Origin: Macrostomum lignano
Lineage: Eukaryota
Direction of reading: 5' to 3'
Length of the DNA stretch: 64,000 nt
NCBI GenBank assembly: GCA_002269645.1
Contig: NIVC01000111.1
Coordinates: 186,001-250,000 of the forward strand
Shown: one piece after another, positions 1-64,000 of the stretch
Layout: every line of letters starts with the position of its first letter
Numbering within the stretch: the first letter of the stretch is position 1
Program-made: the position numbers and the translations under genes
The notes under the pieces: generated by a model
Seen by the model: only the letters and a program-made list of their open reading frames with translations
Told to the model about the DNA's origin: nothing
Database searches by the model: none

Positions 1-1699
1 TAATCCATATATTCATTTTATTGTCTAGATTTTCTGCTATTCGATCTAATTTTTAATTGGTCGCAGTCAAAATATTGTATGTGCAAGAATTTCTGCCGCC
101 AGCAGTCAATATTATTGTCAATATATTAGCAAAAGTTTTGTTGGACGTCATTTGTAGTAGCAGTCGATTTGTGAGAGTCATTTGTCATATACCCATTTCG
201 AGCCGCCTCTAAATGGGCCTTTTAATATTGCTTGTTCTGGTTCTAGAACCAGATCCAATTTCTAAAGTAAAAATTTTTGTCTACTAAACTAGAATATACG
301 TGCTAAAGTTTTATTTATTGAATGCATGAAATAATAGAAAAAAAGAAAGTGAAAAATTGTGCAAAGTGAGGCTGTTAAGGCAGTCAAACATTCAAGAAAG
401 TTAAATAGTTATACTGCTTTTCTTTGAAGATCGGAATCGATTCTGGTTCCGGAATCGGTAAATATGAAAAGCATAAAAAGTTACGCTCAAATGTACTTTT
501 TCTGACGTTAAAACAATCGTAGGCAACAATATTTTTAGAAAGGTGCATTTTTCTAAACTATGGTTAGCCGAGGCCAACAATAGATATATTATCTAAAATT
601 TTATAGTCTAAACAAACAAGACAAAGAATTACAATTTTCTAATGATTTTATTTTAAATCATGTTGTGAAAAAAGAGATCATCGTCGTTGTCGAAGAATTA
701 GTTGATTGATTGATTGACAATCACATCACATGATCACACCGATTAGACTTGGGAACATTGACATTCATAGTTTTAAGTGTTTGTTGTCACGTCCACAATG
801 TCACCATGGAGTTTAAGATTTTTTGCCTTGGCTATAACTAACGGACTAAAATGTCACCTGGTACCTATTTACAGACTCACAGTATGTATGAAGGCATATT
901 TTAATATGAATGAATCTCTTAGTCTTAGTTTGCTGCGTTAAATTATTTATCAGTTTTTTCACACAGAAATGGTCATAACAGGCAGAATATGAGTAGCAGG
1001 CATATTGCCATATTATAATAAGTGTGTCAGGTAAGTATCGTCAGATCAGTAATAGGCCTATTAATTAAATAATAGGCCTACTAATAATAGTGAGCCTGAG
1101 CCACCCAGTAAAGGCGAGGCAGTGCATAAGTCAGCAGCTTCAGCAGCTGCAACAGGGTTAGATATGGCTGCCCTGGAAAAAAACATCCTTTGGGATGGCC
1201 TTCTGTGTCCTGCAGGTAGGAAATGATCAGCAGTAGCTGTCAACAAACTGGGCTCTGTCGCTTTATTTAGTCACTGTTGCTGCATAGCTGGAGTCTTAAG
1301 ACATTATTCACAGACCCAAGAATTCCTCAGGAGCCCATACACGATACACAGCTAACTAGCAAATAGTCAACATCTTGTTGGCTATTAGCAATATAAGCTC
1401 CTTGGCTTTAGGTTAACATTGGCTTTAAAATGGCTCAGGCCTATTATTAAGTAAAAAATGTAAAGTATAGAAATTAAATTATATTATCTATTTTCTAAAA
1501 TTACAATTTGCATTTTTCCTATCTTTAACTTATAATTAGGCCTATTACCTATATATACTTTACTTTAAATAACTACTAGTAATACTTATATATTAGACCT
1601 TTTTAGGTTAATGTGCTTATTTTTTAAAAAAGTCTTATTTGATTAAATATAAAATAATTAATTCGGCCTAAGCAAACAGAATACTTGGGCTTAAATCTA

Positions 1700-2400
1700 G
1701 TCTATTCTATAATAGGCCTCTAGTCAATTTCAGTAATAACCATTTTGTTAATAAACCATTTTGGCAACAATTGCTTAAGTGATAAAGTAAGACTAACTAA
1801 ATAATAAATTTAATGGTAACAGTTTATACAATTTAGGTCTTATATCTAATATATAAACATTAATTAAAATACTATTTTCCTTTATTTCCAACTGATTTGG
1901 TTTAAATATCTGATAAAACAGATTCAAATACCAAATAATACTAAATAAAAACAAATATTTTAGTAAAAATATCCTTTTAGTAGCCCTCAAAAAACAGTAA
2001 TAGGCTAGTATCTTTATTTCTTTTTCAATGAAATGTACTTAAACCAAATGCTAATCCTACTCTATATTTGTGAGAACCAGTGCTTTTGAATCAATGTTAT
2101 ATAAATTTAATTCCTAATAACCCCCCTCTAAAACCTCAATTTAAGCATTGGGACTACTTAATCATCCTTGCCTTTCATCAAGAATTGCCCTATATTGTTC
2201 CATTTTTTATTTTCTCCCCTCATTTATAAGCCATAAGCTTATAGCCTATAACCTCTAATATAATTCTTCAAGCTTCAATGTCTTAGTCCTCCATTCCTCC
2301 TAAAGCCTTCTCAACTTTAACTTAATGTACTCAATTGTTACATCTCTAATCTCTCTACCTTTTCTCAGAGCACAATGATCCCTAATTCTTTCTCTAAATT
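1700..2400 (-). mobile_element. Possible heavily decayed reverse-transcriptase relic (LTR-retroelement type)
   Basis: AT-rich and almost CpG-free. One - strand frame, riddled with stops, reads ELGII...RRNGGLRH*SLKN...WFSQI...GYFY...LFGI..CFIRYLNQI...FIY*I*DL. This loosely follows the order of RT motifs (GII, KxxGxxR, FSxxD, GxyxxxxxPFG, FxRxxxxI, YxDD), but the spacing is imperfect. Confidence 0.2.
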
Positions 2401-3089
2401 TTAAGCTACAACATCAATATTTTATATTTTTATTCTTGAATTATCTTAAATCTTTGTTCTACATGCTCATATGCTCATATTGGCAAATATTTGATATTCT
2501 GATTATTATTTTTTGAATTCTGATTTGAAATGAAAATTTGTTTAATTTGAAATTCCAAATATTCTAAATATTTGTCTTATCTCTAGGCAATTTTGTCCAA
2601 GGTACACAAAACAAAAATGGCAATGAATCAATACAAGCTATATTTGTCAATAAACAAAGCAAGTTCATTACATTTTTAACAATAGCACCTAGTTTTTATT
2701 TGCATAGTGTTGCCAAAAGGTTGTTATAAAAATGGAATATATTGTATAAATTAAAAAGTATACTTGTTAAAAGAGTTAGAATAAATGCAATTATTTATTC
2801 AAGCATAAATAGTATTAAAATCAAAGTAATTACTATTAAAAATAAATAAAGTTATCTAACAATAAGGAAAGTGTATGTCTCAATAGTTAAGTTATATATT
2901 AACATCATCAATTATATTGTTGTTTAATTATTGTCCTAGCATTGGTATTATGTACAAATTTTCCTGCTAAATCATTCAAAATTTAGTATATTATGAGTAT
3001 GCATTTAGTATATATGAAGACATAGTTTTAATGTTTGTTATTTAATATGGGGATAGAAGTTGAGGTAGTATGTCCCTTAGTCTTTCAGG

Positions 3090-3375
3090 TTGATCTTCTA
3101 TGCTCCCTAGCCTTTCAAGTTAAGCTGCCATGCCCTCCCTCAGTCTTTTAGGTTGAGCTGCAATGCCCCCAGTCCTTCAGGTTGAGCTGCAATGCCCCCC
3201 CAGTCCTTCAGGTTGAGCTGCAATGCCCCCCAGTCCTTCAGGTTGAGCTGCAATGCCCCCAGTCCTTCAGGTTGAGCTGCAATGCCCCCCAGTCCTTCAG
3301 GTTGAGCTGCAATGCCCCCCAGTCCTTCAGGTTTAGCTGCCATGCCCCCCAGTCCTTCAGGTTAAGCTGCCAGCC
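3090..3375. repeat. Minisatellite, about 30-31 bp unit (CAGTCCTTCAGGTTGAGCTGCAATGCCCCC), just upstream of the ANAPC16-like ATG
   Basis: Direct tandem copies are visible. It accounts for ORFs 3140..3343 and 3182..3391. Confidence 0.95.
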
Positions 3376-3500
3376 ATCATGCAGTCACTGAGACTGGTTT
3401 CTCTCATTACTCGGTAACCACCCACTGAAGCCCGAACTGAACCGAATGCATGCCAGTTGGTAGCGCTCCATACTAAACAAATCTCGGCTCCCCATCCGTC

Positions 3501-3869
3501 ATGTCGATGCCGTCCTCGGTCACAGCGGCTCCTCGCATTCGCATCAGCGGAAGCGCCGCAGCAGCAGCAGCAGCAGCCGCAGCCGCCAGTTCATCTTTTG
3601 TAGGTCTGGACGACCTCTGCGGCCCGCTGTTCAGGCGGTCCATCGATGGCAGCTCATCTGCGGGAGCGTCGGCTGCAGCGGCGGATCTGCACAGCAGCCG
3701 CGCTGTTGACGCCCGCCTGCAGGTGTGCCAGGAGGTGGACACGGGCCTCGCCCAACTGGCCAGGGATCTGCACGAGTCCCGGCTCAGAGAGATGCGCCAA
3801 TTAGCCAGAGACTTGGTTGATGACAAGTGGCGTTACACCAATGTTGAGTCACTGATTGGTGGCAATTAA
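3501..3869 (+). CDS. ANAPC16: Anaphase-promoting complex subunit 16-like protein (122 aa, single coding exon)
   Basis: ATG 3501 to TAA 3869 in a GC-rich island. It has a Ser/Ala-rich N-terminus. The C-terminus LARDLVDDKWRYTNVESLIG matches the APC16 signature (human [20 protein letters not shown], from memory). Confidence 0.65.
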   Translation: MSMPSSVTAAPRIRISGSAAAAAAAAAAASSSFVGLDDLCGPLFRRSIDGSSSAGASAAAADLHSSRAVDARLQVCQEVDTGLAQLARDLHESRLREMRQLARDLVDDKWRYTNVESLIGGN

Positions 3870-4039
3870 TTCTAGCGCGTTATTTTCGATTTAGAATACG
3901 GAAGTAATGCTAACTATCGATATATTTTTTATCAAGAAAGTTGGGTTATTTGCTAGCGAGGAACTGGCTACATCAATTTCCAACATGTCGATACAGGAAT
4001 CTGTAAAAATTACTATGTGCTTATCCCATTCAGTCTATA

Positions 4040-4775
4040 ATTATCTGCGCACTTAGTGAGTGACATCTAGATCTCAACTGTGCGCTTATTGAGTGACATC
4101 TAGATCTCAACTGTGCGCTCTTTGATTGACATCTAGATCTCAACTGTGCGCTCTTTGATTGACATCTAGATCTCAACTGCGCGCTCTTTGATTGACATCT
4201 AGATCTCAACTGCGCGCTTAGTGAGTGACATCTAAAACTCAACTGCGCGCTCTTTGATTGACATCTAGATCTCAACTGCGCGCTTAGTGAGTGACATCTA
4301 GATCTCAACTGTGCGCTCTTTGATTGACATCTAGATCTCAACTGCGCGCTCTTTGAGTGACATCTAGATCTCAACTGTGCGCTCTTTGATTGACATCTAG
4401 ATCTCAACTGCGCGCTCTTTGATTGACATCTAGATCTCAACTGTGCGCTCTTTGATTGACATCTAGATCTCAACTGCGCGCTTATTGAGTGACATCTAGA
4501 TCTCAACTGCGCGCTTATTGAGTGACATCTAGATCTCAACTGCGCGCTTATTGAGTGACATATCTAGATCTCAACTGCGCGCTTGTTGAGTGACATCTAG
4601 ATCTCAACTGCGCGCTTGTTGAGTGACATCTAGATCTCAACTGCGCGCTTGTTGAGTGACATCTAGATCTCAACTGCGCGCTTGTTGAGTGACATCTAGA
4701 TCTCAACTGCGCGCTTGTTGAGTGACATCTAGATCTCAACTGCGCGCTTGTTGAGTGACATCTAGATCAACTGCG
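4040..4775. repeat. Minisatellite, 33 bp unit (GAGTGACATCTAGATCTCAACTGCGCGCTTGTT)
   Basis: About 22 tandem copies. The 11-aa periodicity of ORFs 4030..4539 and 4548..4739 confirms the 33 bp unit. Confidence 0.95.
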
Positions 4776-5127
4776 CACTTTTATTGAACAATTAATTAGA
4801 ATTGCAAGTTGCACGCTGGCTGTTGACGCGCATAATAATATTTGCGCTCTTGTACATCGCATGTATATTTGAGTTGGATATGTACATACATACGCATTTT
4901 AAATACCACTTTGCTAATAATACTTCAAGTAATTACTACTCATACAATCCTTTTCGATGGAGAAGTGGTGAATTTTAATTATTTGTTAATATTAATTTGT
5001 ACTTTTCAGTATTTTCAATGCAAATCAGCATTGCTATTGCTATCGTATTCCCTCTGTGTCTTCACATTGTCGCTTATTGACTTTGGTTAAAAATTCTATC
5101 CGGTAATTAACATGCTACAACACAATG

Positions 5128-5960
5128 ATTTAGGGCAGCTAGATCACAGTGGGGATGATTTAGGGTAGCTAGATCACAGTGGGGATGATTTAGGGTAGCT
5201 AGATTACAGTGGGGATGATTTAGGGTAGCTAGATCACAGTGGGGATGATTTAGGGTAGCTAGATCACAGTGGGGATGATTTAGGGTAGCTAGATCACAGT
5301 GGGGATGATTTAGGGTAGCTAGATTACAGTGGGATGATTTAGGGTAGCTAGATCACAGTGAGGATGATTTAGGGTAGGCAAATTACAATGGAGATAATTA
5401 AGGATGGCTACAACACAATGAGAATGATTTAAGGTGGCTAGAAAAAAATGGAAACGATTTAGGGTAGCTAGAACACAATGGAAATGATTTAGGGCAGCTA
5501 GAACACAATGGAAATGATTTAGGGCAGCTAAAACACAATGGAAATGATTTAGGGCAGCTAGAACACAATGGATATGATTTAGGGCAGCTAGAACACAATG
5601 GATATGATTTAGGGCAGCTAGAACACAATGGAAATGATTTAGGGCAGCTAGAACACAATGAAAATGATTTAGGGCAGCTAAAACACAATGGATATGATTT
5701 AGGTTAGCTAGAACACAATGGATATGATTTAGGGCAGCTAGAACACAATGGATATGATTTAGGGCAGCTAGAACACAATGAAAATGATTTAGGGCAGCTA
5801 GAACACAATGGATTTGATTTAGGGCAGCTAGAACACAATGGATATGATTTAGGTTAGCTAGAACACAATGGATTTGATTTAGGGCAGCTAGAACACAATG
5901 GATATTATTTAGGGCAGCTAGAACACAATGGATATGATTTAGGGCAGCTAGAAAACAATG
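5128..5960. repeat. Minisatellite, 30 bp unit (AGGGCAGCTAGAACACAATGGATATGATTT), in a predicted 5'UTR intron or outron of MLST8
   Basis: Two sub-arrays of 30-mers. It is bracketed by a candidate donor CG|GTAATT (5103) and an acceptor CCCGCAG| (6012), 9 nt before the MLST8 ATG. Confidence 0.9.
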
Positions 5961-6021
5961 GGATTGATTGTGAGCTGACAATAACATCCCAATGTACCGT
6001 TCCTGCCCGCAGCCCCAACCA

Positions 6022-6393
6022 ATGTCTGAGGAGCCGATCATTTTGGCCACGGCCGGCTACGAGAATGTGATCAAGCTGTGGCAGGCCTACAGTGCTCAGC
6101 TTATCCGGCAGCTTGAGCACGCCGGCTCCCAGGTGAATGCGCTCAGCATTTCCCCAGACAGGCGCACCTTGGCAGCCGCCGGCTACGAGCACATCCGCCT
6201 GTACGACATCGGCGACACGTTGGTCACCTCGCCTTCGCTGTCCTTCGACATGCAGAAGAACATCACGGCTGTTGGCTTCGACGGCCACGGCAAGTGGATG
6301 TACAGCGGCGGCGAGGACTGCGTCTGCCGGGTGTGGGACCTGCGACACGCCAGGGGCGGGCAGGGCGGCAACCCCTGCAGCAGACTGTTCCAG
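6022..6393 (+). CDS. MLST8: mTOR-associated protein LST8 (WD40), coding exon 1
   Basis: MSEEPIILATAGYENVIKLWQA...SQVNAL...AAAGYEHIRLYD...KNITAVGF...WMYSGGEDC..RVWDLR is the diagnostic LST8 N-terminus. The exon ends at CAG|GTGGGG (phase 0). Confidence 0.95.
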
Positions 6394-6451
6394 GTGGGGT
6401 TGGCGTGCAAATCATCACTGCTAATGCTGTCTTATTCACTATGTCTGCCCG

Positions 6452-6487
6452 CTGTCTGTCTGTCTGTCTGTCTGCCTGTCTGTCTGC

Positions 6488-6522
<35 letters not shown>

Positions 6523-6540
6523 CCTGTCTGTCTGTCTGCC

Positions 6541-6573
<33 letters not shown>

Positions 6574-6576
6574 GCC

Positions 6577-6641
<65 letters not shown>

Positions 6642-6677
6642 GCCTGTCTGTCTGCCTGTCTGTCTGTCTGTCTGTCT

Positions 6678-6712
<35 letters not shown>

Positions 6713-6760
6713 AGTCAGTCAGACAGTCTGTCTGTCTGTGTGTCTGTCTGTCTGTCTGTG

Positions 6761-6805
<45 letters not shown>

Positions 6806-6833
6806 TAGTGTCTGTCTGTCTGTCTGTCTGTCT
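6452..6833. repeat. (TCTG)n/(CCTG)n/(TCAG)n microsatellite in MLST8 intron 1
   Basis: Tetranucleotide tandem array is visible. Confidence 0.97.
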
Positions 6834-6976
6834 CTATAGACAGAGACTTTAGTCTCTTTGTCTTCACGTGTTCGTCTGTCTGTCTTAGCGCGTGAACTAG
6901 TCTGTCTGTTGGCCCGTCCCCTCAGTGTTCGCTTTAGTGTTGATATTAGTCTGCTATCGCACTTTCACCTGGGCAG

Positions 6977-7366
6977 GTGAACGGCCCCATCACATCGGTG
7001 TGCCTGCACCCCAATCAAATCGAGTTATTTGTCGGCGACGCCACCGGCGCGGTGCACATCTGGGATCTGCGCAGCAACCAGAGCTGCTCGCTGGTGCCCG
7101 ACCTCGACGCCCGGATTCAGTCCGTGGCTGTCAATCAGGCCGGCACGCACCTGGCCGCTCTGGCCAACACCGGCAGCTGCTTCATGTGGTCGCTGGCCAG
7201 CGCCGTCACCAACGTGTCGGGCAGCCAGGCCGTCCCCAAGGCTCGGATCGCTGCCCACTCTGGCTACGGCCTGAGGTGCGCCTTCTCACCTGACAGCACC
7301 CTGCTGGCCACCTGCGGCTCCGACCGCCTGTGCAACGTTTGGAAAACGTCCGATTATCAGAAACAG
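6977..7366 (+). CDS. MLST8: LST8 coding exon 2
   Basis: Acceptor GGGCAG|GTG. It reads VNGPITSVCLHPNQIELFVGDATGAVHIWDL...KARIAAHSGYGLRCAFSPDSTLLATC and ends at CAG|GTGCGC. Confidence 0.95.
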
Positions 7367-7384
7367 GTGCGCTTGAGTTGAGCT

Positions 7385-7830
7385 CTCTTCCCTTCTCCCC
7401 TTCTCCCCTTCTCCCTTTCTTCTCTGTTGGGTCTTGCTGGGCTTCGGTTTCTTACCTTTTACTTTTTCCTTACCCGAGACACTTGCCCTCCTCTCTCTCC
7501 CTCCCTCTATCTCCATCTCTCCCTCCTGTCTCTCCCTCTCCCCCTCTCTCCCTCTCCATCTCTCCCTCCTCTCCCTCTCCTCTCCCTCTCTCCCCCCTCT
7601 CGCTCCCTTTCTCCCTCTCCTCCCACTCTCCCCCGTCTCTCCCACTCTCCTCTCCTCCTCCCCTCTTTCTCTATTCCCTCTTTCTCCCTATTCATCTCTC
7701 CCTCCTCTCCCTCTCCTCTCCCTCTCTCCCCCCTCTCGCTCCCTCTCTCCCTCCCTCTTCATTTCTCCCACTCTCTCCAATTTCTTTTATCTCCCCTTCT
7801 CTTTCCTTATTTTTATTCTCTCCTCTTTCT
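7385..7830. repeat. CT-rich low-complexity polypyrimidine tract in MLST8 intron 2
   Basis: About 450 bp of nearly pure C/T. Confidence 0.9.
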
Positions 7831-8052
7831 ATTACTCCCCATTAATACCAGTCCCTCCGATAGCCGCCGCACTGTATGAAAAGCCATATAAGCCAGTAGC
7901 TAATGGGATAGAATCCCACAGAAGCAATTCCCTGTCCCACAGCGGCACCACAGCACTCTCCGCTATGCAGATTTAAAGCTTAGAAAAGCAAAAATTGAGT
8001 TAGGCCTACCGCACGCAGACCCAACCAATGACCGCTGCCCGACCCGCTTAAG

Positions 8053-8283
8053 GTTGAACTATCGGGAGCCGACAAATGGGTTTGGGATTGCGCCTTCTCG
8101 GCCGACTCAGAGTTCGTTGTCACCGTGTCCTCCGACGGCTGCGCCCGGCTCTACTCCATTGACGACGGCGCCAAGCCCAGGCGGGAGTACCGCGGCTCCA
8201 CTAAGTCTGCCGGGCACGGCAGCACCTCAGCCAAGCCCATGACCTGCCTGGCCTTTGTTGATGACAGCTATGCTGATGACTGA
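8053..8283 (+). CDS. MLST8: LST8 coding exon 3 (total CDS 330 aa)
   Basis: Acceptor CTTAAG|GTT. It reads [35 protein letters not shown]...REYRG...[11 protein letters not shown], matching LST8 [20 protein letters not shown]...REYGGHQKAVVCLAF. Stop TGA at 8281-8283. Confidence 0.9.
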
Positions 8284-8284
8284 G

Positions 8285-8309
8285 CAGACACGGACAGACA
8301 CAGACAGGC

Positions 8310-8382
<73 letters not shown>

Positions 8383-8449
8383 CAGACAGACAGACGCACA
8401 GACAGACACAGACAGACAGGCAGACACACAGACAGACAGACAGACAGGC

Positions 8450-8502
<53 letters not shown>

Positions 8503-8536
8503 GGCAGACACACAGACAGACAGGCAGACAGACAGG

Positions 8537-8566
<30 letters not shown>
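8285..8566. repeat. (CAGA)n microsatellite immediately after the MLST8 stop
   Basis: The array starts 2 nt after TGA. It is the reverse complement of the intron-1 array. Confidence 0.97.
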
Positions 8567-8568
<2 letters not shown>

Positions 8569-9104
8569 GTCGATAAAGCACTTTCTGTCCGGCTCTTTCT
8601 GCATTGCACACCATTGATCAGCAGTACAAAGTGCGGCTTATTATGATTGTCTAGTCGGCAAGGTATTTACATCTATAACCATTCTTTTTGAAATATTAAG
8701 TAAATTTAAACTTCAGTGCCACCAATAGTTAGCTCTGGCGTTATGGATTTGTACTCCAAGTTTCGAAGAAAAATTATCTGCTTCTGAATGCTTATTTGTT
8801 GTCGTTAGATTGTGCTTTTTTGTAGAGCCATATGTTCAGTCTTGTAATAAGCTTCTACAGTACTCAAATGTGCTCTATTTGCTATTAAACTGCCTAATGC
8901 TTGTCTTTCAGTTATTGCATATATGTTGTTACAGTACTGCTCAGTAATGGTGCTTTATGGATGTAATTAATAATAATACTCGACCTCTTGGTTGTTTACG
9001 ATTGAGCACGAGTAGTTTTGTGTCTTTACTTCGATTTTTTAACTGCAGTCCTTTAACTGCAGGCTTTTAGTTGCTTAGGTATGAGAGATGTTAGAGATTT
9101 TATC

Positions 9105-10727
9105 ATCCCGTCTCTTCTCACCTCTGAGATTCCGTCTCTTCTCACCTCTGAGATCCCGTCTCTTCTCACCTCTGAGATCCCGTCTCTTCTCATCTCTGAG
9201 ATCCCGTCTCTTCTCATCTCTGAGATTCCGTCTCGTCTCATCTCTTAGATTCCATCTCTTCTCATCTCTGAGATTCCGTCTCTTCTCATCTCTGAGATTC
9301 CGTCTCTTCTCATCTCTGAGATCCCGTCTCTTCTCATCTCTGAGATTCCGTCTCTTCTCATCTCTGAGATCCCGTCTCTTCTCATCTCTGAGATTCCGTC
9401 TCTTCTCATCTCTGAGATTCCGTCTCTTCTCATCTCTTAGATTCCATCTCTTCTCATCTCTGAGATCCCGTCTCTTCTCATCTCTGAGATTCCGTCTCTT
9501 CTCATCTCTGAGATCCCGTCTCTTCTCATCTCAGAGATCCCGTCTCTTCTCATCTCTGAGATCCCGTCTCTTCTCATCTCTTAGATTCCGTCTCTTCTCA
9601 TCTCTTAGATTCCATCTCTTCTCATCTCTGAGATTCCGTCTGTTCTCATCTCTGAGATCCCGTCTCTTCTCATCTCTTAGATTCCATCTATTCTCATCTC
9701 TGAGATTCCGTCTCTTCTCATCTTTGAGATTCCGTCTCTTCTCATCTCAGAGATCCCGTCTCTTCTCATCTCTGAGATTCCGTCTCTTCTCATCTCTGAG
9801 ATTCCGTCTCTTCTCATCTCTGAGATCCCGTCTCTTCTCATCTCTGAGATTCCGTCTCTTCTCATCTCTGAGATCCCGTCTCTTCTCATCTCTGAGATTC
9901 CGCCTCTTCTCATCTCTGAGATTCCGTCTCTTCTCATCTCTTAGATTCCATCTCTTCTCATCTCTGAGATTCCGTCTGTTCTCATCTCAGAGATCCCGTC
10001 TCTTCTCATCTCTTAGATTCCATCTCTTCTCATCTCTGAGATTCCGTCTCTTCTCATCTTTGAGATTCCGTCTCTTCTCATCTCTGAGATTCCGTCTCTT
10101 CTCATCTCTGAGATCCCGTCTCTTCTCATCTCTGAGATTCCGTCTCTTCTCATCTCTGAGATCCCGTCTCTTCTCATCTCTGAGATTCCGTCTCTTCTCA
10201 TCTCTGAGATTCCGTCTCTTCTCATCTCTGAGATCCCGTCTCTTCTCATCTCTGAGATTCCGTCTCTTCTCATCTCTGAGATCCCGTCTCTTCTCATCTC
10301 TTAGATTCCATCTATTCTCATCTCTGAGATTCCGTCTCTTCTCATCTTTGAGATTCCGTCTCTTCTCATCTCAGAGATCCCGTCTCTTCTCATCTCTGAG
10401 ATTCCGTCTCTTCTCATCTTTGAGATTCCGTCTCTTCTCATCTCAGAGATCCCGTCTCTTCTCATCTCTGAGATCCCGTCTCTTCTCATCTCTGAGATTC
10501 CGTCTCTTCTCATCTCTGAGATCCCGTCTCTTCTCATCTCAGAGATTCCGTCTCTTCTCATCTCTGAGATTCCGTCTCTTCTCATCTCTTAGATTCCATC
10601 TCTTCTCATCTCTGAGATTCCATCTCTTCTCATCTCTGAGATCCCGTCTCTTCTCATCTCTTAGATTCCATCTCTTCTCATCTCTGAGATTCCGTCTCTT
10701 CTCATCTCTGAGATCCCGTCTCTTCTT
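9105..10727. repeat. Minisatellite, 24 bp unit (CGTCTCTTCTCATCTCTGAGATYC), about 67 copies
   Basis: Highly homogeneous tandem array. It creates the spurious 550-aa ORF 9088..10740. Confidence 0.98.
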
Positions 10728-11691
10728 ACCCCTCAGGTAGGTGTTTTCCCACCCTGCAACTCTCATTCATCCCACCTAATCTCAGAATATTTTACGTGTA
10801 TTTTTCTTTCCTTTTGCGACCTTTATTGTCCTTGAACCGGCTGAGTGCTGGGCTGCACGGACCTGTGCTAATAATGAGAGATAGCGCCCCTTTGATCAGC
10901 CGAAGTGTGCCTCCTACCTTTAATGGAAACGACTACTGGAGCGTGAAACCTTGTTATGACCTGCACAGCCTACAGACAGGCTGAAATATCCCCATTGCTA
11001 ATCCCCTGTCTCTTCCCCTTCTCTGCTACACCCTGGGCTGCAGTGTACCTGCATCTCTGCTTCAACTTGATTTCGTCATATTATATGGGGCTTCGCTGTG
11101 ATTTTTGCCTACTAATAAATTGCGTGCTGCTTTGATCATTTAGATCTAGCCATTTTTCTGCCTGACTTATTGGCTTATAGCGGAGTATTTTTACCTGATA
11201 TTCATGCGATACTTGTACTTTAAAAGTATGAAATTCCATAAATGGGATTTGAGATTTGTCAGTTTTGAGGTCTTTTCAGCCAATTTCCATTTACTTTCTG
11301 CAGAAATTTCAACACTAACCTTTGAGCGTTAGTTTTATATCTTAAGTTTTAATTATACACTGGAGCCTACATGTATATCATGTCTGTCTGGCTAGTTCCT
11401 AGCATCTGAGACCTAAGCCCTACCTCTCATTATTTAAGCAGAAAGTCGCGTCTTACTGATATGCCCCATATAAACTCCCGAATTCCCTGTGCTCCCCTGC
11501 TGCCAACCCTTTGTGTGCACTTTCCAGTTGCGTATCCTGCAGTGCGGGTGTATTTTATATATAGTGTGCTCGAGTCCTGAGACACTAAATACCTTTATAT
11601 GCACCGAGCGTGACTGGCTGAAGAGGAGTTTCGAATAGCAATTATTGATCAGCCAAGTGTGCCGCTCTTCGTGACGAAACCTGATTCTGCT

Positions 11692-11740
<49 letters not shown>

Positions 11741-12285
11741 TGACTGACTGACTGACTGACTGACTGACTGACTGACTGACTGACTGACTGACTGACTGAC
11801 TGACTGACTGACTGACTGACTGACTGACTGACTGACTGACTGACTGACTGACTGACTGACTGACTGACTGACTGACTGACTGACTGACTGACTGACTGAC
11901 TGACTGACTGACTGACTGACTGACTGACTGACTGATTGACTCATTAGTCTCATTAGACTCATTAGACTCATTAGTCTCATTAGACTCACTAGACTCATTA
12001 GACTCAGACTCAGTCTCATTAGACTCATTAGACTCAGACTCAGTCTCATTAGACTCATTAGTCTCATTAGACTCATTAGTCTCATTAGACTTATTAGTCT
12101 CATTAGACTCACTAGACTCATTAGACTCAGACTCAGTCTCACTCGACTCATTAGACTCATTAGTCTCATTAGACTCACTAGAATCACTAGAATCACTAGA
12201 CTCACTAGACTAGGACTCACTAGAACCACTAGACTCACTAGACTCAGATTCACTAGAACCACTAGACTCACTAGACTATTAAACC
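11692..12285. repeat. (TGAC)n microsatellite followed by a 9 bp (ATTAGACTC) array
   Basis: Pure TGAC run at about 11692-11937, then ATTAGACTC/ATTAGTCTC/ACTAGACTC units. Confidence 0.95.
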
Positions 12286-12719
12286 TCAAGCCTGGAAAAC
12301 GGATCAAAGATGATGGCCAGCAAGGCCCGTAAAGAACAATTTACGGCAGAGAAGGCCCGAGAGGGCAGGCAGACCAAGAGCATAAGAGACCCGCAAGTGT
12401 CCGCATAAACTACCGTCTGACAGAAATGTCTGTTGACTTTTTTTATCAGTCTGGGGGATTTCTACTCTTAGACCTGTGGAGATCCTCAAACATTGACATA
12501 GTTGATATTTACTAATATTGAGATGGTTGCTGGCAAACGAATGCCCTTCAAAGCAGCAGAGTTAGCGAAGAGACAGTTCCCTCCGCCTATCTGACTGACA
12601 TTTACCATTCGATTGAATTTGTTTATTTGTCTCGAACGAATAGGTCTAACAGAACTTAGTAGACCTCGCTAGATTCTTTGTACAGTAAGGGGCAAGTGGC
12701 CCGACTACAGTGTGAACAG

Positions 12720-13235
12720 ACTAGGTTAGATTGGGCTAGACTGGATTAGGCTAGATTAGATTTAACTAGATTAGATTAGACTAGACTAGATTAAACTAGA
12801 TTAGACTAGAATAGATTAGACTAGACTAGATTGAACTATAGACTAGATTAGGCTAAAATAGATTAGATTAGATTAGACTAGACTAGATTGAACTAGATTA
12901 GATTAGACTAGACTAGATTGAACTAGATTAGACTAGACTAGATTGAACTAGATTAGATTAGACTAGATTACACTAAAATAGATTAGACTAGACTAGATTA
13001 AGCTAGACTAGATTAGATTATATCAAATTAGACTGGATTAGATTAGATAAAGTTAGACTGACTAGATACGACTAGATTAGATTAGATCGAATTAGACTAG
13101 ACTAGACTAGACTAAATTAGACTAGACTAGATTTTACTACACTAAATTGCACTAGAGTAGAGTAGGATAGATTAGATTGGACTAGGCTGGAGTTGATTAG
13201 GTTAAGACTAGATTAGATTGGACTGCACTAGACAA
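12720..13235. repeat. (TAGAC/TAGAT)n pentanucleotide microsatellite
   Basis: Degenerate pentamer array is visible. Confidence 0.93.
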
Positions 13236-13474
13236 GCTGAGACTGGACTCACAAACCCCGGTATAAACAAAGTAGCGGGCAGCAAGAAGCCTGCAGTAGT
13301 GGTCCAAACCGTGTTTCGTTGCCAAATTCTTAGAAAGCTGCTTTTTAAAAGCGAATCCCCGGGCAAAAGACGGTGTCAATACGAGTTTTAGATACAGCAG
13401 CTGTAAGCCAAATCTTACAGAGGTTTCCCTCATTCTGCCTGTAGTCACACTTTAAACAACAGCTCGAGGACTGC

Positions 13475-13510
13475 TATAAATAGATGGGAGATGGAGAGGA
13501 AGATGGGCGG
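13475..13510 (+). promoter_or_regulatory. Candidate TATA (TATAAATA) plus GC box upstream of the SIDT gene
   Basis: TATAAATA at 13475-13482 and GGGCGG at 13505-13510, about 400-480 bp upstream of the candidate ATGs. Motif-only evidence. Confidence 0.25.
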
Positions 13511-13962
13511 AGCTAAGCGCTTCTAGTACTTTCTCCTTGACTGAGCCGTCTCACTGATGATCGCTTGTCAGTTTCTCGAGTGTGCTTTTTGTCATGCTGT
13601 TATGCTACTACACATTTCGGCCTCTCAATCAAATGCAACAGGGCCAGCCTAGCAGTGCCTGTCTTGCAGATAAAACTAGGCTCAACTAGGCTTACCCGTC
13701 TGATTTTTCCTCTCTGACATGCTCCCCTCCCCTCCCCCCTTCTCTAAGCCTTGCTGCGGAAATGGCTCCGGGGATTTAGCGGAGATCGGCACTGAGCCTT
13801 GAGCTGATTCGCCTGTTGCTCAGGAGGGGATGGGGCTGTCCTACAGCCGATCCAGCAATGCTCATCCGGCCATCATTTCTGCGACGCCTGCTACTCAGCT
13901 CACGGCTCAGCAGAGACAAAGCAGATTACGGGACTGTGGGGGGGCCGTTCAGCCTCCTGTCT

Positions 13963-16004
13963 ATGGCGCTGCCTGCCCGTAGCTCACAGCGCCAGTTGCC
14001 GTACGAGCACCTGTCGCTATTGATCTTTAGTCTGCTGATTTTGTCACTTCCTCCGCTGGCTGTTGGCGATGGTGGCGAGCAGCAGCCGCAGCGGCACATT
14101 GTAGCTGGAGAGTTCAACCTCACTTATAACTACAGCGTGTCCAGCACTAACGAATTGGTGTTCAGATTCAACTATACAGAGATTGTCGATGTTACTCAAG
14201 CTGTCCGGTTGACAATCGTGAGCGAATCGGCCAGCTCAGACCATCCCGTGCTTGTAGTTGCTAGGCAACAGCGGGAGATTGTGTCATGGCGATTGCCGCT
14301 GTTTTACTCCAGCGAGGAGAAAGAGTTCCCCTACTATATAGTGTCGCGGACTCTTTGTCCCACGCTGCCGCTGGGTGGCTCTGTCACTGGCCGGGTTCAC
14401 ACCATCTTTGTTGAGGTGACAACTCAGAATCCCAACATGACGGCATTCTCTTTGAACGCTTCAATAGTGCCGAATTTCCAGTTGTATCTGGGCGCTAGTC
14501 ACGGTATCAGATCGGCCCACGTGTCTCCATCGCAGCCGAAGTATTACAAGTTTGAGTTTCCTCCCAATGTCTCGTCTGTGCAGGTTAGAATGGTGTCAGA
14601 CGACATGCTGTGCATGCGGGTGTCTGTACAGGCGGTCAACTGCCCAGTGTACGATCTGGCTAGGAATGTAGAATTCACTGGCATCAGGCAGACGGCATCT
14701 AAGAAGGCCAGTCTGAGTGTTACCACCAGCGACCCGGCGCTGGCTTCGGCCACAGCATTCTACGTGGTGCTGGTCGTGTACCCCACTGACGCCAACTGCC
14801 GGCCAAATATTCCCGCCCAGCTGGTGCCGCCAGATCCCGGAGAGCACGGTCGGGAACTGTACCGGCGCACCAAACAGTTGAACATCACCGTACTGCCTTC
14901 GCTTGGCATCAACGAATACTTTCTGCCAGTGTTTGGCACAATATTCTTCTTTCTATTGTTCTACGCTGCCGCCTTTATCATAGCGCTGCTTCATCACACC
15001 TACGAGACCAGGCGCTTGCTGGCTCGCAGCCGCGCCGGCGCCGCTAACAACTACGACGGCAACAACGCGCCAATCGAGGACACTCCAGAGTCGCCGCTTC
15101 GTCAACGCGGCGATGCAGCCGACGTTGGTGATAACTCGACAGATTTTAACGAGGCGTCAAATTCATCGCCGCGTAATTATCTCGCCGTGGGGGAGACTCC
15201 AACGGTGAGAACGGCGACAATGTCGACAACTGCCACCTTCTCTACCGCGGCAATGTCGTCTTTGTCCATGCAGAGAGGCACCCTGCCCAGCCAGATGAGC
15301 GTCGTCGAGCCTCCGGCCTCGGCCAATTCGGCGACAACTTCGGCGTCGACGAACGCATCGGATGCGCTGGCTTCGACCTCGGCCGCTTCCGCCTCTGCCA
15401 CCGTCGGCGTCGGCACGGGAGTCGGCGAAGACGGCGGATTTGTCGACCTGATGGCGGAGGCCAACCAGGAGAAGGAGATTTTCCGCCTGCGCAAAGACAT
15501 GACGGTGCAGGATTTGTCTAGAAAGCCGCCCAGCAGGCTGCGCAAAAAGTACAAGCTGTACTATTGGTATTTGATCATCATATCGATCTTCTACTGCTTG
15601 CCGGTGATCCAGCTGGTGCTGACCTACCAGAAGGTGTTGAACACTAGCGGAGACGAGGACATGTGCTATTACAACTTCGATTGCGCCCACACTCTGGGCG
15701 TCATCTCCTCGTTCAACAATGTCTTCTCCAACATCAGCTACGTGCTATTGGGCCTGCTGTTTCTTCTGCTGTGCTGGCGCCGGGACTTGCTGCACCAGAA
15801 TCTGGTCCGCCGCGACCCCCGGGCCAGCCAGTACGGCATTCCGCATCACTACGGACTGTACTATGCCATCGGCATCGCCCTGATCATGGAGGGTGTACTC
15901 TCCGGCTGCTATCATATCTGTCCCAGCTACAATAACTTCCAGTTCGATACGGCGTTTATGTACATGCTGTCCGGACTCTGCATGCTGAAGATCTACCAGA
16001 CTAG
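13963..16004 (+). CDS. SIDT1: SID-1/SIDT family transmembrane protein, coding exon 1 (start could be the upstream in-frame ATG at 13858)
   Basis: Signal-peptide-like N-terminus and SIDT ectodomain motifs (HPVLVVARQQREIVSWRLP, VSPSQPKYYKFEFP, VSVQ..NCPVYDL). It also has YNTSGDEDMCYYNFDCAH, FNNVFSNISY and HYGLYYAIGIALIMEGVLSGCYHICPSYNNFQFDTAFMY. It ends YQTR at AG|GTGAGC (phase 2). The SIDT1 versus SIDT2 orthologue cannot be resolved. Confidence 0.92.
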
Positions 16005-16039
16005 GTGAGCGCGGCGCTGGGTATGTAGGGGTAGAGGTA

Positions 16040-16900
16040 CTATGTAGGGTGCGATTTTGAGACATCTAACTACGTGGGGTGAGATTTTGAGACATCTACT
16101 ATTTAAGGGTGAGATTTTGAGACATCTACTATTTAAGGGTGAGATTAAAAGACATCTAACTATGCGCAGTGAGATTTTGAGACATCTACTATGTAGGGTG
16201 AGATTTTGAGACATCTACCTACATGGGATGAGATTTTGAGACATCTAGCTACGAAGGGTGAGATTTTGAGACATCTACTATGTAGGGGTGAGATTTTGAG
16301 ACATCCAACTACATGGGGTGAGATTTTAAGACATCTAGCTACGAAGGATGAGATTTTGAGAAATCTAGCTGCAATGGATGAGATTTTGAGACATCTAGCT
16401 ACGAAGGATGAGATTTTGAGACATCTAGCTACGAAGGGTGAGATTTTAAGGCATCTACTATGTAGGGATGAGATTTTGAGACATCTAACTACATGGGATG
16501 AGATTTTGAGACATCTATTATTTAAGGGTGATATTTTGGGACATCTAGATACGAAGGGTGAGATTTTGATACATCTTCTATTTAAGGGTGAGATTTTGAA
16601 ACATCTACTACGAAGGGTGAGATTTTGAGACATCAACTCATGCAGGGGTGAGATTTTGAGACATCTAACTACGTATAAGTGAGGTTTTAAGTCGTCTACT
16701 ATGCAGGGGAGATCTTGAGATATCTAACTATGTAGGGCTAAGATTTTGAAATGAAACATTACTGTGTTGGGGGTGAGGTTTTGAGACATCTACTATGCAG
16801 GTGTGAGATTTTGAGACATCAAACATCAAACTACACAGGGGTGAGAGTTTAACAAATGTACTATGGGAAGAGAATTTTACAAGTGTACCATGTAGGGGCG
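16040..16900. repeat. Minisatellite, 30 bp unit (GTGAGATTTTGAGACATCTACTATGTAGGG), filling the SIDT intron
   Basis: About 28 tandem copies inside intron 16005..16965. Confidence 0.95.
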
Positions 16901-16965
16901 AGATTTAAATGTACAATCGCAAGCTGTCATAATATCAGCTGTCATACCCCCTCCCCAACCCCCAG

Positions 16966-17668
16966 ACACCCGGACGTGAACGCCTCGGCCCACATGGCCT
17001 ACATGGCCCTGGCCATCATCATCTTCACCGGCCTGCTTGGTGTCTTCTACAGCAAAGAGAGCACCACATTCTACACCCTGTTCTGCATCCTGGTCATCGT
17101 GACCAGCATCCTGCTCACCCTGGAGGTGTACTATGTTGGCCGCTGGAAGATGAACGTCGGCCGGCTGAAGCGGCTGTACCTGCTGGTCCGCACAGACGGG
17201 CTGTCCTGCTTCCGGCCGCAGCGGCGGGACCGCCTGGTGCTGCTGATCTTCGCCAACTCCATCAACTGGTCCATCGGCCTCTACGGCGCATTCAAGCGGC
17301 CAGAGGATTTCAGCACCTTCATGCTGAGCATCCTCATGGTCAACATGATGATGTACTTTGTGTTCTACATCATCATGAAGCTGCGCAACGGCGAGCGGCT
17401 CGCCTTCACCCCGGTGGCCTTCACCCTGCTGGACATCGCCGCCTGGGCCGGGGCCGGCTACTTCTTCCTGCAGAGCCCCACCAACTGGGAGGACAGCGCC
17501 AGCGGCTCCCGCATCCGCAACCAGGCCTGCGTGCTGGCCGGCTTCTACGATGTGCACGACATCTGGCACTTCCTGTCCGCGGTGGCCATGTTCCTCGGCT
17601 TCAACATCATCCTCACTATGGATGACGACCTCGCCTACGTGAGGCGCGACCGGATTCGCGTGTTCTGA
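16966..17668 (+). CDS. SIDT1: SID-1/SIDT family protein, coding exon 2 (total about 914 aa from ATG 13963)
   Basis: Acceptor CCCCCAG|A restores YQTRHPDVNASAH. It contains YYVGRWK, NQACVLAGFYDVHDIWHFLSA (the CREST-family HxxxH zinc motif) and the terminal DDDL...RDRIRVF*. Confidence 0.95.
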
Positions 17669-17680
17669 GCGTTCCGGCTC

Positions 17681-17886
17681 TGACTGTCTGCCTGTCTGTC
17701 TGTCTGCCTGCCTGCTTGTCTGTCTGTCTGCCTGCCTGCTTGTCTGTCTGTCTGCCTGCCTGCCTGCCTGTCTGTGTCTGTGTATCTCTGTCTGTCTGCC
17801 TGTCTGTCTGTCTGTCTGCCTGTCTGTCTGGCTGTCTGCCTGTGTCTGTCTGTCCGTCTGTCCGTATGCCTGTTTGTCTGTCTGCC
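17681..17886. repeat. (TCTG/CCTG)n microsatellite in the SIDT 3'UTR
   Basis: The array starts about 12 nt after TGA. Confidence 0.95.
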
Positions 17887-18589
17887 CGTGTGTCTTAATT
17901 TATGTCTACCTGTCTGGCTTGGTGTCTGTCTCACTGTCTGTCGTAAAGTGTATTTTCCCTCAGTGCATTCTACTGACTGTCTTGGTGCCCGTGACTGCCT
18001 GAACTAGTCTGTCTGTTGGCCTGTAAGCCCAGTGTTAGCTTTCTTCCTCTATATCTGTCTGCCCATTGAATCCCAGACCAAAGTCTCTCGGACAAGTATT
18101 CATCAGTGTTAATACTTGTATTTGCACAACACTCAGCGTTTACGGCGTCCGCTCCTACTGTTGTGAAATCAATATTGCTGCTTTAATCAAGTAGCATCCC
18201 GCACAGTATCATTAGTGTCAGTAACTATTTGTCATTTGATTTGCATTACGTTTCGTGTGTAATTAATTTTGTTTTTTATTCGCAATAGAATTACATCTTC
18301 CAGTTTTGATTGACACGCGATTTGCAGACGAGAAAGCTACACGAGCGAACCCATTGTCCCGTTGTCATTCGCTATGTTTGAATGACGTTACTTTATACTA
18401 TAGTATATACTACTTGAATCAATTTATACAAGTAGTGTTAGTCAGTAACTTGTGTTAGTATTGTACGTTATCTAGTAGATTTTGGTCGCAGTCTTTCTAT
18501 ATTCTGGCAACAAATCGTTCTGGCACAAGTGCAAGTTTGCTTTCTGCGTCAATTTTTTATCCCAGAGCAAAATGATTTGTTTTCTTGTG

Positions 18590-19530
18590 TGATATGAATG
18601 GCACAATGATTGATGGTGATATATGTGATGAGTAGCACAATGGGTCATGGTGATGTATGTAATGAGTAGCACAATGACTCATGATGATGTATGTGATGAG
18701 TGGCACAATGATCAATGATTGGTGTAGTAATGAGTAGCACAATGACTCATGATGATGTATGTAATGAGTAGCACAATGACTCATGATGATGTATGTGATG
18801 AGTGGCACAATGATTAATGATTGGTGTAGTAATGAGTAGCACAATGACTCATGGTGATGTATGTGAAGAGTAGCACAATGACTCATGATGATGTATGTGA
18901 TGAGTGGCACAATGAGTAATGATTGATGTAGTAATGAGTAGCACAATGACTCATGGTGATGTATGTGAAGAGTAGCACAATGACTCATGATGATGTATGT
19001 GATGAGTGGCACAATGAGTAATGATTGATGTAGTAATGAGTAGCACAATGACTCATGGTGATGTATGTGAAGAGTAGCACAATGACTCATGATGATGTAT
19101 GTGAAGAGTAGCACAATGACTCATGGTGATTTATGTGATGAGTAGCACAATGACTCATGATGATGTATGTGATGAGTAGCACAATGACTCATGATGATGT
19201 ATGTGATGAGTAGCACAATGACTCATGATGATGTATGTGATGAGTAGCACAATGACTCATGATGATGTATGTGATGAGTAGCACAATGACTCATGATGAT
19301 GTATGTGATGAGTGGCACAATGACTCATGATGATGTATGTGATGAGTAGCACAATGACTCATGATGATGTATGTGATGAGTGGTACAATGACTCATGATG
19401 ATGTATGTGATGAGTGGCACAATGACTCATGATGATGTATGTGATGAGTCGCACAATGACTCATGATGATATGTGATGAGTGGCACAATGACTCATGATG
19501 ATATCAGTGATGAGTGGCACAATGACTTAA
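18590..19530. repeat. Minisatellite, 34 bp unit (GATGATGTATGTGATGAGTAGCACAATGACTCAT), with a 102 bp higher-order repeat in its left half
   Basis: Tandem copies are visible. The 34-aa periodicity of ORF 18557..19114 equals 3 x 34 bp. Confidence 0.95.
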
Positions 19531-20114
19531 TGATATCACTGGCATCTCAAAACCTGTGTACTTTTCTTGTCTCACCAATATATTTTATAATATTATTTTA
19601 CAAAGTCACAATGGCACTGTTAAACGATGTCTTCGCTATTCGAGCCTTAGCCGCAAATTAATTTGTTTGAATAGTTTCTCATACTCAATGAAAATTGATT
19701 AAAAAATTGTATTTTACATCGCGGGTTTATCAAGTGTTGATTTGCTTGTTATAATCAAACTTATATATTTTTGTAGCCATTGCGCAATCAAAGCTGTATT
19801 CTCGCTTACGTACTCATAGGCCATGTTGGTTATAAATAAAAGTTTATTTTGTCCTCACAAATCAGTTGGGAAATCGTATTACTGTAGGAACTGATGGATT
19901 TTGTATATTTTATCAGCGCGACCGCCTCTAGTTTAGCCGCTACCCCCTCCCATCGTTTCGATCGAATGATTCTGAGTATTTTTGTGCAGTACAAAATGTA
20001 CTTTTAATACATATTATTTTTTATGCAGCGTCTTTTTTGCTTCGGTATCTTCGAATTTTTGTTTTATTAGTTTCGTTCATTAAACTACTTTGCTGGTTTA
20101 TAGGAGTGAGGAAG

Positions 20115-20480
20115 CGGGTTTTTAGGGTAGACACCGGATTTTTTATAGAGACGACAGCAGGTTTATAAGGAGACGGTGGATTTATAGGGTAGACAGCGGA
20201 TTTGTAGGGTAGACAGCGGATTTGTAGGGTAGACAGTGGATTTGTAGGGTAGACAGCGGATTTGTAGGGTAGACAGCGGATTTGTAGGGTAGACAGTGGA
20301 TTTGTAGGGTAGACAGCGGATTTGTAGGGTAGAAAGCGGATTTATAGGGTAGACAGCGAATTTGGAGGGTAGACAGCGGATTTGTAGGGTAGACAGCGGA
20401 TGTGTAGTGTAGACAGCGGATTTGTAGGGTAGACAGCGGATTTGTAGGGTAGACAGCGGATGTGTAGTGTAGACAGCGGA
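20115..20480. repeat. Minisatellite, 20 bp unit (TAGGGTAGACAGCGGATTTG), in a predicted 5'UTR intron of TXNDC9
   Basis: Bracketed by donor GA|GTGAGG (20106) and acceptor AACCAG| (20533), 7 nt before the ATG. Confidence 0.9.
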
Positions 20481-20540
20481 ATTAGGATAGGCAGCTGTAG
20501 CATCACCTGGTCCCACCTGTCCGCATCAACCAGCAGCTCA

Positions 20541-21236
20541 ATGGCAGGCTCAAACATGGGCAAAGCGCTGGAGTCGCAGCTGGTGAAAGCTGCTCAAGTG
20601 ATTGAGGAGCGCCTGGACTCTCAGATCGAGCGGCTGGACAACCTGAAAGAGGACGACATCGAGCAGCTGAGGGAGCGCCGGCTGCGGCAGATGAAGGAGC
20701 AGGCCAAACAGCGGGACGAATGGGTGGCCAACGGCCACGGCCGCTACTTTGAAATCTCCAACGAGAAGGAGTTCTTCGAGGAGGGCAAGAAAAGCCGCAA
20801 TCTGGTGTGCCATTTCTACCGGGACAGCACGTTCCGCTGCAAGATATTCGACAAGCACCTGGCCATCTTGGCTCCGCGCCACGTGGAGTGCAAGTTCATC
20901 AAGCTGTCAGTTGACAAGGCGCCGTTCCTCACCCAGCGCCTGAACATCCGGGTCATCCCCACCCTGTGCATCGTGCGCCAGGAGAAGACCAAGGATTATA
21001 TTGTTGGCTTTGACGATCTTGGCGGGCGCGACGACTTCAGCACGGAGATGCTGGAATGGCGCCTTGGCCGGTCCGAGGTCATCGACTACAAAGGCGACTT
21101 GATGAACCCGCCAGACCAGCAGACCGCCGCTTCTGGTGGCAAGTCTGGGGGCGCCGCCTCCATTCTGGGAGCCGGCAGGCAGAAGAAGGTGCGAGGCGGC
21201 GGAGATGACGACTCGTCTGATGAGGACGACTGGTGA
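20541..21236 (+). CDS. TXNDC9: Thioredoxin domain-containing protein 9 (phosducin-like 3), 231 aa, intronless CDS
   Basis: GHGRYFEISNEKEFF, VCHFYRDSTFRCKIFDKHLAILA, APFLTQRLNIRVIPTL and DYIVGFDDLGGRDDFSTEMLEWRLG are TXNDC9-diagnostic, with an acidic tail. Confidence 0.97.
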   Translation: MAGSNMGKALESQLVKAAQVIEERLDSQIERLDNLKEDDIEQLRERRLRQMKEQAKQRDEWVANGHGRYFEISNEKEFFEEGKKSRNLVCHFYRDSTFRCKIFDKHLAILAPRHVECKFIKLSVDKAPFLTQRLNIRVIPTLCIVRQEKTKDYIVGFDDLGGRDDFSTEMLEWRLGRSEVIDYKGDLMNPPDQQTAASGGKSGGAASILGAGRQKKVRGGGDDDSSDEDDW

Positions 21237-21344
21237 TTGATTGATTGATTGATACTCATTGCTTAATTCCCTTCTTGATTTTTTTATACTTTTTATTGCT
21301 TGTTCAATGATGGTTGCCGTTACAAATTTTTATAGACGAGTGTG

Positions 21345-21525
21345 CTTTTGATTGATCAGCTGATTGAGTGATTGATCAGCTGATTGAGTGATTGATTGAT
21401 CAGCTCGTTGAGTGATTGATCAGCTGATTGATTGAGTGATTGATCAGCTGATTGAGTGATTGATCAGCTGATTGATTGATTGAGTGATTGATCAGCAAAT
21501 TGATCAATTGATCAACTGATTGAGT
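21345..21525. repeat. 20 bp repeat (ATTGATCAGCTGATTGAGTG) built on (TGAT)n in the TXNDC9 3' region
   Basis: Tandem copies contain the palindrome ATCAGCTGAT. Confidence 0.85.
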
Positions 21526-22274
21526 GTCTCAAAAGCAAATGTAATGTGTCGCAATTTTATGAGAATGACTTTTATCTCCGTCCTTTTGTGATTTCTGCCC
21601 CGATGTGTCGATGAGTTCCTGCACACATTGCACCGTGTAGGCAGCAGAATCCTATAATTAATTATTTGCAACATTATTACGAACGTAATAACCATTTTTG
21701 CGCTCCAATTAGCCCTCCGCTTGCATTCCCGCCAAATATTGTGTGGCAACTGTGTTACTATGGCAACGGTGTTTGCTATTAAGCAGATGTGAACCGTTGT
21801 AGAATTTTACCCTTTTGTAGTTGCTAATTACTATTTAGCAGTAGTAGGAGTAATATAATATGCGTATTGTGTGTTTAATTTAGCTGCCAGCGATCACTCT
21901 GCTAACCATTTTGCCGTGCACTGTTTGTTTGCCTAATTATTATTATTATTATTTTGTTATATTGTTGCACATTTGAAAATGCACGACTCATTTTACTCGG
22001 CCTTGCAAACGTGCTCTCGGCGCTGTTTTTGTGAAAAATTTTTGTCCAATTTGACGCTACTTTTTCCTATATATTTAATCCCTTGTGTGTTTATTCTCAT
22101 AATATTTATGCTTCTGCCTGCCTTGAACACCTGCGTGATCGATAAATATAACAGCCAATAAAGACAAACTTCTGAAAAGCAAATTTTCAATTTATTTGAG
22201 CTTTGTACGTGTCTGTGCGGTCTTTCCTTGTTTTAAATTAAAAATGCAGTACGATTTGAAAGTAATCCTGGTAT

Positions 22275-23433
22275 CCTGACATTCATTTCGACATGTTTGA
22301 CATTCATTTTGGCGTCCTGACATTCATTTTGGCGTCCTGACATTCATTTTGGCGTCCTGACATTGAGTTTGGCATCCTGACATTCAGTTTGACATCCTGA
22401 CATTGAGTTTGGCATCCTGACATTCATTTTGGCGTCCTGACATTCAGTTTGGCATCCTGACATTGAGTTTGGCATCCTGACATTCAGTTTGGCATCCTGA
22501 CATTGAGTTTGGCATCCTGACATTCAGTTTGGCATCCTGACATTGAGTTTGGCATCCTGACATTGAGTTTGGCATCCTGACATTCAGTTTGGCATCCTGA
22601 CATTCATTTCGACATGTTTGACATTGAGTTTCGCATCCTGACATTCAGTTTGGCATCCTGACATTCATTTCGACATGTTTGACATTCATTTTGGCGTCCT
22701 GACATTCATTTTGGCGTCCTGACATTCATTTTGGCGTCCTGACATTGAGTTTGGCATCCTGACATTCAGTTTGACATCCTGACATTGAGTTTGGCATCCT
22801 GACATTCAGTTTGGCATCCTGACATTGAGTTTAGCATCCTGACATTGAGTTTGGCATCCTGACATTGAGTTTGGCATCCTGACATTGAGTTTGGCATCCT
22901 GACATTGAGTTTGGCATCCTGACATTCAGTTTGGCATCCTGACATTGAGTTTGGCATCCTGACATTGAGTTTGGCATCCTGACATTGAGTTTGGCATCCT
23001 GACATTGAGTTTGACGTCCTGACATTGAGTTTGACGTCCTGACATTGAGTTTGGCATCCTGACATTGAGTTTGACGTCCTGACATTGAGTTTGACGTCCT
23101 GACATTGAGTTTGGCATCCTGACATTGAGTTAGGCATCCTGACATTGAGTTTGGCATCCTGACATTGAGTTTGGCATCCTGACATTGATTTTGACATCCT
23201 GACATTGAGTTTGGCATCCTGACATTGAGTTTGACATTCTGACATTGAGTTTGGCATCCTGACATTGAGTTTGGCATCCTGACATTGAGTTTGGCATCCT
23301 GACATTGAGTTTGGCATCCTGACATTGATTTTGACATCCTGACATTGAGTTTGGCATCCTGACATTGAGTTTGGCATCCTGACATTGAGTTTGGCATCCT
23401 GACATTGAATTTGGCATCCTGACATTGAATTTG
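22275..23433. repeat. Minisatellite, 20 bp unit (CCTGACATTGAGTTTGGCAT), upstream of CLPTM1L
   Basis: About 58 tandem copies. It generates several spurious - strand ORFs. Confidence 0.97.
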
Positions 23434-23608
23434 ACACCCACTACTTCCTACTACTCACTACTGATAGTAGCAAAACGAAAACTTTTTGAATTAATTAATC
23501 CCACTCTTTAATCGTCAATTTTGCACGCGTAAATTCATGACAATGCTTCGATTTTAAACTGATCTTCGATAAAAATTCGATTTCACTACTCATCAGTAGA
23601 TCATTCCT

Positions 23609-23634
23609 TACTAACTGATTTTTTTTTTAAAAAG
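23609..23634 (+). promoter_or_regulatory. Consensus branch point, poly-T tract and AG splice acceptor 2 nt before the CLPTM1L ATG (cis 5'UTR intron or SL trans-splice site)
   Basis: TACTAAC (23609-23615), TGA, a T-run, then AAAAAG|AAATG. Confidence 0.75.
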
Positions 23635-23636
23635 AA

Positions 23637-23798
23637 ATGCCTTCATTCGGCGGAGTTCTGATCAGTCTGGCCTGCATCTACGTGGCCTACGTGGGCTACC
23701 AGTTTCTGTCCATCTTCTATCCGAAAGAATGCACGGCCTCCTCGTCCACTGCCTACTGCTTGCAGCCAGCGTTTCCTTTGGGCAAAGCCAAGTTTACC
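23637..23798 (+). CDS. CLPTM1L: CLPTM1-like protein (lipid scramblase family), exon 1
   Basis: MPSFGGVLISLACIYVAYVGYQFLSIFYPKEC....YCLQP matches the N-terminal TM segment plus CxxxxxCxQP. It ends ACC|GTGAGT. Too short for the ORF track. Confidence 0.85.
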
Positions 23799-23954
23799 GT
23801 GAGTGATGCAGGCTGAATGGAGGCTGACTTTTTGGCGTTCAAAGTATTTACTTTAAACTGATTAGGTTTTTGAGTTATTGTAGATAGACATTTGAGTAGC
23901 TTGGGAAGTTTACGTATTAGACATATTTTAAAGCATATTAGCGTTAGTTTTGAC

Positions 23955-25660
23955 AGATATTGGGCTACTGTGGATAGATATTGGGTTACTGTAGATAGAT
24001 AGAGGGTTATTGTGGATAGATATTTGGTTACTGTAGATAGATAGAGGGTTATTGTGGATAGATATTTGGTTACTGTAGATAGATAGAGGGTTATTGTGGA
24101 TAGATATTTGGTTACTGTACAACATGGATAGATGTTGAGTTATTGTGGATAGATATTGAGTTGTTGAGGATAGATGTTGAGTTATTGTGGATAGATGTTG
24201 AGTTATTGTGGATAGATATTGAGTTGTTGTGAATAGATGTTGACTTATTGTGGATAGATATTGAGTTATTGTGAATAGATGTTGACTTATTGTGGATAGA
24301 TATTGAGTTGTTGAGGATAGATATTGAGTTATTGTGGATAGATATTGAGTTATTGTGGATAGATGTTGAGTTATTGTGGATAGATGTTGAGTTATTGTGG
24401 ATAGATGTTGAGTTATTGTGGATAGATGTTGAGTTATTGTGGATAGATGTTGAGTTATTGTGGATAGATATTGAGTTATTGTGGATAGATGTTGAGTTAT
24501 TGTGGATAGATATTGAGTTATTGTGGATAGATGTTGAGTTATTGTGGATAGATATTGAGTTGTTGAGGATAGATATTGAGTTATTGTGGATAGTTGTTGA
24601 GTTATTGTGGATAGATATTGAGTTATTGTGGATAGATGTTGACTTATTGTGGATAGATATTGAGTTATTGTGAATAGATGTTGAGTTATTGTGGATAGAT
24701 GTTGAGTTATTGTGGATAGATGTTGAGTTATTGTGGATAGATGTTGAGTTATTGTGGATAGATGTTGAGTTATTGTGGATAGATGTTGAGTTATTGTGGA
24801 TAGATGTTGAGTTATTGTGGATAGATATTGAGTTATTGTGGATAGATGTTGAGTTATTGTGGATAGATATTGAGTTATTGTGGATAGATATTGAGTTATT
24901 GTGGATAGATGTTGAGTTATTGTGGATAGATATTGGCTATTGTGGATAGATATTGAGTTATTGTGGATAGATATTGAGTTATTGTGGATAGATATTGGCT
25001 ATTGTGGATAGATATTGAGTTGTTGAGGATAGATGTTGAGTTATTGTGGATAGATATTGAGTTATTGTGGATAGATGTTGAGTTATTGTGGATAGATATT
25101 GAGTTGTTGAGGATAGATATTGAGTTATTGTGGATAGTTGTTGAGTTATTGTGGATAGATATTGAGTTATTGTGGATAGATGTTGACTTATTGTGGATAG
25201 ATATTGAGTTATTGTGGATAGATATTGAGTTATTGTGGATAGATGTTAAGTTATTGTGCATAGATGTTGAGTTATTGTGGATAGATGTTGAGTTATTGTG
25301 GATAGATGTTGAGTTATTGTGGATAGATGTTGAGTTATTGTGGATAGATGTTGAGTTATTGTGGATAGATGTTGAGTTATTGTGGATAGATATTGAGTTA
25401 TTGTGGATAGATGTTGAGTTATTGTGGATAGATATTGAGTTATTGTGGATAGATATTGAGTTATTGTGGATAGATGTTGAGTTATTGTGGATAGATATTG
25501 GCTATTGTGGATAGATATTGAGTTATTGTGGATAGATATTGAGTTATTGTGGATAGATATTGAGTTATTGTGGATAGATATTGGTTATTGTGGATAGATA
25601 TTGGTCTACTGTGGGTAGACACTGGGGTTACTCTGGGTAGATATTGATTTACTGCGGTTA
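23955..25660. repeat. Minisatellite, 21 bp unit (TGTGGATAGATRTTGAGTTAT), CLPTM1L intron 1
   Basis: About 80 copies. WIDVELL periodicity appears in the spurious ORFs. Confidence 0.97.
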
Positions 25661-25700
25661 GATACCAAAAAGCTCGAACTGGCACCCAACCAACTCGCAG

Positions 25701-25795
25701 CTCGAGCTCTACGGCAGGGCTTCAGCGGTTCCGGGCACCAAAGCGGAGTTCATCTTCGCCGAGCGGAGCCTCAAACTGACGGAGCCCTTCGAACG
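25701..25795 (+). CDS. CLPTM1L: CLPTM1L exon 2
   Basis: CTCGCAG|LELYGRASAVPGTKAEFIFAERSLKLTEPFER|GTGCGT. The phase (0 then 2) fits both neighbours. Confidence 0.8.
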
Positions 25796-25844
25796 GTGCG
25801 TGAAATCTGGACTGGTTTCTTAATGTTATATGCGCAACACCACG

Positions 25845-26045
25845 TAACAGCACACAACACACAAAACAGCACACATAACAGCACACACAACAACACACAA
25901 AACAGCACACACAACAACACACACAACAACACACAAAACAGCACACATAACAGCACACACAACAGCACACAACACAGCACACATAACAGCACACACAACA
26001 ACACACAAAACAGCACACATAACAGCACACGCAACAGAACACAGC
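25845..26045. repeat. 12 bp CA-rich repeat (ACACAACAGCAC), CLPTM1L intron 2
   Basis: Tandem copies are visible. Confidence 0.9.
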
Positions 26046-26207
26046 AGCCAGATTCTGTACATATTTACATGTAAAGGCAAGCATATTACTGTATTTGTTA
26101 AATGCAAAGATTCTTAGTCTAACAGAGACCTGTGAGTATCTCAGGCCGTGCTAGCCGTAGACATTAATCCACCTGGAACATAAATTGTCTTCCCTTGTTT
26201 CTTGCAG

Positions 26208-26436
26208 CACCTTCTCTGTGCCCCTGCCGGTTCAAGTAGTAAAGAATGCTTCTGACTACCAGATCACTCTGGCACTGTTCCCCGAGGGTGCCAGTCATGG
26301 CGTTCACTCTCCTGACGCTGTTCACAGCACCATCACCGTGACGGCCTTCAGGAAGCCCGGGGCTCGAGCTCGGAACCTTCTGGGAGCCGGCGAGGATTCG
26401 TCATCAAAGTTGGGCGTTGGCAGCGAAAGTGCGAAA
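26208..26436 (+). CDS. CLPTM1L: CLPTM1L exon 3
   Basis: CTTGCAG|...TFSVPLPVQVVKNAS...RKPGARARNLLG...|GTGAGG, aligning to VSVPKKTRNNGT...PKPEEINLLTG. Confidence 0.85.
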
Positions 26437-26454
26437 GTGAGGCTTTGCTAATGC

Positions 26455-26796
26455 AATGTGTGTTCTTGTGTGATATATTTGTGTGTTCTCGTGTGATAGA
26501 CTTGTGCGTTCTTGTGGATAGATTTGTGCGTTCTTGTGGTTAGATGTGTGTTCTATTGTGGATAGATGTGTTCTTGTGTGATAGATGTGTGTTCTCGTGG
26601 TTAGATGTGTGTTCTTGTGGATAGATTTGTGCGTTCTTATGGTTAGATGTGTGTGTTCTTGTGGTTAGATCTGTGTGTGTTTTTGTGGATAGATGTGTGT
26701 GTGTGTGTTTGTGGATAGATGTGTGTGTGTTCTTGTGGATGGATATGTGTGTGTGTGTTCTTGTGAATGGATATGTGTGTGTGTTCTTGTGGATGG

Positions 26797-26831
<35 letters not shown>

Positions 26832-26903
26832 CTTGTGGTTAGAGACGTGTTCTTGTGGTTAGAGACGTGTTCTTGTGGTTAGAGACGTGTTCTTGTGGTT
26901 AGA

Positions 26904-26935
<32 letters not shown>

Positions 26936-27290
26936 TGTGGATAGATGTGTGTGTGTGTTCTTGTGGATGGATATGTGTGTGTGTGTTCTTGTGGTTAGAT
27001 GTGTGTGTGTGTGTGTGTGTGTTTGTGTGGATAGATGTGTGTGTGTGTTCTTGTGGATGGATATGTGTGTATGTGTGATAGATTTGTGTGTGTTAATGTA
27101 GAAAGATGCGTGTGTTCTTGTGGATAGCTGTGTGCGTTCTTGTGGTTAGATTTGTGTGTTCTTTTGGATAGATTTGTGTTCTTGTGTCATAGATGTGTGT
27201 TCTTGTTGTTATATGTGTGTATTCTTGTGGTTATATGTGTGTATTCTTGTGGTTAGATGTGTGTGTGTGTGCGTGTTATTCTGGATAGAT
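26455..27290. repeat. Degenerate about 20-24 bp repeat (GTGTTCTTGTGGATAGATGT) mixed with (GT)n, CLPTM1L intron 3
   Basis: Tandem copies and GT runs are visible. Confidence 0.9.
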
Positions 27291-27414
27291 GTATGGGCTA
27301 TTGTAGATAAGTTACCATATTGAAGAGGAACGCTTGCACGACGAATGGAATTACCTGTGTTAATTTAGTTACTAGTATCACGGGCGCATAAAAGCAAACC
27401 CGCCCCTCCGCTAG

Positions 27415-27527
27415 CAGTCGGACTCACCTTGGATTCACTGGCGCTCGGTGCTGACCATCAACTCGCTGAATTCGCCTTTCGCCTTCGATCGGAATGCTTT
27501 TCCACCGGAGCTGCAGCATCTTGTTAA
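27415..27527 (+). CDS. CLPTM1L: CLPTM1L exon 4
   Basis: CGCTAG|QSDSPWIHWRSVLTINSLNSPFAFDRNAFPPELQHLV(K)|GTGAGG, matching PVSHWRPRLALN...FVFDGSSLPADVHRYMK. Missed by the ORF track. Confidence 0.85.
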
Positions 27528-27809
27528 GTGAGGCGTTGGACTTTGCTGCTTTCTGTGAATTTCGAACCCCTGATGCCCCGATTTTTTTACCATTTGAATG
27601 CCACTAAAGTCATCTAGATGAATTGGAGTTCCCCCAAGGTTATCTGAAATACTAGTAGTATATTCTTCCCCAAGGCCATCTGAGGCCCGTAAAGTCATCC
27701 GTCTAATTGGAATGTCCCCCTAGTGGCAATCTACTTTGATAGCCTCCTCAAGGTCAGTGTGTGGAATGTGTTCAATCTGAAAGGTCGCCTGGATGGGTGG
27801 AATCTACTT

Positions 27810-28450
27810 AAAGTTTTCCCAAGGTCCTATAATATTTATGGACTTTCCTCAAGGCCGTATGGTATTTATCAAATTCTCTTAAGGTCATATAGCATTGATG
27901 GAGTTTCCTCAAGATCATATAATATTGATGGAATTTCCCCAAGGTCAAAAAACATTGATGGAAAACCCCCAGAGTCATATAACGTTGGTGGAATTTCCCC
28001 AAGGTCATAATCTAGATAAAATAATCGGAATCACCTCAATGTCATATAATATTTATGGAATTACCTCAAGGTCAAATACCATTGATGGAATACCCCCAGA
28101 GTCATATAACGTTGGTGGAATTTCCCCAAGGTCATATATCTAGATAAAATAATCGGAATCACCTCAAGGTCATATAATATGATGGAATTACCTCAAGGTC
28201 ATATAATATTTATGGAATTTCCCCAAGGTCATATATCTAGATAAAATAATCGGAATCACCTCAAGGTCATATAATATTTATGGAATTACCTCAAGGTCAA
28301 ATAACATTGATGGAATACCCCCAGAGTCATATAACGTTGGTGGAATTTCTCCAAGGTCATATATCTAGATAAAATAATCGGAATCACCTCAAGGTCGTAT
28401 AATATTTATGGAATCACCTCAAGGTCATATAATATGATGGAATTTCCCAT
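27810..28450. repeat. About 30 bp minisatellite (GGAATTTCCCCAAGGTCATATAATATTTAT) with variants, CLPTM1L intron 4
   Basis: Tandem copies grade into the exon-5 acceptor. Confidence 0.9.
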
Positions 28451-28471
28451 CAATTCATTCCCCGCATGCAG

Positions 28472-28973
28472 GCTTCAGTCGCAGGACGCCTACCTGCCAA
28501 TCATCTCAGCCAGCCGGCTGTCATTCAAAGAGGCCGACCTGGTCCAGGTGAACTCCACGGACACTCGCGCCCTGCTCACCCTCCGCTTCGAGCCCGTGAG
28601 CATCGGGCAGCTTCGCCTCCTGCAGACCCTGGAACTCTCCGTCGAATCGTTGAAAAGCTTCGGCTTTCGCGACACCGACATCGACGATGTGAAGGCAATT
28701 TTTAACGACACCAATTTCTACCTGCTGCTGCTGACCATCTTCGTGTCCGTCTTTCACCTGGTCTTCGATTTCCTGGCTTTCAAAAATGATATCGCATTCT
28801 GGCGCCAGATGGACCGCAGCGTGGGCATCTCTAGCACTGCCGTGTTGTGGCGCTGCATCAGCGGCTTTGTGGTGCTGCTGTACCTGGCCGAGGAGAAGAC
28901 CAGCCTGCTGGTGGTGGCACCCGCCGCTGTGCAGCTCGTCATCGAACTGTGGAAATTGTCCAAGGTGTTCAAG
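28472..28973 (+). CDS. CLPTM1L: CLPTM1L exon 5
   Basis: YLPII...SFGFRDTDIDDVKAIFNDTNFYLLLLTIFVSVFHLVFDFLAFKNDIAFW...AVLWRC...EKTSLLV...IELWK is diagnostic. It ends AAG|GTGAGG. Confidence 0.95.
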
Positions 28974-29049
28974 GTGAGGCTCAGGGCGCTTTTCGGTTTT
29001 GGCAATGGGGTCACTGACCCTCTGGGCCAGAATATCGATTTTTCGGCAA

Positions 29050-29625
29050 AGGAGAGGTCACTGACCCCAGGCGTGTCGATTGATGTTTCCTTTAAGGGGA
29101 GGTCACTGATCCCTGGCGTGTCGATTGATGTTTTCTTTAACGGGAGGTCAATGACCCCCTGGCGTGTCGATTGATGTTTCCCTTTAAGGGAAGGTCACTG
29201 ACCCCTGGCGTGTCGATTGATGTTTCCCTTTAAGGGAAGGTCACTGACCCCTGGCGTGTCGATTGATGTTTCCTTTAAGGGGAGGTCACTGACCCCTGGC
29301 GTGTCGATTGGATGTTTCCTTTAAGGGGAGGTCACTGACCCCCTGGCGTGTCGATTGATGTTTCCTTTAAGGGGGGTCACTGACCCCTGACGTGTCGATT
29401 GATGTTTTCTTTAACGGGAGGTCAATGACCCCCTGGCGTGTCGATTGGATGTTTCCTTTAAGGGGAGGTCACTGACCCCTGGCGTGTCGATTGATGTTTC
29501 CTTTAAGGGAAGGTCACTGACCCCTGGCGTGTCGATTGATGTTTCCTTTAAGGGGAGGTCACTGACCCCTGGCGTGTCGATTGGATGTTTCCTTTAAGGG
29601 GAGGTCAATGACCCCCTGGCGTGTC
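29050..29625. repeat. Minisatellite, 45 bp unit (GTCACTGACCCCTGGCGTGTCGATTGATGTTTCCTTTAAGGGGAG), CLPTM1L intron 5, with degenerate copies to about 29875
   Basis: Unit offset of 45 bp measured from 29240 to 29285. Confidence 0.95.
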
Positions 29626-29923
29626 AGTTGAAGTCAACTGTGAGTTGTTTAAGAAGTTCATGTACCTGGGGTCTCGAACCTGAGTTGTTGTTTAGATTCA
29701 AAGGAGGTCATTGCCCCTGGGGTCTCAAACCTCAATTGTGGCTTGGTTCAAGGAGGTCATTGACCCTGGGGCCTGGAACCTTAATTGTGGCTTGGGTTCA
29801 AAGGGTGGGGTCATTGCCCCTGGGTCTCGAATCTCAATTGTTGTTTGGATTCTAAGGTGGGTCGTTGACCCCTGTAATCAACAGCTGTTACTGCCGCCCC
29901 CTCACCTGCATCGCATCTTCGAG

Positions 29924-30119
29924 GTGTCAATCAGCTTTCGCGGCCTGGCCTGGGCGCCCCGATCGGAGGCGGAGCGCAAGACCGGGGCCCTGGATTCCCA
30001 GGGCACTCGCTATCTGTCCTATGTGATGCTGCCTCTGTGCGCAGGAGCCCCAATCTACTCGTTGATGTACGTGCCGCACAAGTCCTGGTACTCTTGGACT
30101 ATCAACAGCATGGCTAATT
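29924..30119 (+). CDS. CLPTM1L: CLPTM1L exon 6
   Basis: TTCGAG|VSISFRG...SEAERKTGALDSQGTRYLSY..LPLC...IYSL....KSWYSWTINSMAN|GTGAGT (phase 1). Confidence 0.9.
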
Positions 30120-30179
30120 GTGAGTGATCTTGTTTCCCAATCCATAGTAGAATTTGTAGGGCTGACCATTTCTAATTGT

Positions 30180-30962
30180 TTTATCTGTAACTGTCTGTTT
30201 TTTTGCTGTTCCTGTCTGTAACTGCCTGTTTTTGGCGATTTCTGTCTGTAACTGCCTGTTTTTGGCTGTTTTGTCTGTAACTGCCTGTTTTTGACTGTTT
30301 TGTCTGTAACTGTCTGTTTTTGGCGGTTTCTGTCTGTAACTGCCTGTTTTTGGCAGTTTTGTCTGTAACTGCCTGTTTTTGGCTGTTTTGTCTGTAACTG
30401 CCTGTTTTTAGCGATTTCTGTCTGTAACTGTCTGTTTTTGGCGATTTCTGTCTGTAACTGTCTGTTTTTGGCTGTTTCTGTCTGCAACTGCCTGTTTTTG
30501 GCCGTTTCTGTCTGTAACTGCCTGTTTTTGGCTGTTTTGTCTGTAACTGCCTGTTTTTTGGCTGTTTCTGTCAGTAACTGCCTGTTTTTGGCTGTTTGTC
30601 TGTAACTGCCTGTTTTTTAGCGATTTCTGTCTGTAACTGTCTGTTTTTGGCTGTTTCTGTCTGTAACTGCCTGTTTTTGGCTGTTTGTCTGTAACTGCCT
30701 GTTTTTTAGCGATTTCTGTCTGTAACTGTCTGTTTTTGGCTGTTTCTGTCTGTAACTGCCTGTTTTTGGCTGTTTCTGTCTGTAACTGCCTGTTTTTGGC
30801 TGTTTTGTCTGTAACTGTCTGTTTTTGGCTGTTTCTGTCTGTAACTGCCTGTTTTTGGCCGTTTCTGTCTGTAACTGCCTGTTTTTGGCTGTTTTGTCTG
30901 TAACTGCCTGTATTTTGGCTGTTTCTGTCAGTAACTGCCTGTTTTTGGCTGTTTCTGTCTGC
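30180..30962. repeat. Minisatellite, 28-30 bp unit (GTCTGTAACTGCCTGTTTTTGGCTGTTTCT), CLPTM1L intron 6
   Basis: Tandem copies are visible. Confidence 0.95.
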
Positions 30963-31704
30963 AAACGGCTATATTGTCTGTAATGCTGTAATGTCAACAA
31001 TAGGGAGGGGTCATCCAAGGTCGCAGCAGTCATCGCTGGCTGTCATATGCGGCTGTGTATTTATATCCCTCCCTAAGAGGGCCGGATAGCCTGTCTTCCT
31101 GTGTGGGAGTGAGCAGTGGCCACTATATATAGTAGTAGCCCTTCCCTCCTCACTCGCATCTCACAAAGCATTGATACTCAGCCTAGCTTACTTCCTCATC
31201 TCTCCCGAGAGCCTGGGCCAGACAGGGATATTGGCTTTTTGTATCAATTTTTGTCCTATCAATGTCAGATATCTGCCGATATACTTATTGCACTAACTGT
31301 ATACCCTTTGAAAAGTTTTAGCGCAGAAAAATAGATAAGAGAAGGTGCTCTGAATGTTCCTCTTCTGTTTGCTTTCACTTTGCCTCTCTTCCTAGCCTGC
31401 CTCAGCTCGAGGGTTGAAATGCTGGGGCGAGGCCTGCAGTTTCCTGAGAGCACTTGAAGCTCCTCTTTTTGTACCACCGAATGAGCAACCGCTGGAGTTG
31501 GTTTTAGATGGGAATTTGTGCCTTCTATGAGTACGGCGATGTTCAGGAGACTGCGCTCCGAGGTTTTGCTGCATCAAGTTAACCGGAATTTGCTGGACCA
31601 CCAGCCTCCCAGATCCTCAGTTGCTGGGCCAGCCTCCCAGAGTGTCAGTTGCCCGGCCAGCCTCTGTTCAGCTGTCAACCCTACACCTCCCCGCCCCTCC
31701 CCAG

Positions 31705-31921
31705 GTGTGTACGCCTTCGGCTTCCTGTTCATGACGCCTCAGCTGTTCATCAACTACAAAATGAAATCCGTGGCCCACCTGCCGTGGAAGGCGCTGACCT
31801 ACAAAGCCTTCAATACCTTCATTGACGACCTGTTCGCTTTTATTATCCGAATGCCCACCGCGCACCGGCTGGCCTGCTTCCGCGATGACGTCATCTTCAT
31901 CATCTACATGTACCAGCGCTG
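31705..31921 (+). CDS. CLPTM1L: CLPTM1L exon 7
   Basis: VYAFGFLFMTPQLFINYKMKSVAHLPWKALTYKAFNTFIDDLFAFIIRMPTAHRLACFRDDVIFIIYMYQR(W), near-identical to the family core. Confidence 0.97.
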
Positions 31922-31964
31922 GTGAGGCCGATTTTTTAATTCGATATTTTTTTTACGTTTATAT

Positions 31965-32228
31965 TCGACATCTATCCTAAAATCCATCCCAAAATATCCC
32001 ATATATATCCTAAACTCTATTCCATATCTATCGTGAGATCTATCCCATATCTATCGTGAGATCTATCCCATATCTATCCTGGGATCTGTGACATATCTAT
32101 CCTGAAATCTATCCCATATCTATCCTGGGATCTGTGCCATATGTATCCTGAGATCCATTCCATATCTATCTGAGATCTATCCCATATCTATCGTGAGATC
32201 TATCCCATATCTCTCCTGAGATCTATCC
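31965..32228. repeat. 23 bp repeat (ATCTATCCCATATCTATCGTGAG), CLPTM1L intron 7
   Basis: Tandem copies are visible. Confidence 0.88.
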
Positions 32229-32252
32229 GCCATCCACCCCATCCCCCATCAG

Positions 32253-32355
32253 GCTGTACCCCGTGGACAAAAGTCGCACAAACGAATTCGGCCAGAGCTT
32301 TGACGAGGCCGAGCCATCGAGCGGCGATGCCGGGGACAAAGTCAAGTCTGAGTAG
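32253..32355 (+). CDS. CLPTM1L: CLPTM1L exon 8 (joined CDS 1617 nt = 538 aa + stop)
   Basis: CCATCAG|(W)LYPVDKSRTNEFGQSFDE...KVKSE*. All eight exon phases close the frame. Confidence 0.93.
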
Positions 32356-32627
32356 CTGTTCGACACCCAGTCCTAGTCACCTTCTGATTGGAGCTCCTGA
32401 TTGTAACACGCCAAATTTGTGTGTTCGGGTGAAACAGACATATCTGATTATTAAAAAGTAACAGTTGTTGCCAAATACTGCTCACTTGCATGGTTAACTA
32501 GCCGAAGTTACTGTTGAGACTGCTCAAATGTTGCTATTCATTCGATTCCGATTTCTGCTACTAATATATACCTGTCTTAACTGCTAACTGATGTGTTGCA
32601 ATGTACTCTTTAACTATCCCGTTACGT

Positions 32628-33357
32628 TACACCCTTCAATTGTTCACCAATCAATCCCACACCCTTCAATTGTTCACCCATCAATCCCACACCCTTCAAT
32701 TGTTCACCCATCAATCCCACACCCTTCAATTGTTCACCCATCAATCCCACACCCTTCAATTGTTCACCCATCAATCCCACACCCTTCAATTGTTCACCCA
32801 TCAATCCCACACCCTTCAATTGTTCACCCATCAATCCCACACCCTTCAATTGTTCACCCATCAATCCCACACCCTTCAATTGTTCACCCATCAATCCCAC
32901 ACCCTTCAATTGTTCACCCATCAATCCCACACCCTTCAATTGTTCACCCATCAATCCCACACCCTTCAATTGTTCACCCATCAATCCCACACCCTTCAAT
33001 TGTTCACCCATCAATCCCACACCCTTCAATTGTTCACCCATCAATCCCACACCCTTCAATTGTTCACCCATTTATCCCACACCCTTCAATTGTTCACCCA
33101 TTTATCCCACACCCTTCAATTGTTCACCCATCGATCCCACACCCTTCAATTGTTCACCCATTTATCCCACACCCTTCAATTGTTCACCCATCGATCCCAC
33201 GCCCTTCAATTGTTCACCCATTTATCCCACACCCTCCAATTGTACACCCCATCGATCCCACACCCTCAAATTGTACACCCCATCGATCCCACACCCTCAA
33301 ATTGTACACCCCATCAATCCCACAGCCTCCAATTGTACACCCCATCAATCCCACAGT
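32628..33357. repeat. Minisatellite, 30 bp unit (ACCCTTCAATTGTTCACCCATCAATCCCAC)
   Basis: The first about 14 copies appear essentially identical, and the array degenerates to the right. Confidence 0.97.
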
Positions 33358-33834
33358 TTAAATAATTCTCTGCTATCATTCATGTTCCATAGCGTACAGG
33401 TTTTATGCAGCTAAACTGAAATAATTTATCTGTAATTTAGCACGGGTACACAGGCAGTTTTCACTGCCAGTGCGTTTTAGAAGTTGCTTTTTTGTTTTAC
33501 TGAATCATTTTCTTGATTTGATCATTTTGTGATCTTTTTCAAATTTTAATTGTAACTTTTTCTCCAAATTTATTGGCTTCCCTTTGCTGTGCAAAAATTA
33601 TTAAAATAACTAGTATCATTCTCATTTCTAGTTTAAATTTACGATTTCATTAATTATTGTATGATTAATTTTTCAGTCCAATTAACTTATTGATAATCTA
33701 AAATAAATTCGTTTATTATCATTATTTCTTATTGCCGGCTAAGTGACATTTCGTGCAATCTACGAGTATATGCAAATACAAGTTGCAAGCATATTGACGT
33801 GCTAGTCTTTTTTGTGGAATCTTTTTGGTTGCTG

Positions 33835-35230
33835 AGATTCCCCTTCACCCTTTAATGTACACTCGCTCCTGGAAATCCCCTCTACTCTTCAATGTACACT
33901 CACTTCTGGGAATCCCCTCCACCCACACTCACTCCTGGGAATCCCCTCTACTCTTCAATGTACACTCACTTCTGGGAATCCCCTCCACCCACACTCACTC
34001 CTGGGAATCCCCTCCACCCACACTCACTCCTGGGAATCCCCTCCACCCTTCAATGTACACTCGCTCCTGGAAATCTCTACCATTTGTTGCACACTCTCCT
34101 GGGAATCCCCTCCACTCTTCAATGTACATTCATTCCTGAGAATCTCATCCACCCTTTAATGTACACTTGCTTCTGAGAATCCACATCACTCAATGTACAG
34201 TTGCAGCGGCATTCGAAAGCAGTAGCAGATGGTTGTCAGTTGGAATTGATTTTATGCAGACGCACAAACTATCTAAGCGCACCTGTCAGCCCTGCGCCAT
34301 TAATCACATGACAGACAGATATGGCACTGTTTTTCGTTTTTGCCTTTCTACGCATCCACTCATTTTCAGCTTCATTTGTTTATTTTCAAATATTAGCTTC
34401 ATCTGTCACTTTCTTCATCATCCACATCTCCCTTCATCTTCCACTCCTTCCTTTATCTCTCACCCCTCCCTTTATCTCTCACTCCTCCCTTCATCTCTCA
34501 CTCCTCCCTTCATCTCTCACTCCCTTCATCTCTCACTCCTCCCTTCATCTCTCACTCCTCCCTTCATCTTCCACTCCTCCCTTCATCTCTCACTCATCCC
34601 TTCATCTCTCACTCCTCCCTTCATCTCTCACTCCTCCCTTCATCTTCCACTCCTCCTTTCATCTCTCACTCCTCCCTTCATCTCTCACTCCTCCCTTCAT
34701 CTTCCACTCCTCCCTTCATCTCTCACTCCTCCCTTCATCTCTCACTCCTCCCTTCATCTCTAACTCCTCCCTTCATCTCTCACTCCTCCCTTCATCTCTC
34801 ACTCCTCCCTTCATCTCTCACTCCTCCCTTCATCTCTCACTCCTCCCTTCATCTCTCACTCCTCCCTTCATCTTCCACTCCTCCTTTCATCTCTCACTCC
34901 TCCCTTCATCTCTCACTCCTCCCTTCATCTTCCACTCCTCCCTTCATCTCTCACTCCTCCATTTATCTCTCACTCCTCCCTTCATCTTCCACTCACTCCT
35001 CCCTTCATCTCTCAATCCTCCCTTCATCTTCCACTCACTCCTCCCTTCATCTCACACTCCTTTCATCTTCGACTCCTCCCTTCCACTTTTTCATTCATCT
35101 CCCAGTCCTCCCTTAATCTTCCTCCCCTCCATCTCCCAGTCTAACTTTTATCTCCCTCTCCTCCCTTCATCTTCAACCTTTCCCTTTATCTCCCACTCCT
35201 CCCTTTATCTCCCACTCCCCTCCATCTTCA
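33835..35230. repeat. Two arrays: a CTCCTGGGAATCCCCTC-based repeat (about 33835-34150) and a 19 bp CT-rich unit TCTCACTCCTCCCTTCATC (about 34420-35230)
   Basis: Tandem copies are visible. Confidence 0.9.
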
Positions 35231-35699
35231 AATTTTCTCTTCATTTTCATCCCTACCCTTGACCTTCCACTCCTATCTCTTTACTCATTTTCAATCATAT
35301 CAATAATTTGCCTTCCCGTATTCACCCTCATATTTTGCCTCATCTCCCGAACTAGAAGAAGAACTCGTGTTTTCGATCTTTTTCGAATTTTCTTACCCCT
35401 ACGCTCGTATAGTCTCAGCACGGAGCATCTGCTGCACAGGGACCCGGCCGTGACCTTTGAAGTGATTCCTCCTTGGCCTCGACAAGGCTGTGCGTCAGTA
35501 AGCGCATCTGCCGAACGATAAATCCCGGGGATTTATGATTAGACTAATTAGGACCTGGTGCGGCTCTCCGGGACTTTAATCCCCTTCATCATCAGCTTCG
35601 ATGCAACTGATCGATGAGTGCAGTGCGCAAGCGCGTTTTAATATATCTGATACTGCCTCAGGACACCAGCAGATCTTTCGCTAATTAAATTATGCTGAG

Positions 35700-37340
35700 T
35701 CTCACCCTGATTCTCCCTGAGTCTCTCTCACTGTCTCAACCTGATTCTCTCTCACTGTCTCAACCTGATTCTCTCACTCTGTCTCACTCTGATTCTCTCA
35801 CTGTCTCACCCTGAGTCTCTCTCACTGTCTCACTCTGACTCTCTCTCTCACTGTCTCACCATGATTCTCTCTCACTATATCACCCTGACTCTCTCTCTCT
35901 CTCTCACTGTCTCACCCTGATTCTCTTTGACTGTCTCACCAATAGTCTCTCACTCTGTCTCACTCTGATTCTCTCACTGTCTCACCCTGAGTCTCTCTCA
36001 CTGTCTCACTCTGATTCTCACTCACTGTCTCACTCTGATTCTCACTCACTGTCTCACTCTGATTCTCACTCACTGTCTCACTCTGATTCTCACTCACTGT
36101 CTCACTCTGATTCTCACTCACTGTCTCACTCTGATTCTCACTCACTGTCTCACTCTGATTCTCACTCACTGTCTCACTCTGATTCTCACTCACTGTCTCA
36201 CTCTGATTCTCACTCACTGTCTCACTCTGATTCTCACTCACTGTCTCACTCTGATTCTCACTCACTGTCTCACTCTGATTCTCTCACTGTCTCACCCTGA
36301 GTCTTTCTCACTGTCTCACTCTGATTCTCACTCACTGTCTCACTCTGATTCTCACTCACTGTCTCACTCTGATTCTCACTCACTGTCTCACTCTGATTCT
36401 CACTCACTGTCTCACTCTGATTCTTACTCACTGTCTCACTCTGATTCTCACTCACTGTCTCACTCTGATTCTCACTCACTGTCTCACTCTGATTCTCACT
36501 CACTGTCTCACTCTGATTCTCACTCACTGTCTCACTCTGATTCTCACTCACTGTCTCACTCTGATTCTCACTCACTGTCTCACTCTGATTCTCACTCACT
36601 GTCTCACTCTGATTCTCACTCACTGTCTCACTCTGATTCTCACTCACTGTCTCACTCTGATTCTCACTCACTGTCTCACTCTGATTCTCACTCACTGTCT
36701 CACTCTGATTCTCACTCACTGTCTCACTCTGATTCTCACTCACTGTCTCACTCTGATTCTCACTCACTGTCTCACTCTGATTCTCACTCACTGTATCACT
36801 CTGATTCTCTCACTGTCTCACCCTGAGTCTTTCTCACTGTCTCACTCTGATTCTCACTCACTGTCTCACTCTGATTCTCACTCACTGTCTCACTCTGATT
36901 CTCACTCACTGTCTCACTCTGATTCTCACTCACTGTCTCACTCTGATTCTTACTCACTGTCTCACTCTGATTCTCACTCACTGTCTCACTCTGATTCTCA
37001 CTCACTGTCTCACTCTGATTCTCACTCACTGTCTCACTCTGATTCTCACTCACTGTATCACTCTGATTCTCTCACTGTCTCACCCTGAGTCTTTCTCACT
37101 GTCTCACTCTGATTCTCACTCACTGTCTCACTCTGATTCTCACTCACTGTCTCACTCTGATTCTCACTCACTGTCTCACTCTGATTCTCACTCACTGTCT
37201 CACTCTGATTCTTACTCACTGTCTCACTCTGATTCTCACTCACTGTCTCACTCTGATTCTCACTCACTGTCTCACTCTGATTCTCACTCACTGTCTCACT
37301 CTGAGTCTCACTCACTGTCTCAACCTGATTCTCTCACTGT
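35700..37340. repeat. Minisatellite, 24 bp unit (CTCACTCTGATTCTCACTCACTGT), with a about 262 bp higher-order repeat
   Basis: SENQSETV periodicity. Variant markers recur at 262 and 526 bp spacing. Confidence 0.97.
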
Positions 37341-37888
37341 CTTTGTTATTTTTTTGTTATGTCTCGTTAATTTTCTGTTCTGGTTTATTCTTGCCGCATA
37401 AATATTGTTTTATGCTGTCAAGGACTGTCACACTTTGTCTAAAGCACTTCTATCACGTGCTTTATTCACGACTTGGCTCTGTCATTGTTTATCAGTCTTT
37501 TTTGGCCTCCACTAACCTCACTGTTCCCCCTGGGTTGCGTTGGAGCATTGCAATTTTTCTCAATCAGCCTCCAAAACAAGTGGAACAATGGGAGAGTCAG
37601 CAGGGTCCACCCTAATTCAATTTTTGTCATCGTTAACTAGCCTTAGCTTTGCATAAATCCATTAGTGATTGCTTGTGGAGCAAAATGAGTAAACACACAG
37701 CAACTCTGTTCGGGAACTCCTTTTTTGTGCATGCCAATTTTGCTCCTAGAAGAGGAGCCAACAACGGTATGATGTCGTTTGCTTTTTTATTTTTTGTAAC
37801 CATTTATGGGGCCAGTCCTCAGTCTGTTGGCCTTGGTTGACTTCAGTTGACCTCATTTGACCTCAATTGACCTGGATCTGACCCCGAG

Positions 37889-38626
37889 TCACGTGACCCT
37901 CCTCGGGGCTCCTCGGCGGCTGCACCGGCTTCTCCTCGACCTCGGCTGGAGCGGCGGCAGCGGCGGACGGCGCCATCCGGGTGGAGACGGTCTTGCCCGA
38001 CAGCCCGGCCAGCGGCGGTCGCTGCAGCAGCCGCCGAAGCCTCCGCTGCGCTTGGCCCCCTCCGCCCCCGCCTGCGCCGGGTCCGTCGCCGAGTTCAGCT
38101 GCTCGTCCTCATCAAACAGCCGCCACACCAGCGACGGCAGGATCAGCCCGACGGCGGTGACGACCGCGCCAACGCTGAAGACGCCGAGAGCGACGTACTT
38201 CAGCACATTGGCGCTCCGGTTCCACTCCTGGTTGGTGCGGCTGCGCACGAAGCCCTGGACTCCGGGCAGCTCAACGAGCTCCGGCTCGTGCGGCAGGAAG
38301 AAGGCGATGGCGAGGCCGAGGGCGCCGAAGATCAGGCAGTTGATGCCGATCCACAGCATCGCCTTCCACACGATCGGCCGCAGGTGGCAGCCCCGCCGCT
38401 GCTTGCCGCCGCCTCCGCCGCCGCTCGCCAGCAGGCGTCGCATCTCGTCGCTGGCATCGACGGTGGCCGCATCGGCTGGAGGCGCCGCGCCCTCGTCAAG
38501 GCCGCCGCTTCCGCCAGCGCCGCCGCCGCCGCAGTAGAACTTGTGCAGGTAGGATTTCACCTTGGGCCTCGGCGGCGGCTGGGGCTTGGAGGCCTCGGCC
38601 GCAGCCTGCGGTGTGACGTCCGACAT
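37889..38626 (-). CDS. NRSN1: Neurensin family vesicle membrane protein (C-terminus uncertain, possible frameshift)
   Basis: ATG at 38626 (MSDVTPQ...). KVKSYLHKFY matches neurensin GVRSYLHQFY. IVWKAMLWIGINCLIFGALGLAIAFFLP is TM1 and LKYVALGVFSVGAVVTAVGLILPS is TM2. The NRSN1 versus NRSN2 orthologue is not resolvable. Confidence 0.82.
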   Translation of the reverse strand: MSDVTPQAAAEASKPQPPPRPKVKSYLHKFYCGGGGAGGSGGLDEGAAPPADAATVDASDEMRRLLASGGGGGGKQRRGCHLRPIVWKAMLWIGINCLIFGALGLAIAFFLPHEPELVELPGVQGFVRSRTNQEWNRSANVLKYVALGVFSVGAVVTAVGLILPSLVWRLFDEDEQLNSATDPAQAGAEGAKRSGGFGGCCSDRRWPGCRARPSPPGWRRPPLPPLQPRSRRSRCSRRGAPRRVT

Positions 38627-38689
38627 TCCTGACTGCCGAGGCTGCTGCTGGGCCTGCGCGAGGAGGTTGGAGTTGCATTGAGGGTCGTC

Positions 38690-39065
38690 TGACACTTCTA
38701 GGATTCGTCTGACACTACTGGGACTCGTCTGACACTACTGGGATTCGTCTGACACTTCTAGGATTCGTCTGACACTACTGGGATTCGCCTGACACTTCTG
38801 TCAAGGTTTACCTGACACTTTACGGATTCATTTGACACTTCTAGAATTCGTCTGACACTACTTGGATTCGTCTAACACTACTTGGATTCGTCTGACACGA
38901 CTTGGATTCGTCTGACACTACTGGGATTCGCCTGAAACTTCTGTCAAGGTTTATCCGACACTTCTAGGATTCGTCTGAAATTTCTAGGATTCGTCTGACA
39001 CTTTTAGGATTCGTCTGACACTTTTAGGATTCGTCTGACACTTTTAGGATTCGTCTGACACTTCT
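38690..39065. repeat. Minisatellite, 20 bp unit (GGATTCGTCTGACACTTCTA), abutting the neurensin coding-exon acceptor
   Basis: On the - strand the last copy supplies GTGTCAG|ACGACC (acceptor 38689). Confidence 0.93.
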
Positions 39066-39554
39066 ACAAAAGTACTATACGTACACTTCTGGGCCAACTG
39101 TACTCGTATTTTCAAGTCATTCTTGATGGAAATGTTTTGAAAAAATTGTCTAAAAGTTGCACCGCCTTAAGAATGCTCTGGCATGAATTCTTCGATGCCT
39201 GATTTTCTTGACCTCTTCAGGTGTTTCCCGGGTTACTCGAGCAGTCTTCTGCTTCTGCTGCCTCGCAGGCAACAGTATTTTTGCTCCCGAGCAGTTGATG
39301 AGCTTCTCCCATCGGGCCTCGCTAACAGCGCACTTCTGGAGCTTTGAATGGCCACTTCAACAGACGCGCAGTTTCATATCGATCACTTGAGAGGATGAGA
39401 AATTTCTAAATGCTCCCGATGGGAGATCCATGCCTGTCTGTGTCCCCAGCAACTGGGGAAAAGCATTTAGCACTGGCAGTGCTGGCGCTGACACGCAAGA
39501 CTGCTGTGCAGTGGCACAGAGTGGCTCATCGGTATGCAAGCTCGTACAAGATGG

Positions 39555-39880
39555 TGAGATGGGGTGGGGATAGAGATAGGGTGAGAAGGAGAGATGGGGT
39601 CAGAGGGAGAGATGGGGTGAGAGGGAGAGACGGGGTGAGAATGAGAGACGGGGTGAGAATGAGAGACGGAGTGAGATTGAGAGATGGGGTGAGATTGAGA
39701 GATGGGGTGAGATTGAGAGACGGAGTGAGATTGAGAGATGGGTGAGAGTGAGATGATGGGGTGAGAGGGAGATGGGTGAGATTGAGAGATGAGGTGAGAG
39801 GGAGAGATCGGTGAGAGTGAGATGATAGGGTGAGAGGGAGATGGGATGAGAGGGAGAGATGGGGCCAGAGAGGTAGAGAG
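39555..39880. repeat. GA-rich about 18 bp repeat (GGGGTGAGATTGAGAGAT)
   Basis: Tandem copies within the predicted neurensin 5'UTR intron. Confidence 0.88.
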
Positions 39881-39986
39881 GGTGAAGGAGATCTCATATT
39901 ATAGTTTACAGCCGCACTGCGCTAGACGAATGAACTGTGAATAATCTGCACACGATTTCCGCAAGTCACTGGTGAACCGGGCTCAC

Positions 39987-40400
39987 CTGCTCCAGTCGGC
40001 AGTGCTCACAGCTACCAGTTTAGAATTTCTTTATCAGTTCCGAGTCGCTGCTCGGAGAGGCCGAATCCAGAAGAGCTCCTCTAGTTTGCTTTCCTCCCTT
40101 TGATGTCGGATGCCGGGCGGGGTTTCTCCGGCGCCGCCTCAATTCGGAAGATGAGGTGGGAGAAAGGGGTGGAGGAGAAGCATTTGGGGGTTGGGGGCGG
40201 GATTTGGCCGTCCAGAATCCCCAGGATTTCGCTCCATCAAGCCGCGATGCCCGCACAGCCCGGACCCGCACAGCGAATCAGAGAGGGAGTGGGGCGCTCT
40301 TGAGTACAGCTGAAATGCATTTCTGCTACACGTCTGTCTCTCCATGCCTGCTCAAGACAACTGCGAGAGCAGCTCCGGCCCCTGCAGGCTCCACCCAAGC
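39987..40400 (-). other. Predicted non-coding 5'UTR exon of the neurensin gene (5' boundary unknown)
   Basis: GC-rich unique sequence ending in a strong donor GCAG|GTGAGC (intron starts at 39986 on the - strand). Confidence 0.5.
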
Positions 40401-41381
40401 AGGCCAATGGTTTTGAGGCGGAAGCTCGCGACTCCGCAATTCCCTGCCTCCTGCCCCAAATTGTGAGAGTTTGAGAAATTGTTGGAGTCATTGCGGGTGC
40501 TCCTGCCATTGTCTCTCCGTTAGGGTACTGGTAGGGTTAGGGTTGGGGTTAGGGTTTGATTTTCACAAGGGAAGCGTTATCGTTTGAGCTGCTTGAACAG
40601 ATCTGAACATTTCGTGGTGGATCGAACCATTGGTTATAGATGAATTTAAACAGACACTTGTGATACTCGTAAGTGCGATCAGTATTGGAGTTATGTAATT
40701 TGAATATTTTCAAAACCGTGAAGAAAGGGTTTCGGTTGTTACGAATATTGTGAAAGCAGTAACTGTTTCAACGTGAAAGTGTGAATAGTGTGATACGATT
40801 CTTGTAAGAACGAGAGGGAAGGAGAGATTAGTTGTATAAAGTTTTTTAAACATTTATACACATGTATAGTATCAATAATACCGAACTTCTACTTGATTTC
40901 TTACTAATAATAGTATTATATGAAAAATGCCAACTAAAATGTGTTCAATAATCTAGTAGTAATAAAATTACAAGGTTTCGACATTGTATTGTCATTATTC
41001 TGAGAAAAGTGGAAAAGCAGAAAGCATCAGTCCTCCATGAGCCACAGCGCAGCATCACGTGACCTGAACTCGTTATTCCCTCTGCCCCTTGTTCATAAAC
41101 TCGGTAAGCATCGGCTGTCTGCAATCTGAGAGAGTCGTTCCTGAGGCTGACTCGTAGCCCTTTGACTGCATTGCAGACGCATATTCAATCCCAAGAAGCT
41201 GACTATTCTGATGACAAGCTGTTGTCGAGCATTTTGCCAACTACATGTACGGCACAAAAGCTTACTTATAGTAGTCTCATTAGTTCGAAAATGTGGTTTG
41301 TTCTTTTTAGCTTGAAAAAGCAATAATTTTTTTAACTTTTCGAACAAAGGTTATTAGAGGCTGCCAAGGTGTGAAATATCT

Positions 41382-41615
41382 TTGTGGATCATTGTGGATC
41401 GTTGTAGAACTTTGTGGATCTTTGTGAATCTTTGTGGGTCTTTGTGGAACTTTGTGGATCTTTGTGGAACTTTGTGGATCTTGGTGAATCTTTGTGGATC
41501 TTTGTGGATCTTTGTGGCTCTTTGTGGATCTTTATGGGTCTTTGTGGAACTTTGTGGAACTTTGTGGATCTTTGTGGAACTTTGTGGATCTTTGTGAATC
41601 TTTGTGGATCTTTGC
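41382..41615. repeat. 10 bp repeat (TTTGTGGATC/TTTGTGGAAC)
   Basis: Tandem copies, flanked by AAG|GTGTGA (41369) and TTTGTAG| (41631). Confidence 0.93.
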
Positions 41616-42285
41616 AAAAAGTGATTTGTAGCACAGCGATAGTAACCCTACAGAAATTAGTTATTCAGTTTATCACAAAATATTGTAAAACAAAAAATTG
41701 ACGATCAAAAATGAGCTTGCGAAGCGAAATCGTTTATTGAAATGGGAATCAACTCTGGTTGCCCTTGAACTGCTCGATTTTGTTTATTGGGTCCGATGCA
41801 CTTTACACCTGAAAGTGGAGAAGGCAATACTGTGTATCTCGGCTTTGACAACTTTTTTGTCACTATTTTGAAGAAAAAAAATTCTTTTTTACTTTTAAAA
41901 GAACGAAACGGAGACAGCGAGGTAACTTCCCATGTGGGAAAATTATTATCGAATTAAGTTGGGACGCATTAGACGGATTGATTGCATGTGGAATCAGTGA
42001 ATTTATGATTCATGATTTATTAATTAATGCTGTAATTCAGAGCAGAGACCAGGTTGGACAAGTCAGGAATGATAATTTCAGCCCTGGTTTCTGAGACTTG
42101 ACTATTGTTAACTACTTGCTAACTTTTATTGCAGCCACCGACCTGTCCCACCGCGCTCGCACTGAGGTCAAAATAATGACACAAAAATGAAGCGAAAATG
42201 TCTTGAACTGTCTGTTTAAATAGAAAACGTTTGCCAATCCCTATGCAGTCAGGTGGGGGACGAAAGTCCCCATGTCACGTGACCT

Positions 42286-42830
42286 TCACAGCGGACGACA
42301 GGTCAGGCGTCCGCGGGTGCCGCAGCCGCTGGCCGAGCAACGGCACTCCTGGAAGCCCCCGGACAGTCCGCTGGCCGACTCGGCCGCCACCTCGGCCGCC
42401 AGACGGTCGGCGAAGACCCGGCCGAACAGCTCGGCCCGGCCGCCCGCGTACTGCCGCCGTCGCAGGAAGCGCAGGTCGAACACGGAGCCGCCCGACTCGG
42501 CAGCGAGCCGGCCGCACTTGCCGGCGGGCCGGCGGGTGAAGCCGTGCAGCTCGGCGCTGCCCTCCGGCGACTCCAGCGAGAAGGCCTTGCCGGAGTCGAC
42601 GCCGAACGCCTGCGATCTGCGGCCGAAGAAGTAGGTCGGCATGGCCTCCTCAGTCAGCAGGTGCAGCCGGACGCCGGACTCGAGCAGCGACTGCCGGACC
42701 GACTGCAGAGTGCGGCGGCCCTCGTGGCACTCATCGCACGCCACCAGGATCACGTGACGCGACGCCTCTGGCCGAAGCTCGCCGAGTCGAGCGGCCAGAC
42801 GCACGGCCTCGAGAGCGTCGGAGCCTCTGG
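42286..42830 (-). CDS. Giant large lipid transfer protein (apolipophorin/apoB-like), C-terminal segment after frameshift 2
   Basis: (ARGS)DALEAVRLAARLGELRPEASRHVILVACDEC...ECRC...TCRPL* continues the vWA-like post-vWD domain begun by ADIVLVLEERGC. Stop TGA at 42286-42288. Confidence 0.8.
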
Positions 42831-45800
42831 CCCATCGACGCTGGCATCGGCGGTGTTGTGCGTCTCAACGGCGTCCAGCGCGCGCAGGAGCTGCTCCTCG
42901 GATCCCATGAGCTCGCCGGCCAGGGTGTGCCAGTGCGGCCGGCTGCGCTCCGTGGCCACCGCCTTGCCGCGCAGGTGCGCCGGGTTGCCGAAGCCCAGCA
43001 GGCCGAACCGGATGTCCGACACGCCGCTCGTGCTCAGGCTGCTCTTCACCTGGGCGACCAGCCGCGGAAGCCGGCGCAGGGTCTCCCGGCCGATGCAGCC
43101 GCGCTCCTCCAGCACCAGCACGATGTCGGCCGCGACTGCGTCCGGCGCCCGCAGGCGGTGGCTCTGGCCGAGCGCCAGCTGCCGGTAGCCATCGCCGCGT
43201 GTGTTGCAGCTCAGACACTTGGCCGGGGCCCGCAGTCCGCGAAGTCCCTTGGCGTCGCAGTGGCGGATGTAGGCGACGGCGGCGCGGCACACTTGCTGTG
43301 CGCCACCTGTGCGGCGCTCCTGAGCGCAGATGTCCCGGAACGGCGCCGGGTCCACGAAGGAGTAGCAGCGACGGAATGGGGACGAGCGCGGAGACTCAAA
43401 CAGGTCCAGACAGTCTGTGTGAACTCGCTCAGGCACCTTGATGATGCTGGCTAGGTTAGCGTGCCGGCACGCGCCCAGTCTCCACGAGCCGGTGAAGTCC
43501 AGAACCGCGTCGGAGCGTCGGCCCCTGCTGCTGATCAGGTCGTTGAACGGCTCGTTGTCGAAGTTGCCGAACAGGCCGCCCAGCCGACCGTGGTACCAGC
43601 CGGACACGCTGACCGTGTGCGTGTCGGCCTCGGGGTCCACGGTGATGGTGAACAGATGGCCGAGGTCCTTCGCCCGCAGTCCCGAGCCAGTCCGGACGAT
43701 GCTCAAGTCGCCAATGTTGAGCGGCAGCTCCTGCTGAGCTCCATCGACCAGCACGTGCAGGCGCGGCGTCACCCGGATGCGCTTGCCGTAGGCGAAGATG
43801 TCGAGGCTCTTGCCGGACCGGCCGTAGGTCAGGCCGACCGCCCAGCCCCTGCCGCGGAAGTCCCTGGCGAGCAGGTAGCCGCACTCGCCGCTGCCTCGGA
43901 AGTCGAAGTGCCGTCCATCGAAGGTCACGAAGTGGTCGCCGATCACGGAGGCGACGCCCTTGAACTTGGGGATCCACGAGCCGGAGGGCATGTCGAAGTC
44001 CGGGATGGAGTCGTACACCACATCGCGCACGGCCGTCAGCTTTCGTCGCACGGTGTTGAAGGAGTTCCGGGCCGACTTGTAGCTGTTTTCCAGCCGTCCC
44101 TGCACTTCTTCCAGGCCGGATGAGGGCGGCGTCTTCAGATCTTTCCACTTCATAGGCGAATAAAAGTGCGCTTCGAACTTTCCTTGCTTGAAGTTGTTCT
44201 CAATGATGGCATTCTTGGACAGGCCCAAATAGTCAGTTGCCAAGCCGATGGTGTTCTGTCTCAGGTACTCCACACCCTGGAGATAGTTGTCTCTGGCGAA
44301 GTCTTTCAAATTCTGCTCGATGTTGAAGTGGTCCAGGAACCATCTAGACTGCGTGTAGGCGCCAGAAGCCATGGAACTGAGCAGTCCGTCGCCTACCATG
44401 CGATTCACGTGGTGCCTGACCCGTGCCTTCGCGGAGGTGATCATCACGGCTGCGCTGTCCGAAGCTCGGCCAATGCTGGCCTCGATGGACCGGTGGGCTG
44501 TCAGCACCTGCTCGCGGATGTCGGAGTGCAGCAAGTTGAATGCCTCGTAGTTGACCTCGCTGACCGAGCGCGCCACGCGCATACGGAGGTCGCCAAGGGT
44601 CGCCGCGCTGCCGCTAAGCGGGTTGACCGCGGCAAATCGCTGGTAGCCGCTGTGCGCCGCGTCCAGAGCGGGTCGAATGCCGTCCACGGCGCTGTTGATG
44701 AAGCGCAGCGCGTGCCCGTTCACCTTGCGGTAGAGACGGTCCCGGTGGTGTTGATAGACGGCGTAGACTCGAGTGGCGTGTCCATAGCAACGGCTGGCGT
44801 GGCTGGCGATGCGGTTGGCTGCACTGACGACATGCGGGTGGACGTAGGCTGAGTAGGCGTCCATCGCGCTCTGTGCGGCTCCCACAATTCTGGATACCAC
44901 GGCGCGAGTGACTTCTCTGACGGCTTCGTAAATGTCGCGGCTGTAGAATTCGTTTCGGATGTACATGTCTCGGAACTGAGCGTTCATGTAGCCGAGGTCC
45001 CGACGCAGGGGTTCCAGCTCCTGAGCTACACTGTTAGCGGCGCTCGATAGGTCGGGCAGGATGAGATCGTTGCGAACCTGCGCCAGGATTTCGTACACAC
45101 AGGAGGCCTTCATAGACGCCATCAGGGCTCGGCCGTCGTTGAGCAGCGCTGGCAGGCTTTCGCGCAGAGCGGCATAGCGGAGCAGACTGCTTGTGGGATT
45201 CCAGTGCAGCTTCACTTTCATGAGGTTCCGGGACTTTAGCTGGACCTGAGCCAGCAGTTGCTGCATCTTCACCTGGTTAGTCACTCGGTGCACGTCCGCC
45301 CTTAGGTGCCAGTCGTCGGCGTATCCGAGGGCAGCGGAAAATCGGTCATTCTCCCTGGGCTCGTAGATTAGTTGAAGATCTGGCTGACTGGAGACGCGGA
45401 CTTCCAGTTTCTGTCCGTGAGTCTTCGCGGTGTAAGTTGTTGCTCCCAGTTTCACTGTCTTCTTTAGCTCGAGGCTGCATCGTTTAGTTGGCAGGACCAG
45501 GTCAACGCGAAGCGCGCTGGAGCTGAGCTCAACCACAGATTGCATCACGGTGGGCCGGCCCCCAGCATCGGTGTAGTGGATGGACAAGTTGCCGCTCCGC
45601 ACCTCCGATGTCGTCGTCATCTCGCCATTGATCCTAAAGTCGACGTTGCTGCTTGCCTGGGACAGGCTGGCTGAGAGTTGGGTGCTCTCTGGAGCTTTTT
45701 GAACGGCCGACCACTTGAGTACAATTGTGTCCTGAATTTTCTTCGTAATGTCCAACCTGATGTCAGTGGAGTGCAACGTTTTTCCCACTCCCCTTTCGGT

Positions 45801-48800
45801 GCTGATTGAGACTGAGTACGGCTTCGGGTCAATAAACCTCAGCTCGGCGGTGCCAGCCAATTGTCTTCCAGGCGTGTAGCGACCCTGGACTGAGACTCCC
45901 AGAATTTTGTTTGACTCGGCGTCGTTCGCATCCCAGTTGACGGTAGCTGAAGCGCGGAACTCTCCAGTCTTCTTCTGGTAGCCAATGGTCGACTCGATTC
46001 GCCTGGCCGGTGTGCTAAGCGCCAGTTTCGACTCCACATCCACCTCAGAATAGACTCCTTTGTTTTCTAGAGAGGCCTCGAATGAGAGCGGCCGGACAAC
46101 TCCCTGATTTGGCGTGAACGACAGCTTGTAGCCAAGCCGGCCCGAGAAGAGGCTGATCTCTCTGTCCAGCTGCACTGTTCTGTGCGGGGTGCGCAGGGAG
46201 AGGAACGATCTGCTTTTAACTCCTTCGCCGCTGGCTTGCACCTGGCCTCGCAGGTGGAACGGGACCCATTCACCGATGTTCACTTTGATCTCGGAGTTGA
46301 TCATTTCACCAGTCATGGTCACCTTATAGCCAATTACCACCGGTTGTGTGCGATTGACGACGATCTGTCCACTTTGAATGCCGGCTCTGATCTTGATGTC
46401 GTGCCACTGCTCTCCATTGACCCTCATGCTCGACGTGTGCTCCAGGATGCGCTGTCGCATCTGGTTTTTCACTCTAATCTCAGCATTTCTGAAGCCGCGG
46501 AATGAGCTCTCAACTGACACTCGAGTGGACATGGCAGCCGGTCCATTGTAACTGCCAACGGTGGACACTCTGCCGAAGTGGCCGTGCGGCATGTGCACTA
46601 GCGCCTGCACTCGCGGCTCCGACTCCGACTGGTCTGTCAGAACTTTGAAGCCAACCTTCTCGTAGCCTTCAATTGGCAGAGCAATGCGAAGTCTGACAGC
46701 CTCGTTGGTTGCGTTGCCATCAATTGTGAGCTCCTTCTCGTTGATCCGGGCAGCAAATTCGGCGCTCCAGAGCTCGTCCGATCTCCGGTGCTCAATCAGG
46801 AATTTGGCGCTTTTGATGGCGCGATGCGGTGTCTGAATCTTGCAGCTGAACAAGCCTTGAGGATAGCGCGCCACCTTCTTAACATCGGCATTTACTGATG
46901 CGGCATAGCGATAGTCATTGAGTTCAAAGCTGGCCTCAGCACTCAGTTTCATCGGTGGCTCGCTATTGAAAGCCACCTTGCCTCCCAGTTTCCTCACCAG
47001 TTCAAACGGTGTCTGAACTCGAAGCTCAAGCACCCTTGAGTCAATCGTTAGGCTGCATTTTATGACTTTGTCAGCAACGCGGAACTCAGCATCCCAGGTG
47101 TTTTCCTCCGCGTCCATTCTCGGCTGCAGCTTGATCGTGAAAGCTGGCACCACGGGGCAGCTTGAGGTCACGGACACGCTTAGCGGACCATTGACCTGCA
47201 CCTCGACAAAGGAGCCCGACAGCCAGTTCACGCTGAGCACGGACTTGCGATTCAAATTTGCAGGCAGGAGTCGCAGCAGTTGCCGGCTTGCCGGGATCAA
47301 CTCGCTGGAGAATCTGTAGGCGAATGGCAGGCCGTTTCCGTAGCGCACCTGGATGGACTGTTCAATCTTGTTTGCGGCGTCGATGACATGCGAGAAGAAG
47401 AAACTGGCGGGCTCGTTAAGCAACGGGATCAGGTTGATGTTGTGCACAGCGGCGTTAAATGTCGCGTTCCTGAGGGAGAGAATCTGAGACTCCAGCGTCA
47501 CGCGCACGCTGGCCGAATCAGTCCCGATCGACCCCACGTACTTGAAACTGGACAGCTTCCTGCCGAAGATCTTGTTCCGAAGTTCCACTTTACCAAATGT
47601 TGTCTCCATGCTGAAGTTCACCTGGATTGGGTCTCTGTCCGGTAGCTGGAAATCGGCGTTCACAGCACCCAGCTTTGTGCCATCCGCGGACGCATTGGCT
47701 GTAAGCCGGTAGCACATGGGGCAGGTCCGTCTCAGGGTCGCCTCGGCCACGTAGGGGCTGGAACTCCACCACGGGTTGTAAATCTTGAATAGAGCGCTCT
47801 TGTCAGCACTTTCAAGGCTGTACTTGAAGCGAAGAACATCTCTGCTGCCCAAGCTAGCTCGAGACTCGAACTGGTTCGGCTTCCAGGTTAATAGGATTTG
47901 CTTTTCTGGCTCCGTATCGATCCGCCTGACCTGGGCCATGAGCGACTCGCCAGCGTATCGGTGACCCGTCGAGACCAAGTGCCGACCCAGAAGCTGCACC
48001 CGATGGTTCCACCTGTGCCGATGAAGGCCATCAAACTCGTGATCAAAGTTGATTTTCTGGTCCAAAGCGTTGAAATGAGCGACAAGGCGCTTTCTGAACT
48101 CCGTGGACGGCTCGATTTTCAGGCCTCCAACTGCGGACTGAGCCGTGCCCAGCAGCACCAGCGTGTGGTTAAAGTCAAAGTTCGTCCACGATGCGTGTCG
48201 ATGAGCAAACCGGCCCATCAAGTTCTGAGCCGAAATTTCCGCCAAAAATTGCTCCCCATCGAGGTTCCAGGACACTTCAACTGGCAGAGGGCCATCATTA
48301 TTCACTGCAACGCTAGCTGTCAGTTTTGCCACGCGCATACTGGAAGGCGCAGTCAGAGAGCCGCTGATGGCGAAGGCTTCCGGCACCCAGGTGTATGACG
48401 GACAGTCCACGCAGGTCATTCTGTGATTGAAGTCGAAGCTACGCGCATCGCGCTGGTTGTGCCTCAGGTTCAGCTTGAAACTGCGCACGTCCAAGTTGAG
48501 AGACTTTTCAGCTCCATCCAGATTCCAGCTTCCGGCGTACACCAGACCGCTGCTGTTCAGCTTGATCTCGCCCGACTTCCAAGTAGCCGCTGCTTCCAGA
48601 ACACCCGCCAGGCTTTGCTTTTGACCTGTCGGGAAGGACAACTCGGTGCTGAAGCGGCCGCTGGTGGCGGAGTGCTGCGCGAAGTTGAGCCGCAGATTGG
48701 GGTGCTGAATTTCGAAGGATGACTTGCCCGGCGAATTAAAATTCCAGCTGAGCCGCTTCTCCTCTTGCAGGCCGCTGGAGCCATGGGAGTACAGCAGCTT

Positions 48801-51800
48801 AACGAAACCTGCTCTCCGGAAACGGTGCGACCACATCCAGCTGGCTGTCTGACCAAAAGACTGCTCAAAAACCAGCGTTGTCTCAGTCAGCCGAGCTGCT
48901 GAGCTGCCATCGTACACGCCGCTCGCTTGTAGCTTGATGGTGGCGAAGCTGGCCTTGTGTCTGAAGTGGGCGACTCCATCGTCGGCCTTGTTGGAACTCA
49001 AGTCAATTTCCAAGACAGGCATTGAGGTAAACAGACTGGCGTAAAAACGCTTCGAGTTGTCCGAGAAATGCCAGTTGGTGCTTGCTTTAAAGTTTGCGTT
49101 TCTGCCCTTCAGCTCCGCAGTAAACTTGCTCTGTCTCCAGTTCTCAAAATCGTGCTCAAACTTCATCTGGGAATCGACGCCCCATCGCGGGCTGGACAAT
49201 TTGATGCTGCTCAGCTTATTTGCACAGTGCATCTCGACTCTGCACAGCGAAACGCCGTTAAACTTGCTCTCAGCGATGAGGACTCCAGCCTGCCAGTTCA
49301 GCTTGCCTTCATAGAGCGCCTCAGAGCCTCGATGAATGTAGTTCTCCGTCTCCAGAAGACCAGGCGCCATCACTGATTTGTGCAGCAGCTTCCAGTCTCC
49401 AGCATGGAGTTTAGCGGCGCAGCTATGCTCCAGCCAGCTGTTGTGATGATGCTGGAAGCTGGCAGACAACAAAGTTCGGATCGATGTAGAAGTCAATTCG
49501 GCAGTTCCCACCACTTCCACCCGATATTCGCTACGAGTGGATGGCTTTACTGCAAACTTTGCCTTGAATTCGTGCTTCACGGGGCCATTGGTGAACGAGT
49601 GATGGCAAGAAAAGTCTGCGTTGGACCTGTGCTCATGCCTGAGCTGCATTCTCGCGCCTCCGATGTTCAGGTCAGCGCGAAGGCTCGGCAGCTTCAGGCT
49701 CCAGCTTGCGGTGAGCTTCGGGGTCTCGAAGCTTCCAGTTTGCTCCATTGTGACGCTTCCTTCTCTCCCGCGAAGGTCGTGGCCAAACTTGGCGTTGGTG
49801 TGAAAGCTGGTCCAATCGCTGTTGAACTGCAGTTCCGAAGAAGTCTTGTCGCATTTTGCGGATAGCTTCAGGACGTTGACGCCTTCGGCTGTGTGCTGCA
49901 CGAGAAATGAGCGCCTGTCGAATTTGAGAACGTTTTCATGGCCCAGTCCTGTCAGTCGGAACTTTGCAACTTGGTTTTTGGCATCGATTTTACCGGTGTG
50001 AGTCACTTTCCATTCTCCAAGGCTGGCCTGGTTGGACCAAGCTGTGTCTCTCCATCCGGCATTGTTGCAGTGATGCTGCAGGCTGACTCTGATTGGCGGC
50101 AAGTACCGCCTGTACCGGTGCTCACCAGTCGACAGTTGCACCGAAGCGCTGCTCATCGACTCGTATCCCTTTTCCGGAGACGCCACGTTCTCCTGCAAGT
50201 TTCCATCTAGCTGGAGGTACGTGACGCCATTGTACTCGATGGTGTTGCTGAAGCTTCCCGTCCTGGTAGCATAGGATGCGTGAGAAGTCAATTTCAGGCT
50301 CTTCGTTGGGCTGGTGCAGTGCAGCTTGGCATTCCATCTAGGGCCAGTCAGGATTGCTGAGCTATCGAGAGTGTACTTTTTTCTTCCAAACTCCAGTTCA
50401 TGCAGGATTTTGTGGTGGTAGGCTCTGTGGATGTGATTCAGTCTCACGTTGATTGGCAACCACGGGTTCGCGGTTTTGAACTCGGCACTGTAGGTTCCAT
50501 CCGACGGTAGCAGATTCATGTGGGCCAGAGCCTCGAGAGCTCCGAATGTGATGGCGATCTTGGGTCTCAGGAGAGAATCGCAGTTAATCTCCAATTTGAG
50601 TGGACTGAGTTGGTCCCACTCGAAATTAACATCAAACGTCCTGCCCTTTCTTTCGAATTTGATGGTTTTCAAGGCCTTGCCCGCCACCTCCAGCTTAGCG
50701 CTGACCGAATACTGATTGTCCCAGTTCACTACTTCTTGCTTGGACTCAAATCCGAGAACCACTTGTCCATTGTACAGCACATTTAACCTATGTGTGCTGG
50801 TTCTGGTTCTGTAGTAGCCAGAATGATCGACACTCCACATAATGCTGGCTACTTCTGTACGGCCGCTCTTCACTGTCAGATCCCACTGCTTGTCTCGAAG
50901 AGCTGAAGCAACTTCTCCGTTTACTCCGAATCCGCTGAACTCCACCTTTGCGTACCGGTTGTTCTCATAGCTGACTGACAGCTTCGACGACAACAGCTGA
51001 TTTTCTGAGGCCATGCCCGTGGCTACATTCAGATCCGCCTCCAAAACTCCTGGCTTCAGCTTGGCGGTCCATTTCGATGCGCAGGATCCCATGACAGGGC
51101 TAAACAGGCTAAGGCGTCCCTCCAGCGAGTGCTCGGTTGCCGACGACAGCCATCCTTGACGAGACTTGACGAGCAGGTGACCGTCGACGGATCGGGCGAA
51201 AGCCTCTGCGCTCACCGCGAGCTGGACGTTGAACGCCTTCTCTTTCTTAGCGCTGAGCATTAACTTCAGTTCTCCACTGCGAAGTCCTGAGAGCCTGAAG
51301 CTGATTTCGCCAATCAAATTGGTTTGGACAAAGTGGGTCTGTAGTGCCAAGCTATCTTTGCTTATAAACGATGTCAAACCGTTGATTCCGTTCAAGTGCA
51401 CCTGAATACTGTCCTTCAAGTTCGTAATGCAAGTCAGTTTAACTTTCCTTTCGAGATGTGAGACATCGATGACTACTCGCTTCTCCTTGTTGCCGTAGCC
51501 AGTGATTTGCACCGATGCGGAGACTTCGTCCAGCCGAATTGCGTACTCAGGCAGATTCAAGGATGTCCGAACTTGGAACTTGCCATCGTGCAGCATTGAC
51601 ATCTCATAGTTGAAATTCGATTCCTTGTACGCAACTTTCAGTAGCAGTGAGAGATCATGCAGTCCACTTGCGGAGGACACCATTCGCCTGTAGTCCCACT
51701 CAATCGCTGACTGTTCAAGGGCTGTTCCGAACAGAGTGTTCACTCTGACAAAACCGGAGTGAGGCAGTCTAATGCCCGACCATCTCTCAGCCGAAAACAT

Positions 51801-54800
51801 GGATTGAAGCTTTGTTGAAACATCAACTAGCTTTTGTTTATTCATTTCGAGAACAATTTGCAACACTTTGTTCACATCGTGTCCCGAGCGCGACATTTTC
51901 ATTTCGACCAGCCTGCCAGGGTAGTGGACTCGCAGCTTCATCCCCTTCTCGTTCGATTCTCTGCTCAGTTTCAGCTCGTTCGCATAGTCGTTGAAAGCGA
52001 CACGAAGCTTCACGCTTCGCTTGGCATCCATGTTGCCGTAGACTGCAGCGTAGAGTTCGGCAAGTCTGAGATCCTCAACCGGTGTCTCCAGCTTCACCCT
52101 GAATTGCTTGTCGACCGACAAGTCCCAGTTGGTCAGAACAGAGAAGCGCTTTGTGCCGTACTGGGTAGTGAGCTCAAACTTGTAGTTCTTCAGGCTGCCG
52201 GCTGTCTGGAAAGCGAGCTCCACATCCGGCAGACCCGGCAGTTTCAAAGCGACTCGCGCATGCAGGCCATCAGTGAGATCCAGAACTGCCTGAGCCTTGA
52301 GCTCCTGGTTTGGTAGCATGAGCTTCGCAGTAACGTCAAATGGCATGGATACTTGAGCAACCAGCTTCATTCCAAGCTTCTCATAGCCTGGAAATGGTGT
52401 TGTGACTTTGAAGAGGACTGTTCTGTCGTTCTTCCAGTTGTAGACTGCTTTAGCTGAGTACTTGTCGCGCTGGTTCAACACGGCAACAACCCGCTCGTCA
52501 AGGCTTCCTTCCGAGAGATCCGACTTTGACTGCCACTTGAAGCTCAACTCTCGGTTGACGCCTAGGTTCACCTGCATCTTCTTGTTGAATGCATCCAGCA
52601 CACTGTCGGCCTTGAACACAAACTTTCCTGTGCTCAGACTCATCAATCCGAACTCACAGATGACGTGCTCGTGCTTCTGCACATGGTCAAACGATGCTTC
52701 AAACTTTGGAACAAATTCAATGCTGCTGTCTACTCTGAACTTCGCTGAAATTGGTGCCACGAGAAGTCCCTTTGGCGCGTGCCACATGCCTTTGACTTTC
52801 ACGTTTCCAAAGAATGGCGACTGAATGAGGACGGACGCATCAATCAGCGGGTTCTTCTTGAAAGTGACAGCCAGTTCAGTTGTTTCAATGGATTTCAACG
52901 GGGCAACAAGCTTCACAACCAGCCGCTTTACTGTCTCATTGGCTAAATCCAGATCGCACATTGCGCCCCAGGCTTGCGAGAAGATGTCGCTCACTTTGGC
53001 ATTGGCAGCCACATCTAGCAGCAGTCTTTTCGGTTTAATTTCCCACGTGGCGCTTGTGGTGGCTGTTGCAGTCCTGGACTGAACCTCCGTGCTAACCATC
53101 GCGCTGAAGTGGCCCCTCTTGAGTCCAACTCGCGTGGAAGCCTTCATGAATGGCGAGGAAACGGACGCGAAAAAGTCCACCAACATTGCGCCGTTGCTGT
53201 CTCGCTGTGGTCTCCATCCGATGATTGTCAGCTCATTGCGAATTGACAGAACAGTGATGTGGCCCGTTAGTTCGTTGTCGTTAACTCGGAATGTGAGGTC
53301 CTGCATTCCGTACAGTTTCGTATCCAGCCGAACCGTCATTTTCCGAGCACTGCCCTCAGTTTCAAAGTCGTATGTAAAAGTCGATTTGTCCCACGAATCG
53401 AATGGAGTTTTGACTGTGACTCGTGCGAACACCTTGTTGTTGAATACCTGCACCTCTTCTGATAGAGAATAAGCACCAAGCCTGCTGCTTTGAACCTGGT
53501 GACGTCCTTCTGCACTGAAAGAGTTATCCAATTTGCTCGAAAACCTCGACCGCAAACTAAGTCGTTCATTCAGCTTCTCGAGGTAGACGGACGCGTCAAA
53601 GATGGACTGAACCTCGGTGTCCCCGACTTTTTCTTCGGCTTTGTTGATCTTTAGGAAGTTCTCACCGACGATAGGAGTCCTCACAGTCAACTCGAGATTT
53701 GTAGCCTTGTTAATGTTCCTCCACTTGAAGCTGAAAGCGGATGTGCCGATGATGTTCCAAGGAGCTTGAATGACTAGTCTTCCCGAGGCTGCTCCCGGTC
53801 GCATCTCGGCGCGGCTATCAAAGACCATCGTTCCCACGATCTGGTTACTAAACGAAGCCTTGACCTGGTAGCGCACGAAATCGAATTCGAATTTAGTTTT
53901 GTCGATGCTATCAATGTCGCTGATAATCTCGAAGGCCACAGAGATCTGACTCGGTGGAGCGCTAATTTTGCTCTTCAGTTCGTGCGTGCCAAGATACTCT
54001 TGGTCAAGTCTCAGAAGCAGTGAACCCTCAGGTGCTGGAAGATTGCCGTTGACTGTCAAAGTGCTTGTTCTCGCTCCTTCGAAAGGTGTTTTAAGTTGGA
54101 CCTTCAATTCCATAGCCCGTCCGAAAGAATACGCTCGATCAACAGTCAGGGTGATTGAGTCAAGGCTTCCAGATTTCAGTTCGATTACTTCGCTCATAGC
54201 CCAGTCGAGCTTGTTTCTCTTAATCTGGCTGAACTGAATCGAGTGTTTTCCCAAATACGCACCATCAAAGCTAGCTTTGATGCTGCCAGTTTCCGCTCCG
54301 GTGTAAAACTCGAGGGTGATTTTGTTCTCTCTGGTGTAGTCGTTATTCAGCTTGAGCTCAGCGACTCCGGACCGCCACAAATCCAAGGTTAATGAACCAG
54401 AAAGGGATGTGTAGTGCAAGCCCTGCAGGCTCGTTCGCAAAGTCAAAGATGCCAGTCCACTGTTGTCCACGTTGCTCGCCTTTGCCTCGACACTGAGCAG
54501 AGTCTCGTAGTTCTTTACTAGCGTGATTCCAGCAAAGAACGGCTTGTCGCCTCTGTTGAGCCGGTAGTTGAGGTCAATCAGATGCACAGGGACCTCCGGG
54601 TTTCGAGCCTGGGTGTACTTCGCGGAGAATCCTGCCGCATAATTGAAAATGTGCTTGCCGGTAAACTCTACCACGTGATTGTTTACTGTCACGGAAATCG
54701 CCCTCTCGAAATACCATCTTGTATTGCCATGACCTTCCAATTTCGCTGCCAACTTAAATCCGTTCGCATCGATTCGAATGCTCAGCTTACCGCCTGAGCT

Positions 54801-55558
54801 CAACTGTTCCTTCTCAATTTGCAGCATTTGGATATTGTTAACTAGCACGGTGACAGTATTCTTGCTCGGGGCTCGCTTTAGTTGCATCTTGGCCTCTCCG
54901 AGTCTGGGAAGAGTCGCTCCGAATTCGCCGTCAGCATCACTGTACCGACCTTTGTAAACAATCGGCGTGTGGTACTTTGAACTGAGCTCCAAATGCTGGC
55001 TAAAGTCCCACAGCGGACCGTGGTGGCCCAAACTCAAAAACATTCGGTCCGTGATAGGTGTCTCCATGCTAAACTTGGTCTTCAGCAGGGCCCTATTCAA
55101 ATCAAATCCGAACTGTCCCTCATAGTCAAATACGCTGGTCATATCCAGCTTCACGTTCAGTCTGTTGTTGAACCGTCTCCAGTGACCCTGATGGCGCAGA
55201 TGGAACTCAACTTGACTCGTTGAAGCACCCGTCAGCTTTGCGTCGGCCAGAACTTCGAAATCGTTCAGGCTGTTAAAGTTTGTCTGCTGGCTCAGCTCCA
55301 TTTTCAAATCTCCAATAGTGACTGCAGCTTCAGTTCTTGTGCCTTCCTGGCTGATGCTGGCGGACATCATGGTTGGCACAGTGATTGTGAAGATTCTCTT
55401 GCCAGTCACTTTACCGTATGTAAGCTTCACAAGTTGCGACATTGGTCGGCTGTCGCTCAGTGCCATCTGCAGCTCAACATTAAAAGCCGTTGTCGGCTGC
55501 ACTTTGTATTCACCCTCCAGCTTGAATTTGGCCGAATCTTCGTATCCAAGCAGCTTCA
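42831..55558 (-). CDS. Giant large lipid transfer protein, central beta-rich segment, amphipathic helical region, vWD domain and Cys-rich C8-like region
   Basis: 4303-aa open frame with no stops. vWD motifs are HFVTFDGRHFDF and SVSGWYHGRLGGLFGNFDNEPFNDL...FTGSWRL. The C8-like part is CLDLF...CYSFVDPAPFRDIC...CRAAVAYIRHC. Confidence 0.9.
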
Positions 55559-58500
55559 GGGCAGCTTGGCCTCCACAGACACAGTTGCGGGCAGATAAGA
55601 ATGAGTAAGTTTGGTTCTGACCTCCAGATCGTGATTGCCGAAGATCGCATTCCATCGGCACATCAGCTTTACTTCAAAATTGCTCGGGCCATTTCTTGCG
55701 AACAGTTCGCCCAAGACTGGATGGAACCCGGGTCCGTCCACCTGAACTGTAATCTTATTTTCGGAAATGCTAAAGTGCAACCTCGCTTTCTTTGTCCAGC
55801 CAGGAAGCATCAGCTCAGATGTCAGCTGGTTGTCATCTTCTAGGTTGTGCACATGGTTGATGCTGATTTCTCTAAAGTTCGGCAGAGACGTCAGCAGGCG
55901 GAAGTTCAACTGAGCCCGAGTGGGCGATGAAGCAGTGCCACTGATTCGCAGTTCCCATTTGTCGCTCAGAATCCTTGGCATCTCAAGCATGACTAGCAGC
56001 TCGTTGCCCTCTGCACTCAACTTGCTCTCAATGCCGCCAACGTACGGCAGTTCGATGCTGATAGTTCCCGCAATGTTAGTCAAGAAGTTCCACGTAACGC
56101 CGTAACAGATCCGGTTCATAGTCGGAATGCGAAGATCAAACTCGGCAACTCCCTTTTTGGCGTGCTCAAGATTCAGCAGAAACGACATGGTTGCGGGGTC
56201 AGAGTACGGCCATTGGAAGTTCGCATTTGCTGACAGGTAAGCCAGGCCTGTCGACCGCTTCTCAGCTTCGAATTTGAGTGTTACAGGGCCGCGCAGCCAG
56301 TTGCATTTGTGCTTTGCATCGAGGCTCAGCTTTCCAGAATCCAGCTTGAGTTCCAGTCCGCTCTCTTGCTTGAAGTCTATCACCGTGGTGTTGACGCTAA
56401 GGACTAGGCCGTTAGCCCCAGCAGTTTCTCCATATTGCAAACTGTTCTTCAACACCTGCGTCTCGCCGTACAGAACTGAAATCTCGTGACGCAATGACCG
56501 ACTAAGTTCGAACAGTCTTGCTTCGGCAGAAATCGTTGGAATGCCACTCAATTCAAGCTTTCCTTTGAAATGAGCAGGACTTGGCTTCTCCAAGGTCAGC
56601 TGCATCGCTTTCTCGTCGCCCCAAGCGTTCAGCTTTCCTTCAATTTCAACAGCGTCGCGCCTCAGTGCTTCGGCCTTCAAGTTCGCTGCCAAGCTGGTCT
56701 CTGAATTTGCCACGGAAAAACCAGCAGCCATTGTCAAACCTCTGAATGCCAGCTCGTTTTTAATTACCTTCCGGCCACCGAGGTCGCTGAGGAAATCGAT
56801 TTTGCTCTTCGCTGTCCAGTAAAACGAGTCGGTGTAGCTCATTTGGACAGTGACATTCAGTTCCTTGAGCTGTTCGAACTCTGTTTTGGTGTAGAAGTTA
56901 CCCTCGAATCCTGGCGAATCCAGCTTCCAGTTCAAGCCGGTGGAGAATTCAGGAACAGTTGGCGACTCCAGCTTGAGCGCGGCATCATATGTCGACGAAG
57001 AAACATCGATGGTTTGATGGGCGCTGATCTTGACACTTTCCCATCCAGCGAGATTGCTTTCAAGTTTTGATGACAGCTTAAAACTTTCCCATCCTCTTTG
57101 TTTCACATTGTTCAACAATTGAATCCGGTTGCCAAAGCTCTTGACCTTGAAACCATGGCTATTGTCGACAAATCGGCTCGCTGTTCGACTTCCAGAGTGA
57201 AGCTGCAGCTCCTCCAGGGCCCAAAACGGTGTAAGAATCTTAAAAGTTCCAGAAACTTCATCGGCAGCAATCTTGAACTCACTGCTGCCGGAGATGCCGC
57301 CGCCAGGGTATTGCAGCTCGATAGTCGACAGGCCGTTTCTGCTGCTGTCAGTGTCCTCCACCAGATGGTTGAGCACAAGTTTCGTGTCCGCCTGCCAGTG
57401 CCTCGGAAGGTTCAGTTTAATGTCCAAGCTAGCCTTCTTCCAGCCTCCAAGCCTGCCTTGCAGCTCGATCATTCGGAACTCAGAATAGCAGTCGTGCTTT
57501 GCAGTCATGCCAATCCACCTTTCGCCATTTTCCTCGCCTACGGAAAAATTCATCTTGAGTCTAGAGATAACCGCGAATGGCGTTCGGGCCTCCAATTCAA
57601 ACGTTCCATCTCTCCTATCAACTATGGTGTTGATGGTCACTTTTCGATCTCGTCCAATTGTAACAATCAAAAGAGAGTTTCTTGATTCGCCTGAACTTTT
57701 GGTGGTGAAACTCAGACCTTGACTGGTGTGTGGGGATTGCGCATTAACTTCAAATTTGATCGTCTCTTCAGTGCTTTGAGTAGCCTTCGAGAATTCGAGG
57801 AACGACGTGTATGCTTCGTTATAAACTGCCGATGCTTTCAACTGCTTTTCGTTTTGCTCCCAAAGGTATTCGGAGCTGATTTTCACAGACCTCATCCATT
57901 CAGACGCCGTCTCAACGACCAGCCCATGGTCCACCCATGCATCACGATCTTGTCGTCGCAGCGACATGCCAAATACTTTCTCTCCCATGTGGTTCAGCTC
58001 CATGGCAAACTTCTTGTTTTTATATGTATTGGTCACTTCCAATACGAGTCGCTCGCGCTTAATGGCATCAAACGGTGTTTGCAGCACAATTTCTGATGTC
58101 TTCGTTGAGCCTTGAGCAAGCATTTTCGATGTCAACTTAATTAGCTCGTTTCCCCAGTAGATCTCGGTGCTTCCCTCAGTATTGCTATCGCCGTCTTGCC
58201 TCTCCGAACAAATCATTCCAAACCTTGGCAAACTGGCGTGCGGTGTTTCAACTTTAAAGTGCATTCTTCTACCAGCCTTCGAGAATTGAAAGTCCGCTTG
58301 ATAGTCGCCTACAGATGGAACTTTCAGTTGGGCGTTAGCTTCGATCCGGTTGGCCGACTTTGCAGATGTCTTCAGCTTCAAATCATCCATAAACGGGGCG
58401 CTAACAAGAAAATCGACTCCCATCTGTCGATTCAATCCGGCAGTGGTCTCATCGTAGCCATCCAAGTTGATTAGCATCGATTTTCCTGGCTTGTAGGACA

Positions 58501-61500
58501 GCTTAGAAGAGGTCTTTACAATCTGTCTGTTGTGCTTGTGGCTCCAAATAACAGCGAGGGTCTCATAGCCTGGCACCGATGTTGCGAGGCTGATATTACC
58601 GCGCGATTCAACGCCATATCTAGACGGATAGAAATCGAAGCGAGAAATGAGGTCAATATCTTTCCGGTTATTTGTGGCAATCTTAAAGCTGCTGGAAAAC
58701 TGCTCAAGGTCGTCTTTATGGGTGACATCCAGCAGCAGCTTCGGGAACCAGTTCAGAGTGCTGTTGCTCTGCAAGCTCAGCCCCACGTCTCTTCCGCTGT
58801 AGGCACCTCGGCTGTATCCGTGAACCTCAACAATGACGATTTTCTCTGTCTTGAGGTCGACATCCAACTTAGATTTAATTTCACTAGAGGTCAGCCAGTG
58901 GTTGAGCTCGAACTTCATGAAGCTGGCATGGGCCCAGGGCGTTACGATGCTTAGTCTAGAATGAAAGTTGTTGATGTTTCCAAGATTCACCAGCAGGTCA
59001 GCCTTGAAGCGTCGGCCGTTAACGATGCTCTCAATTTGCAGCTTCCTGACCCGGAGGGAACCATAGCCATCCAGTTTTAGCGTAATGTCTTCATACCTGT
59101 TAAACGGCGTCTCCACTCTAAGCATAGCAACAATACCCTTTTCCGTCCATCCATCATTGATGTCGTACACAAAGTTCGCTGAAACCTTCTTGCCCTCAGC
59201 GTACTGAAGCTCGATGTACTTGTTGCTCTTCAATGGTTCGTTTCTTTCATTCAGACGAATTGCGATTGCGCCCATTGGTACGCTGATTTCTAGGCGGCCG
59301 GTTCTCTCTAGCAAATGAGCTTGTCGTTTCGTTTCAAATTCCCCATCGATTCGGAGCCCGTCAGTCTGCTGTCGCCTGGGGTTCCAGTACAGTTCCGCCA
59401 GGAGTCTGTTTTTGCTCTCCTCGCTGCTGACCTGCAGCTTGCCTTGAACATCAACTCCGGGTGCATTGATCCGTGCGTTCATATCTGCGCTTTGGTAGTC
59501 AAACTTTCCCGTTGCATTGGCGGAGTAGGTGACGCTGGGTGTGGAAAGCCTAGCAGCAATGTAAGGTTCGCTTGAACTTGTATCGGCGCTTAACTCAGCC
59601 GACACGACGCCAGAGTATGGAAGTTTTAGGCTGCCGCTCACCTTGTGCTTTGAGTCTTTTTGCAGCAGCTCCGCCTGTACGCGGTAGTCGGTTTCAAGCA
59701 CGGATAGAGTGGACTCAAACACGATGGTTCCCTTCTCTGGGAAGTTCTCCAGCTTCGATACAACATCGCCAATTAGATCACTTTTCAACGAGGCGGTATA
59801 GAAAATATTCCCAGGCTCCCTCTTAAGCTTCAAAGTTGTGGAAACCGGTGACCTCGGTTCATTGTTGCAAATCAATCTGAAAGTCATGTCTGTCCAGGCC
59901 AGGTCGTGCACTAGAACGCTGTCGATTCCCTGTTTGTAACCTCTGTGCTCAAAAAACGAGTCAAGCTTGTGCTCATGACCTGATGATGGTGTGCCGATAT
60001 CGTACTTGCTATACAAGCGCGTGATTTCATTGTTAGCATCCTCAAATCTTAGTTCCAGTTCGTGGTTGGGGTACATTCTGCTCTTGAAGACAAGTGATAC
60101 ATAGTTGTTAAATTGCGGAACATTTGAGAAAGTGGTCTTAACGCTGCTCCTGATATTGCGGTCTTCGGACGTCATTGCAAACTTGATGGCTGGCTCAATT
60201 TTTACAGTCTGCTCCGACTCATCGCCAAACTTGTAACCAACCGTTGTCGAGCCGGACACACTTCCGCGTGCGATGTTGTAGTTCGACTCAACTCTGCCGC
60301 TAAACACAGGTGAGCTGATATTGGCCAAAGCAGACGCTAGTCCATTCTCGTAGCTCATGTGAGTGTTCACTCCAACCGGTCGTGTCAGCAAGTTCTCGAC
60401 CGTTGCACTCAGTTCCCAGCTCTTTCTTGCTGGTGCTTTACTAAAACCGTAGGTGCCCTTCAGAATGATTGGTCTGGAATTCAGCAGACGAATCTCCATT
60501 TGAGTCAGATCGACTCTAAACTGTTCTGAGGTCGCAACTAGATTGTACCGGGTCGTAGCACTTGCATAGGTCACACCGTCCATCTCAGCCAAAATCTTCA
60601 TTTCTTTTCCATCAGCTCCGCTTATGAGGCTAATTTCAGCCTTTCCCTTCTTCCATGGCGTCTCAAGGATGGCTTCAGCCTTCCTGCTGTCCGAATCGAT
60701 CTTCACTTCGGCTTGGATCTTTCTGTCGCTTTTGGAGCCTGGCATGTCAACCAGAGCCTTCCAGTGTCGATTGATGCCTTCTTTTCTGTTGATCAAATGA
60801 AGCACGTAGCTTTCATGGGTGTCCTTCTTGAGCATCGACAAATCTAGTTCAAAGCCAGCCACAAGCGGAGCCTGGGGCGCATCTTCTGCCGGCAATGATG
60901 GATATCGGATCTCGGAGCAGAACTCAATGCCAAGAACCTTCTGGAGAAATCCACCGCCTGAGCAGCTCTTCCTGTTTACAGTCAGGTCACGTCTCATGTT
61001 CTGCTCGCGCTCAACGGATCGGCGTACAATGAAGAAACTTGTTTTCGCATTGAGAATATTCTGCCGCTGTCTCGGTTGATTGATCTCTACTTTTAGTTCC
61101 TCACCGTTGGCGGCCTTGATAGACGCCTGCATTTCTGTGCTTGAGTACACATTGCTCACCATTTTTACTCCATAGTCGCCGAAAACAGTGTTGATTCCGA
61201 GCATACCGCTCACATGCACCGCTCCTGATGGTACCAGTTGGCCCTCAACCTCAAATTCAGGCGGCCACTGCATCAGTTTCTTCAGATTCACCTTGCTCTT
61301 CGCTTTGAGAATAAAGGAGGCCGTCCCATTGATTCCGAGTCGTAGAGGGAATCCAGAAATCGTTGGAATCGTGACTTGCGTGTCCAAAAAGGAAATGGAC
61401 TTGTACCAGTTGATTTCTCTCATTTGCCTGAGCGAGTTGAGCAGCTTGAGAATGTTACTACCGCTTATCTCCATGTCTTCCTTCCATAAGTCGAGGAATG

Positions 61501-62850
61501 CAACTTGATGACCAAAGATCTTGATGTCCAGATTGCCTCCGATCTTCTCCTCAATCAGCTTGAATGTTTCGTCTAGCTGGGCAAGCTGGGTGTTGGTGTC
61601 AGTCTCATTGCTCTTGTTACTTTTCGGACCCAGGTACTTCTCTAGCAGCACCTCCATTCCCTGGACTCGGCCGCCAACTTCTAGGAAGTTCAGCGACTTG
61701 CCAAAAAGGTCGAGCGTCATGTTTAGAGTCGCCGACCTCGGAAGGAAGCTCTTTTGGGACCAAATGAGATTGGATTCAACCTTCGCGCCAGCGTTCAAGT
61801 AATTGGAGAAGAATGATTTCTCAATGTTTCGACTGAACTTTAGTTTGTCCATGTCGTATTGCTTCTTCAGTTTCACATCTTCCACGATCAGGCGAATGTC
61901 CTGTTTGTGCGGATCGGAAGTTTCTAGCAAATTGGTCAAATGCGTCCACATGAACGAAGCGAATTGATTGCTGCTTTCGGCTGTCAGAAGCTCGCGGACC
62001 GTATCAAAGACTTCGATCGTTGGGCAAGCCATAAGACCCAGATAAGCGGTGATGCGCAGCTCCGAGTCAAGGTCCATGTTTCTGATAATTCTCAGCAGAG
62101 GCCTCCTATCAACGGAGCACGGAGTTCGTCGAAGGGCTTCAATAGCGGCGACGCGCACCTCCATGAGGTTGGACTCCTTGTTGGCACATCGAGCAAGATT
62201 TGGCAAAAGCTCAGTCAGGTGTCCAGCGTTTCCGATAGCCTTCAGAGCCACCAAGAGGGTTCGCCTATCGCCGGTGGAGCAATCCGATCCGATCAGCCGC
62301 TGAAGAGCAGCGCCAACGCTTTTCACGACGGTTTCTGTTTCGCAGCGAGTCCGGCTGCTGCAGTACTGGTTGACAACGGCGGTAATTCCAAGTTGAGCTT
62401 GCGTTCTTGGCTCCTCAACCTGCAGTAGAGGCAGAAGGCTCTCGAGCATCTCCTTGCTCGGGTCCTGCACAAAGGCGAGCGATGTGAGCCACGCGTCCGC
62501 TTCGGTGTTGGAGACCTGGCCGCTGGCGATCAGTCCGTTCATCATCTGCACAGCAGCCGGAGTCGTCACTGCAGGCAGGGCGTCAAAGAAGAACTGCTTT
62601 GCCATCTGATTGTTTCTTCGGCACACGCTGAAACCTTCGACGTCTCTGCGCATGGTTACCAGCTGCTCGGTTGTCAGCTCCTTCAGTCTGTAGATCAGCT
62701 CGTTAAAGAGAACTGGTGTCTTGGGGCCGATGGCTGTACCGAGGTCGCAGAGGCTGCTGAGCACAGACCTGACATTCTCAACTGGATTCTCCGATGTCTG
62801 TTTAAAGTCATGATGCTGATACTCTAGCTTGCTGCGCTGAAATACGTGGT
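55559..62850 (-). CDS. Giant large lipid transfer protein: vitellogenin-N/LLT alpha-helical module, DUF1943-like sheet and start of the beta region
   Basis: Acceptor ACATTTCAG|AC (phase 1). LLT motifs are FFDALP, LKAIGNAG, VRVAAIEALRR..C, DSELRITAYLGLM.CP, NQFASFMWTHL, KFSRNIE, SFLPRSATLNMT.DLFGKSLNFLEVGGRVQG and PTISGFPLRL. Confidence 0.93.
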
Positions 62851-63513
62851 CTGAAATGTTTTTGTTGTAATGATTTGACGGAATTATTCTTCTCAAAAAT
62901 ACGAGTACAGCGTTGTACTGAAATGCAGTACGATCGTAATCGCTAAGTGACAGTTCATGAAGTAATTTAAAATAAATTTTAACCCCAGAGAAGCATATGC
63001 AACTGAAGTTTTCCTAAGGGCAGGCAGAAATTCAAAATGCAGTCAGTGGTTCACCTACCTATAGATAGCAAGGTGACCCTCGCCCTAAACTTTGAGAGCA
63101 GAGTTACTGATAAGAAGCAACCAGATAATCGGCTGTGTGCCCCCCAAGCGGTCAGAGGACATGAAAACTCTACTTTGACCCTCTGCGCTTTCGCTTTTCG
63201 CCCTCAAACAAGCAACAACACTTCTGCTTATCGTCAAGGCAGCTCCAAATTAAGGCTCTGGGTTAGCATGGCCAAGCCCAGTAAGCAAAGATAATGAGTT
63301 GGCTGCTAAACTCCGATAAGGCACCCGTGTGGGTCGCCTCTCTAGCTGCTCAAACCGCAGAAGCCTCACTCTATCGCGGAAATGCAACTTAGAAAAAAGC
63401 AAGCCAAAATGTTTGCTTTCTTGGCAGAATTTTCCTATTCTTGCTTCAACTAATTAGCATGGGGTGCTGGGGTACTGCAACCATGGAGATATGAGAAGCC
63501 AGTGGACTCTCAC

Positions 63514-63865
63514 CGTGAGCGATTCGGACAATGCCGCCGGTGCCAACGAAGGTCATTTTCTGCTGCACTGTAGTCACAGCTCCGGCAGTTTCCGTGCTGA
63601 ATGGTCGGAACAGATGCTCCTCGGAGCACACTGAGCTCTTCAGGTGGCCGGAAGTGTCGTATTGAGCTCGGCAGGTACGGTTAGCCCTAGTCAGCGGCAT
63701 GGATTGGATTCGGGCCGAGGTCCGGTACGAGCTGCTCTGGAAACTGCTGCGCACCTTCTTCTGGTCGGGGCAGCTCATAAGGTCGGTGACCTTGGTGACG
63801 CTCGCTCCTTTCGACGAATCTTGCTGGACGTTGTAGGTCACCTTGCACCGACCGCTGATGTCCGT
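63514..63865 (-). CDS. Giant large lipid transfer protein, upstream exon (N-terminal beta-barrel; further exons lie beyond the window)
   Basis: Branch point CTGCTAAC and acceptor TAACAG|, then TDISGRCKVTY (ETDVxGxCxxxY), VTKVTDLMSC and CSEEHLFRPFS. Donor CACG|GTGAGA (phase 1) matches the 62850 acceptor. Confidence 0.92.
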
Positions 63866-64000
63866 CTGTTATGGCAGCAGGGGGTTAGCAGTTTGTAAAA
63901 GTATCTTCATCTCGAAATCCGTGCAAAACTACGAGCTATTAAAACGAGCTATTGAAACCATTCTTTTCTAGAACTTTTGGGTTAAATAAAAATCAAGGAA

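Follow-up and report, generated by a model that had tools for sequence, protein, structure and literature searches.

A single gene very probably encoding a ~7,145-residue apolipophorin/apoB-type large lipid transfer protein in Macrostomum lignano

The window analysed here, a stretch of 64,000 nucleotides whose sequence is 100% identical to Macrostomum lignano contig NIVC01000111.1 (GCA_002269645.1), very probably contains 98% of a single intact gene, with only the 5' end missing; the gene belongs to the locus-tag family BOX15_Mlig016013 and encodes a secreted large lipid transfer protein (LLTP) of the apolipophorin/apoB type, whose complete sequence is expected to reach about 7,145 aa. From the N-terminus onwards, the protein consists of an LLT module, an amphipathic beta region of about 5,000 aa, about 400 aa of amphipathic helices, a vWD-C8 unit and a VWA-like C-terminal domain (Table 1). 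GenBank holds only "hypothetical proteins" of 4,301, 2,457 and 265 aa from this gene, and its N-terminal 2,600 aa are unannotated; the reconstruction corrects the public annotation, in that these fragments belong to one protein. Soberly considered, the family is well known and this protein is one of its longer members, with a function that is inferred only.

Table 1. Features of the giant LLTP gene in the window (aa numbers refer to the repaired reading frame)
Feature	Position	Strand	Evidence
Internal coding exon, 352 nt	63514..63865	-	AG acceptor 63867-63866, GT donor 63513-63512
Intron, 663 nt, GT...AG	62851..63513	-	Acceptor AG 62852-62851; removal restores frame and P0069 homology
Giant single terminal coding exon	42286..62850	-	20,565 nt in window, 20,567 nt repaired, TGA 42288-42286
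Helical part of Vitellogenin_N / lipoprotein N-terminal module	61937..62845	-	PF01347 E=4.3e-47
Open beta-sheet domain (Vit_open_b-sht / DUF1943)	61049..61840	-	PF09172 E=2.2e-61, profile 1-303 of 303
Amphipathic beta region, aa ~800-6000, presumed lipid-facing beta-belt	45204..60805	-	Hydrophobic moment, motif, AF2
Part of beta region lacking BLAST counterpart in 4.0-4.2k-aa homologues, aa ~1725-5394	47022..58030	-	BLAST mapping (P0007, P0013, others)
Frame break 1: CCC run, should be CCCC, 1-bp assembly deletion	55559..55561	-	Copy NIVC01002490.1, P0069
Amphipathic alpha-helical segment, aa ~6000-6400, before vWD	44004..45206	-	Hydrophobic moment
Von Willebrand D then C8 (D-assembly)	43215..43949	-	Pfam VWD E=5.7e-17, C8 E=7e-6
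VWA-like (integrin beta-I-like) C-terminal domain, Cys-rich tail	42289..43136	-	AF2, Foldseek, conservation
Frame break 2: GGG run, should be GGGG, 1-bp assembly deletion	42831..42833	-	Copy NIVC01002490.1, PAA57432.1, P0069

On the minus strand, long open frames cover 63013-55559, 55673-42753 and 42864-42289, and those of 4,307 and 2,485 codons are not due to chance, given that the probability of a 4,300-codon open frame is (61/64)^4300, about e^-206. When the 352-nt exon is joined to the 20,565-nt giant exon and one base is added at each of two homopolymer runs, the result is a reconstruction of 20,919 nt with 6,972 codons, the stop TGA and zero other stops, which reproduces exactly the arithmetic of a previous, sequence-only reading of this stretch. 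The 352-nt exon encodes part of the N-terminal beta-barrel (Pfam Vitellogenin_N, E=2.3e-13) and is a non-first exon, with another exon upstream, beyond the window. The peptide at its junction with the giant exon, RIAHDH, has an exact match in the homologue P0069, a protein of 7,113 aa found on contigs of about 21.5 kb from two RNA-seq runs (SRR30276812 and SRR30276815; CDS 69-21410). P0069 is colinear with the reconstruction at 51% identity, through the splice junction and both frame breaks, and over the repaired giant exon the alignment contains 0-4% gaps. The N-terminus had been placed outside the window, which is borne out by the 173 residues that P0069 has ahead of the first window residue and by the upstream exon: this preceding exon (aa 78-173 of P0069) shows a GT donor about 1.5 kb past window position 64000, in the same contig, and the first ~77 codons, signal peptide included, fall beyond the contig sequence read. 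P0069 and P0070, the latter a transcript-derived protein of 6,972 aa (SRR14039982), both show a hydrophobic, signal-like sequence at their N-termini. No Pfam match was obtained for ORFs lying within the gene on the opposite strand or in other frames, and no Rfam family and no tRNA were found in the window.

At both frame breaks the PacBio/Canu assembly has lost one base of a homopolymer, and neither break is a gene boundary. The breaks are attributed to assembly error because a 99.8%-identical copy in the same assembly carries exactly both missing bases: contig NIVC01002490.1 is 99.78% identical to the window over 57671-41674 and shows no frame break at either site, with GCTGCCCCTGAAG at the first one, where the window has GCTGCCCTGAAG, and GATGGGGCCAGA at the second one. 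The repaired peptides, KLPLK at the first break and DGARGSDALEAV at the second, match P0069, and repaired aa 4516-6972 align gaplessly with the GenBank protein PAA57432.1 (P0197), one residue differing among 2,457 (99.96% identity). Small introns behind the frame breaks were also considered and rejected: within the 114-nt overlap at 55.6 kb, the only GT...AG pairs either span 51 or 57 nt, both multiples of three, or are far too short, and the question was finally settled because NIVC01002490.1 has both bases.

The assembly, Mlig_3_7, was built from PacBio reads with Canu and polished with Pilon (PMC5730564), and the locus is present in it at least three times in near-identical form; contig NIVC01000126.1 is a duplicate of the window region, 96-99.6% identical to it. 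The TXNDC9 protein is identical between the window and NIVC01000126.1. Since the two deletions stand in the deposited sequence, and a redundancy of at least three copies would allow decay, the window copy might be taken for a young pseudogene, in which both deletions would be genomic and only other copies functional. This is very improbable: both deletions are in C or G homopolymers, a typical PacBio consensus error, and NIVC01002490.1 shows its own 1-bp homopolymer indels elsewhere, where the window is intact, so that every copy would have to decay independently, which is unlikely with zero other stops in 6,972 codons. Although seven of the 12 coding substitutions between the window and NIVC01002490.1 are non-synonymous, these 12 are distributed over 15.4 kb, a divergence far under that of the 3' flank, with ~13 substitutions in ~0.6 kb.

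In the GenBank gene table, window positions 42750-55655 are assigned to a 4,301-aa product and 55656-65655 to nothing, as two or three separate head-to-tail genes, with the middle frame alone annotated, would have it. That arrangement is scarcely credible, since the 4,301-aa product begins 15 codons inside the frame-shifted overlap and has neither a signal peptide nor an LLT module, and since Pfam finds the LLT module and the vWD just once each across 21 kb. At the break itself, P0069, P0070 and the M. lignano paralogue P0199 are continuous and NIVC01002490.1 is unbroken. The sequence-only reading had named transcripts starting or ending between the segments as grounds against one gene, and the single gene stands: the near-identical copy reads through both breaks and the 21.5-kb RNA-seq contigs of the relative are colinear from end to end, which excludes separate genes.

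In the single gene so reconstructed, Pfam finds Vitellogenin_N, Vit_open_b-sht, DUF1081, VWD and C8, in the apolipophorin-type order previously proposed. Vitellogenin_N (PF01347) is over the curated cut-off at profile positions 278-589 (E=4.3e-47) and 137-262 (E=2.3e-13), with the first ~136 profile positions falling outside the window; DUF1081 (PF06448) is weak, with 20.2 bits against a cut-off of 25, and is located in the expected order after the open sheet. The N-terminal module shows sequence matches in the PDB to apoB-100 (E=1.5e-26) and lipovitellin (1.7e-16), and 67 of the 67 matches in the homology search are apolipophorin- or apoB-like; apoB-100 ranks above lipovitellin among the PDB matches. 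The bin at aa ~6000-6400 is the sole one in which the alpha moment (1.11) exceeds the beta moment (0.80). The vWD-C8 unit shows PDB sequence matches to FCGBP (5e-50), VWF and mucins. The C-terminal domain, which no Pfam model covers and in which the DxSxS metal site is absent, is kept in 27 homologues, from insects to flatworms; its AF2 model (pLDDT 83, pTM 0.84) matches the integrin beta-I, TFIIH p44 and BatB VWA domains in Foldseek, with E values of about 1e-8 to 1e-7. A conserved furin site was not found: R-x-[KR]-R is present only at aa 4363, 4794 and 6560, all three absent from P0069 and P0070 as conserved sites and far from the N-terminal position at which the apoLp-II/apoLp-I split would be expected, although cleavage at a different motif may occur.

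Between aa ~400 and 6000, each bin of 400 aa has a higher beta than alpha hydrophobic moment, and the beta region contains about 35 occurrences of the hairpin motif x-phi-x-phi-x-TPF. This motif is also present in homologues, according to a motif HMM that was seeded on the protein's own sites, is circular when applied to this protein, and was used only for presence in homologues. An AF2 model of aa 3001-4200 (1,200 aa, three sequences) shows 48% strand, arranged as a beta meander of 63 strands with a mean of nine residues, at pLDDT 37. The top three Foldseek matches of this model in the PDB are apoB100 (TM 0.1-0.17), which is only suggestive because of the pLDDT of 37, a value too poor for fold claims. 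The middle-region profile gave zero sequence-level matches against the PDB, apoB-100 included.

Homologues of 4.0-4.2k aa align by BLAST solely to aa 1-1725 and ~5400-6970, and the extra beta length is about 3,100 aa when compared with the corresponding gap in mollusc and crustacean homologues of ~4,000 aa. Thus, the proposal that the extra length lies in the amphipathic beta region agrees with both the beta moment and the alignment restricted to the two ends. The extra region (aa ~1725-5394) is both conserved and colinear in P0069, with 49% identity, and in P0199. A recent internal duplication was rejected as the origin of this length, since self-BLAST gave nothing at E<1e-3, and an all-against-all hhalign comparison of 150-aa tiles (1,035 comparisons) shows marginal signals only, all within aa 4350-5100, where the strongest reaches a probability of 79% with E=1.6e-5; with no recent internal repeats, any expansion would be ancient.

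A word-index search with a 2,400-aa query from the middle of the protein was empty, and an exhaustive search then gave P0069 and P0070; absences in the word-index search are not evidence, because P0069 was missed there and later found exhaustively. M. lignano contains several divergent paralogues, with 41-60% identity. Among them, P0199 (BOX15_Mlig027085; PAA80758.1 / A0A267G3Y0; PAA48541.1), from the same species and assembly, measures at least 5,153 aa; its alignment to aa 1-4973 is colinear, extra region included, with 41.6% identity. P0199 is a separate gene whose annotated model is without the C-terminal ~2,000 aa, and this model is probably truncated too. As judged from sequence comparison, giant size is a conserved trait, shared by two paralogue groups of M. 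lignano and by no fewer than two further proteins derived from transcripts, and the existence of equal-length homologues makes it a trait of the lineage, not a one-off. The planarian apob-2 transcript, of 17,568 nt, suggests that it may extend more widely among flatworms. The sequence-only reading had put the length near 7,000 aa, above known relatives, and this holds: the protein, with ~7,100 residues, is about 1.5 times the longest described family member found. It had also named, as grounds for giving up that claim, homologues of equal length being common and already described; such homologues do exist (7,113, 6,972 and at least 5,153 aa, with apob-2 at 17.6 kb), but the literature search found no paper describing their size.

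By analogy with apoB, apolipophorin and planarian ApoB, the N-terminal module would nucleate a lipid droplet in the ER during translation, and the amphipathic beta sheet would then lie as a belt around the neutral-lipid core; the particle would be secreted, probably by intestinal cells, and bring neutral lipid across the parenchyma in an animal that has no circulation. From this analogy we infer a role as a gut-made lipoprotein scaffold; lipid binding, MTP dependence and secretion as a particle would be expected from family membership only. The promoter of the published M. lignano APOB (Mlig005144.g2) is gut-specific (PMC5730564). Identity with that gene was rejected, since its ISH and promoter primers are unmatched at <=3 mismatches in the window and in loci L001-L006; the published gut APOB is therefore a different paralogue, and gut expression of the giant gene is argued by analogy only. 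With proven gut expression belonging to another gene, and with divergent paralogues leaving room for subfunctionalisation, the same gene might have another main role, as a yolk or storage lipoprotein or as a clotting or immune protein: ApoB/apolipophorin-type LLTPs are the major yolk precursor in decapods (PMC1783640), and a vWD-C8 together with a VWA-like domain is typical of multimerising extracellular proteins. We regard such a role as unlikely, since, among flatworm homologues with studied functions, the closest ones are transport lipoproteins of the intestine (PMC9249923). The sequence itself does not separate yolk, clotting/immune and transport roles.

For a gut transport lipoprotein, the size of the particle can be considered from the apoB100 structure (2024), in which a continuous amphipathic beta-belt is proposed to set the shape and circumference of LDL; this belt of 1,774 residues forms 120 strands and spans 61 nm around the particle (PMC11839476). 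Scaled from these values, a belt made of 50-90% of ~5,000 residues would span ~86-155 nm, and would fit a single-wrapped particle of ~27-50 nm or permit a double wrap. That a longer belt gives a larger particle is an extrapolation, weaker than the scaffold role itself. Tentatively, and with more doubt than confidence, we propose that an apoB-type protein with a belt 2-3 times longer than that of human apoB-100 evolved in flatworms and has persisted there in several paralogues and species; a single polypeptide would enclose a much larger neutral-lipid particle, of ~30-50 nm, or be wound around it twice, which could be an adaptation to lipid spread by diffusion through a solid parenchyma without circulation. 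A homologue with ~3,000 more beta residues is a natural test of the rule that relates belt length to particle circumference, and M. lignano is tractable for it, with transgenesis and RNAi available; the giant protein also bears on how lipid moves in acoelomate animals.

The apolipophorin-type homologues are the best non-flatworm matches (24-38% identity) and share with the M. lignano protein Vitellogenin_N, the open beta-sheet, the amphipathic beta region, vWD(-C8) and the VWA-like C-terminal domain; DUF1081, below the cut-off in the M. lignano protein, would fall between the open sheet and the beta region. The M. lignano protein is 1.7-2.1 times longer, with ~3,100 extra residues in the middle of the beta region, and shows no conserved equivalent of the furin R-x-K/R-R site that splits apoLp-II from apoLp-I. 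Human apoB-100 (4,563 aa; 9e9r, 9bd1) shows a homologous N-terminal LLT module followed by a long amphipathic beta region, but it lacks the vWD, C8 and VWA-like C-terminus, all three of which are present in the M. lignano protein, it is further marked by an LDL-receptor binding site and by helical inserts 4 and 9, and half of its C-terminal part consists of helical inserts, whereas the M. lignano protein, ~1.55 times as long, is beta-dominated until aa ~6000. In architecture, the M. lignano protein is thus a relative of apoB-100 rather than an apoB orthologue. Among the described members of the family, the longest found is the decapod dLp/HDL-BGBP precursor, a large circulating apoB-type LLTP of 4,831 aa with two furin sites that give three proteins (PMC8416765), which is ~2,300 aa shorter. 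The apoB-like LLTPs of flatworms also include Schmidtea mediterranea ApoB-1 and ApoB-2, as well as the published M. lignano APOB, which carry Vitellogenin, DUF1943 and vWD domains; the two planarian proteins are secreted and intestinal, and the export of neutral lipid depends on them (PMC9249923).

The region contains a real giant gene of the apolipophorin/apoB type of large lipid transfer protein (LLTP), mis-annotated in fragments and probably intact. Three very long open frames lie on the minus strand within 42286-63868 (table). When the two exons were joined, with one C added to the CCC run 55561-55559 (break 1) and one G to the GGG run 42833-42831 (break 2), the reconstructed coding sequence has 20,919 nt, 6,972 codons followed by TGA, and no other stop, which reproduces exactly the length obtained by the sequence-only reading. 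For this gene, the gene table of NIVC01000111.1 in GenBank shows only a 4,301-aa "hypothetical protein" corresponding to the middle frame (42750-55655, minus strand). No product is given for the 10 kb upstream, 55656-64000 included, leaving the N-terminal ~2,600 aa unannotated, and the last 180 codons, past break 2, are also missing. That contig was identified as the source through exact protein matches; loci L005 and L006 match the window at 100% identity, and record coordinates run 186,000 ahead of those of the window.

An exhaustive search by phmmer, taking the middle 1,200 aa as query, found P0069 (7,113 aa, 49% identity across the whole query) and P0070 (6,972 aa, 25% identity, on a contig of 21,080 nt). 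P0069 is encoded on Logan contigs, 21,523 and 21,459 nt long, that come from two sequencing runs and are transcript-like, with the CDS at 69-21410 and short UTRs. In global alignment the repaired protein and P0069 are colinear end to end (51% identity, 0-4% gaps per 400-aa bin), and P0069 matches the repaired peptides at the breaks, KLPLK and DGARGSDALEAV, as well as the splice-junction peptide RIAHDH. Clustered with the 4,301-aa product at 90% are two further proteins of M. lignano: PAA57432.1 (BOX15_Mlig016013g5, 2,457 aa, contig NIVC01002490.1) and PAA90151.1 (g4, 265 aa, contig NIVC01000126.1). The former is 99.96% identical, ungapped, to repaired residues 4516-6972, and its frame therefore runs through break 2. 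The DNA of its locus, L007, shows 99.78% identity to window 57671-41674, with CCCC at break 1 (CCC in the window) and GGGG at break 2 (GGG in the window). The window is intact at 57476, 57229, 57068 and 54752, short homopolymer runs where L007 has 1-bp indels. Small introns cannot account for the frame breaks. These sequence comparisons show that both breaks are assembly errors: single-base homopolymer indels that differ from copy to copy, in a 21-kb frame otherwise open, are the signature of long-read consensus error; the NIVC contigs belong to the Mlig_3_7 assembly, made from PacBio reads with Canu and Pilon polishing (PMC5730564). The single gene first proposed is thus upheld by L007, which lacks either break, and by P0069, colinear through the breaks and the splice junction. 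At least three near-identical copies of the whole locus lie on different contigs (96-99.8% identity; compared segments, window 9922-23433 with L004 on NIVC01000126.1 and window 41674-57671 with L007). Window and L007 differ at 12 sites in 15.4 kb of coding sequence, and at ~13 sites plus indels in 0.6 kb of 3' flank.

In P0069, 173 residues precede the first residue encoded in the window, and an exon for its residues 78-173, ending with a GT donor, is found at 3-287 of L006 (the same contig beyond the window), 1.4-1.65 kb past position 64000. The N-terminal part was thus correctly placed outside the window; the upstream coding sequence was followed as far as L006, the first ~77 codons lie beyond, and the full-length protein is expected to have ~7,145 aa.

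Features of the window and their coordinates
Feature	Position	Strand	Details
Open frame	63013-55559	-	2,485 codons
Open frame	55673-42753	-	4,307 codons
Open frame	42864-42289	-	192 codons
Open stretch	63868-63449	-	140 codons
Exon	63865-63514	-	AG acceptor and GT donor at its flanks
Following exon	start 62850	-	preceded by AG
WD40 protein	5992-7381	+	
SID-1 dsRNA channel homologue	13816-17668	+	941 aa in annotation
Thioredoxin domain-containing protein 9	20553-21236	+	227 aa, single exon
CLPTM1	~24700-32355	+	537 aa
Neurensin-like protein	37892-38626	-	245 aa
Minisatellite array (example)	9108-10726		
Minisatellite array (example)	23955-25664		
Minisatellite array (example)	35717-37342		

The segment 42286-62850 (minus strand) is one unbroken 20.6-kb coding exon, very long for an animal gene; the neighbouring genes in the window are split by introns full of repeats. 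The non-coding parts of 3079-41614 are packed with minisatellite arrays (units mostly of 4-46 nt, arrays up to 1.7 kb), which give rise to many spurious long ORFs and locally to extreme GC skew. Third-position GC climbs towards the 3' end of the giant exon, from ~0.54-0.64 to 0.80, with total GC up to 66% at 42-44 kb; the homologous P0069 mRNA shows a similar, weaker rise (0.53 to 0.68). Antisense to this GC-rich end, 42544-44852 (plus strand) contains several ORFs of 198-228 codons, probably by-products of the high GC, since none has a Pfam match.

The Pfam order is Vitellogenin_N, Vit_open_b-sht, DUF1081 (below threshold), VWD and C8. At the N-terminus there is homology to apoB-100 (E=1.5e-26) and to lipovitellin (E=1.7e-16). 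In all bins of aa ~400-6000 the beta hydrophobic moment is larger than the alpha moment, and the alpha moment is the higher at aa 6000-6400; the order of LLT module, beta region, vWD and C-terminal domain read initially holds. The hairpin motif phi-x-phi-x-TPF occurs ~35 times, the vWD-C8 near the C-terminus matches D-assemblies of VWF, FCGBP and mucins, and the protein shows no conserved furin site. The last ~330 aa (42289-43136, minus strand), for which Pfam has no model, are conserved in 27 homologues among apolipophorin-type proteins from insects to flatworms. They are predicted with good confidence to form a VWA-like/integrin beta-I-like domain (pLDDT 83, pTM 0.84) without the DxSxS metal site and with a Cys-rich tail at the end. 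The best database relatives are M. lignano paralogues (55-60% identity), followed by mollusc, crustacean and insect apolipophorin-type proteins (3,300-4,230 aa, 24-38% identity).

Homologues of 4.0-4.2k aa align at repaired aa 1-~1725 and ~5400-6970, with 500-1,000 residues between these blocks versus ~3,670-4,120 here. The excess of ~3,100 aa lies within the beta region, where the sequence-only reading had placed it. Recent tandem duplication was rejected as its source: self-BLAST was empty, and the sole repeats from tile-versus-tile profiles were marginal ones in the His/Trp-rich stretch at aa 4350-5100. This stretch (47900-49900, minus strand) shows degenerate repeats of ~95-100 aa with motifs such as HRHASWTNFDFNH; counterpart modules form an obvious tandem array in P0070 (aa ~4900-5600) and in the fragments P0071 and P0072. 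An AF2 model of aa 3001-4200 (three sequences, pLDDT 37, unreliable) is a meander of 63 strands of ~9 residues, whose top three Foldseek matches in PDB are apoB100 (E=3e-6 to 2e-4, low TM), weakly suggesting an apoB-like middle region; the sequence profile of this region had no match in PDB.

The giant form is not unique to this gene. A second M. lignano paralogue group, BOX15_Mlig027085, also has an expanded beta region. Its longest model, PAA80758.1/A0A267G3Y0 (5,153 aa, on a 500-kb contig outside the window), follows repaired aa 1-4973 colinearly (41.6% identity) and ends there, beyond which the giant protein has ~2,000 aa more. Because colinearity stops there, this model is probably also truncated, and may be a truncated annotation of another ~7,000-aa protein. 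Planarian apob-2 and apob-1 transcripts have 17,568 and 11,557 nt (PMC9249923 supplement). Long described family members are apoB-100 (4,563 aa) and the crab dLp/HDL-BGBP precursor (4,831 aa; PMC8416765). Of the earlier proviso that equal-length homologues might be common and already described, the first part has some substance in P0069 and P0070, and no paper in the literature searched commented on flatworm LLTP size. M. lignano and the sources of P0069 and P0070 share giant size as a conserved trait, which other flatworms may also have. Overall, the observation is confirmed and its initial interpretation supported.

By homology, the protein would receive its lipid co-translationally and, once secreted, form the scaffold of a particle of neutral lipid. 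One APOB paralogue of M. lignano is specific to the gut (PMC5730564), and its primers have no match at the giant-gene locus. In apoB100, 1,774 belt residues correspond to 120 strands and a length of 61 nm (PMC11839476). Were 50-90% of the ~5,000 residues in the beta region to form a belt, it would measure ~86-155 nm, by extrapolation enough for a particle of 27-50 nm.
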